The notes under the pieces were generated by a model that had not been told where the DNA came from, made no database searches, and was given only the letters and a program-made list of their open reading frames with translations. Source: Mobula hypostoma (taxonomy: Eukaryota). Taken from it: a stretch of 64,000 nt of DNA. The stretch spans positions 130,946,001 through 131,010,000 of the forward strand of contig NC_086097.1 in NCBI RefSeq assembly GCF_963921235.1. The letters are read 5' to 3'. Below, piece after piece: positions 1-64,000 of the stretch. The translations under genes were made by a program, and so were the position numbers. Each line of letters opens with the position of its first letter. Within the stretch, counting starts at the first letter, position 1.

Positions 1-1649
1 ACTGTCACAACACGGAACAAAAGGGCAAAAATAAATGTAGCAATGCTCCAGGAAGGGGTTTTAAAAATTAGGCACTCTTAGATATACTTTAGTTATGTTG
101 GGGAGTTCTCTGTAAATTTCATTATGGAATATGCTAAATTTGAAATAATGGTTTCTGTAAATTGAAAATCTTAGCCACGATTTCAATGCATTGAAAACAG
201 CAATATTCTTAATACACTTTCAATAACGTCATGTCTGAATTTACTCTATCCCAAAAAGCAGAATCGATCACATTACAATTTGTCAGCACTTCACTGTGTA
301 CAAATTTCCTTGTATATTGTTGCTGTTCTTCACATCAGTTAACACTACAAATGATTCTTATTTTCAGAAGGTACAAAACCATCAGAAATGAAAATAAAGT
401 AGGAATGGCATAACAAATTATTTAGCCTCCATAGGAGAAATGATATTCCAAATGTTCACGCTTCAACAGATCTGAATCAATGCAAACTATTCTTCTTTCC
501 AGATGCTAACCAGTCATACATGCATATGTAGTATCCATCTTTAAATAAAAGTATTTCTGTAATTTCACATTTTACCCTGCATCGAAGGAGATGGGTGGAG
601 GGATGCATTAGGAGTTTCAAATTCCACGCTTAGATAGAGCAGTTTTTCGCGAATATTTTTGAAAGGAACTTGGATTTAGAAAAATGTGCACCCTTCCTTG
701 AGTTACAATAATAAAAATGACAGATTCAAAAATCCAAGTGAATTGAAATACCTATCTTTTTGTTCATTGTGATTAAAACCACAAGAAAAAACAGACTCAG
801 AAGTGAATCATCCAGGTTGATTCCTCTTACTTTATTGGAAATGATATGAGGCTAGATAGGAAACAATTATGAATTAAATTATTTTACATTTTAACATAAA
901 ATGCTGATTATGAACAAAATAGCAAATAAATTTGTAACTGTTGTAAATACTCAGGTTAAATAACATGTATGGAGAAAGGAACAACTAATATTTCAGGTCA
1001 ATGACATTTCATCAGTAATTTAAATACACATTTGCTCCAACTGTATTAGAATGACATTAGTTCAGACTACAAACAACTTGCTCTAACACACCCTCTTCTC
1101 TGAAAAGCATCAACTTGTAATACGCTATTGTCGATAGCAGCAATGAAGTCACTTGCAATTAGAAGCTAAAATGTGCACCTCATTCCCCCCCCTTTTAAAA
1201 CTCTCTTCAAAATTCACTGCAAAGCTAAAAGCCTTCCACAACAATTATGGGAAGACTTTCCGTGATCACCATTATTGAGATGATAACCTCTACAAAATCA
1301 TAAAGCTAATACAATGTCATGTGGCCTCAGAAGCATAATTAAACTTGAAAATCATAAGTGGCTTTGGTGAAACCCTACCCTTCCATGGGCAATCTTGTGG
1401 TAGTTTCGGCCGATAGAAACATGACAATGATCTCTTCTCCACAATTTATGAAAAAAAAAATTACTAGGTTAGAACTATCAGGAAAAACTGCATATATTGA
1501 TAAATACCTTTCTGGCTCTGAAAAATCAAATTTACAAACATTGAACCTCACCCTTGAAGACTGATGTAGATAATTTTAAACTTAAGGGAGACTCATCAAA
1601 AACTAGCCTACTGGCAATGGGTTCCAGGGACCCACCACCCCCTGTAAAA

Positions 1650-2110
1650 ATCCTACTTTTAATATCTCCCCTAAACCTTCCCTCCACTCACCTTAAACAA
1701 ATGTTCTTTGCTGCTTTTGGAGAAAGGTGCTGACTGTCCACTCTATCTAGGCCTCTCTTAAGCTTATATACCTCTTTCAAGTTGCCTCTCATGCTTTGTC
1801 ACTCCAAAAAGAAAAGCCCTAGCAGACTTAACCTTTCCTTATAAGACATGTTGTCTAATTCTGGGAGCATTCTGGTAAATCTCCTCTGCACCCTCATGAA
1901 AGCTTCCATATCCTTCCTATAATGAAGTAACAAGAACTGAACACAATATTCCAAGTGTGGTCTAACCAGAGTTTCACAGAGCTGCAACATTACCTCACAC
2001 ATCTTAAACTCAATCCCCTAATGAAAGCAGGCATATACACCTCTGTACCACCCTATCAACTTGTGCAGCAACAATGAGGGATCTTTGGACCTGCACCTCA
2101 AAATCCCTCT
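1650..2110 (-). mobile_element. CR1-clade LINE, decayed 3' ORF2 fragment
   Basis: ORF 1799-2002 has LVRPHLEYCVQF...RVQRRFTRMLP, the CR1 ORF2 C-terminal signature. Confidence 0.85.
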
Positions 2111-2889
2111 GTTACTGCAAAGGAAAACGAGTGGAGTTTGACAAAGTAAGGATACTCCTTGCAGGTTCAATCCTAATTGTTTTGTGGGAGGAGGTGATAG
2201 GGAGTTTGGGGGGGAAGGAAAGGAGCAAATATTTCTTTACCTGTGTTCTTGTGTACTCTTATCCTGCTCCCTTTACTAAAACAAAAGATACAGTTGATAA
2301 CCGTCTTTAAGAGCTTTCCTGCCAAACACCTGGGAGAGTTAAACATTACAAGTTTTCTCACATGCAGAGGGCAATCAAGTTTTCTCCCCTTTCAGCGATC
2401 AGTGAATGCTGTGGTATTTACCATCTTGGTCCAGTATACTGAAAGTAGTTGGAAGTTCAGCGAGTGAATTATGTTGAGGCCATAATCAATCTGGCTCACT
2501 CTGATTTTGAATTGTAGGCACTTCTAACAACTACTTTATCAGTTGTTGGCACATCCACATCAACATATTTCCCGTTTTGGATGATAGTATTTACAAACAA
2601 TCGTACACCATCTTATCCAATCAGACACCAAAAGAGTATTACTGAACAGCACAGTCTGAACCAGGAATTGAATTAGAACAGCAAATTCAATTTCACATCA
2701 AGTGCAAAGCTCAAAACATGGGGAAAAATAAACATTCTTTCCATCTGCAAAAATAATTATACTTTGAAGGACTAAGGTTTCATTTATTCATTTAATTTTC
2801 TCATGCTTGTGGATGTGCCTGGCAGTAATTAAGACTTCACATGCTCAATGGATTACTTTGATTAATATCATCAAAATTATGTGCAGCGT

Positions 2890-3235
2890 CGTATAATGTA
2901 GGCGATCATGGTCTTTCCATGACCATGATTGATCTTAGCAAATTTTTCTACAGAAGTGATTTGCTATTGTCTTCTTCTGGACAGTGTCTTTACAAGACAA
3001 GTAACCCTACCATTATCAATATTCTTCAGAGATTGTCTGACTGGCATCAGTGGTCACATAACCAGGTTGTAATATGCACCAGCTGCTCAAATGGTCATCC
3101 GCCACCTACTCCCATGGTTTCAAGTGACCCTGATAGGTGAGGGTTAAACCAGTGCTACACCTTGGCCAATGGTGACCTGCAGGCTAGCGGAAGGAAGGAA
3201 CGTTTTACACCTCCTTTGGTAAAGACATATTCACC
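2890..3235 (-). mobile_element. Probable SINE/short non-autonomous retroelement with RTE-related segment
   Basis: Contains gaagtgatttgctattgtcttct, resembling the GAAGTGGTTTGCCATTGCCTTCT motif I recall from RTE-associated SINEs. GC content is higher than the flanks. Confidence 0.45.
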
Positions 3236-5239
3236 ATGACACACATTGATTACAATAACTTCCTTTAACTTTGTGTGGGCAACTTTAATCCATACCTACC
3301 ATATCAATACAGGATTTTCCTTGCCAATTCATTTGAAAAGTTAGTCTGTTGATCTGATACACTCATACGCAGCTTACAAAGGCAGTGCTTCTCATTACTT
3401 GAACTCAGCAATTTTCACACTTAACTGTGCTTGTGCATATATTGGATGCTCATGCCTTATGTGCATGAGTAATAATGTTTTTTATGGAACACTTTTCATA
3501 TAAACAATGTAGTTCAAAGTGTTTTACAATAATCAGCATGCTAGTTTCCATTATGCTTTCCAGCACAGCCTGGCACAATAGCTAAGCTAATTGTCACCAC
3601 TAAATCAGCCCTGGTGTTGTACTGCAAAATTTCAGCCCAAATTCTGAGTTTTTCCTTTAGTGGAATCTGGAACAAACTCTGTGCCTCAAGAAGCATCTCT
3701 AGAGGCAAAACGTACAAGTTGATGTTCTGTTTGAGATCCTGCAACAGGACAACCAATAAATGAAGGTAGGACTCCTAATCAAGCATCAAAGCATTTAACT
3801 CATAATTTAGTCAATCCATTTTGAGTTCATCATTCAGAGCTGATATAGCTAGTGTTGTTAGCTCAATGATACAATACCATTCTACTGCTACAACAAAAAT
3901 AGAATAGAAAACTGTCACACAAGATCGAGTGCTAGTGAAAAACTAGTTTTCAAGTGCCCAATATTACTCTTTCCTCAACAACCACCTCCTTGAAGTGAAT
4001 AATCTGTTTACAATGGCTAATTTAACAAACACATGATCAATTCCAACTTTTATGTATTCATCTATCAAAAGTGGAAGGGACTTTGTGATGAATGGCAATT
4101 TCATGGCAAATTAATTTATTAATAAGCATCCAGCTGTTCAATAACAGTTATATGCTGAAGCTTTTCAAGAATTACTTATCTAAAGTAACTTAATCGGTCA
4201 ACTAAAACATGGCAATATTACAGGCAATTCAAGCAATGAAAGGCTGACTTTGACAGGGATAATAACGTTCCTACTTAGTTACACAAGCGGTAATCATATT
4301 TCATTACCATTACATTAGCTTATCTAGGGAAAAGAGTTGATACTGCACCATCATAAACCTTTCATGTACTGCTACTGATATGCAGTCCACCATAGCAATT
4401 ACTGCTGGCTGTTGCTTTATAAACTGAATTATCCTGACACTTAATATATCAGCCTCTCATTACATGGTTTATATTTTGAAATGGAGACTATATTAAAAGC
4501 AGAAATTTTAAAGTGAACAGCAAACTGTTAATTTTAAAGTCTATCTGTTTTCTACAGTGAGACTGCTTTTTTAAGAATGGCACTTCTGCATTTAAGCTAA
4601 CAAAAATAATTATCTGATTTCATATTTCTTAAAAATATTTACACATGTATACAATATGATCAGGATGACAAATGCCATATAAAACTCACTAGAAGCAGAG
4701 CAGCATGACAGAAAAAGGACAAGACTACCGTGTAATGAATGGCAGAAGGCAGCCTGACAAGTTGCCAGCAAGTACATTTTGTTTGGGTGCCCTAGTCCAG
4801 ATAAATTCAGTGTCACAATCTAAGTACCTGAACCCTGATGTAAGTAAAGTCTAGCAGAACAACATGTTTTATTCATAAATGCCTGTATATTTAGCAGCTT
4901 AGTGAGCTAACAGCCTGAAAGGACATGGTTGATAGAAGCACCTGAAACTAAATCTGACCTGAAGGTGGCATTTTCACACAATACAGTTTCCAACAAGCTT
5001 GCATACATGCCCTTGCTCAGTAACTGTATTTCCACTGTGCGTGGTAATATAATAAATGTTTTATTTGTAGACTTTAAAAGCTGCAAGCACAGTCGTAAAA
5101 TGTGGGTACAAGTTACAATCTATTATACATTTCCACAAGGAAAAGCCAATATTATTGACGGTACAAACAAAAGAATGGAGAATTTAACATCCAATGATGC
5201 AAAAGCTCAAGAAAACTATGGATAGAACCTTTCCACAAG

Positions 5240-5655
5240 TACTCACTTGAATTCAGAAGGATAAAATTGGGATCCCTTTGAAATCTATCGAATATTGAAT
5301 GGCCTCGATAGAGTGGATATGGAGAAGATGATTCTTATGGCGAAGAAGTCTAAGAACAGAGGACACAGCCTCCGAAAAGAGGGACATTTATTTGGAATGG
5401 AGACTAGGAGAAATTTCTTTAGCCAGAGAGTGGTGAATCTCTGGAATTCTTTGCCACAGGCAGCTGTGGAGGCCAAGTCACTGGGTACACTGAAGGCAGA
5501 GGTTGATAGATTCTTGATTAGTCAGGGTATGAAGGGTTACAGGGAGAAAGCAGGAGACTGGGGCTGAGCGGGAAATGGATCAGCCATGATTAAATGGCAG
5601 AGCAGACTCAATGGGCCAAATGGCCTAATTCTGCTCCTATATCTTATGGTCTTAT
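5240..5655 (+). mobile_element. CR1 LINE 3' end
   Basis: ORF GLDRVD...RGHSL...RRNFFSQRVVNLWNSLP, followed by the 3'UTR stem gggccaaatggcct and a tcttatgg-type tail. Confidence 0.9.
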
Positions 5656-5849
5656 AATGAAGCTCTCCTTTGAGTCTGTTATAGCTAGAATTTTAAGAAA
5701 AACTGTTGTTAAAGCAAACAGACAATAACTTGAGTGTAATACTCAAGAATTAATAAATGTAATTTTATAAAGACTTCTGTAAAAGAGGGACATGTACTTC
5801 TCTACCATTCCATATCATGGCTAATCCTGTTTCAATATTAAATTCCCAC

Positions 5850-6320
5850 CATCTCACCATACCTCTTCATGCCTTGTGCCTAGAAACTATTTCCTTCTTA
5901 AGTTTATTGAGAAAACTTGCTTCCACAGCCTTCTGTAGTTAAGAATTTCACAGGTGAACCAACCTCAGTGAAGACTCTCCATGTTCCAAGACTAGGACCG
6001 CTGGTTCTACATCAGTTTTCTCTGCCATGGGGACATATTTGACCTGCATGCAGCATGTCAAGTCAGAAATTTGTATGTTTCAATGAGTTCATTACTAATT
6101 TTCTAACCTTTCGAAAATATAATTTTAGTTGATATAATTTTGCCTCATATGCCCAATCTGCCATCATGGAAATCATTCTTAAGACCTTCATTGAACTCCC
6201 TAATGGCAAATGCATCTTTTCTTAGTCAAGGAGACCAAAACTTCACACTGTACTCCAGATATAATCTCACCAAGAACTCCGTATCATAGAATAGTAAGAT
6301 ATCCTTGTTGTACAATGTGA
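5850..6320 (-). mobile_element. Old CR1 LINE fragment
   Basis: Degenerate reverse-complement CR1 3' ORF2 motifs (ccacagccttctgtagttaagaattt; gaccaaaacttcacactgtactcca). Confidence 0.6.
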
Positions 6321-6369
6321 AAGTAATAACTGACTATAGAAGTTTTGTGACTGGTTATCAGGGCTCTGG

Positions 6370-6890
6370 GGAAACTCAGACATGGCAAAGAGTTGGAACC
6401 AGATGGTGTGAACCCCAAGCTCCTGAAGGAACGTGCTGAGCAGTTGTGTGGTGTATTTCAATCTGAGGATCAGCCTGGAAAGGGTCGCAACTGTGTGGAA
6501 AACATCATGTGTGGTCCCAGTACCCAAGAAGGGGCAATTGAAAGTCTTGAATGAGTACCATCCAGTGGCCCTGACTTCACACATCATGAAGATCCTAAAG
6601 AGGCTAGTCCTCGATCACCTCTAACCCCTGGTCAGATCAGTCCTCGATCCCCTGCAGCGTACCTACCAGAAGCGCACTGGAGTCAACGCTGCTGTCATCT
6701 ACCTGCCGAATAAAGCCGACTCCCATCTGGATAAGCAGGGCAGCACTGAGGATCATGTTTTTTGATTTCTTAAGTGCCCTCAATACCATACAGCCCTCAC
6801 TGCTGGGGGGAAAGCTCCATTCAATGAAGACTAGCACTTCCATTGTATCCTGGATAATGGACTGCAGACCACAGTATGTGCAGCTTCAGA
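6370..6890 (+). mobile_element. Rex1/Babar-type LINE reverse-transcriptase fragment
   Basis: WKTSCVVPVPKK...LNEYHPVALTSHIMK..RLV motif; disrupted by stops. Confidence 0.8.
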
Positions 6891-6891
6891 A

Positions 6892-7345
6892 GTTTACCAG
6901 GCTGTTGCTAGATTAGAGGATATGAGCTATATGGGGAAGCTGGGCAAACTTGGGTTGATTTCTCTGCAGCACTGAAGGCTAAAGGAATATCCTACAAAAG
7001 TTTAATATTATGAGAGACGTTGGCTGTATAGACAGTCAGAATATGTTCTCGTGTACAAATGTCAAATGTGAGAAGATAATTCAGTTACAGGAAAAGGGGG
7101 AAAGTTGAAAGAAGATATGTGGGGCAAGTTTTGATTTTTTAAGCACTGTGGTAAGTGTCTGGAATGCGCTACCAGAGGTAGTGGTACAAGTAGATACAAT
7201 AGTTGTACTTAGTAGCTTCTGGATAGACATGTGAATGTGCAGAGAATGGAGTGATATGGATCATCTTAACTGCAGAAGATATTTAGTTTAATTTAGCATT
7301 ATCTTTGGCACAGGCACAGGCCCAAGGGCCCGATCCTCTGCTGTG
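6892..7345 (+). mobile_element. Old CR1 LINE 3' end
   Basis: Degenerate tttaccaggctgttg...tctggaatgcgctaccagagg and 3'UTR-like aagggcccgatcctctgctgtgct. Confidence 0.7.
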
Positions 7346-7389
7346 CTCTTCTAGGTTTAATGTGCTACGCAGTCATTTCAAAAAAAATT

Positions 7390-7635
7390 TATTTAGAGAT
7401 ACCGTGTGGAATCGGCCCTTCCAGCACATCAAGCCGCGCTACCCAGCCACCCACCTATTAACACTAGCCTCATCACAGGACAATTTACAATGACCGATTA
7501 ACCGACTAGCAGGTACATATTTGGACTGTGGGAGGAAACCCAGTTGCCCAGAGGAAACCCGCGCTTCACGAGTGGGACCTACAAACTTTAAATTCCGACA
7601 CCCCGAGCTGTAATAGCTACACTACCATGGCACCC
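7390..7635 (-). mobile_element. V-SINE (HE1-like)
   Basis: Reverse complement of the V-domain core (GGGTTTCCTCYGGG...GGTTTCCTCCCACAGTCCAAA) at about 7520-7562; similar to the copies at 55750 and 58265. Confidence 0.75.
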
Positions 7636-7688
7636 TATCTCCACAAAAACTTAAATGCTTTTATATCCCACATATCTGTTGCATCTAC

Positions 7689-8371
7689 TTTTTTTTTCTT
7701 TTTTTTAGATTATGAGAACACTCAGTCCTCTTTTATTGTCATTTAGAAATGCATACATGCATTAAGAAATGATACAATCTTTCTCCGGAGTGATATCACA
7801 GAAAATAGGACAAATCAAAGACTAACACTGACAGAACCACATAATTATAACATATAGTTATAGCAGTACAAAGCAATACCATAATTTGATGAAGAACAAA
7901 CTGTGGGCACGGTAAAAAAAAAGTCTCGAAGTCCCAGAGTTGATTGACTCCCAAGTCCCCGATAGCAGGCGGCAAAAGGGAGAAACTCCCTGCCATAAAC
8001 CTCCAGGCACCATCTAATTGCCGATGCCTTGGAAGCAGCCGACCACAGCCGACACTGAGTCCGTCCGTCTTAAAACTTCGAGCCTCCGACCAGCCCCTCC
8101 GATACAGCCTCCCGAGCGCCATTGACTTAGCCCCAGCTGCTGAAACAAGCAAAGCCAAGGAGGGGCCTTCTGCTCCAGGGATTCCAGTTACCACACAGCA
8201 GCAGTAGCAGCAAAGTGGGCATTTCAGAAGTTTTCCAGATGTTCCTCCGTACTCTCACATCCGTCTCCATCAAATCAGAATTGTGCACGGTCCCCTACTT
8301 GACAGATTACAGATATTATTCACTGGAGAGGCCACACGCACTGCCGTCGCGCCGCCATCTTCTCCTCCTCC
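7689..8371 (-). mobile_element. Non-autonomous retroelement, about 680 bp, with a Rex1-like 3' end and A-rich tail
   Basis: 5' end GGAGAAGATGGCGGCG; 3' end AAATGACAATAAAAG followed by an A-rich tail. The 3' motif is shared with the Rex1-type LINE ending at 21404. Confidence 0.65.
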
Positions 8372-9949
8372 TTGCAGTAGATATTGAAAGTTTTTAAAAA
8401 TCTAATCATCTGATACTAATGGCAGACAATAATCAATTACCAGCTATCGTCAAATGCCATGTTTTTATTGCAGTATAGATATTATGAATATGAAAATGAA
8501 TATAAAAATATTCTATTGTTAAAATCTACGGGTAGTCATATGTTGAACATCTCATAAGTCAATGTATTTCCACACTCTCTCCTCTGAACTATTACCAACA
8601 TAAATCCTCCTTAACAATTTATTTTCCATCACACTATTTCACAAGGGGCATTTCAAAGTGATCTTTACCCTTTTTGTCAATGGCTGCCCTCATCCATCAA
8701 TTTCATACAGAATTATAACACAGATCAATGCAGTTCAAGACCACTAAGCATTCTGTGGCCCTTGTGAATGGTAGACAGTGCAGATATTCATTTAATACAG
8801 AGCTCAGACTATGGTATGTATTGGTCAGAAGCATTTCCTCCTACTTCAGCAGTTAATTCTATCAATAACTCATCTTACAGGTTTTGAAAACTGAAAAGAG
8901 AGATTCCAGTTGGTGCTCTGTCTGCTCTTACTGGACAATACTGTATCAGATACTAGACAGCTGGATAATGACCATATCCCTCCAAGTTATTTATAAAAAT
9001 TACTATCTTCTACTATACTGCCTAAAAAAACTTGCAGTGTTTGCTTGCAAATCACCAAAGTTTAGAATCTCTTCAAATCTTTACCATAAAAGCAACAGTT
9101 ATAATTGCAACTTGTTAGAAACCGCTAGCACTATAACATAAAAATAAACTAATGTACTGTAATGGACTTCAAAATAAATGTGCATTACAACACATGTTTT
9201 GAGGGAAATGCTAATTAAAAAGCAGCTAGGCAAATTGATAGATAATTTCGGCAGAGGAAAAAATGGGATTATCATTCAACATTGTACATAAGGCGTGCAC
9301 CTCAAAATACACAAAATGTTGATGTAAAGTTTTTGCTGCTAACACCAGTCCAGAAGATGATCTAATTGTATTAACATATAATACTGCCAACACTGTTGCC
9401 CTGGGACAGAATGGATGAATATCATTTAGAGAGCAATTTTAAATTAAGCAAATGAATAGCTTTTTTTTCCTCCTGAAAATCTGCACAAGTTGTAGCAATC
9501 ACTGAAGCCTGAAGTGCATCAATTTCCCTCGCTACAAGCAAACCAGTTTGCTGTAATAACAACTTTGGGCATTGCTGTCACAGCCAAAAATAGTGTACGT
9601 GATTTCTGAAAAAGACAAAGTCCATTACTTATACTGAGGTGTATGTATTCCTCACAAAATTAAAATTAAGCATTCTTCACAGGAACATCCTCAGTAGACA
9701 TGATGGTCCAGGGAATTTAAAAATTGAGTTGATCAGATTTAGAGCCTCTGGTGATCACCTTCAGTCGTGCAACATGATGGCTGGTCTCATTTAGCTTGCT
9801 TGCCTACTTTAACCAAAAAAAAAGTATTAATAAGTTGAAGCAATATTTTGAGAAAACCCCAATTACAGAGTTTTGGTGTAATCATAGTTCTAATCAAACT
9901 TTTTTTTAATCACCACTACCAAAATACATGAATTCAGAGCTACAGATCA

Positions 9950-10730
9950 AGGAACATAGAACATTGAAATCTACAGCATATTACAGGCCTTTCACAACAA
10001 TGTTGTGCCAACCATGTAACCTACTCTAGAAACTGCCTAGAATTTCCCTAGCACGTAGCCCTCTACTTTTCTAAGCTCCGTGTACCTATCTAAGAGACTC
10101 TTAAAAGACTATTATATTCGCTTCCACCACCGTCTCTGGCAGTGCATTCCATGCACTCACCACTGTGTGTGTGGAAAACTTACCCCTGACATCCCGTCGG
10201 TACCCATTTCCAAGCACCTTAAAACTATGCCCTGGGAAAATGCCTCTGGCTATCCACACGATCAATGCCCCTCACTATCTTATACACCTCTCATCAGGAC
10301 ACTTTTCATCCTCCGTCACTTCAAAAAGAAAAGTTCACTCAAACTGTTCTCATTAGGTTAGCCCTCCAATCAAGACAACATCCTTTCAAATCTCCTTTGC
10401 ACTTGCTCTACAGCATCCACATCCTTCCTGTAAGTTAGGTGGCCAGAACTGAACACAGTACTCCAAGTGGGATCTGACCAAGGTCTTATACATCTGTAAC
10501 ATTACCTCATGGCTCTTGAACTCAATCTCAATTGATGAATGCCAATATACCATACACCTTCTTAATAACACTATCAACCTGTGCAGCAGCTTTGAGTGTC
10601 CTGTGGACATGGATCCTAAGATCTTGCAGATCCTCCACACTGCCAAGAGTCTGACCATTAATAATATATTCTGTCTTCAAATTTGACCTACCAAAATGAA
10701 CCATTTCACACTTACTGTATTTGGGTTGAA
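9950..10730 (-). mobile_element. CR1 LINE 3' fragment
   Basis: ORF IEFKSHEVMLQMYKTLVRSHLEYCVQFW; ttctatg-type tail at about 9953-9965. Confidence 0.88.
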
Positions 10731-11099
10731 CTAAACATTATTTCTCAAAATGAACTGAGCTCGTTTGATATTACCTTCTGCATTATCCCAGCAGAAATAG
10801 TTGCTGAAAACCTTCTCCCAGATTACTGCAAATGGTCAGCAAAGAAAAATGGATTTGCATGCTTATTCTGAATACAGTGTAATACAAAGTTTAGCCTAGT
10901 TCTATAGAACATACACAGTTAACTGCCGTCAGCAGAACATCAAATTCTTAACTTTGCATGACAAATCCACCGCATTTCAACAATTTAATTTAAAATTAGT
11001 GGTCCTCTTTGCAATGGCAGAGGACATGCATGGTTAAGAAATGTTGTATGTTTTAATCAACATGTTTACCTGTGCAGTCTCAACCAGATTCACGATACC

Positions 11100-11190
11100 A
11101 AGCAAGACACACAAAATGTTGGAGGACCTCAGCAGGCCAGACAGCATCCATGGAAAAAAGTACAGCTGACATTTTGGGCCAAGATTTCTA
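11100..11190 (-). mobile_element. Penelope-like terminal repeat remnant
   Basis: acacacaaaatgttggaggacctcagcaggccagacagcatc aligns with the 17571-17670 arm. Confidence 0.7.
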
Positions 11191-14100
11191 GACCAAGTTG
11201 CTAGCTGGTGGCTCTTGCCGAAAATTTCATTTTGTGAGGATGGTGATAAAGTTGAGGTTTGGCTGCCCTGCAAGTATCAGTAATTAAATAGATCTCAGAA
11301 CTGCATAAACAATCTTGTGTACGATTAATGGAAAGTGATGTGAAACAAATGCTGGTTATGAAATAAATGCATGAAATAAGGATCCAAATTTCTTGCCCGC
11401 TTTCTGAAGAAGTCCTTAGTAATTTGTTTCCTGAATATACAAGGCTAAATATATTTGATTTTCTATGAAGCATGGAAGATGTTATGCAATATATAACATG
11501 CAAAATTTGGCTGAATTTATTAGAAAGCAATAACATTTCCTTAATACCATATAGTACCGCAAAAACTGACCTGTTCCTTTTCTCATTGGCAGAAATAATG
11601 ATGTCTGTCTTCCTTCTCAAGCAATGTTTCCAATTAATTTTTTACTAAGGCAAACATTAGCTACAATTAATACCAGTTTAGCCTCAGCAAAATTGAATTA
11701 TTAAATCTGTCTGCCAATATCCAATTACATCCTACTTATGAATACTTGATTTTATTTTGTATAATTGACAAGGGCTGTCAGGTACGGATGGGTTTGAGGG
11801 CAATCAAGTTAAGATCAACAGATATAGCTGTCACATAGGACAAAGTGTGTCAAGAGTTGGCAAAGGCACTGACAGGTTATGTATAAAGGGTCCATGTGAA
11901 CCTGTCATAAACAGTTAATAAAATGGCTTGTAATATTAGCAGACTGCCTGCTGCTACTCAGAATCAAAAACCCATTGAAATGTTAGGATACAAGATTGCA
12001 CCCAACAAAAGAGATGGAACACTTGACTGTGGACTTCTGTAAATATAATACCAGATCATTTACCGTCAACTTGTACTTAAATCATTTATACAGTTCGAAA
12101 GAATAAATACATGAAAATTTTAAATGGAAAATAAGGAACACGCTTGGCATGAGATATGATTACAAAAATCCACAGTATGTTTCTAATAATAAATATTACT
12201 AAACACGCAAACTACAATGTCAACATTTTTAAATTGGCACTTATAAGTGATTGATGAAGCTTCCTTCCAAAGCAACTCACACTTTAAATACCACCGAAAT
12301 AAATTTGTGCACTCGAGATATTTGATCTGAATTAAGAAACTGATGATGCAATTGATTAATTGGAATTTAAGCCATCAGTCACTGGATCCATTAGTTTCTT
12401 TCACCAGATTCATTTACATTCTAAACAATCAGCTGATGGCTCAATAGGATACCATGTATTAATACACAGTCAATATGATCCTACTGAACTCATCAGAATT
12501 CCTTATTGACAGCAGCAGAAATGCTTTAAATCCAAGCTTGATCAGATTGCATATGCTTAAGCAGTCTTATATTGACTAGACATTTTTAAATTCTGACAGC
12601 ATTATAAAAATGCTGCAATCTGCAATGTACAACACAAAATGTAATCCTGTAAAGGGTCACAAGAAAGCTCAGCAATATTAAACTTGGGACAGGAGAAATC
12701 AGCTTAAAAACAAAGTTTTACACGAATCAAAAGCTCAATCTTATTATAAATATTTAATCCTTTCAAACATAAATACAAAACTGTTGATTAATAAAAATCC
12801 AGATATGCTGAGTTTTTTGTTAAAGATCATTATTTCACAATTCTTTAAATATTAAGTATTTGTAGGCTCAATGCTTTAACTATTAGACTGTATCATCACA
12901 TCAGTGGGTGTTGCACCATATTTGTATTTAACTTTCATGGTATATTTACAAGGCATCCACTCAGGAAAAGAGAAAGGAGCTCCTCGAGGGCTCAGAAGTA
13001 AATTGGAGGCAAATTATGTCACTGTTTGTGGCCTTGATCAAGTTCAGCAATTTCAGATTGTTGATAAGTATCTCAATTGTGTTGGCAGAAAATCTACCAC
13101 TTCACAGTTCTAGGTTACTCATTGCTGTTCACATATTGTGACAATTTTAGCTAATATTCACTTTCATTGGTAATAATATTTTTGGCTATCAAAGGTTATC
13201 TTTGAAGTTGTTCCCAGTTTAAATCTCCTATGGCCATCCCAAAAAGGAGTTGAAGTGAAAAAAAGGTTAAATAAGAGGTAGGCTGAGAGCCAAAAGCAAT
13301 TACTGACATTAAAAAGTGGACTAAGACCAAGTAGTTGAGACATGGTCCCACATACACCAGACATGAAGTCAAGGTTTTTAAATATGTAAACATGCTTTGA
13401 TAAACCATTAGTTTCACAAGCTACTATGATTGAACAAATCGTCAGCCAATGCAATCACTATTCTTTCAAAATCTGCTCAACATATATAAACAAGAGGCAC
13501 TTTACATCCAGGACTATGATATGCAAAACAAACTGAAAGAGCCATTTAGCATTCCACAAGTAACCTGTAAGTTTTTATTTACAAATTAAATATCCCCATA
13601 TCCCAAGTATGGATAATTTCTGGTAGCTCAAACAATGAAAGCATACTTCTAATACTGCATGAGGTACATGCATTAATTTCATTTTCACAACATCACTTTC
13701 CCTTTTTGGATGTTTGAGCTCAAAATTTACAGATACTCAAATAGAATAAATTATCCCCTTCGAAAATGGATCGTTTTCCCTAAGCACTGAAAGTGTTGAA
13801 TTTTGGGAATAAATTACAAATGCTTGAATATTGAACATGTTCTAAAGGGTGACCTGATAAAGAATTTATAAAAGTCGAAGCAGACATTTACACTTGTAGA
13901 TGGTAACAGAATTAGGAATTATAAATACAATGGTCACTAATAAACCCAACCGGGAATTCAGGATTAGTGCACAAAAGTGGAATGCTTAACAGGGTGTAGA
14001 GATGAAAATCAAAAAACGCATCTAAGGAGTGCATCAAGTTAAAAAAAAAAATTGCAGAAGAAATTAGTTACACTGTGGCAAGGCTGGAAGGAGATTTAGT

Positions 14101-15544
14101 GGCATGGTTTATTTGGAAATAAATAAGTGCAATTCTGTATGAAAGCAAAGTACATGGAAGTTGTGTATTATTAGTCCAGGGAAGGAAATGGGAAGAGACA
14201 TGATTTTCATTGCATCAATGAAGCGGCTGCCAAATCAGACCAGCTCTCAAGTTCATTAAATTCTCATTAAGGCTACCCTAGGTAGTAGACTTAGGAAGCA
14301 GGAAAATTACTACACCAGTATATGCCAGGATTCTCTCCAAGTCAGTGCCAGTTGAAACAGGGAAAATAGAGGCACAAAAACCAAGCATAATTAAACAAAA
14401 TAGATTTTACGATATAACATTTCTTTAGAGTTTGTCAATTGCAATTTCAATCATAAGTCGAATATTGCCATATTGCAAAATATCACATGAACTTCATTTT
14501 TTTTGGTCTTTTCTTTGTATAACAATTGTCATTTAGACATACTGACCGAAAATGTTTAAATAGGATGGGAAATAAAAATAATACGCAGGTTAATATTGAC
14601 ACTCAATTCTGCTCTGATCACCATCTCATTGAAAAGCAATCCATCCCCAGTGCATATTCCCATCCTATCCCCTTCTCCATAGTTTTATTTTCCTTTTACA
14701 ATCCTGTGCAAGATCAAATACAGCTTATTAGTATCAGAATCTTAAACAGCATCAGCACAAGGATAAGAACATGCAAAAATGCAAGAGCACTGACAGTCAT
14801 GCACCAAAGAAAATACTTGGCTTAGCTGCAGTTATCTATTTTGAAGTCCATGTCCAAATTAATGAATTTATCAGTTTGTGAAAATAACACTTGAAGTTCA
14901 CTTTTAAGCGGTTATTGAGACAAAACCATTTCTTCCTCAAAACCAGATCTGAACTTTGAAAGGCTAGTGAGGTTCACAGCCTATCAAAATCAAATCTTAA
15001 GACGTACACCTGGCTAGAGATCACAGAGAAATCGAGCTAATTTCTTGCTCCAGAATTGGTAGATTGAGGTTAACTGCAATAAAGCAGTTAAGGTATAACT
15101 TGGTTTATTCAACACAAATCAGGCGCTAAACATAGCATCTTTTATTGTGCTCTGAATAAAATGTTGAACTGTTGGCACCCTTAATATAATATGATGGGCA
15201 TAGGATTTTTCTTTTAATATTCTTAGTGTCATTTGGTCAATACATTCAGTAGAGTTAACACTTTTTCCCCAAACACAGCAGCATTGCCACTCATGTGACC
15301 CCTGGAGTGAAACACCCTTTCAATTTTTTCCCCACCTGACTCAGCTACAACCTATCCTTTCTCCGCTCCCCACAACCCTCCCTTCCCAAACACACACCCA
15401 CCTTGCAGCAGAAGGACCCTAAACTGTGATTATTTCCCTATTTTACAACTACAATTACACTTCAATAACTCAAGAGAAGGCAAATGAGACTAGCTCAGAC
15501 AGACATCATGGACGAGCTGGGCTATGGGGCACTTTCCATGGCGA

Positions 15545-15630
15545 CACACACACAAAATGTTGGAGCAACCCAGTAAGTCAGGCAGGACCAATGGAGATAA
15601 ATAAACAGTCTTTGTTTTGGGCAAAGGCTG
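15545..15630 (-). mobile_element. Penelope-like terminal repeat remnant
   Basis: acacacaaaatgttggagcaacccagtaagtcaggcagg...aaacagtc belongs to the same family, more decayed. Confidence 0.6.
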
Positions 15631-17172
15631 TTTCCACACTATGATGATCGGTTATGGGCATTAAGGTAATGAAAAGCATTATATATAATGCAAATTTTCT
15701 TAAAATTAATTAGCTATATGTAGGTTAACTAATTAATCTAACTCAAATTATACTTAAGCTGTGAAGAAAATATATCCATAACTATACAAAACAAAACTGA
15801 CACAGGTACCATCAAAACAAACACCCCAATCTTTACTCTAGGAACCAATGAAGTTTGTGCCAAATGTGAGAGTTTGCAAAATTATCTTCACCATACTCAT
15901 CCTTTCATTTGATCTTTCCATCATTTTCCTGAAATTTTGCTAATAACGCGAGTCACAGTTGTGATGCAGATGCCAAAGCCTTTTGTTTTGGAGATCAGGT
16001 CATTAAAAACATACCGATCAAAATGCCTTCAAAATATATTCTGTATTTTAAATTTCAATGAAGTGAAATGCACTTAAATTCAAAATAAATGATTTTTCCT
16101 ACTTTTAAGATTCACAAGGCAGGAACCTAGTAGCACTGCTAGATAAAGACAGTCAAATAATCCTTAGTGAAGTCATGTGATCATTGCAATCACACTTGAG
16201 ACATGAAAATGCTGGTAAAATAAGCTGACCAATTTCAGATCTTCAAAACAAACTCTGGCTAAATCATGTAAATAAATTGCTCAGAATTCAAAATCAATAA
16301 TGGACTTGTTATACAAGGCCTTTGATGGTTTTGTTCAACTAATCAGCTTAGATATTAAAATGCAGCTGACTCAATATGAAATGTCATTCCTTACTGCCAG
16401 ATTTAAATATGCTCTATTTACTTGAACAGTACACAAAAAATATTACAGATTTCTCTTGCTGAATGTGGCAAATAAAACTCATTTGGACTGAGTATTTCAA
16501 AAGCAGAACACAGCGGCTGAACAGAACACATGCAGTAATTATTAACTAAACCCACATACAAATGCTGGCACTCTAATAGCCAGCAATTCCTTTCTCCACA
16601 TGGTAAGTTCAATATTTTAACTATTTTGCTAAAATTCAGAGATTTAAGGAGCCAGAATTTTAAATACCCTGGAGTAAAAGGTAGATGGCCACTAGTATAA
16701 AACTACAGAGGTCAATCTTTCCATTCCACAAACATCTGTTTTCTAATACTGAATTGCTGTTTATAACTGTGGGTTTGCTTGTGTTTCTCCACATTCCCAT
16801 TTCCCATGGATTCACAGATGGCTCAGAAAGCACTGAACTTGGACTTTCTTTAGGATCGTGTACAGACAGACCATTCAAGAACACAAAAAGGCTAGCAGGT
16901 GGCTGCAAATTACTTTTGAAAAGTAAAATAAGTACTTTTGAGCAGCAAACTGTGCCAGTTTTACTTTAAAAAGTTGGGGGATTGAAGAACAGTCATCTTA
17001 AAATAGTAACAGTAATCTTAAGAGTAAAATAATCAAAGTGCTTAGTCTCAAGGTAACAAAATATATCAAGAACATAAAGTACACCAATCAGCAACAAGAG
17101 TTAATTGATTTGACATTTCATAGTAATATTTTTTTAAAGCAGCACATACAGACTGAGATTAAGAAGCAGTAT

Positions 17173-17348
17173 TCACAAACTTCTGGAGGAACTCAGGCCA
17201 GGCAGCATCTAGGGAAAAGAATAAACAGTCAACGTTTCAGGCCAAGTTTTGGCACGAAGCACCAGTTTACTCTTTTCCTGGCCTGAGTTCCTCCGGCATT
17301 TTGTGCAGATTAGCTTGATTTCCAGCATCTGCGGATTTTCTCTTGTTT
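17173..17348. mobile_element. Older inverted Penelope terminal-repeat remnant
   Basis: ggaggaactcaggccagg is the reverse complement of cctggcctgagttcctcc. It ends in the tail atttccagcatctgcggattttctcttgttt. Confidence 0.75.
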
Positions 17349-17635
17349 GAAATTAAGAGGCATCAACTATTCCTGCAGGTTACAATCCAAAATCTACGGA
17401 GGCCCTGCACACACAAGCAGGTACAGTATCTGGCTGACCAACGGAATGGATTTGCCGGCTACTATAGCATCCTCTGCCGTGTGGACACTGCCAACAGCTG
17501 CACTTCTGACTTGCAAACTGTATGGGTTATAAACATGTAAACATGAGGAATTCTGCAGATGCTGGAAATTCAAGCAACACACATCAAAGTTGCTGGTGAA
17601 CGCAGCAGGCCAGGCAGCGCCTCTAGGAAGAGGTA

Positions 17636-17673
17636 CAATCGACGTTTCGGGCCGAGACCCTTCGTCAGGACTA
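17636..17673 (-). ncRNA. Minimal type I hammerhead ribozyme motif, sense to the ATP9B pre-mRNA
   Basis: Mirror copy of the motif above. The single difference (GACU to GAUU) converts a helix I G-C pair to G-U; the core is intact. Confidence 0.75.
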
Positions 17674-17753
17674 ACTGAAGGAAGAGCTAGTAAGAGATTT
17701 GAAATCTCTTACTAGCTCTTACTTTCAAATCTCTTACTAGCTCTTCCTTCAGT

Positions 17754-17791
17754 TAGTCCTGACGAAGGGTCTCGGCCCGAAACGTCGACTG
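17754..17791 (+). ncRNA. Minimal type I hammerhead ribozyme motif (Penelope-associated)
   Basis: UAGUC-CUGACGA-A-GGGU(CUCG)GCCC-GAAA-C-GUC^GACUG. Catalytic core intact, helix I AGUC/GACU, 4-bp helix II, palindromic ACGU in place of helix III. Activity is not shown. Confidence 0.8.
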
Positions 17792-17970
17792 TACCTCTTC
17801 CTAGAGGCGCTGCCTGGCCTGCTGCGTTCACCAGCAACTTTGATGTGTGTTGCTTGGGTTATAAACAGTTCACAGGAATGGAACTCTGTTGCAACTCAGG
17901 AGGGACCTGTATTACAAAAATACCAAGTTCCATAAAAATGTAAATACAAAATCAATTTATAAATTATCTA

Positions 17971-18643
17971 TAGGGTTTAGTACCCCATAACCAAAATGCC
18001 AGAAATGTTTCGGATTTTGGAATATGTAATGAGATAGCTTGGGATCGCCATCATTTCTGATTCTGAATTTATATGCTATCAGTAAGCAGTCTGTCTTACA
18101 TTTGTTTATCACACATGTACTGCTGCAGCTATTCATTGTGTTAGATTTTCATCAGCGATGATCTTGGCAAATTCAATGAATTTCTCTGCTGCTTTGTGGT
18201 CAGGAGATGCTTTATCACTACAAATTTTAAAAAATTTAATGATGTGTCTTTTCCTAAATTTCTGCAACCAGTCTGCTGAATATTCACAATTACCTTCAAT
18301 TTTCAGTTTGTGATAGATCTTTGCTTGCTTCATGATCAGCATACTGTTAAGTGGCATATGCTCATTCCGACACTGAATCCATTTTCAATACACACTCGAG
18401 ATCTTCATTTTTTGTTTTATACAGTGTATTTTTATTTTTCCTTTCTCATTAACTTTTGTTCATTACATCAGTGTGGTCACTTCTTAGAACTGTCTGTGGT
18501 GTGCAAAGACCTGCGCATTGCCTCAGAGTTTTCCCAGTGCTTTGTGGAATATTCCATCTGTGACGCCATGTCAGCACTCAAAAAAATTTAAAATTTTGGA
18601 GGCTTTTGCTTTTTGGAATTTCGGATAAGGAGTACTCAACCTG
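17971..18643 (-). mobile_element. Tigger4/Zombi-like (pogo) DNA transposon, internally deleted
   Basis: Right end ...ggataaggagtactcaacctg+TA and a degenerate left TIR after TA. ORF 18133-18357 encodes the CENP-B-type HTH segment MPLNSMLIMKQAKIYH.LKIEGNCEYS..WLQKFRKRH.IKF.KIC.DKAS.DH.AAEKF. Confidence 0.85.
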
Positions 18644-18764
18644 TAGTAAAAATTAATTTTTGAAAATTTAACACAATTTAGGATTTAGATTGGCAGATAC
18701 CAGAACATACTTGCTCTGTTTAAGTGTAATCAATAAGAATAGGCAGCAAAAACTCTGCCATGAT

Positions 18765-21700
18765 TATTTTCAACACAGGTGCCTCGCAAGGCCGCATCTT
18801 CAGCCCCCTACTCTACTCCCTAAACACTCTGATGTGAGACAAGATTCTACTTTAACTCCATCTAGAAGTCTGCAGATGACACCACCATTGTGGACCAACT
18901 GTCAAACAACAATGAGTCAGATGACTGGAAGGAGATAGAGAGCTTCTGATATAGTGTTCTGATTTATTGTTGCCGGAGATTTTAACCACGCGAACCTCAA
19001 GTTAGTGCCCCCCAAATTCCATCAGTATGTGGACTTTGCAACGAGAGGGGAGAATGCGTTGGCCCTTGTTTATACAAACATCCCTAACATGTACTGGGCA
19101 GAGCCCCACCCCCACCTCGGTTACACAGACCACATCTCTGTTATGCTAATCCCAGCATACAGACCGCTTGTCAGATGCTCCAGACCAGTTCTGAAGCAGG
19201 TGAAAACTTGGCCAGCAGGAGCCATCTCTGCTCTTCAAGACTGCTTTGAGCACAATGACTGGCACATGTTCAAGGAGGCTGCAACCGATGGCGACTATCA
19301 GCTCAGAGGAGTACACAGCATCAGTGACTAGCTACATCAGCAAGTGCATTGATGATGTCACTGTGTCCAAGATCACTACACGCTCTAATCAGAAGCCAAG
19401 GATGACCGCGGAGGTGCGTACGCTGCTGAGGGCCCGTGACTCTGCCTTCAAAGCAGGCGACAAGGCAGCCTTAACAACAGCGAGGGACAAGTTGTCCCGG
19501 GCCATCAGAGAGGCAAAGTGTGCACACGCCCAGCGAATCCATAGCCACTTCCAGGACAGCGGCGACACGCGGCGCATGTGGGAGGGCTTTCAGGACATCA
19601 CCAACTACAGGACAACATCACCCGCCTGGCTGGTGATGCCTCCCTCCCAGATGCTTTGAATAACTTCTACGCTCATTTTGAGGCGGAAAATGACGTGGCG
19701 CCATGGAAGACCACCCCTCCTCCAAATGACTAGGTGCTGCGTCTTACCCTGGCCGGTGTGAGGAAAGCTCTATGCAGGGCCAACCCACAGAAGGCTGCTG
19801 GACCAGACAATATTCCTGGCAGAGTGCTCAGAGGATGCGCAGACCAGCTGGCAGAAGTTCTCACTGTCATCTTCAACACCTCGTTCCAACGTGCTTCAAG
19901 GCCACCACCATCGTCCACATGCCAAAGAAGTCTTCAGTGTCCTGCCTCAATGACTACCGTCCCGTTGCACTCACATCCGTCATCGTGAAATGTTTCGAGA
20001 GGCTCGTCATGAGGCACGTAAAGACCCTGCTGTCCCCTCACTGGACCCCCTGCAGTTCGCTTATCATCCCAACCGCTCAACAGACAACACCATCGCCACC
20101 ACCCTCCACCTGGCCCTCACCCACCTGGACAAAAAAGACACATACGTTTGAATGCTGTTCATAGACCTCAGTTCAGCATTCAACACAATCATTCCTCAGC
20201 ACCTGATTGGAAAGCTGAAACTGCTGGGCCTGAACACCTCCCTCTGCAACTGGATCCTAGACTTCCTGACTGGGAAACCTCAGTCAGTCCGGATTGGGAG
20301 CAGAATCTCCAACACCATGACACTGAGCATGGGGGCCCCCAAGGGCTGTGTGCTCAGTCCACTGCTGTTCACGCTGCTGACCCATGACTGTGCAGCAATA
20401 CACAGGTTGAATCACATCATCAAGTTCGCCGATGACACGACCGTAGTGGGTCTCATCAGCAAGAACGACGTCAGCATACAGAGAGGAGGTGCAGCGGCTA
20501 ATGGACTGGTGCAGAGCCAACAACCTGTCTCTGAATGTGAATGAAACAAAAGAGATAGTTGTTGACTTCAGGAGAGCATGGAGCGACCACTCTCTGCTGA
20601 ACATTGATGGCTCCTCCATTGAGATCATTAAGAGCACCGAATTTCCTGGTGTTCACCTGGCAGAGAATCTCACCTGGTCCCTCAACACCAGCTCCATAGC
20701 CAAGAAAGCCCAGCAGCGTCTCTATTTTCTGCGAAGGATGAGAGAAGTCCATCTCCCACCCCCCATCCTCACCACATTCTACAGACAGCATCCTGAGCAG
20801 CTGCATCACTGCCTGGTTCGGGAATTGCACCGTCTCGGATCGCAAGACCCTTCAGCGGACAGTGAGGTCAGCTGAGAAGATCGTGGTCTCTCTTCCCGCT
20901 ATTACAGACATTTACACCACACGCTACACCCGCAAAGCTAACAGTATTGTGAAGGACCCCAAGCACTCCTCACACAAACTCATCTCCCTCCTGCCATATG
21001 GCAAAAGGTACCGAAGCATTCGGGCTCTCACGACCAGACTGTGCAACAGTTTCTTCCCCCAAACCATCAGACTCCTCAATAATCAGAGTCTAGACTGACA
21101 TCTACATCATTTGTTATTATATTGTAATTTGTCCTCTACTGTGCCTATTGTCTTGTTTATTAATTATTGTACTGCCCTGCACGGTTTTGTGCACTTTATG
21201 TAGTCCTGTGCAGGTCTGTAGTCTAGTGCAGTTTTTATGTTGTTTTACGTAGTCTAGTGTAGCCTTGTGCTGTCTCACATAGTCTAGTGTAGTTTTGTGT
21301 TGTTTCATGTAGCACCATGGTCCTGGAGGAATGTTGTTTCATTTCTACTGTGTATTGTACCAGCAGCTTATGGTCAAAATGACAATAAACTTGACTTGAC
21401 TTGAACAACACTTCCCTCAATGTTAGCAAAGCTTCACAAAAGCTTGGTGCACGCTTCTATTTGCATCAACATTGCAGAAGTGAAGAGTTGAAAGCTTCAA
21501 GGTCCTAGAAGTGAATACTAAAAAGCCTGTCGTGGTCTAACCACACAGACACAACAGCTAAGAAAGATCATCAGCACCTCTACTTCCTTAGGAGACTAAA
21601 CAGATCAGGCAATACTCTCTCAAGCTTCACCAATTTTTCATCAATGCAACGTTGAACACATTCTATTCAAATACTTCATGGCTTGCTATGGCAACTGCTC

Positions 21701-22160
21701 TACACATGATCATAAGAAATTGTAAAGAGTTGTGGATGCAGCTCAGCACATTACAGAAACCAGCCTCCTCTCTATGGACTTTGTCTACACTTCTCACTAC
21801 CTTGGTAAAGTGGCTAGCATGAATAAAGATGCCACCCCTCTGGACATCCTTCTCCTTACTCTCACTAGGCAGAAGATACAAAAGAAAGAATGAACATCTC
21901 GGCCCCTAGGCTTGAATATAGTTCTATCCCTCTGTGAAACGACTATTAAACGATTTCCCAGTATGACAACGTGGACTCAACCCCAATCTACCTCATTATG
22001 ACCTTGTATCTTACTGTCTAGCTGCACCATAACACTGTAACACTGTTCTGCATTCTTGTTTTAACTTGTACTATCAAAATGCACTATCATAATGTATTGA
22101 TCTGCATAAACAGTGTGCAAGTTTTTCACTATACCTCAGTATATGTAACAATAAAACAAA
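18765..22160 (+). mobile_element. Old Rex1/Babar-type LINE 3' part, split by a younger LINE at about 18960-21404
   Basis: NTGA.QG..FSPLLYSL and ADDTTIV motifs at 18770-18950 resume as acaacacttccctcaatgttagcaaa (N.SLNVSK) at about 21405. Confidence 0.7.
18960..21404 (+). mobile_element. Rex1/Babar-type LINE, 5'-truncated, frameshifted
   Basis: APE C-terminus ([14 protein letters not shown]); RT motifs [40 protein letters not shown]; 3' end AATAAA plus (CTTGA)n tail. Confidence 0.92.
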
Positions 22161-23034
22161 TTACCAATTTACTCAAAGCCAACATATTTAAGAAGAATTA
22201 GTTAAATGAAGCAATTAACTGAATTTTGCCTGCCAAATAAACCCAACTACTCCGAACTAATTGACATCATCCCAACTAATGTTAATTCCTTCAGAAATAT
22301 CACTGGAAAAGATGATCAGGTCATAATTGTGATGCCATTTCTGGTATATTGTATGCAAATACACAACAAATTTTCTATATCAAATGTTTCACTGGGTGTA
22401 AACAACTTTCATATAGCAAGTTTTAAGTGCTAAGAGATCAACAGCCAAGCCTCAGCTAGGCAGATTATAGTTAAAGATTAGAGTTTTAATAAGTACTTTG
22501 GAATGACCTGAACTGGTTGGTGAAAGGTCTGTTATAGAAATCTACATTGCTGCCTTTTAAAAACTTATATCAGATGGAATTTGTTCTCAAACAAATCGGA
22601 AAGAGATACAACTGAAGAGGATGCATTCTTTTCCATAACCTTACTATGACAGTATAATATTGTACATCTTTTGCACAAGTCTATAACTGCAAGTGGTCTG
22701 GGCCAATAGCCGTATTGGGATCATGTAAGATGGCAACTACATTGAAATCAGAGTCCACAGCATAAAATTAAGAGCATGGTTGCCCAACAACAGCCAATGT
22801 AAACATCGTATCAATTTCTCTAGATGCTGTCAAACATGATTAGCTTTCTGCAATGCTAGTATCAACAAAGTGGTCATCACAGCAAATCAAATGTTAAATT
22901 CACTTTATGAATGGTCATTAAATGATACTACCAAATGAATAACGTTTGACTAATGGATATATTGTTGAAACCTTCAGCTTTTTCCACAATGGATTTAAGA
23001 ATCTTAACTACAGCAAAAATTATCCTTCAGTTCT

Positions 23035-23325
23035 AACTTCAAAGTAAATTTATTATCAAAATACATATATGTCACCATATACAACCCTGAGATTCATTTT
23101 CTTGCAGGCATTCACAGTAAATACAAAGAAACACACCCAACAAGATAGGAAAACACCAAATATGCAAGAAAACTGCAAATATAAAAAGAGAAATAATAAA
23201 TAAATAAATAAATAAACAAGCAATAAATATCAAGAACAAGAGATGAAAAGTCCTTGAAAGTGAGCCCATAGGTTGTGGCAACAGTGCTGTGATTGGGTCA
23301 GTGAAGTTGAATGAAGTTACCAGCA
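23035..23325 (-). mobile_element. LINE-type 3' UTR fragment (Rex1-related)
   Basis: Reverse complement reads gaatctcagggttgtatatggtgacatatatgtattttgataataaatttactttgaa, the same terminus as at about 44085-44133 and 51780-51850. Confidence 0.65.
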
Positions 23326-24575
23326 AACTTTAAAACAATCATGCCAAAAACAACTCAAAGTCTCAAAAGCTTAATGAGAAAACTGAACTGCTGATAGTCG
23401 AAACACAAAAATAATTTTCATTTTTATGATATACATGCAAAATTTCACTTCACACAATTGTCAATTATCAATTGTCAAAAGTATTTAAAGCTTTTAATAG
23501 TTTGGAATCTTTCCCCAAACATTTTTGGTGATGATAACTCGTTACAAGTCCCCATCTTCTCCAGATTTTTAGCATAGTACTAAACAGCAGATAGTCAGAG
23601 CCTCGAGGTTTTCATCGAAATCAATCATTCTGCAAAATTTTTTGCTCCACAATTGGAAAAAGAACACATAATTTGGTGACGAAGCAAAGATGTATCTACT
23701 CAACATTGAGCAAGATGTTTCAGTCCTTTCTGCTCCTGCTCTACACAAGCTCATGTCTAGATCCACAAGGAATCAGTTGCAAAACAAATTCAGGCAAATT
23801 CATGCCCAAGAAGCTAAAGGACAACAGCTCAGCAGGAATTTTAAAGATTAAAGTACTGATTTATAAACAGAATATGGCGTTTTACCACTTTAGCCTTTTG
23901 GCTCTTAAATTTAAAAAGATTACCTCCAATATAGCTTCTGACTTTTTGTTCCATATATTTTGTAAGATACAGTAATTTTATGCCTTTGCATTGTATTGCT
24001 ACTGCAAAACAACAAATTTCACATTGTGTAAGATGGTGATAATAGCCCTGATTCTGATTCTAAGTACTTCAAACTTCAGTTAATGCAAATTCTCCTGGCA
24101 AACATCCTTATGAATTGTATATTCATCCAACTCAAATCTACCAACTATTTAATCACAGTAGGATGTCATAATGAAACATAAAAATGCTTGTAAAATTATA
24201 GAAGGAACTGTAAGTAATGCAATATTTTACAATCTGATCATAAAGATGGACTCAAGCATTTTTATTTCGATTTTTTAATATATTATATGCACTCTCACCA
24301 CACTTTCAGAAAGGGGAGAACAGAAAAAAAACTTAATATACCAAAAAATATTCAGTACTTCCAACAGCAGTCATTTACATATCAAAATAAAGGAGTTCAA
24401 GTTAACTCAGAATACTTGAGTAGTTAGTTTTAAATGTTAGTGGAGACATTTTCAATGAGGAATATGCAATAGCTATGTTGATATATCACCAATGCTTCAT
24501 GGCTTTGACCATTACTTGTGTAAACTGCAACTTCTTTAAAAATCTCATTACTAGAAAGCACAGAAAATTGCTTAC

Positions 24576-24627
24576 CACTTTTCTCTGATGTCCGTAAAAA
24601 TATCATGTCAGCAGGAATGCGCTGATT
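24576..24627 (-). CDS. ATP9B: ATP9B coding exon (52 bp; actuator domain)
   Basis: cag|AAT CAG...AGT G|gtaag. Translates NQRIPADMIFLRTSEKS(G), the IPAD motif that precedes the DGET exon of P4-ATPases. Confidence 0.96.
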
Positions 24628-26026
24628 CTGAAATGAAAGGTGATAATGGTAAATACATGAGTTCACATGTCTTCATTTCAAAATATCTAATGAAGATGTA
24701 ATTTAATATATCAGAATCTACATGACAGCTAAATGACTTTCATCAGCCCAACAGGCTGGCAGAAAAATTCTCCTACCTTACTTCTTCACATTCTAATATC
24801 CTTCTATTGTTCTTGTACTTCGAGCCAGTCATTAAATGGACTGACATTTCAACCATTCCAATGACTTCCACAATATCACCGTTTGTGAATATATTCTTGA
24901 ATTTGAATTGCTTATTTTATGGCACCTAGTTTTGAACTCCTCTACAATTAGAACAACATCTGACCTTTCAAACCAACATTTTATTGACATTTCACATTCT
25001 GTAATCTGTTCATTCTTTATGGCACCATAACTGATGACATCTTTAGGAAGTGTACCAACTTCTGCTCCTGACTGACAAGGTCAAGTAACTGGAGCTGGAT
25101 GTACTCAGGACCATCTCGGAGGCCAAAAACATCAGGTGAGATTTTTACTGAGGTGGTCACACCCAGGGTGCAGCCTTGAAATGATTAAAAGGGTGACCAG
25201 CAGGAGAAGGAAGGAGAATAAGCAGTTAGTGCAGGATTGCCTGTGGCCATTCCCCTCAGCAATCAGTATACCTCTTTGGATACTACGAGGGGGTGGGAAG
25301 GGATGATCTATCAGGGCAGCAGCAGCCATCATGCCAGTGGCACTGTGGACAGATTTGTGGCTCAGCAGGGGAGGGTAAAGTCAGGTAGCACGATAGAGAT
25401 AGGAGACTCAATAGTTACTGGATGAACAGGAGGTTCTGTGGCCACGAATAAGAAGCCAGGATGGTGCTTTGCCTCTCAGGTACTAGGATCAAGGATGGCT
25501 CAGAGAGGCTGCAGAGTTTTCTCAAGAGGGAGAATGAGCAGATGGCACCAACGACATAGGTAGAAAGGGAGCGGAGGTCCTGTGCAGTGAACATAGGGAG
25601 TTAGGAAAGAGGCTGAAGAGCAGGACCTTGAAGGTAGTAATCTCTGGATTACTCCCAGTGCCACATATTAGTCAGGGCAGAAATAGGTGATAGTGCAGAT
25701 GAATGAGTGGCTGAGGAACCGGTATGGGGGTGGAGTTTCAGGTTCTTAGGTAATTGGAATCTTTTCTGGGGCAGGGATGACCAGAACAAGAGGGGCAGGT
25801 TGCACCTAAACGGGAAGGGAACCAACATCCTGACCCGGAAGTTCACTGGTGCTACTCACAAGAGTTTAAACTAGTTTTGCAAAGGGAGTGGGAACCAGAG
25901 CACCAACTGAGGAAGTGGAGGGATGGAGAGGAAGGCAGATGTCAGAGCCAGTAAAAGTTGGCAAGAGCAAAGTAATATGATGGGATGGACAGTTTGAAGT
26001 GTGTGTATTTTAATGCTAGAAGTATT

Positions 26027-26106
26027 CTTCTTCTTCGGTTGTCCATCGAAATCCGATGACGGCGTCCACTCCTTTATCGGTGAAATCTTTGACGACTATA
26101 CAGTCA
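26027..26106 (-). mobile_element. 80-bp non-LTR retroelement 3' tip with (GAA)n tail
   Basis: Flanked by gctagaagtatt (26015-26026) and gctagaactatt (26107-26118); small stem-loop gtccatcgaaatccgatgac next to the tail. Confidence 0.7.
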
Positions 26107-26982
26107 GCTAGAACTATTATGTTACCCATAATAACACCTTTACCAGGTGTTGAACTTCGAGCATGGATCAGTACATTGAACTATGATATTGTGGCCATTA
26201 CAAATACTTAGGTGAGAGGGAGACAGGAATGGATGCTTAATGTTCCAGAGTTTCAATGTTCCAGAAAAGATAGTGGGGGAGCTGCACTACTAATCAAGCA
26301 CAATATCGCATCTGCACTCAGAGGGAAAATAATGGAGTTCTTATCCACTGTCTATATGGGCAGAAATAAAAAAAAAGGGTGCAATCACTCTGATGGGATT
26401 GTACTATAGACTCTCCAGTAGCCACCGGGACATTCAGGAGCAGGTATGCGGGGAGATTAAGGAAAGGTGTAAAAACAATAGGGTTTTGTCATGGGGGACT
26501 TCGATTTCCCCAACATAAAAATGTGACCTACCTTCTGAGTGCAAGAGGTTTAGTTGGGGCGGAATTTGTTAGATGCATCCAAAAAGTGTTCTTTTGTAAA
26601 TAATCCAACAAGAGGAGGTGCTGTACTGGACCTCATGTTCAGTACTGAGCCTGGACAGGTGACTGACCTTTTTAGTGGATGAACAGTTAGAGAACAGTGA
26701 CCACAAGTATTCAAGTTTTACGTTATACCTTGTGGAAAAAATATTAAATTGGAGCAGGGAGAGTTACTAGGGAAATGCCATTTGTGGGCAAGTCCAAATC
26801 TGACATGTGGAGGGTATTTAAGACCAACTGCACAGAACACAAGCTGAGAAAGCTAGAATCAAACAGAGCTCTTGAGGATTATAAAGAAGCCAGAAAAGAA
26901 CTCAAGAGAATTAGGAAAGCCAAGAGGGGCTATGAAATATCCTTGCAAGTAGGATTAAAAGGAAACGCAAGACATTTTCATA

Positions 26983-28523
26983 CAGATGTCCCCCGCTTTT
27001 CGAACATTCGCTTTACGAAACCTCACCGTTACGAAAGACCTACATTAGTTCCCTGTTTTCGCTAACAGAAAGTGTTTTCACTGTTACGAAAAAAGCAGCA
27101 CACGATAAAAAACATCATGTGCCCCGAGGAGCCGCTCTCCCCTGGATTCAGAACGGCATTCTCACCGGCATTGCTTAACCATGTGCCTGTGAGCAGCCGT
27201 TTGCAAGATGATTTCAATGGTATCGGAAAAGCCTAAAAGAGCTCGTAAGGGTGTTACACTTAGCATAAAACTAGACAGAATTAAGCATTTTGATCGTGGT
27301 GTACAAAGTAAGGACTAAGTGAGTTTGGCATGTGGAAGCTGACGAAGATGATGTTGAAGAGGTTTTGGCATCCCATGAACAAGAACTGATATATGAAGAG
27401 CTGATGCAATTGGAAGATGAAAGGATAACAATCAAAACCGAATGAGTAATGATAAAGTATGAATTTAATTTTGAAAGGGTACATCAGTTTAGGGGATATT
27501 TGCAGATGGTTTGAGTGCTTACAAAGAACTGTATGATAGAAAAATGCGCAAGTCTCAGCAGTCAAGCAAGCCTTCCACATCAGCCACAGCAGACGACAAC
27601 CCTCGACCTTCGACATCGAGGCGGGCAGTCATAGAAGAAGATGAGCTGCCTGCTCTAATAGAAACAGACGACGAAATGACACCCCAGTGTCCCACCACCC
27701 CAATACCCAGGTCACAGACAGATACCGATTCGCAGAGAATGCAGCAGTAGCCAGGAGACACACAGTGCATCTCTAAAAAAAAAGCCGAAATAAACATGCT
27801 AATTAATTAGGTGCCGCCCGACACGTAATTGTCAGCCCAGATCAGAGGCGATGCAATCGGCACTGATCCGGGCCGACAATTACGTGCTGGGCGGCCCCTA
27901 ATTAATTAGCATGTTAATTTCGGCTTTTTTCTTAAAGATGTGCTGTGTGCCTCCCGGCTACCGCTGGACCCCTGCACGCTTCGCAGATCGGTATCGGTTC
28001 GCTGCCCGGAGGGTGGGGACCACTGCACCACCCAAACTCCGATGACTCAGTCTAACACACCATCATCTGTGTGCTCCATGCTTTCCCAATTCCGGTAAGT
28101 GATACTACACTGTACATATATATTTTCTACTTTATATCAGCTGTGTATTTTTACATGTTATTTGGTATGATTTGGCAGCTTCATAGCTTAAAGGTTACTG
28201 GAGAGTGCTTGCGCCGTGTTTTGCCGAGAGCGCTTGCGTGAGATTTTCACTACAGAGAACAGTTCAGGCAATGATTGTGGAAAAGTATTTCTACTTTATA
28301 TAAGCTGTGTATTTATCATGATATTCCTGCTTTTACTATATGTTACTGTTATTTTAGGTTTTATGTGTTATTTGGCATGATTTGGTAGGTTATTTTTGGG
28401 TCTGAAAACGCTCACAAAATTTTCCCATATAAATAAATGGTAATTGCTTCTTCGCTTTACAACATTCCGGCTTACGAACCATTTCATAGGAACGCTCTAC
28501 CTTCGGATGGCAGGAGAAACCTG
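26983..28523 (+). mobile_element. Non-autonomous Tigger/pogo DNA transposon with an internal palindrome
   Basis: TA target duplication (26981-82, 28524-25); imperfect TIRs CAGATGTCCCCCGCTTTTCGAA / CAGGTTTCTCCTGCCATCCGAA; transposase C-terminal remnant DDVEEVLASHEQEL..EELMQLE. Excision restores the host CR1 frame. Confidence 0.88.
27745..27966. repeat. Imperfect inverted repeat (about 100-bp arms) inside the Tigger-like element
   Basis: aaaaaagccgaaataaacatgctaattaattagg...cacgtaattgtcagcccagatcag is mirrored by ctgatccgggccgacaattacgtg...cctaattaattagcatgttaatttcggctttttt. Confidence 0.9.
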
Positions 28524-28884
28524 TACATACCTCAAGAGCAAGAGGATAACTAGGGAGAGGGTAGGACCACTCAAGGACAAACCAGGGGACATTTGCTTGG
28601 ATGCAGAGGATGTGGGTGAGGCCCTTAATGAGTGCTTTACATCAATATTTACTAAGAAGGAAATAGAGGGTAAGGAAATCAGTGCTGAGCATACTTCTGG
28701 TAAGGTGGCAGCATGTTCAGACCCAGTAGCCTCTCCGGGGCCAAACAAATGTGTCTTTGGCTTTTTTTATAATCGCACAACAATGATGGACATTAAGAAC
28801 TTTAAGTACTGCACATCTATCCCCATCAGCAAGCGGCTCATTGAAGGTGGACCTGAAGGAGCTGCACTTATTTCTTCAGGGGTT

Positions 28885-31800
28885 TGAACGGGGCATGACT
28901 GCACAAGCACATGGAGGTCGGCCAGTGAGAACAGCGGGAAGAGTTTAAAAGGAAGACAGATTTACAGAGCGGGTGTCAGAGGAGCGGGCGTCAGAGGAGC
29001 GGGCGACGGAGTAGTGGGAGACAGAGTAGGAAGGCTTTGGCTCAACAGGGCTTAAGCAATCAGAGGTTGAGGCCAGGTAGGTTATCTGTTTAAAACAAAG
29101 ACAGAAAGTACGTGTGTGAGGCCAGTTTGCTGTGCTCGGTGTCAGATGTGTGAAGTCCTGGAGACTCCCAGCCTCCTGGACAACCACATCTGCACCAGGT
29201 ATGTTGAGCTGCAGCTCCTTTGGGACCTGGTTACGGAACTGGAGTTGCAGCTCGATGACTTTCATCTGGTCAGGGAGAGTGAGGAGGTGATAGAGAGGAG
29301 CTATAGGCAGGTAGTCACTCTGGGGCCTGGGGAGACAGATAAGTGGGTAACAGTCAGGAGAGGGAAGGGGAAGCGTCAGGTACTAGAGAGTACCCCAGTG
29401 GCTGTCCGCCTTAACAATAAGTACTCCTGCTTGAGTACTGATTGGGGGGGGTACGGCCTAGCTGGGGAAAGTGACAGTGGTGGTGCCTCTGGCACAGAGT
29501 CTGGCCCTGTGGCTCAGAAGGGTAGGGAAAGGAAGAAGATGGCAGCAGTGATAGGGGACTCTATAGTTAGGGGGCAGATAGGCGATTCTGTTGACGCAAG
29601 AAAGAAATGCAGATGGCAGTTTGCCTCCCAGGTGCCAGGGTCCGGGATGTTTCTGATCGCGTCCACAATATCTTGAAGTAGGAAGGAGAACAGCCAGAGG
29701 TGTGGTACATATTGGTACCAACTACATAGGTAGGAAAAGGGAGGAGGTCCTGAAAACAGACTACAGGGACTTTGGAAAGAAGTTGAGAAGCAAGACCTCA
29801 AAGGTAGTAATCTTGGGATTACTGCCTGTGCCACGTGACAGTGAGTATAGGAATAGAGTAAGGTGGAGGATAAATGTGTGGCTGAGGGATTGAAGCAGGG
29901 GGCAGGGATTCAGATTTCTGGATCATTGGGACCTCTTCTGGGGAAGGTGTGACCTGTGCAAAAAAGAAGGGTAGCACTTGAATCCAAGGGGAACCAATAT
30001 CCTGGTGGGACAGTTTGCTAAGGCTACTGGGGAGAGCTTAAACTAGAATTGCTGGGGGGGGTGGGAACCGAACTGCAGTGACGGAGGGGGGGTGGGAACC
30101 AAACTGAAGTGACGGAGGAAAGGGAGGTTCGCTCACAAGTGTAGAAAGCTTGGAGACAGTGCGAAAGGGAGAATAGGCCAATAGGCGCTCAGACCGCTGG
30201 TTTGAGATGTGTCTATTTTAATACCAGGAGTATTATGAATAAGGCGGATGAGCTTAGAGCTATGATGTTGTGGCCATTACAGAGACTTGGATGGTGCAGG
30301 GGCAGAAATGGCTACTTCAAGTGCCAGGCTTTAGATGTTTCAGGAAGGTTAGGGAGGTAGGCAAAAGAGCTGGGGGTGTGGCACTGTTGATCAGAGATAG
30401 TGTCACAGCTGCAGAAAAGGAGGAAGTCATGGAGGGGTTGTCTATGGGGTCTCTGTGGGAGAAAGTTTGGAATAGAAAGGAGTCAATAACTCTGCTGGGT
30501 GTTTTTTTTATCGACCGCCCAATAGTAATGGATATCCAGAAGCAGACAGGGATACAGATTCTGAAAAGGAATAATAATAACAGGGTCATTGCAGTGGGAG
30601 ATAGTAATTTCCCAAATATTGAGTGGCATCTCCCTAGAGTGAGGGGTTTAGATGGGGTAGAGTTTGTTAGGGGTGTTCAGGAAGGTTTCTTGACACAATA
30701 TGTAGATAAGTTTACAAGAGGAGAGGCTGCACTTGATCTGATATTGGGAAATGAACCTGGTCAGGTGTCAGGTCTCTCAGTGGGAGAGCATTTTGAAGAT
30801 AGTGATCACAATTCTATCTCCTTTACCATAACATTGCAGAGGGATAGGAACAGACAAGTTAGGAAAACGTTTAATTGAAGTAAGGGGAAATATGAAGCTA
30901 TCAGGCAGGAACTTGGAAGCATAAATTGGAAACAGATGTTCTTAGGGAAACATACGGAAGAAATGTGGCAAATGTTCTGGGGATATTTGCGTGGGGTTCT
31001 GAATAGGTACATTCCAATGAGAAATTGAAATGATGGTAGGGTACAAGATCTGTGATGCACAAAGGCTGTTATAAATCTAGTCAAGAAGAAAAGAAGAGCT
31101 TATGAAAGGTTCCAAAAACCAGGTAATGACAGGAGTCTAGAAGATTATAAGGCCAGCAGGAAGGAGCTTAAGAAGGAAATTAGGAGAGCAAGAAGGGGCC
31201 ATGAGAAGGCCTTGGCAGACAGGACTAAGGAAAACCCCAAGGCATTCTACAAGTATGTGAAGAGCAAGAGGATAAGATATGAGAGAATAGGAACAATCAA
31301 GTGTGACAGTGGAAAAGTGTGTATGGAACCGAAGGAAACAGCGAAGGTACTTAATGAATACTTTGCTTCAGTATTCACTAGGGAAAAAGATCTTGGTGAT
31401 TGTAGCGATGACTTGCAGTGGACTGAAAAGCTTGAACATGTAGATATTAAGTAAGGGGAAGTGTGGGAGCTTTTGGAAAGGAACAAGTTGGATAAGTCAC
31501 CGGGACCGAACAGGATGTACCCCAGGCTACTGTGGGAAGCGAGGTGGGAGATTGCTGAGCCGCTGGCAATGATCTTTGCATCATCAATGGGGATGGGAGA
31601 GGTTCTGGAGGATTGGAGGGTTGCGGATATTGTTCCCTTCTTCAAGAAAGGAAGTAGGAATAGCCCAGGAAATGAAAGGCCAGTGAGTCTTCCTTCAGTG
31701 GTTGGTAAGTTGATGGAGAAGATCCTGAGAAGTAGGATTTATGAACATTTGGCATAATATGATTTTAGGAATAGTCAGCATGGCTTTTGTCAAAGACAGG

Positions 31801-33025
31801 TCATGCCTTACGAGCCTGATTGGACTTTTTGAGGATGTGACAAAACACCTTGATGAAGGTAGAGCAGTAGATGTAGTGTATATGGATTTTAGCAAGGCAT
31901 TTAATAAGGTACCCCATGCAAGGCTTATTGAGAAAGTAAGGAGGCACAGGATCTAAGGGGACATTGTTTTGTGGATCCAGTACTGGTTTCCCCACAGAAG
32001 GCAAAGAGTGGTTGTCGACAGTATGGAGGCCAGTGACCAGTGGTGTGCCTCAGGGATCTGTTCTGGGACCCCTACTCTTTGTGATTTTTATAAATGACCT
32101 AGATGAGGAAGTGGAGGGATGGGTTAGTAAATCTGCTGATGACACAAAGGTTGGGGGGTGTTGTGGATAGTGTGGAGGGCTGTCAGAGGTTACAGCGGGA
32201 CATTGATAGGATGCAAAACTGGGCTGAGAAGTGGCAGATGGAGTTCAACCCAGATAAGTGTGAGGTAGTTCATTTTGGTAGGTCAAATATGATGGCAGAA
32301 TACAGCATTAATGGTAAGACTCTTGGCAGTGCGGAGGATCAGAGGGATCTTGGGGTCCAAGTCCATAGGACACTCAAAGCTGCTACACAGGTTGACTCTG
32401 TGGTTAAGAAGGCATATGATGCATTGAGCTTCATCAATCGTGGGATTGAGTTCAAGAGTCAAGAGATAATGTTGCAGCTATATAGGACCCTGGTCAGACC
32501 CCACTTGGAGTACTGCGCTCAGTTCTGGTCGCCTCACTGCAGGAAGGACTTAGAAACCATAGAAAGAGTGCAGAGGAGATTTACAAGGATGTTGCCTGGA
32601 TTGGGGAGCATGCCTTATGAGAATAGGTTGAGTGAACTCGGCCTTTTCTCCTTGGAGCAATGGAAGATGAGAGGTCACCTAATAGAGATAAACAAGATGA
32701 TGAGAGGCATTGATCGTGTGGATAGTCAGAGGCTTTTCCACAGGGCTGAAATGGCTAGCACAAGAGGGCGTAGTTTTAAGGTGCTTGGAAGTAGGTACAG
32801 TGGAGATGTCGGGATAAGTTTTTTTTTAAACACAGAGTGGTGAGTGCGTGGAATGGGCTGCCGGCAGTGGGGGTGGAGGCGGAAACGATATGGTCTTTTC
32901 AGAGACTCCTGGATAGCTACATGTAGCTTAGAAAAATAGAAGGCTATGGCTTAAAGCCTAGGTAGTTCTAAGCTTTGTGGGCCGAAGGGCCTGTATTGTG
33001 CTGTAGGTTTTCTATGTTTCTATGT
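28885..33025 (+). mobile_element. Near full-length CR1 LINE (5'UTR, ORF1, ORF2 APE+RT), inactivated
   Basis: ORF1 has a Cys-rich finger and leucine zipper (CARCQMCE...ICTR..ELQLL.D.V.ELE.QL) and SGNH esterase motifs (IGDSIV, VHIGTN). ORF2 has [31 protein letters not shown]. Tail is (TTTCTATG)n. Multiple stops and frameshifts. Confidence 0.95.
30054..30118 (+). repeat. About 30-bp tandem duplication in the CR1 ORF1-ORF2 linker
   Basis: gggggggtgggaaccRaactgMagtgacggagg occurs twice. Confidence 0.85.
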
Positions 33026-34049
33026 TACTGCGCATTACGGAAAGACATCGGATTTGGTGCATTAAGACGGTGTGCAGTCTAACAGTGAGTGTGTATCTTT
33101 GACCCTTCTCTTGCGATCCCAAGACCATACTGCACATTGATAATGTAAAATGCTGCACATCCATTCCCCTTATTTTGTTGGAAAAACAGACGGCAGGGGA
33201 GCTGTGTCATCTTGGTTGTAGCGAGGATGAGACCTCAAGATGCAGGCTTCCTCTGCAGGAGTCCAGGAGGGGAGATGCCAAAGGCAGTATAGTGCAGCAC
33301 CATGGTGGGTTGCGAACTAGCTCCTACCGTTGATGATGTCCTCCAGTGTTTGCTTGATGGGGAGGCAAGTTGGATTGCATGCATACAATCGTTAGCGGGC
33401 TGCTGAAAACTGCTTGTTCTTCCCAATAGCAACCATGCACCATCAATTTACAGGACATGCCACTCAGTGATTTCGGCTATATACTTATTTTTGTGTGGCT
33501 GTATGTTTACTGCTATCTTATAAGTGCTCTATGCAGCTTTTGCTATGTGTGACTGTTGGTACTATGTTTTGCACCTTGGCCCAGGAGGAATGCCATTTTG
33601 TTTGGCTGTATTCATGGATGGTTGAATAATAATTAAAGTTGAACTTTGAAATGGAAGGGAATTTTGAGGTAAAGTAGGAGGTAGTGTTAAGTCTCTTAAA
33701 GAGCATTAAGGTGGATAAGACCCAAGGCCTGATGGGATATACCCCAGTTTATCAAGGAAAACAAGAGAAGAGGTTACTGATCTCTTGACAATATTTTCAT
33801 GTCCTGTCTAACCACATGCACAGACCTAGAAGACTGTTAAGTAGCTAATGTTGATCCACCATTCAAGTAAGGAACAAGGGATAATCCTGGAAACTACAGA
33901 TCAGCGAGTCTCGTGTCAGTGGCAGGGAAGTTGCTGAAGAGAATTCTTAGGGATAGGATTTATGAACATTTGGAATACCATGGCCTTATTAGGGAGAGCC
34001 AGCATGGCTTTGTGCAGGGCAAGTCATGTCTTACTAATTTGATTAAGAA

Positions 34050-34190
34050 TTGCAAATGACAGAAATCCAAAATAAGAATATGGAAAATACTCCAGTCAGG
34101 TTGCATTTGACTGAGGGTCTTCAGTCTGCATATTTCTCTTCCCACAAATGTGGTCTGGCCTGCTGAATATTTTCAGCAATTTTCTGTTTT
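34050..34190. mobile_element. Decayed Penelope-like terminal remnant
   Basis: tggaaaatactccagtcaggttgcatt ... tggcctgctgaatattttcagcaattttctg in a loosely inverted arrangement. Confidence 0.5.
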
Positions 34191-34890
34191 TACTATATGA
34201 AAAGACTCAAGTTTAGTGAAAAATGGTGAAGAAAATTGGAAGGTGAAGAGAATTTAGAGAACATTTTGACATTCCTTCTCATCTGCAGCACTTGATACAG
34301 GAGAATATACAAACGTTTGTAAAATACAACATGCTAATACTGTAAATACACTGTTCCTCCAACCTATGAATTCATGCTACATAGTTCAGCAATTTAAGAA
34401 GATCCCAGTTATGCTGCTTGGAAACTAAGCATTTATCCACATGACCCTTTCTATACCAGATAGATCATACATTTTCTCCTACCAAACTGGCAAAGATCCA
34501 ACTAACAGCTCTCAGGTTACTGGTATCATCCGAACAAACTTGCAATGGAATATTGTCAACAAGTGGATGAAACCCAAGTAAAAATCATGCACCTCAGCTG
34601 TCAAAGAGCAGAAGATTGAATGGCAGCTGCAGAGCTGGTTTTACTATGGAAAATTATTCATTACCCGTGTCTATATATGCACATGCAATATTTATTCACA
34701 GGTTATTCCATACTTTCCTTACAACTAACACGATTCCTCTTACTGATTAAACACATACAATTTAAAGTCAACATTTCTTAAAAGAACTTGCTCATTTTTA
34801 TATGCTACAAATTTATTGTCCAGTATTCATTAAATTTATAGTTAATGAAATGATTTAATCAATAAGCTTCTAATTTTCCTATATAGCTTA

Positions 34891-35748
34891 TGTTACGTAC
34901 CCCGTAACTGGGTTGCCAAACCAGCAGAAATGGATCACTCAGTTGGAGTCTGGAGTACTAGAACTAAGAAAGTTTTATTACAGAAACAAGCAACACAGTA
35001 ATCGAAAGGATAATAAATGCAACAGTTCAGTGATGATAAACACACATGTGCACAGAATTAAGATAACAGCATCAATCAAGCTCTATCGTTGTCTAGGGGT
35101 AAATGACCAATTTCAAAATGACTCAAAGTTCAGTCCAGTTTGTAGTTCAGTTCGCAGTAATCGTTGCCATGGCGATGGACAAGGTGGGGGAAGAGAGACA
35201 TAGAATAGGAACAACTCATCATTCAGCACAGCTTCACTCACAGACCAGCGGGATGGCTCACAAACAGCATTTGGGCGGGTCCTTGGTGATGTCACCTGAG
35301 GTCACCGACTGTGACCCCTCCTCCAGATGCGGTCGATCCTCTGCAGTGAACCCGGCACCCAGGCAAGGGCGGACACACACCGGGTTCCCGCTGATCGTAC
35401 CTTTCCACCCTGTGCGTTGTCCGATTCTTCTCACCACTCGTGAGAGGCGCACCGCTTCCAGGGTCTCGTTACCTCGGGTGGCGTGTGTGTCTGTCTTAGC
35501 GAACCTGTCCCTTTTTATCCCCCTGCTGGGGTATCGCCTGTCCATCACTTCAAACAGTTCAGGGCTCAAAGGGGGGAGCCGCTCCAGACAGCTCTTCCTC
35601 CCACATCCCTTCATTACACATCTCCAGACGCTGCTCCATTGTTCCTTATCTCTCCTTCCCCTGAGGGCAGGTGGCAGACCAACTGCTGATGCCACTGATG
35701 CTAGCCCAGGCCAGCAAACATCTTAATTTTATGTGTATTCTCGTAACA
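34891..35748 (-). mobile_element. Solo LTR (858 bp), probably Gypsy or ERV class
   Basis: TG...CA ends with a 7-bp inverted repeat TGTTACG/CGTAACA; CpG-rich. On the minus strand there is a TATA-like GGATAAAA at about 35512-35520 and AATAAA at about 34975. Confidence 0.8.
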
Positions 35749-36086
35749 GTTCATATTACAAGGCAGAGCAAATTTTGAAAATACAGCATTAATATGTTGC
35801 TTTTTATATCCTCATGTATCAAATGCTGCAGATGAGGATAAATGGCAAGCTTTGAAAAGTCAGTCTAAATTGTAAAGTTATTATCATGCCTGAATTACCA
35901 AACAGGCCAAGTTGCAGGTGCGCTCAAGGATCACTACGTAAAGAATTTCCCAGCTTTGCAGACTTATAGTAACCTGCAGCTGTTTGATACCCGAGATATA
36001 TAATCTCATCTTGTACCTCCTCATTTTAAGACCTTCCTTCAAACAGTTCTTAATTCGAAAAATTTAACGCTCATTTTTGTCTGATT

Positions 36087-37965
36087 AATCAGGAGGGCTA
36101 AAAAGAAGACATGAGGTTGCCTTGGCAGTCAAAGTGAAGGATAATCCAAAGAGCTCTTACAAATATATTAAGAGCAAAAGGATTATAAGGGATAAAATTG
36201 GTCCTCTTGAAGATCAGAGTGGTCGGCTTTGTGCAGAACCAAAGGAAATGGGGGAGATCTTAAATAGGTTTTTTGCGTCTGTATTTACTAAGGAAGCTGG
36301 CATAAAATCTATGGAATTGAGGGAATCAAGTAGTGAGACCATGGAAACTGTACAGATTGAAAAGGAGGAGGTGCTTGCTGTCTTGAGGAAAATTAAACTG
36401 GATAAATCCCCGGGACCTGACAGAGTGTTCCCTCGGACCTTGAAGGAGACTAGTGTTGAAATTGCGGGGGCCCTGGCAGAAATATTTAAAACGTCGCTGC
36501 CTACGGGTGAAGTGCCGGAGGATTGGAGAGTGGCTCATGTTGTTCCATTGTTTAAAAAAGGATCGAAAAGTAATCCGGGAAATTATAGGCCGGTGAGTTT
36601 AACGTCAGTAGTGGGTAAGTTATTGGAGGGAATACTGAGATACAGAATCTACAAGCATTTGGATAGACAGGGGCTTATTAGGGAGAGTCAACATGGCTTT
36701 GTGCGTGGTAGGTCATGTTTGACCAATCTGTTGGAGTTTTTCGAGGAGGTTACCAGCAAAGTGGATGAAGAGAAGGCAGTGGATATTGTCTACATGGACT
36801 TCCGTAAGGCCTTTGACAAGGTCCCACATGGGAGGTTAGTTAGGAAAATTCAGTCGCTAGGTATACATGGAGAGGTGGTAAATTGGATTAGACATTGGCT
36901 CAATGGAAGAAGCCAGAGAGTGGTGGTAGAGAATTGCTTCTCTGAGTGGAGGCCTGTGACTAGTGGTGTGCCACAGGGATCAGTGCTGGGTCCATTGTTA
37001 TTTGTCATCTATATCAATGATCTGGATGATAATGTGGTAAATTGGATCAGCAAGTTTGCAGATGATACAAAGATTGGAGGTGTAGTAGACAGTGAGGAAG
37101 GTTTTCGGAGCCTGCAGAGGGACTTGGACCATCTGGAAAAATGGGCTGAAAAATGGCAGATGGAGTTTAATACTGACAAGTGTGAGGTATTGCACGTTGG
37201 AAGGACAAACCAATGTAGAACATACAGGGTTAATGGTAAGGCACTGAGGAGTGCAGTGGAACAGAGGGATCTGGGAATACAGATACAAAATTCCCTAAAA
37301 GTGTCGTCACAGGTAGATAGGGTCGTAAAGAGAGCTTTTGGTACATTGGCCTTTATTAATCAAAGTATTGAGTATAACAGCTGGAATGTTATGATGAGGC
37401 ATTGGTGAGGCCGAATCTGGAGTATTGTGCTCAGTTTTGGTCACCAAATTACAGGAAGGATATAAATAAGGTTGAAAGAGTGCAGAGAAGGTTTACAAGG
37501 ATGTTGCCGGGACTTGAGAAACTCAGTTACAGAGAAAGGTTGAATAGGTTAGGACTTTATTCCCTGGAGCGTAGAAGAATGAGGGGAGATTTGATAGAGG
37601 TATATAAAATTATGGTGGGTATAGATAGAGTGAATGCAAGCAGGCTTTTTCCACTGAGGCAAGGGGAGAAAAAAACCAGAGGACATGGGTTAAGGGTGAA
37701 GGGGGAAAAGTTTAAAGGGAACATGGGGGGGGCTTCTTCACACAGAGAGTGGTGGAAGTATGGAATGAGCTGCCAGACGAGGTGGTAAATGCGGGTTCTT
37801 TTTTAACATTTAAGAATAAATTGGACAGATACATGGATGGGAGGTGTATGGAGGGATATGGTACGTGTGCAGGTCAGTGGGACTAGGCAGAAAATGGTTC
37901 GGCACAGCCAAGAAGGGCCAAAAGGCCTGTTTCTGTGCTGTAGTTTCTATGGTTCTATGGTTCTA
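36087..37965 (+). mobile_element. Young 5'-truncated CR1 LINE with an uninterrupted RT domain
   Basis: 428-aa ORF with [35 protein letters not shown]; frameshift at about 37400; (TTCTATGG)n tail. Confidence 0.96.
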
Positions 37966-38040
37966 ATCTACTGTTAAATGTCACAAATTATTTTCACACA
38001 TCACACAGCACCTTGTACTTCAAAAGGTTAGTTTGTTGCT

Positions 38041-39074
38041 GTAGAAATAATGTATGTACAGTGTAGCATCACTTACAGGAATCGGGAAGACAGTGCAGAG
38101 CACACTGATGATGGTGTGTTAGGCTGAGTCGTCGGAAGCTGGGGTGGTGCAGTGGCCCCCCACCCTCCGGGCCACAGACCAATACCGATCTGCGAAGCAT
38201 GCAGGGGTACAGCGGTGGCCGGAAGGCACACAGCACATCTTTAAGAAAAAGGCTGAAATAAACATGCTAATTAATTTGGTGCCGCCGTGAATCGGTATCT
38301 GTCGGCGGCCTGTGGGTTGGGGTGGTGGGACACTGGGGTGTCATCTCATCGTCGTCTGTTTCCACTAGGGCAGGCAGCTCATCTTCTCCTATGACTGCCC
38401 GCCTCGATGTCGAAGGTCGAGGTTCGTTGTCTGCTGTGGCTGATGTGGAAGGCTTGAGAAATGACAGTATGCTTGACTGCTGAGCCACGCGCATTTTTAG
38501 CTCATACAGTTCTTTGTAAGCACTCAAACCATCCTGCAAATATGCCCTAAACTGACGTACCCTTTCAAAATTAAAGTCGTACTTTATCATTGCAGCGAAA
38601 ATCTCACGCAGTTGCTTCACTTTCTGCATTCGGTTTCGATTGTTATCCTTTCCTCTTCCAATTGCATCAGCTCTTCATCTATCACTTCTGGTCATGGGAT
38701 GCCAAAACCTCTTCAACATCATCTTCGTCAACTTCCACAAGCCAAACTCACTTTGTCCTTACTTCGTTCACCACGATCGAAACGCTTAATTATGTCTAGT
38801 TTTACGCTAAGTATAACACCCTTACGAGCTCTTTTAGGCTTTTCCAATACCTTAGAACTCATCTTGCTAACGGCTGCTCACAGGCACATGTTTAAGCAAT
38901 GCCGGCAAGAATGCCGTTCCAAATCCAGGGGAGAAGCTTGGCTGCTCGGGGGGCGCGCTGCCTTTTTTCGTAACAGTGAAAAAACCTTCTGTTAGTGAAA
39001 ACAGGGAACTAATGTAGGTCTTTCATAACAGTGAGGTTTCGTAAAGCGAACGTTCGAAAAGCAAGGGACACCTG
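38041..39074 (-). mobile_element. Second, truncated copy of the Tigger-like element at 26983-28523
   Basis: Reverse complement aligns with about 26983-28130. TIR ...cgaaaagcaagggacacctg is followed by TA; the other terminus is missing. Confidence 0.88.
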
Positions 39075-39700
39075 TAAAACCCATCACTGGAAAAAATGCA
39101 GCAACGTATGGAGTATTTTGATATGTATCCTTTTGCCCCCAAATTTTTAATTTACATCTTTAGTTTGTGCACTTCTTTCATGCAAAGTTATTTTTAATAA
39201 CTTTGGCATGCTTGCCTCCTTTGTATTTACCACACTGCCTTTTTATTACAACCTCATGTACACTTCCGTACATTATGAAAATTTCATTACCATGCCAAGT
39301 AGTAAAATACACCAATAACTTTATGCAACATCACAGCAGAAGTATCTGATTCTCCTCCATTCTTGAGGATAAAGATGACTGTCATTTGCCTCCATGACAG
39401 TTTAACACATTCAAAGACAAATATAAAAAGGTATGGATATTACTGAACATAGGGGACTCCTCTGATCATACCACTGATACTTTCCAATCACCTGTAGCAG
39501 ATGTAGCATTGATGGAATTACCAATGTACTTTTAGATGCAATTATAAACAATTTTTACAAAAAGTCTTTCTCTCTTTTTCGTATTAGTCAATTGTATTTA
39601 ATAGTGAACAGTGCTGCAGGAAGCATAATAAGGCTTTAGTAAAACAATAGTAATTACTTATTAATATGCAAGTCATTGCAGTAAATGCATAAATACACAC

Positions 39701-39759
39701 CTTCTCAACTATGATCAGATCTCCCACCTGGATGTCAGAGCTCTTCACCTGCACTTTAC
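39701..39759 (-). CDS. ATP9B: ATP9B coding exon (59 bp; actuator domain)
   Basis: cag|GT AAA...GAG AAG|gtgtgt. Translates (G)KVQVKSSDIQVGDLIIVEK. Confidence 0.96.
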
Positions 39760-41913
39760 CTGTATATAAAATCAAGTAGTATTTAATCACATTTATTGAA
39801 CCAACATAAAACATTTTATACAATTAAGATGCAGCTTTAATTTTGGTCTGATTATCTGTAAAACATACAAGGTTCTGTTCTCAGACACCTTGTTTTTGAA
39901 GGTTTTGTTGTATATACCTTTGAACTGAGCAAGAAGTATCATCTTATTGTAAGATACAAGATCCTGTGAGGAAATGACGGTAAATATCAAGGGTCAGAGT
40001 AACAAGATAGTGATGAGAGCACTCACTTAAAATGGAGATGTTTGGGACTTTTGGCAGGTGGTGAATCCCAGGATTTCACCATCCTGAAATATTTTTTTTA
40101 AAGTACATACATCTTTGTAAGATAAGGGAATTGCGAGCTTATGGAGAGCTGGCCAGCACAGGAAATGAGACAAACACTGGGGCAGATCAGTCATTAACAT
40201 ATTGAGACACATAACAGGTTTGTGGACTGAGTACCCTATTCCTACTTCAATTATGTTCTAATGTTAATGTTATCAATGATTACTAAGGACAATGCTTCCA
40301 ATTAAGAGGACAACGTATTCATATCAAAGTAAACCAATTTCTATTGACGATCATGACAGTTTGAAAACTTCAGTTGATCAATATCATGCATAAATGTTTT
40401 AAAAAGTTATTTGAGTTGTTTTCAGAATATAGCAGCAGTTCAACAGTTAATTAATTAAAGAACACGTCTGAGAATAATATAAATTGCACAATACCTCCTA
40501 ACCTTTTTTAACATTTTAAACTGAATAGAACATCTTAATCACTTCATAATTTATAGAAACCAGATTACAAATGGTGATGTACATACATCATGTATACCTA
40601 ATGTAAATGGTAGAAACTTTATAACCATATTAAATTTCTGTTCATTCAATAGCTGTTCATTAAGATTTATCTTGTCCTTCTGCATGCCAGAACAGACTGA
40701 TTGTGTGCAAATTTCATTAAATCTGCTTGGAATATATATGTTTATGAGTAGAAATTCATCCTGTTTACTGTTCTGTGGTTATTTTAATAGCTTCCTAAGG
40801 TTTATTTTTCAATTCACTAAACCATGCATCTAATCCTGTAGGTCTAACTGCAATTATAAAACTGGGCACAAGGCCACAGGAAACTAATGGGAAACTGCAT
40901 GGATAAAACTCTTGCTCCTTAGGTCATATCAGATATAGCCATTTAATACCCATTTATGGAATTCAGGAAGTAATTCCCACAGAAACTACTACTTTCCATT
41001 TCTTGTTACAGATTTCACACTAGTCCTCTGCAATTTAGATTTCACCGCAGAATTTTTAAACTGCAAATTACTACACAAGAACAAATTCAATTTTCTGGTT
41101 TTAAATACCCAAGTGCATTAACCTTCATGTCTGCAAAGAAGTCACGTCAAGGTCTTGACTCTTTGAACCACACTTATTTTAAATTGGTCATAAATCTTGA
41201 TACCTTCAAGAAAATAATTAGACTTTCAGAACAGTTTTATCATATCAATTCCAACACACAATAAGATGAGGTATCTGCACTATTTCACTGCTCTTTTTTT
41301 TTCATTTTAATTGCTTACCTGCCCTCTTTATTAATTCCTTTAGTCAAACCTTTTAATGCCTTATTTACCAATTAAACAAGGGAAAATGCAATCGCAAGGC
41401 ATATTTTTAGTTATGTCACCTTTGCAATAAATTGTAGTTTAATTCAAAGGTGAAAGGTATTTCCAAACAAGTAAACATTATGCCAGATCAAATTTATATC
41501 CAACTTTGAAGAATCAAAATTCATTGGAGCACAAAATAATTCATTTTGATTCCGCAGAACATCAACAGGAAAAGCGTAATAACACCATTCAGCAAGTGAA
41601 AACCAAAGATACCACAGTAAATAATGCCTTTCTGAAATATCTCAGTAAACTTGGCACATTAACTGTAATTCTAATGCTATGCACTGGATTAATTTCAGCT
41701 ATCATTTTTACTGTGGCAAAAACATTTTCCTTCATTATCTGCTGAGTTTTCTCTTGTACAGATGTTATTATTTCAGAGAAAAGGGGAAATACCTCAAAGT
41801 GGCAGTATGTTAACAAAAAAAAATGATTAACAAGGCGAAACCTAACCAAAATTGGAAACTACTTGCTCAACCACTTAAATTTTATTCCTGAATTCTTGGT
41901 GGAGTTTTCTAAC

Positions 41914-42022
41914 CTCGTATGGTAAGCTTGCTGTACATCTGTGAATTCATCTCCTCATCCCGTTGATAGCGATGGAATTCATCTAATGCTTCTCGAACCA
42001 TTGTCACTGCCATCACAAAACC
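41914..42022 (-). CDS. ATP9B: ATP9B coding exon (109 bp)
   Basis: tttttgag|GGT TTT...CGA G|gttag. Translates [36 protein letters not shown](G). Not in the ORF track; found by manual translation. Confidence 0.95.
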
Positions 42023-43248
42023 CTCAAAAACAATAGAAATTGATTAAAATCAAGTTATTAATGTTTAAGATGTGAACTGGCAACATATTTCAGTCACAAA
42101 ACAATTGAAAAATTCTGATTCCAGCTGAAAAATTATTTGATCTTTTTTGTGTTTTCTCAAATCATAAAGAGATTCACCAAAAGAGAATAACTTATCAGCA
42201 TGACAAGTGTTTATTGCTTAAAATTTGCATAAGTCCAACTCTTTACCAAAATAGTTAATTTACATTCTGTCTCACACTGAAATAGTTATTTTTCTGATTC
42301 TTGGGTATACAGGTACAGATAGAAATATTTTTGCCCCAGCTATCGGGGCTCAATGACCATTGAGTAAACTAGTGAGAGCTATATGTTTTAGGTGACAGCC
42401 TGAAATAATAGCCAGACCAAAATTTAAACAGTAGCTTCAAGCTCAAACCAGAACCCATAAGGAAAATTGTTACAAAACATTTTATTCAACCACTCTTAAT
42501 TTCACCTAATGTCACCAAGTAGATCACTTAGGAAATAGCATGGAACAGCAGTATGTAAAATATGCCCTCACCCTTAGTGGGGAAGTGTCTGGATAGTTGC
42601 TTCAGGATGCTGGGAATTTTCAAAGCCAGTATCTGGATCATTCAGTGAAGTTTACAAAATTTATCGTACAATCAATCTAAGAATGGTTTTGGCCGCTGCA
42701 AGCATTTTAGTACACAAGTTGTAGAACTTTATGAAAAGGGAGGTTGCTGGTGGACTGTCACACAAGGAGAATGATACAAGTAAGATAGCATTGTAATTTT
42801 GCTCAGAAACTATTAATTCAAAGGTGTACACCACCAGCCCAAAGATCCCAACTGCAGTAGGGTAATTTAAGTAAATGTCCAACAAGCTCATTATGTTCTT
42901 GACCAGGAAATTTTACCTACTCTTGTCTACGTATTTCCAAGCTCACTGAAATATGGTTGGTTCTTAACCACCTTCTGAAACTGGATCTAATTTGAAGGGC
43001 AATTAGATAGCAAATGCTGACACAGCAAAACCAACTGCATCCAGCGAATAACTAGCATCACGACCTTAAGTCTTCTGAATTTAAACATCACACATAACTG
43101 TGAGTTGTGAAATAAAAATCAAAACGCTGGAAATTCTCAGCAGATCGAACAGCCTTTGCAGAGAGTTATTATTGACACTTTACCCCTATCCACAAATGCT
43201 GCAATACAGGGAGCATTTACAAATACATTGCTTTCATTTTGAATTTCA

Positions 43249-44133
43249 TTCCGGTTTAAACTGGCGCTGGTGAAACACAGCGACAACTTGCTGGCAGCAA
43301 ACAAAACTACCTACTTTATTAATTACACTTTTTCCTGGTAAATGCTCACCACAATCAATAGGCTGTAGCTTCACTTTCAGAGTTGAGCTTTTGAACCACC
43401 TGTGTGACCTGGCATTTTTGCGGCATGAACTGAAGTCTCAGAAGTGCAAGACTATTGTGGCATGGTGTATACACACCAAGTTAGGGGGTAGGGCCAGGGC
43501 CCAGGCCTGAAAGCAGGGAATAAACTAATGCTTGGCTATCGCTGAAGGGGACTTGGAGCCAATTTGAAGCAGTAGAACTAAGGTAAGGTAGAGTCGAGGT
43601 GGTGGAGCCCAGGCCCAAGAGTGAGGTACAAGCCAATCTTTGACAGATTTAACCACTAAGCCAGATTGGAAACTCGGGTAAGGCCAAATCAAGGCAGCAG
43701 GTCCCAGGCCCTAGATCATATCCAAGTGGCAGGGCCTGGGTAGGAGTCCAAGAGAGAGGAACAACACACTGTTAGGTTGATTTAAGCACTGGGCCAGACT
43801 GAAAAGCTCAGAGTGTCGGGAACTGAGGAGAGGGTTCAGCTGTCTGCTCATGAGGTTTACACGTCTCTGTGCTGAACTGAGGTTGTGGCCTGCAAGTACA
43901 AGGGTACTGAATTGGCTGTGCCTGGAATTGTGGCTGCGGACTCATTAACTTCAGTTCTGAATTTTATTTGATTGCTTTTACTGTTTGCATGATTAGATTT
44001 TTTTTCTGCACACTGAGTATTTGATGGTACTTTTTAATGGTTTCTGTTGGGTTTCTTTGTTTTGTGGCTGCCTGTAAGGAGACAAATCTCAGGGTTGTAT
44101 GCAGTATAAATACTTTGAACATTTGAACTTTGA
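43249..44133 (+). mobile_element. Non-autonomous retroelement with internal degenerate tandem repeats and a Rex1-like tail
   Basis: Starts ttccggtttaaactggcg; repeated cccaggcc...gattta.cact..gccaga units; ends aatctcagggttgtat...ttgaactttgaa. Confidence 0.55.
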
Positions 44134-44154
44134 AAAAAAATCCAGGATAGAGCA

Positions 44155-45385
44155 CTATTTTCACCTCGCTAACAATCAACACTGGTGCACCTCAGGGATG
44201 TGTGCTTAGCCCACTGCTCTACCCTCTCTAGACCCATGACTGTGTGGCTAAGCGGAGCTCAAATACCATCTATAAATTTGCTGATGATACAACCACTGTT
44301 GGCAGAATCTCAGATTGTGACGAGAGGGTGTACGTGAGCAAGACATACCAGCTAGTTGAGTGATATCATAGCAAAACCCCTGCACTCAATGCAAGACCAA
44401 AAAGCTGATTGTGGACTTCAGAGAGGGTAGAACAAGGGAACACAAACCAATCCTCAAAGGCAGTGGTCCCCAACCATCGCGTCACGAGCATTTGCTACCA
44501 GCCGCGTGAAAACTATATGATTTGGCGATATGAAACGATATGAGTCAATTGCACCTTTCCTCATTCCCTGTCACGCACTGTTGAACTTCAACACCCCACC
44601 CCCACCCCCGTCGGCCGGTCCGCAAGAATATTGTCAAATATTAAACCGGTCCGCGGTGCGCAAAAGGTTGGGGACCCCTGCTCAAAGGGATCAAAAGTGG
44701 AGAGAGTGAGCAATTTTAAGTTCCTGGTTGTCAATACCTCCAAGGACCTAACCTGGACACAACATATTGATGCAGTTATAAAGAAGGCAAGACAGCAGCT
44801 ATATTTCATTAGGAGTTTGAAAGGATCTGGTTTGTCACATAAAACGCTCAAAAACTTATACAGATATACCATGAAGAGCATTCTGATTGGCTGCATCACC
44901 ATCAGGTATTGGAGGGGTGAAGCTACTGTACAGAATTGAAGGAAGTTGTAGAAAATTGTAAAAATTAATCAGTTTCATCATGGGTACCAGCCTCCATGGT
45001 ATCCAAGACATCATCAAGAAGCAGTGCCTTAGAAAGGCACCGTACGTTATTAAGGATCCCCATCACCCAGGACATGTTCCCTTCTCACTGTTACCATCAG
45101 GAAGAAGGTACAGAAGCCTGAAGGCACACACTCAGCAATCCAGGAACAGCTTCTGCCCCACTGCCATCTGATTTCTTAATGGATATTGAACCCATGAACA
45201 CTATCTCAGTACTTTTTATTTATTTCTGTTTTTCACTACTTATTTTAACTTCATGATTTAATATACATATACATTTACTGTAATTCAGTATTTTTTCTAT
45301 ATTTATCATGTATTGCAGTGTACTGCTGCTGCAAAGTTAACAAATTTCACAACACATGCTGGTGATATTAAACCTGATTCTGATT
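44155..45385 (+). mobile_element. Rex1/Babar-type LINE 3' part
   Basis: [14 protein letters not shown] and KFADD at 44178-44290, VERVSNFKFL, KKARQQLYFIR, LLPSGRRYRSL; ends in a ctgattctga tail. Confidence 0.88.
44461..44680. mobile_element. hAT (Charlie/MER1-like) MITE, 220 bp
   Basis: TIRs CAGTGGTCCCCAACC / GGTTGGGGACCCCTG; perfect 8-bp TSD CTCAAAGG (44453-60, 44681-88). Confidence 0.93.
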
Positions 45386-46972
45386 TCCAAGAGTAGACCA
45401 TCAAAGACCCCATGAACACTGTTGCAACAGGACATTAATCAATGAAAGCACATATTCAATAATGTTAGTGTGGAGGGATTCCAACTCTTCTTTGGGCTGT
45501 CAATCTGCATCAATGGATTACAAGTCTCTGAGTAAATGCAATACAATGCAAATACCACAAATTTCTATCTCTCTGCCACAGACTCTTGCCAAGCTATAAC
45601 TGTTTGCTTCAACTATAGACAGCTAGCTTGTGGTCCATACACTGATTGCTGGATTTAGTTGTTACTCTGTGTCAACATTATTCTGATTGCCCTTGAAATG
45701 AGTTGCAGTTTCAGGTGGTGGTTAAGAGTCAATCTTACTGCAATGGGCCTGGAGCAAGAGTAGGTAAGACTTCCTGCTCTTAAAAACATGACCTACCGAA
45801 CAGGGGTTGGGGGGGGGGGGCATATTGGCATATTGGTCTTCATTTGGTGAGAAATGCCAAAAAGGTAAAAGCACTTTTTAAAAGAAGATAGCCACAACAT
45901 TCCCCCCTAAAGGCTCCGATTAAAAGGAATATGCTCTTGGATTAGTAAGCATACAACTTTTCAGAGGAAGCAGCTGAGCCAAAGAAATTAATTTTAAGAT
46001 TTTTGAAATGGTCATAAACTTTCAAATGCCCCTTTCAGCTGAATACTCTGTACATCATTTAAACACAAGACGTTACATAATGTAATCTTCTTGACTGTGT
46101 TAAAGGTCAATTTCTGGAGTTTTGAATGAAAGGATATACATGTAAGCTTTTTCTCACTACAATAAACTAGTTAGTCTACAGGCAAGGATCTGCTTTCCTC
46201 GACAATTGAAGATTAGTATAATAATTGATTTGAACTCTGCCCAAAGAGTGTTCTATTACTATGGTATTATACTATTAAATTTCTCCAATACAATTTTTCC
46301 CCAACAGTCCAAATGAAAAATGTTTAAAAAAATATGGTATTGATGTGTAGTTTCAAAGTCAGCTATGTATTTCTCTTCATACTTGTAAATAGCTAATGAC
46401 TTGAAAAATGTACGTCTTTTCTTTCACAGTACTCATACTCCTTTAGCTCTTAACATAACTATATCTGGTAGTATTTAGCACGCATTCAGACAAGGCAAGT
46501 ATATAATTTAAATACAAGTGAGATTAAATTTGGTCTGAATCAATGTAATCCAAACCAAATTTGCTCTTCAGTGCAAACAGGATATTTGATGACTACTGAA
46601 CTTCTGCACTACTGAACATTTTATTGAAGGTTGTTCAATGTACAAACATTAATAGTATTGAATCTAGATTTAAGCTTGCTTGCAAAATATATTCCACGAT
46701 AAGTTTAAATCTCATCACATATTGTGAAAAAATAGCCAAAACTATGTACTGTTTAAGACAGTAGTTCCCTCACATTTCTGATTGCCTTCACATCAAATTG
46801 TTTATATGGGATATGCTAAAATGTTCTTAAAATGTGCAAAATTTCTTTACCCATTAAAAGCAATTGAAAACTACCAGTTCTACAAACAAATTTAATTTAA
46901 AAAATTTTCTTTTATATACAAAAGGGTAACATCTTAAAACATTCCAGAAGGGTAGATATAAATTTTACTTAC

Positions 46973-47086
46973 CAAAGGAGCCCAGTATGTATACAGGTAG
47001 CCAATCTTCAATGATGGGACAAACTGTGAACATGATACCACCAGAAAATAAAGATTCAAGAAAAACTTGAATTGTTGATATAATAC
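46973..47086 (-). CDS. ATP9B: ATP9B coding exon (114 bp; TM1-TM2 region)
   Basis: cag|...|gtaagt. Translates [38 protein letters not shown], phase 0/0, in frame with neighbouring exons. Confidence 0.97.
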
Positions 47087-47235
47087 CTGAAAAATAACAT
47101 TATCAGAATTAGACCTCAATTTCTTTTCATATTAACATACCAGGCTCTTCAACCGGCAGAGTTATGAATGCTTTGTTAAAAGAAATGCTGAGAAGTCATA
47201 GGGAGAATGTTCAGAAATAAACAGAGAATAAACTT

Positions 47236-47962
47236 ACGGTGTCTCAGGCCGAGGCCCTTCATCAGAGCTGGAAAGAAAGGGGGTAGAAGCCAGAAAAAGA
47301 AGATGAAGGGAGGGGAAGCAGTACAAGTTGGCAGGTAATAGGTGAAACCAGCTTAGGAGGAAGGAGGGTAGGCGGGGGTGAATGAAATTAGGAGCTGGGA
47401 CATGATGGGTAAAAAAGAATGATTTTAAGAATTGACCGTGGACCACGGAAGAAAGGGAAGAAGGGTATCAGTGGGAGGTGTTGGGCAAGTGAGAAGAGAA
47501 AGGGTGAGAGGGTAACCAGAATGGGGAACGGAAAAAGAGAGGAGAGAAGGGGAAATTACTGGAAGCTGGGAGAAGTACATGCTTATGCCTCCAAATTGGA
47601 GGCTACCCAGACAGAACATGAGTTTGTTGTTCCTCACGACAGTAGAGAACAGACAGTCAGATTGGGAACGGGAAGTCAAATTGAAATGGGTGGCCACCAG
47701 GAGATCTTGCCTTTTGTGGCAGACTGAGCAAAGGTACTCAACGAAGCACACCTCCCATCTATATGGTGTCTCATTGATGCAGAGGCCACACCTGGAGTGC
47801 TGGATACAATGGATGACCCCGACAGACTCGCAGGTGAAGTGTCATCTCATCTGGGAGGACTATTTGGGGCCCTGACGAAGGTGTGTGGAGCAGGTGTGGC
47901 ACGTCATGCTTGCAGGGAAAAATGTCAGGAGGGAGATCAATACGGAGTGACGAATGGACAAT
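47236..47962 (-). mobile_element. Penelope-like element 3' fragment (GIY-YIG remnant, polypyrimidine UTR, broken hammerhead)
   Basis: Aligns with 61930-62790. Minus strand encodes FTCES...C..CGL.I-like and VATHFN motifs and ends CTGATGAAGGGCCTCGGCCTGAGAC. Confidence 0.8.
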
Positions 47963-48719
47963 AAAGTCACAGTTGTTTGCTATGTCTTTAATAATTATTA
48001 TATCACTGCAAAGGTATGTGTTATAATTAAGACTCATGCAGCAAAATTAAAGGCAAATAATGTTTAATTCCAGAAAGTTCTCCAAAATTAACAAGCTAGA
48101 CAGTGAGATGCTAGGTGTGTGAAGGGGCACAAATTGACCAAATCCTGATGATTCACCACTCAAGGAAAAAAGCCTTCACCCAAAGGTGTCCCGATAGTTT
48201 CAAACCAAAATGTCAACTGATCTTTTCCTCCTATAGACACTGCTTGAACCACTGAGTTCTTCCAGCAGATTCTTTGTTTATTCAAAGAATTTGCTGGTCA
48301 CTGACACATTAATAAATGAATATCACTAACATCTTATTAATTTCCCCAGAAGACTCTGGCTCACTGTTTAAGGTTAATAACTTATCAATTGTTGTAAGGA
48401 ATGATATGTAAAGCTGAGGAGATCTATTCAGTGGAAAATGATCCAAAGCTCTGGATCCAGACAAACAAAACTCGGCCATAACAGACTACTGAAATATTGG
48501 CAATTTGTCTTTAGTCATTGACCATATGAAATAATTTGTGCTCATTTGAATCAACATCAATCTAGCTATTGCTTAAAAGAATATTGGTCAAGTTATAATA
48601 AAAGTAATGCATTTCACAGAATGCAGTCCTTCCTCTTTTATACTGTATCTGATCCACTGATGGATGTAAGCTGTTGGCTGTACTTCCGTTATGTATGGCA
48701 TTAAGGAATAGTATTTTCT

Positions 48720-48935
48720 AGTGACACAAGAGACTGCACATGCTAGAATATGGGGTATAAAAATTAAGCTACTGGAGGAACTCAGGGAGTCAAGCAGCAT
48801 CTGTGAAAGGAAAAAGTCAATGTTTCAAGTTCGAACACTTCATTTCATTCAGATAAAGGATACCGTCCCAAAATGTTGACACTATTCTCCTCCACAGATG
48901 CTGCAAGAACTCCCACCACCTGCCCCACTGAGTTC
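48720..48935. mobile_element. Decayed inverted Penelope-like terminal remnant
   Basis: ctggaggaactcagggagtcaagcagcatctgtg is mirrored by ccacagatgctgc...ctgagttcct. Confidence 0.6.
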
Positions 48936-50109
48936 CTATTCTAACTGATTTCTTTTGCAACAGCAGTTTCTATTGTTTTAGTGAAAATAAAGTAAAATTT
49001 AAATGAATACAATAAACTGATATGGCTACATGTGCAGGCTTTTCAGTTTTAACTACAATTTCATCCTAACAGGTACTATGCTCTTTTAGGTTGGTAGTAT
49101 AATTTTCAGAGATAATCTCAAAAAGCTGCCATTGTTTCCCTGATGTTTCAGAGACGCTCCCCCTATAAAAGCATGCAATTATTTTTTCAACTTTGCCGAC
49201 AACTTAAATGTGTGCTTGTGCTACATCCTATACCAATACTCATCAAAAATCTGCACACAGCCGGGTTTTTCTTCTAAATTCATTTCCAAACTTACTGCTT
49301 TAATGCCTGTTCTAGATGCTAACAGCACTTCCTAGCTAAAAGCAGGAAGCTCACAATGGCTATGCAGCTGAAAGGTTATATCCAGTAGGAAAGACTGAAC
49401 TATCTGGGAAATGGAAACGATCCCGAAGGAAAACAAAAAAATGCAGGGATACAAGAGGAAGATTGGGGAATAACATTTGCTGGACTGTTCTTGCATTGAC
49501 GTGACAGACAAGAAATGAGTGCCTCCTCCACTGCAGCCTGAGATTGTGTCTTGGTTAACCTGATATGCTAAGTTTATGAAAAGGTTTGATAACATGAGCG
49601 ATCCAGGTGTTCAAAGTGGTTAAAAATAATGCTAATAAATACAGCAGGAAATTCAAAAGGAGCTTTTTTTTAAACTCAGGGCTAAAAGATAACATGAAAA
49701 TTTGTTATCATGTGGTGTGGCTAAGGAAAGAATGGTTATTATATATTAATGATGCGGAAGGCCTTCTGCTGAACCTATTGAGGAATGGCAGGAGAGAGAC
49801 TTGTGAAACATTCACATATTTACTACCTGCACAAAATAGCCAATTTTGATGCAATACCTTGTATAGAGTTCAATGTAACAATGAGTAAGCATGGAAACAG
49901 TTGGACTGCCATCAGGCCAGCTTCAATGGAAAACATATTAAATTTTGTTTTGCAATAAAATTACATTAAAATCATCATTGCAGGTTAAGGATTTTGTCCC
50001 TCAACCTCAGAATCATACCACACCCTCAAGTGATTTGCCTGGTTATCAATGAAGGATGCTCAACAGTTATGGCAGGGCTTGAATACTATCACCACCTATA
50101 AAATTAAAT

Positions 50110-51850
50110 TAAGTAACACAGGAGACAGCAGGGCTTCACTTCCAGATGAGTTCAATGCGTTCTATGCTCTTTGATCATCAAAACACAGAGGAACTATCAA
50201 GAACTCCGAAGATTTCAGTCTCTGAAGCTGACATGCCAGCAGCCTTCAAGTGGGTGAACACACAAAAAGCATCCAAAACAGATGGAGTAGCTGGCCAAGT
50301 ACTAAAGACCTGTGCTGATTAACTGGCCGGTGGTTTCACTGAGATCTTCAACCTCTCACTTCAGCAGTGTGGGGATTCCACACAGGCTTCAATTATACCA
50401 GCGCCCAAGAGCACAGTGACCTGCCTCAATGACAATCTCCCAGTAGCAATTACATCCACAGTAATTAAGTATTTGAGAGGTTGGTACATATCAACCTGCC
50501 TGAGAAGCAAATTATATCCGCTCCAATTACCTGCCGGAGTAATAGGTCTATAGCAGATACCATTGGCTCTTCGCTAAAGCCTGGAACAACTGGACAGCAA
50601 AGATGCATAGATCAGAATGCTCTCTATCAACTACAGCTCATCCTCTCAAAACTAATCAATAAGCTCCAAGACCTTGGCCTAAATTCCTCCTTGTGCAATT
50701 GGATCATGGATGTTCTCACTTGCAGCCCCCAGTAAGTCTGGATTGGCAGCATCTCCTCCACAATGTCCATCACCACAGGTGCACCACAAGGCTGCGTGCT
50801 TAGCCCGCTGCTCCATTTGCTTTATTCTTATGACTGTGTGGCCAAGCACAGATCCAATGTCATATTCAAGTTTAGTGACAGCACCACTGCCATAGGCCAA
50901 TCAAAGGTGGTGATGAATTAGTATATAGGAGAGATTGAAACTCTTTCTGAGTGGTGTCATAATAACAACAATCTTACTCAATGTCAGCAAGGCCGAGGAG
51001 CTGATTATAGCCTTCAGAAGGAAATCAGGTCCATGAGCCGGCCCTCATCAGAGGATCAGAGGTGGAGAGGGTTAGCAAATACTGTAGGTGTTATTATTTC
51101 AGAGGACCTGTCCTGAGCCCAGCACACATGTGCAATTATAAAGAAAAAACAGCAGCAGCACCTCTACTTGCTTAAGAGTTTGCAGAGATTCAGCATGACA
51201 TCTATAACTTTGAGAAACTTCTATAGCTGTGTAGTGTAAAGTATATTAACTGGCTGCAACAAGGACCCTGGTATGGAAACACCAACGTCCTTGTACGGGA
51301 AATCCTACAATAAGTAGTGGATACGTCACAGTCCATTACAGGTAAACCTCTCCAAACCATTGAGCACATGGACATGAAACACTGGCACAGGAAAGCAGCA
51401 TCCATCGGAGACCCCCACGACCCAAGACATGCTCTCTTCTCACTCTGCCATCAGGAAGATGGTGCAGGAACCTCAGGACTCACACTACCAGATTCAGGAA
51501 CAGTTCGTACCCTTCAACCATCAGACCCTTGAACCAATAGGGGATAATTTCACTCAAATTCACTTATCCCATCATTGAAATGCTCCCACAACCAATGGAC
51601 TACTTTCAAGGACGTTTTATCTTATGTTCTTGATATTATTGCTTGTTTATTACTATTTCCTCTTTTGTATTTACACAGTTTGTTGCATTCTGCACTCTGA
51701 CTGAACCCCTAGTTGGGTGGTCTTACATTGCTTCTGTTACAGTTATTATTCTATAGATTTATTGAGTATACCCACAAGAAAATTAATGTCGGGGTCATAT
51801 ACTGTTATATATATGTACTTCAATAATAAAGTTCACCGACATTTGAACCC
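50110..51850 (+). mobile_element. Rex1/Babar-type LINE, decayed
   Basis: [47 protein letters not shown] remnants; 3'UTR with AATAAA at about 51825. Confidence 0.85.
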
Positions 51851-53020
51851 CTGTTTTGCTATGAGAAATCAAAATTGACTGTTACTTGTAATAAAAGGAG
51901 AAACTACTTTTCAACTATTTGTTCTATCAATAGCATTCTGTGACTTGTAAATTTAGGAATCTCCCGTAACAGGGAATTTTCATTTATTTGTCATATGCTG
52001 ACAATGACAAGGAAGCACCAGTAAGCATTTAATTGCTTGCTTAAATTCAGTCACTGTCAAATCAGCCTGGAATATTCACTATAGTACAAGGTTCTTAGCT
52101 TATCCCTGAAGATGTCAACACAAATATGATGTTAAGTGATTTGTCAAGATCCCATGAAGCAACCTGAACTTTATTTTTCATTACAATCATTTAAAAATAC
52201 TTAATACACTTCTAAATAAGATAGACTGCATTTGCCAAGAAAAGTACTCACACAATCGATATACAGGACTAGGAAAAATAAGTAATTTTGAGCTAAATCA
52301 TACTATCAACAAGAGCCTTTGGTCTTCAGCCAATTGTGCCAAAGACTGAAACTTGGCAAGAATCCACTACTTGTACAGGACTTATTGGTTAGCTAATGCC
52401 ACTATCTGTCAACATGTTCCACTGCAGGACTCCTCAAGTCTAGCCTTGTAGGGATTCACTAATATGAAAGGAAATCATTTCCCCATCTATCTTTAAAGGG
52501 CAGGAGATCAGATTCATTTGATATGGTTTTAAGGAACTTAATTTGATTTAAAAATAGCTATTGAAGTTGATTTTTAATGTCTCAGACATTTAAAAAAAAT
52601 TAAATGGGAAATTCCTCTCTCTATCTGTGGGTTGAGCGAGAACCTGTTAAGAAATTAGGGCCATAGAACTATATCACCTTTGGGTTATCTGCTGCTAAGG
52701 TCTTGTTTCATCTTGACCAACAACTCTGGGATCTAGAGACCCAGCAACATTATATATCTGCATTGGAAAACAAGGGTTCAACATAGTTCAGTCCTTTAGA
52801 AATTGATTTGGTGGATATTATTGAACATATTATGTTTTTTCAGCTTGATAGAACATTACATAGGTCAAGTTTTTCTTCTGGTCAGGTAATAGTAATTACT
52901 AAAGAATCAAATTGAAGGTAAATATTGGCACACAGAACAAATGAATTGAAATCCCCAATTCTGCATCACAACTACTATAATCCTATAGAGGGGAAATTTT
53001 AAAAATATGCATTTACTCAC

Positions 53021-53171
53021 CCCAGGTACAAATGTAAAGAGGTTGTACTTCTGGTTTTTAATTGCATTCCTTGGATATTTTTCCTCGCACTTCTCTGGAT
53101 GTCCCAGCCATACTGTGCGAGCTTTAAACTGTTGCTTTCTCTGACAGATGTTGGCAAGCCAGTCACAGCAA
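53021..53171 (-). CDS. ATP9B: ATP9B coding exon (151 bp; human exon 3 equivalent)
   Basis: Minus strand reads ttcag|T TGC TGT GAC...GTA CCT GGG|gtgagt and translates [50 protein letters not shown]. This matches the recalled ATP9B N-terminal region (ARTVWLG.PEKCEEK.PRN.IKNQKYN) better than ATP9A. Confidence 0.95.
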
Positions 53172-53869
53172 CTGAAAGATACAAGAACCTAAGTGTTCAA
53201 CTACTTTTCCAGTGATCAAAAGTAAATTCCAATAGATTTGCTTTCATGGTGAATTTATTAAATTCTTGATTAAACACCTACAACTAGCTACATGGATAGT
53301 GCAATAAAATGGCACTTAGGAGAAAGATCAGCCGTGAATGGTGAAGCAGGCACAGGCGGCTTCATAGGAATGTCCTACACTCCAATGATTTATGCTCCAA
53401 GTTCTCAAAAATATCTACTTACTTTCCAGATATTTTATACCGCCTGCAATTTTCACGAATCGATAAAAACCAAAAGAGAAAGAGCTAAGCATTGCTGTAA
53501 ACGTATCAATAAGCATGTTATTGCACATTGTCCAATCATTCTATTCTCCATAAACTTGGAACCTCCTGGGAGAAGTTCTTAAACCATCAAAATAGAAGTG
53601 CTAAATTATCACTTATGAACAACCATAATGGCTGTGGTTAATTTTGTATACAAATTCTGATCCCTTACAATTTCATGAACACAATTGTTTCCTACCAGAA
53701 TATAATAATAAGTAGGGGATACAGCTCACTGAAAGCACTTGGAAAAATTAAAATCAAACTGATTTTATTTTCCTTGTATAGTTTCAAGCACAATGTTAAC
53801 CAGTCCTTCATTTTGGTTAACATCTGAAAAACATCTCAACAGAATAGACGTTTGGAAGCAAGAGCTTCA

Positions 53870-54500
53870 ACCCCATAAGACAATAAGAAATTGCAGCAAG
53901 AAAATGGCCCTTCATGCCTGCCCTGCCATTCAATAAGAACACTGCCAATCTGACTTTTTGTTCACCTTCTAGTCCTCTTCACATAAACTTTGATTCCTTT
54001 CCCAATTAAAAATGCAATTCAGCTTTTAATATTTTCATGGATTTAACCTTTCAAGCTTTCTAGCCCAGAAATTCCAAATAGTTGCAAGCCTTGGAGAAAA
54101 ATAGTACCTCATCTTCGTCTGTGTGCTTTGCCCTTATTCTTAGACTATGTTGTCCAATCATAAGTTGTTTCATGAGAGGATGTGCCCTCCCAGTATTTAC
54201 CCAGTAAAGGTCCATACCTTTTGCTTTATTTAGATTGCCTCCCATTCCTCTGTGCTCCTGAGTACAAACCAAACCTGTTTGATCCTTCCTCATATGAAAG
54301 TCCTTTCATACCCAGAATCATCCAAGTGAACCTTTCTGAACCTCCAAATGTAACATCTCACCCCTTAAAGCAGACCAAAACAGTTCCATACTCTAGACAT
54401 GATACAACTGTAGCAAGAATTCCCCACTTTTATAGTCCAGCCCCTTGAAGTAAAATCCAGCATTCCATTCGTCTTCCCCCATCACCAGCTTAACCTGTGT
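53870..54500 (-). mobile_element. Old CR1 3' fragment
   Basis: KGLDYKS.E.LLQLY remnant; cataagacaataaga tail. Confidence 0.65.
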
Positions 54501-54719
54501 CACCAAAAAAAGATGGAGGATATGACAAAAAACAAAGGACAGATGGGGAGAAATTGCTGAAACATAAGTATGACAAAGAGGAAGCAGCAAAAGAGGGCCT
54601 CTCTAACTTCCCCAAGAGAAGTTATAAACATTTTTATGCCTGCCTCCGCTCCCCCGTCTTTCCTTTACTTTCATGGCCCACTGTCATCTCCAATTAGATT
54701 GTTTCTCCCTCAGCCCTTT

Positions 54720-54990
54720 AAGTTTATTATCATCTGACTGTACCAACATACAACTAAATGAACATAACTTATTCCTCCAGGCCACAGTGCACCCACGGAT
54801 ATCACACACAGAACATAAAACAAAATATGACCATAAATAATAAAATACACTTCAAAATACATGTAGTACGCAGCACAGGTAAACTGTAAACAAGCAGTAC
54901 AGTAACAGTAAGCTCACTGTCCTAATGATGAAACCTCAGTGGTGGCAGAGTATTCACTAATCTCACAGACTGAGGGAGAAAGTTGTTACC
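54720..54990 (-). mobile_element. LINE 3' UTR fragment (Rex1-related)
   Basis: aagtttattatcatctgactgtac...ttcctccaggccacagtgc resembles the reverse complement of the 21315-21390 terminus. Confidence 0.55.
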
Positions 54991-55132
54991 TGCCTCCATC
55001 TGCTCAGAAAGTGTAGAATGATGTTTTGTTTTGTTTTCTTGACTAGTGAGGTGATGTTATGGACTCAGGTTAAATTGCCTGTTATGTGCATACCAATAAG
55101 CTTTGTGCTCTTCGTTCTCTTCATGGCAGAGC

Positions 55133-57532
55133 CATAAGACATTGGAGCAGAATTAGGCCATTCACCCCACTGAGTCTACTCTGCCATTTAATCATGGCTG
55201 ATCTATTTCCCTCTCAACCTCAATCTCCTGCCTTCTCCCTGTAACCTTTCATGCCCTAACTTATCAAGAATCTATCAACCATCACCTAAACTACACTCAA
55301 TGACTTGGCCTCCACAGCGGCCTGTGGCAACAAATTCCACAGATTTGCCACCCACTGGCTAAAGAAATTCCTCATCTCCGTTCTACATGGATTCTGAGGT
55401 TGTACCCTCTGGTCCTACACTCCACCACTATGAGAAATATTTTCTCCACATCCACTCTAGGCCTTTAAACAATCAATAGATTTCAATGAGGTTCTACCCC
55501 ACTTCCCCTTGATTTCCTGAAGTCCAGTGAGTACAAACCCAGAGCTATTAAAACACTCCTCATATGATAAACCTTTCAATCCCAGAATTATTTTTGTGAA
55601 ACCCCTTGGAACCCTCTCCGATGTCAGCACATTCTTTCTTAGATAAGGAGCCCAAAACTACTCACAAAACTGCAAGTGAGGCCTCACCAGTGCCTTATAA
55701 AGCCTCAACATTACATCTTGTTTTTATATTCTAGTCCTCTCGAAATGAATTTTTTTATTCATTTATTGAGATACAGCCCTTTCAGCCCTTTGAGCCACAC
55801 AACCCAACAATCACCCAATTTAATCCCTGCCTAACCATGGGACAATTTACAACAGCCAATTAACCTACTAACCAGTAGGTCTTTGGATTGTGGGAGGAAA
55901 CAAGAGCACCCGGAGAAAATCAACGCAGTCACAGGGAGAACATACAAATTCCTTACAGGCAGCAGCGGGAATTGAACTTGGGTCACTGGTACTCCAAAGT
56001 GTTGTGCTAATCACTATGCTACCATGCCACCCTGCAATACTGCCTGAATGCTAACATTGCATTTGCTTTCCTCATCAGCAACTCAACTTACAAGTTACAC
56101 TGATTAATTCACACTGATAAAATTGTATTTGTTATATTGACTGCCCTGTTGTACATACTATTTATTACAGATTTCTATAAATTGTACATTGCATATTTAG
56201 ACAGAGACAAAGATTTTTACTCATGTATATGAAGGATGTAAGTAATAAAGTCTATTCAAGTTGCCCCTCAGATTTTTGAATTTTCTCCATTTAGAAAAGT
56301 CTACGCTTTTATTCCTTCTACCCAAGTACATGACCAAACACTTCCCGACACTATTTCATCTGCCACTTTTTTCCCCTTTCTCTTAATCCAAGTCCTTCTG
56401 CAGCCACCTAGAACCCTCAACACTACCTGCTGCTCCACCCGTCTTCGTATCATCTGCAAACTTGGCCATCATCCAAACCTTTGACATACAACATAAAAAA
56501 GCAGTCCCCACACCAACCCCTGCAGAACACCACTAGTCACTGGCAGCCAATTCAGAAAAGGCTCCTTTTCTTCCCACTCTTTGCCTCCTGCCAATCAGCC
56601 AATGCTCTATCCATACTCATATCTTTCCTGTAATACCATGGGTTCTTAACTTGCTAACCACCTCGTGTGGCAACTTGTCAAAAGCCTTCTGAAAATCCAC
56701 CAATTCTCCTTTGCCTATCTTGCTGGTATTTTCTCAAAGAATTCCAAAAGATTTCAAAGGCAAGGTTTTCCTTCAAGGAAACCATGATGAGTTTGTCCCA
56801 TTTTATTATATGTTTCTAAGTAGCCCAAGACCTCATCTTTAACAATCAACTCCAACATCTTCTCAACCACTGAGGTTAGGCAAACTGGTCTATAATTTCA
56901 TTTCTTCTGCCTCCCTCCCTTCTTGAAGAGTGGAGTGACATTTGCAATTTTCCAGTCCACCAGAACCATGCTAGAATCTCTACAGCCACCTCTTTCAGAA
57001 CCCTGGAGTGTACGCCATCTGGTTCAGGTGATCTTTCAGTTTCCCAAGAACCTTCTCCCTAGTAATGGCAACTGCACTCACTTCTGCCTCCAACACTCTT
57101 GAACTTCCGGCATACAGCCAGTGTCTTTTACAGTGAAGACAGATGCGAAATACTTATTCAGTTCGTCTACCATGTCCTTGTCCCCGATTACTACCTTTCC
57201 AGCATAATTTTCCAGCGATGCAATATCTATTCTCGTCTCTCTTTTACTGTTTATCTGAAAAAAACTTTTGGTAAAATCCTTTTTGATATTCTTGGCTAGC
57301 TTACCTTCATATTTCATCTTTTCTCTCCTTATGGCTTTTTTAGTTGCCTTCTGTTGGTTTTTAAAAGCTTCTCAATTCTCTAAATTCTCACTAATTTTTG
57401 CTCTATTATATGGCCTTGCTTTTGCTTTTAAGTTAGTTTTAACTGCCCTTGTCAGCCACAGTTGTGTCATCTTGCCTTTAGAATATGACAGCTTTGGGAT
57501 TTATCTATCATACACCTTACGAATTTTTCCAA
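55133..57532 (-). mobile_element. CR1 LINE ORF2 and 3' end, decayed, containing smaller insertions
   Basis: KYEGKLAKNIK...ELNKYFASVFT; ADD-region gtatcatctgcaaactt at about 56450; tail cataagacat at about 55133. Confidence 0.87.
55750..56040 (-). mobile_element. V-SINE (HE1-like) inserted in CR1
   Basis: tctttggattgtgggaggaaacaagagcacccggagaaaat is the reverse-complement V-domain; tRNA-like head at about 55960-56030. Confidence 0.8.
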
Positions 57533-57674
57533 GAACAGCAGTGGGCTGAGCACGAAGTCCTGGGGGAGCACCAGTGCTCAACGTGATGGAATTTGAGATG
57601 TTGCTGCCAACTCAGATTGACTGGGGTCCTTCTGTCAAGAAGTTCAAGGCCCAATTAGAGAGAGGGGTATTAAG

Positions 57675-57925
57675 TCTCTCTCACCTCCCAGCTTCATAGT
57701 TCATCAACCCACACTCCCTCAGCTCGTCTCACCTATCATCTGCCAGCTTGTACTCCTTCCACTCACCTCACTTTCTTATTCTGGCTTCTGCTTCTTCCTT
57801 CCAAGTTCTGACAAAGGGTCTTGGCCTAAATGTCAACTGTTTATTCCCCTCCATAGATGCTGCCTGACTTGCTGAGTTCTTCCAGCATTTTGTATGTATT
57901 GCTACTGATTCCAGCATTTTCTGTT
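57675..57925 (+). mobile_element. Penelope-like 3' terminal fragment with decayed hammerhead
   Basis: agttctgacaaagggtcttggcctaaatgtcaact...atagatgctgcctgacttgctgagttcttccagcattttg. Confidence 0.75.
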
Positions 57926-58264
57926 ATTACACCTCTGTTGTATACATTGTCATAAAGTTAAATTAAATTCTTGTAGTATACAATTCTGTCACAGGTTCTC
58001 TTGATCTGCCAAACAGCAATACATTGCCTGAAATATAACAAGCATTTGATTCTGCGTGAAAATACAGCCCCTGGACATAGTAGATTCCAAAATTATTGCA
58101 TTTTTTCATGCTACTGATCGACTTCACCATATACACCTATAAAGTCCAATGGATTAATTTTGCTGAGCAAAACAGTTAGACGCTGGCAACACACAGTAGA
58201 TAGATGTTAGATCAGTGAAGTTTCCAACATTAACAGAAGAGCATAAGACTATTAACATGGTCAT

Positions 58265-58485
58265 AGAGGTCCCAGTAACAGAGTGGCTAGTGTGACGCTG
58301 TTACAGCTTCGGGCACTGGAATTCAATCCTGGTGTCCTCTGTAAGGAGTCATTATGTTCGCCCCCTGAAATGCTCGAGTTTTCTCAGGGTCCTTCAGTTT
58401 CCTCCCACAGTCCAAAGACATACTGGGTAGGTCAATTGGTCATTGTAAATTATTTCACAATTAGGTTAGGGTTAAATCGGGTTTG
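58265..58485 (+). mobile_element. V-SINE (HE1-like)
   Basis: B-box-like gaattcaatcc and V-domain gtttcctcccacagtccaaagac. Confidence 0.75.
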
Positions 58486-60999
58486 TTTTTTTTTTGGGAG
58501 GGGTGGTGGTGATGCACTCTGTATATATAAATAGATAAGTGAATAAATAAACAAACATGCAAGTCCTCATCAATTCCAACAGTGATATTAAAGGTGGTCA
58601 AGTCAGTCGAAGTCCACACTAAAAACAGAATCTATTATTACACATAGGGATTTTATCTTTAGTTCTAATTTGAGGGGAAATGTGAGCCATTCCATTTTAT
58701 CAAAGGTTTTCAATATTCTCTGACTTTCCTACCATATACAGCAAAGAGTGCTGTAATTCCTTCATGTCTACTGTCAACCACAAGGCTCATATTTAAAGTT
58801 TCAAGTTAACCACTGAGGTGAAACAATAAAATAGATACAGATTGCAACGTAAACTAATAAATACAATTATGCTCTTCTCTCCAGTCTAATGCAAACATGA
58901 TAGACACTGCAGTATCAAGCAGTTCAACACCACTGATAAAGAAAATACTGGAATTCTTAATGAGAAAGAAGTAACTAGGCATTTTGAAGATATTAGTATG
59001 ATTGGGTAGAGTCACCATGAACTTATGGAAGAGATATCAAGTTTGATACATCTATTGGAAAAGAGGATTCAAAAGACTGGCGACCTTTTTACAAACTAAA
59101 CTCTCCCTCAAGTTTCAATGATGAACCAACAACCTCTCCCAGACATTGAGGTCCTAATTAATCAGCTGATTCTGTCATTTACTTGTCTGACACACCAATT
59201 TTCCCAGTAACATGCAATTATAAGATGATTGAAATTGTGGACATAAAATTACTCTTGCACATGCTCTTACTGAATTTTTAATTCCCCTCATTTTCTAAAT
59301 TATCAAATTTTCCCATTACATTTTTTGCATCCTGTTTTACTATCACTTTTTAAAAATTAGACACTTTACAAAATTTTCATTCACTCCCACATATTACTAC
59401 AAACAGCGAATTCCCAAAATAATGATCCACTATAATAATCCTCATTGGTCACTACTGCAGAAACCAATTGTAAGTGAAGCATCCATTCTAAAATATTGTC
59501 ATTCTTACTTCATCTATTGTCAGATAAATAGCATATATCAACATTTAACTCAAGAAAGAAAGAAATTTTTAATATAAAGCATGAAAAAATAACTTGCTTG
59601 CAGTTATAATAAAAAGGCATATAACCTTAATATTCAAAGATATCTTTAAAAATCAGGACTTTGGCACTTTTTTTGCGGCATGGCAAAAGCTCGTTTCCTT
59701 CAAGCACAGAGGAAATGCAACAATTACACACTACAAAAAAAAAGTACCATAAAGGTCACTAAATGCTCTGTCATCTGTATCTTTAATTTTTTCATTGTAG
59801 ATAAAGAATAAGGTCATTAATTCTTTACGTCTGACACAGCCTCAGTGTATTAGGTTCTAATTGCTCAATGAAGCATGCCTGAGAATAGTTTTTGTGGGAC
59901 TGCAACCCATTACTTTAATGTTCTTTTGATATACAATAACCTTGGATATAGCACAATTTAGACACAGAATACATATAGTCACTATAAACATCAGTGGAGA
60001 AAACTAGAGTTCTAATGTACTAAAACAGCAAATTACACCTCATGGAATCCTCATTTTAATTACAATAGGCAATATGATATGATCTGTATCAAGTACTGTA
60101 CATGAAAACCAATATCAAGAAAATAATCAACTGAGAAGATGATGAGTATTTATCACAAAATTCCTCTCGACAGTAAATTTAATAAATTAAAAAGGCTGAA
60201 CACAAATTGGTAGAGTGCCAGCCTCCTAGTCAGAAGTTGAGCTCTGTAGCCTATCTATCAACAAACCCACTTGCCTTATTTCAGCAAAGTTGATCATCTT
60301 AAACTGGGCAATATATTTCAGACCCTACAGCTAATGGAATTTAACCAATATTTATCCCCAATTGCCTGCTCATTTCTGCTTCAAATTGTGGGTGTCTGCT
60401 TTGCACAAATTGACAGATAAATTTAGTACAATAGCAATTACATTTCAATACCACTATTAATTTCAAAAATATATAGTCTTGAAAACCATCCTGTCATGCA
60501 TACTACTGAAATAACATTGTTCTGCCTCTAGAGGCGCTGTTTGTTTTCTATGCAGTTCATTTTGTACGATGATTTCCTGTTCATAAGCTTTTTTTTTACA
60601 TCATTTCTTGCGCGGGTTCTGTTGGATTCCAACTTTGAGCAAATATGGTAGAAAGACATCCATCTCCATCCACTCTCTAGTTGCCCTTGAAACAACATCT
60701 GTGAGTCTTATGCTTTCTTTATATTGATAAACATGTAGTAGATGCAGTCTGAATGATAAACATAATATTTCCTTCATCGCTATTAAGCTATTGTTGCACC
60801 ATGAGCTCGATCTCGTGCACAGCATAGCTAAAGAATGTTGTATTTGTTTATTACCTTGTTTCGTGCTAATCGTGAGAATAATTGATAATTCAGTATATTC
60901 AGATATATGACAATTAATACGTGTTTTACTTAACTTTCTGCAGTTTCACAAAGTCTTCTTACTAAAACCCTAATGAAAGCTTACGGCTCAGGTGATTTT

Positions 61000-61342
61000 T
61001 GAGATGGTGCTTAACTTCCTGTCTAGCTTTGTATGCAATACATTGCAAGGGCAGTACAAATATGTTTAAAGGCTCCAAAGCACCTACATTTGTTGTAATG
61101 AAGTGGCCAGAAACAAAACACAACACTCCAAATATGCCCTGGCCAAAGTTTTATACAGCTGCAACATAACTTCCCCGTTTTTATTTTCAGTGTCCTAACA
61201 GATGTAGCCAACTATGCTGTACATCTTCCTTACTACACTATTTGTATTGCCATTTTCAGAGCGCTATGGACTTACACCCCAAGATCACTCTGTGCATCAT
61301 TACTATCATATTTAAGTTCTCCAAGTGCAACATATCACACTT
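61000..61342 (-). mobile_element. Old CR1 fragment
   Basis: ccagaaacaaaacacaacactccaaatatg...ttttatacagctgcaacataacttcc is the reverse complement of the EVMLQLYK...HLE.C.FW region. Confidence 0.7.
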
Positions 61343-61445
61343 TAACACACAAAATGATGAAGGAACTCAGCAGGCCAGGCAGCATCTATGGGGGGGGGGG
61401 AGTACAGTTGACGTTTCATGCAAAACGTCTGAGTGCAAAACACAA

Positions 61446-61929
61446 AAGAGTGCAGAGAAGATTTACAAGGATGTTGCCAGGACTTGAGAAACTGAGTTAC
61501 AGAGAAAGGTTGAATAGGTTAGGGCTTTATTCCTTGGAGTGTCGAAGAATGAGGGGAGATTTGATAGAGGTATGTAAAATTATGAAGATAGAGTGAATGA
61601 AAGCAGGCTTTTTCCACTGAGGCTAAGGGAGAAAAAACCCAGAGGACATGAGTTAATGGTGAATGGGGAAAAGTTTAAAGGGAACATGGGGGGGTGGGCT
61701 CCTTCACACAGAGAGTGGTGGGAGCGTGGAATAAGCTGCCAGATGAAGTGGTAAATGTGGGCTCACTTTTAACATTTAAGAACTTGTACAGTTACATGGA
61801 TGAGAGGTGTATGGAGGGACATGGTCCAGGTGCAGATCAGTGGGACTAGGCAGAAAAATGGTTCAGCACAGCCAAGAAGGGCCAAAAGGCTTGTTTCTGT
61901 GCTGTAATGTTCTATGGTTCTGTGGTTCA
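61446..61929 (+). mobile_element. Young CR1 3' end, same subfamily as 36087-37965
   Basis: Highly similar to 37475-37962 (RVQRRFTRMLPGLEKLSYRERLNRLGLYSLE); (TTCTATGG)n tail. Confidence 0.93.
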
Positions 61930-62490
61930 AAGACCCTCAGTAGGACTGGAGAGAAAAAATGAGGAGTAGATTTAAAAGGTGGGGGAAGGGAGAGAGAAAC
62001 ACAAGGTAATAAGTGAAACCAGGAGGAGGAGGAGGGATGAAGTAAAGAGATGTACAGGGCAGGTGGAGAGGGAATCTGATAGGAACCAACAAAAGTCCAT
62101 GGAAGAAAGAAAAGGGGGAGGCACACCAGAGGGAGGTGATGGGCAGGAAAGGAGATCAGGTGAGAGAGGGAAAAGGGATGGGGAATGTTGAAGGGGTGGG
62201 GGTGGGTGGTTGTTGGGAAGCATTACTGGAAGTTCAATAAATCGAAGTTCATGCCATCAGGTTGGAGGCTACTCAGACGGAATACAAGGTATTGTTCCAG
62301 CAACCTGACAGTGGCCTCATCATGACAGTAGGGGAGGCCATGGAATGACATATTGGAATGGGAATGGGAAGCGGAATTAAAATGGGTGGGCACTGGGAGA
62401 TCCCACCTCTTCTGGCGGACTCAGCAAAGCGGTCTTCCAATCTACTTCACAGCTCACCAATATAAAGGAGGCCACAACCGGGAACACCAG

Positions 62491-62641
62491 ATAGAAACAT
62501 AGAAAATAGGTGCAGGAGTAGGCCATTCGGCCCTTTCGAGCCTGCACCGCCATTCAGTATGATCATGGCTGATCATCCAACTCAGAACCCCGTACCAGCC
62601 TTCCCTCCATACCCCCGATCCCTTTAGCCACAAGGGCCATA
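62491..62641 (-). mobile_element. Short CR1 3' tip inserted in the Penelope endonuclease region
   Basis: atagaaacatagaaa tail plus the ggccattcggccc 3'UTR stem; interrupts FTCES|CGLLYIGE. Confidence 0.85.
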
Positions 62642-64000
62642 GACTCACAGGTGAAGTGTCGCCTCACCTGGAAGGACTGTTTGGGGCCCTGTAAGGTAGT
62701 GAGGGAGGCGGTGCAGGGGCAGATGTAGCACTTGTTCTGCTTGCAAGGGTAAGTGCCAGGAGGAAGATCAGTGGAGAGGGACAAATGGACAAGCAAGGAG
62801 CGATCCCTGCGGAAAGCAGAAAGTGGGAGGGGGAGGGAAATACAAGTTTGGTGGTGGGATCCCATTCGAGATGGCAGAAGCTCCGGAGAATTATGTGCTG
62901 GACGCAGAGGCTGATGGGTGGTAGGTGAAGAGAGAGGAACCTTATCCCTGGTAGGATGCCAGGAGGTTGGGGGAAGAGCAGATATGCAGGAAACGAAAGA
63001 GATGCGGTGGAGGGCAGCGTTAACGGTAGAGGAAGGGGAGCTCCTTTCTTTGAAAAAGGTGTTCTGGAATGAAAAACCTCATCCTGAGAGGAGATGTGGC
63101 AGAGACTAAGGAACTGAGAGAGCATGCATTTGTCTGTATTAATCTCTACCTATTTCTCTGTCCATATTTCTATCTGGCCTATATCCTGCTAAATCTTGAC
63201 AACCTTCTTCACTACCCACAAATGTCAATTTTTGGGCAAGTATAACGTACATTTCAAAAAAGTGTTTAACCTAAAAAAAAAGCAGCTCTTTATTCAAATG
63301 TTGTCATACAAATTTAGAACTAATTCAGAGGGGAAAAAAAATGCTTTGCATCCATGCTAGACTTTCATGCAAATATACCCAAAACCTGCTTTTGGTTTGG
63401 AGCATAAAAGGATAATTAGTCAGATAATAGAAAAATAGCTGAACTGAAAGCAATCTCAGCTTCACATCACTAGCCAAGGTGGAAAACTGATCATATTCTG
63501 TGTGAAGATGTGAACAGAAAGCACAGTTTCTAGAATCATCTCTTGTTTACAAAGGCAAATTTTCTGCAATTGCTCAGCAATTAGAATGTACAGTACTCCA
63601 GAAATTAAACAATTCTAATCATTTACAAGCACATGCCTTCATTCATTCTGGAATGCCTCCTGGCAGCATCAGAATACATTATGTGGAAGTCTGAAAACTG
63701 GCATTTCTCATTGAAATTTTCTGTTACATTCTCAGTGTAGCTAATAGCAGCAGGCCCCAACATAAACCCTATTGCTGCAATATATGACAACAGCTCTGTC
63801 GCTAGGTACACGCAATACCATCTAAAATTAGCCTGCCTGTGATGTCAGCTTAAAGCCAAAGCATTAAAGCTACAGTACTTGGTTTTGAAACCTATACAGC
63901 AAACCATTGAAACCTGGATGTCACCAACATTCTATTCACATATTAGTAGAATGATTTGTTCACTAAATATCTGTGGTTCACAAATAACATACAGAATCCT

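Follow-up and report, generated by a model that had tools for sequence, protein, structure and literature searches.

The locus described here, in the 64,000-nt stretch of Mobula hypostoma DNA that we analysed (the window), is very probably a Neptune-type Penelope-like insertion in which two truncated end copies of the element lie back to back and the hammerheads are likely inactive passengers. A reading made from the letters alone (the sequence-only reading) had proposed two minimal hammerheads on opposite strands of an ATP9B-type intron, and both were found where it had placed them: a minimal type I motif at 17636-17673 on the minus strand, where it would be part of the ATP9B pre-mRNA, and another at 17754-17791 on the plus strand, antisense to ATP9B. 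The plus-strand core, CUGACGA-A-GGGUCUCGGCCC-GAAACGUC, occupies 17759-17786 with a predicted cut after 17786, while the minus-strand core runs from 17668 to 17641 and is predicted to be cut between 17641 and 17640; a 5-bp reading of helix I (UAGUC/GACUG) is also possible. The attribution to the Penelope type also stood, as every feature listed for such motifs in PMC4209133 is present in both copies: the core C3-A9 and G12-A14, the NUH triplet, an extra base after A9, G10.1-C11.1, and a palindromic 15.1-16.1. A structural descriptor of the motif gave 109 matches in 1.46 Mb of DNA, many of whose loci had been preselected for the motif, and 0 in the reversed control, so the motif is not a chance occurrence. 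The Rfam search that had been suggested as a check covered 15000-21000 and matched none of the hammerhead families at E<=10, yielding miRNA-type hairpin models alone, below their cut-offs; a miss of this kind would be expected because the motif is without helix III.

The two motifs belong to an inverted repeat whose arms, 17571-17704 and 17723-17856, were found by repeat search to be 134 nt each with 1 mismatch and an 18-nt spacer, and whose folding z is -30 against 200 shuffles. The claim that the mirror copies differ by a single change of a G-C to a G·U pair was borne out, and the sole arm-to-arm difference is located at 17638, where helix I of the minus-strand copy, the one in the ATP9B pre-mRNA, carries the G·U at a cost of ~2.3 kcal/mol. 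We considered this pair as possible covariation and rejected it, as the partner arm keeps G-C in 9/9 pairs in which one arm has the G·U, this locus included, with arms chosen for likeness to this locus. The helix I G·U occurs in 3 of the first 100 exact cores listed, and judged on sequence the change at 17638 most likely represents a later point mutation.

The sequence-only reading was right about the motif pair but drew its extent too narrowly, at 17636-17791; the element is larger, and a target duplication, a one-sided tail, and a templated junction had been left out. The insertion comprises 319 nt between two copies of a 13-nt target duplication. The left copy, 17523-17535, is identical to the right copy at 17855-17867, the sequence has no third occurrence in the window, and the first two bases of the right copy are common to the arm end. 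Next to the left duplication lies the 32-nt 3' tail of the element (17539-17570, minus strand), identified by family 3' ends and by the published 30-40-nt tail and present on this arm only. It is followed by the left arm (17571-17704, minus strand), a 5'-truncated 3' end (pLTR) that is sense to the ATP9B pre-mRNA and was assigned by family identity. Comparison with family copies resolves the junction (17702-17722, plus strand) into a 19-nt copy of the element's sense strand (17702-17720), which joins the left arm via a common AAA, and then the restart of the right arm. The right arm (17721-17856, plus strand) is an inverted 5'-truncated copy that ends short of the tail. In a likeness sample made up of the best 41 of 2,471 candidates, two of which are the locus's own arms, the left arm is 97-100% identical to the 40 places scored. 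Contigs carrying a second species label cover each flank plus 22-23 nt of the element, with 8 differences over ~425 nt; a contig spanning the whole insertion was not among the matches listed. These overlaps, which at the flanks are short (below 31 letters), hint that the insertion predates the split from the second species label. At 17164-17348, 190 nt from the insertion, lies an inverted pair of a related Penelope-type end that is older and decayed; its junction falls inside the hammerhead, and neither core is whole. Decayed related Penelope-type pieces on both strands are also present at 11085-11184, 15579-15626, 57769-57917, 61344-61417, and 62566-63078, and consist of ends and one coding remnant, with cores broken or missing.

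Longer copies of the family run upstream into a frame of reverse transcriptase (RT) and GIY-YIG type with a CX4CXXC linker. The RVT_1 match in copy L066 has an E of 1e-6 and scores 29.1 bits, just under the cut-off of 29.6, and the nearest Atlas clusters carry HTH_animal plus GIY-YIG, at 0.95. In copy L033 the linker, CKRNKCYTC, and a GIY-YIG-like VIY...LYIxET were read by hand from the DNA. Pfam gave no match for two of three ORF fragments (L052 and L060), and a PDB search with the RT-EN fragment gave no match. A CX2-5CxxC between the RT and the endonuclease is described as a mark of Neptune and Nematis elements (PMC8557442), and the CX4CXXC linker of this family agrees with a Neptune-type clade.

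The arrangement is that published for endonuclease-bearing (EN+) Penelope-like elements, in which the main copy is accompanied by a 5'-truncated copy in inverted orientation, a tail of 30-40 bp is found at one end only, and the target duplication is short (PMC8557442, PMC3846280). With the EN+ inverted-pLTR insertions of these papers and of PMC11167929, the present one has in common the truncated inverted neighbour, the one-sided tail, the short duplication, the hammerhead in the pLTR, and, in longer copies, an ORF of RT then GIY-YIG. It differs in that both arms are cut to ~135-170 nt, so that no coding sequence is left and the unit is a near-perfect hairpin, and in that the family has ~100,000 intact cores. 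The motifs likewise share with the minimal hammerheads of metazoan Penelope-like elements (PMC4209133) the C3-A9 core, the extra base between 9 and 10.1, G10.1-C11.1, the palindromic 15.1-16.1 without helix III, and a helix I of 4-5 bp; here, however, a G·U pair closes the 4-bp helix II, and most copies of this family carry G10.1·U11.1. Dual motifs on opposite strands, 100-700 bp apart, are reported in Schistosoma (PMC4209133). The animal non-LTR retrozymes (bioRxiv 10.64898/2026.07.22.740005) are also short, non-coding units derived from Penelope-like elements and bearing type I hammerheads, but they are direct tandem repeats capable of forming dimers, with two hammerheads on the same strand. 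In the inverted unit found here, either strand has just a single motif, and we rejected identity with a retrozyme. The paired inverted layout as such is already published for the class and is common in this genome. Literature searches gave no paper on Penelope hammerheads of cartilaginous fish, to which the host probably belongs, or on inverted Neptune pairs in sharks, although the supplements of PMC4209133 may list cartilaginous-fish motifs.

A genome-wide search with the core descriptor returned 99,518 motifs, ~one per 35 kb, compared with 42 in the control, and the exact 34-nt motif has 5,541 occurrences. The first of these counts is ~10 times those given for coelacanth and Xenopus (4,000 and 9,000 motifs; PMC4209133), which were obtained with different descriptors. 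Inverted pairs with a tail on one arm and none on the other account for 13 of the 39 closest other copies in the likeness sample, a share that is somewhat inflated as one pair can be sampled twice, and the duplication is at least 9 nt long in 10 of these 13. Among the first 100 motifs listed, neighbouring intact motifs within 3.5 kb of each other are in the orientation of this locus in 16 cases, the opposite one in 4, and tandem in 2 (p = 0.012). Genome-wide, 570 loci have two cores at most 12 nt apart and form tighter hairpins than this one. ATP9B itself contains 9 young inverted insertions, in 3 of which both cores are intact. Another ATP9B intron contains a second hairpin, tighter than this one, in which both cores are intact and the duplication is 13 nt long, at contig positions 130787711-130787939, ~158 kb before the window start.

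How might two opposed arms arise in a single event? In the mechanism that we favour, the element's protein would nick both target strands 13 nt apart and prime reverse transcription from each nick. One cDNA would start at the tail end and the other at an internal start ~33 nt upstream, and both would stop after ~135-170 nt and be joined by microhomology with a short slip. Because every pLTR carries a hammerhead, two opposite-strand motifs and a hairpin would arise automatically, and the insertion would likely persist by drift. An element from anole cuts and extends both target strands and has two internal RT start sites that bound the tail; with a dead hammerhead it inserts normally, the ribozyme not being needed in vitro (PMC11167929). 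The 3' ends of this family fall at the tail in 37/99 copies and 28-46 nt earlier in 54/99. Across 25 pairs, arms differ by 5.4% within and 6.7% between pairs (p < 1/5000), and a two-base variant common to both arms of this locus occurs at 7 places genome-wide, two of which are these arms. The likeness within pairs and the rare variant indicate that the two arms come from one source.

That common source would also be expected if the first cDNA had folded back and been copied into the second arm of the same insertion, or if the arms had been homogenised later by gene conversion. The ends of the two arms here are no more than 2 nt apart, the rare two-base variant is common to both, near-equal arms and tiny loops are seen in many pairs, and a self-priming model of the fold-back kind is favoured in PMC3846280. 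However, the longer arm may be either one: the tail-less arm extends 2 nt farther upstream here and hundreds of nt farther in copies L035 and L040, whereas in L033 and L036 it is the tailed arm that is longer. This variability is easier to reconcile with two separate primings than with the copying of one arm from its partner. Gene conversion is not general, because typical pairs differ by 5%, and the arms of the 25 pairs decay without repair. We therefore regard fold-back copying or conversion as unlikely, if still a serious competitor, and retain priming from two nicks as the preferred account.

If the arms are ordinary products of integration, the question becomes whether the motifs they carry would cut RNA. 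The sequence-only reading had held that each transcript contains one motif together with its antisense, which is true on either strand, and that the ribozyme would be sequestered in the resulting duplex. Our folds agree: the predicted pair probability of helices I and II is 0.0 in equilibrium models of the whole minus-strand RNA and of four nascent lengths, which are without kinetics, tertiary contacts, or protein. Even in isolation the motif is predicted to hide its own core, GACG pairing with CGUC at 0.98-1.0, and this equilibrium fold has -13.5 kcal/mol compared with -9.5 for the open hammerhead form. The classical dimer is predicted at -17.9 kcal/mol and an alternative dimer at -35.3. Published work points in the same direction: single minimal hammerheads showed no cleavage in vitro and dimers were weak (PMC4209133, PMC6765202). 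In the ATP9B pre-mRNA, the sense motif would have no tandem partner with which to form a dimer and would hide its own core, and the antisense arm, transcribed just earlier, would cover it. As modelled, both motifs are likely unable to cut RNA. Masking by the antisense arm is probably not needed for this outcome, given that single motifs are reported as inactive, the isolated core is predicted to be self-hidden, and a lone sense copy is present in ATP9B intron 1 (see below). Since the anole motif needs the protein of its element in order to cleave (PMC11167929), cleavage that is assisted by protein or occurs through a trans dimer among the ~100,000 copies may take place. Splicing survives intronic cleavage by a slow hammerhead, though not by the fast HDV ribozyme (PMC2995048, citing Dye 2006 and Fong 2009).

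The host is a minus-strand P4-ATPase gene spanning ~386 kb, followed by NFATC1 and CTDP1-type genes on the same strand. Its exons in the window, placed with short motifs, are 53021-53171, 46970-47086, and 24576-24627, all on the minus strand. The last of these is an ATP9B-type exon bounded by AG...GT on the 5' side of the host intron, and the next exon lies ~10 kb before the window start, so the intron is ~35 kb long. Two of the three exons match Pfam PhoLip_ATPase_N, and one matches ATP9A/Neo1 in the PDB. The name ATP9B, in preference to ATP9A, fits the NFATC1 and CTDP1-type neighbours together with the human gene order, with which a gene listing is compatible. Strand skew was too noisy for orienting genes around the locus. 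The introns of the gene also contain large decayed LINE-type reverse transcriptase remnants at 28444-37785 and 19204-20872. A separate self-inverted stretch of 225 nt with 85% identity lies at 27742-27966; the repeat on its flanks (26981-28130) recurs in inverted orientation at 38041-39076, and this stretch and its flanking repeat probably belong to another transposon family.

The sequence-only reading went on to suggest that the layout explains why the gene tolerates the insertion. In the form in which we considered it, this would mean that lone sense hammerheads harm the pre-mRNA and are purged, while paired ones survive through the antisense block. The predicted duplex masking is what such selected self-silencing would call for, and two small counts lean its way, neither of them significantly: young insertions are paired in 13/21 cases inside ATP9B and NFATC1 and 4/11 outside (hand tally, p = 0.27), and of five lone intact cores a single one is sense and 4 are antisense (p = 0.375), with one antisense core in the presumed first NFATC1 intron. 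Against this, ATP9B intron 1 contains a lone sense copy whose core is intact and whose target duplication measures 14 nt, although only 3 bp of its helix I are left, the 10.1-11.1 pair is G·U, and 1.1 kb away there is an unrelated pair. An early impression that lone sense copies were absent disappeared once ATP9B exons 1 and 2 had been mapped. Automatic classing of the 964 kb surrounding the locus put the lone copies within ATP9B and NFATC1, whatever their age, at 16 sense and 16 antisense; the antisense figure is nearer 18, as two young antisense copies beside pairs were classed as paired. The proposed comparison of intronic orientation, here within these two genes, gave no bias among all lone copies and an antisense lean (4/5, too few to decide) among those with intact cores. 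Pairs with two intact cores make up 8/22 motifs around the gene (764 kb) and 32/100 at the contig start (the first 100 descriptor matches listed, covering the first 3.2 Mb); pairs decay freely; and single motifs are reported as inactive (PMC4209133). The geometry is also uninformative about ATP9B, since the antisense arm is transcribed first on either strand. The layout is instead the usual product of Penelope-type integration, and the claim that it explains tolerance found no support. Selected self-silencing is in our judgement very improbable; it is neither needed nor supported, and weak selection may be at work, the comparison covering two genes and few intact cores.

A different benefit of pairing would be to hide a splice-acceptor-like stretch on the element's sense strand, or for the hairpin to serve as a double-stranded substrate for editing or small RNAs. 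A long pyrimidine tract ending in CAG does lie directly before helix I (17723-17752 and the mirror arm), the intron of a D. virilis element ends at helix I (PMC4209133), and it is at this AG that the truncation of the lone intact sense copy of intron 1 falls. Yet ATP9B intron 2 has a lone sense copy of 745 nt in which the tract is retained, and lone copies have no overall strand bias (16 vs 16). No donor matching the acceptor-like tract of the element was identified. These readings appear very improbable, and we continue to regard the pair as an integration product whose motifs are likely inert.

In helices I and II of 66 copies that were not chosen by exact match, no pair is altered on both sides; these copies are one young family, in which little covariation can show. 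Changes are nevertheless unevenly placed, with 10/132 in the loop and 10/396 at non-CpG stem positions (p = 0.015). A G·U replaces G-C at 10.1-11.1 in 40/66 of these copies, and G10.1·U11.1 is the commonest form genome-wide, with at least 43,114 exact copies. The other CpGs are largely intact in these 43,114 copies, which argues for a variant of the source rather than decay.

A motif downstream of the cut has 57,201 matches genome-wide; 5' ends were located, to within a few bases, in 99 of the first 100 on the list, all from the first 5.3 Mb of one contig. At the hammerhead's 5' edge, from -126 to -141, the ends form a cluster: 25/99 fall in these 16 nt and 11 in the following 39 nt (p = 6e-7). 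Of the 25 clustered copies, 11 carry a flag as lone, which is doubtful in one or two cases, and the self-complementarity of the motif favours inverted junctions at the 5' edge of the hammerhead. A further 41/99 copies extend beyond -400, and the arms of this locus end at -166 and -168, outside the cluster. Two ways in which the cut itself could leave a trace were rejected. Ends defined by the cut site would fall within -100 to -105, where 2/99 were found and ~2 expected, and 1/99 lies exactly at the cut; hairpins with their apex at the cut number 44, similar to the ~57 estimated for a single 5'-edge junction (5/50 listed, of 570). No published report of 5'-end clustering at the hammerhead edge was found in the openly available main texts. 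A tentative interpretation, which is possible although we would not yet bet on it, is that the hammerhead serves mainly as a fold at which reverse transcription stops and from which mini-hairpins like this one start, that its cut does not form the 5' end, and that the top subfamily has traded G10.1-C11.1 for G·U. Within the same interpretation, a transcript start just before the motif may instead set where copying ends.

This locus alone carries little weight, being one among many thousand such hairpins. The question of intron orientation that it raised has wider reach, since a purging of lone sense motifs from introns would indicate that host RNA is cut by minimal hammerheads in vivo; the small sample here does not show such purging. 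The role of the hammerhead in Penelope-like elements is a question that this family could address, as its ~100,000 dated copies permit direct counts of 5' ends, of tail use, and of orientation in introns.
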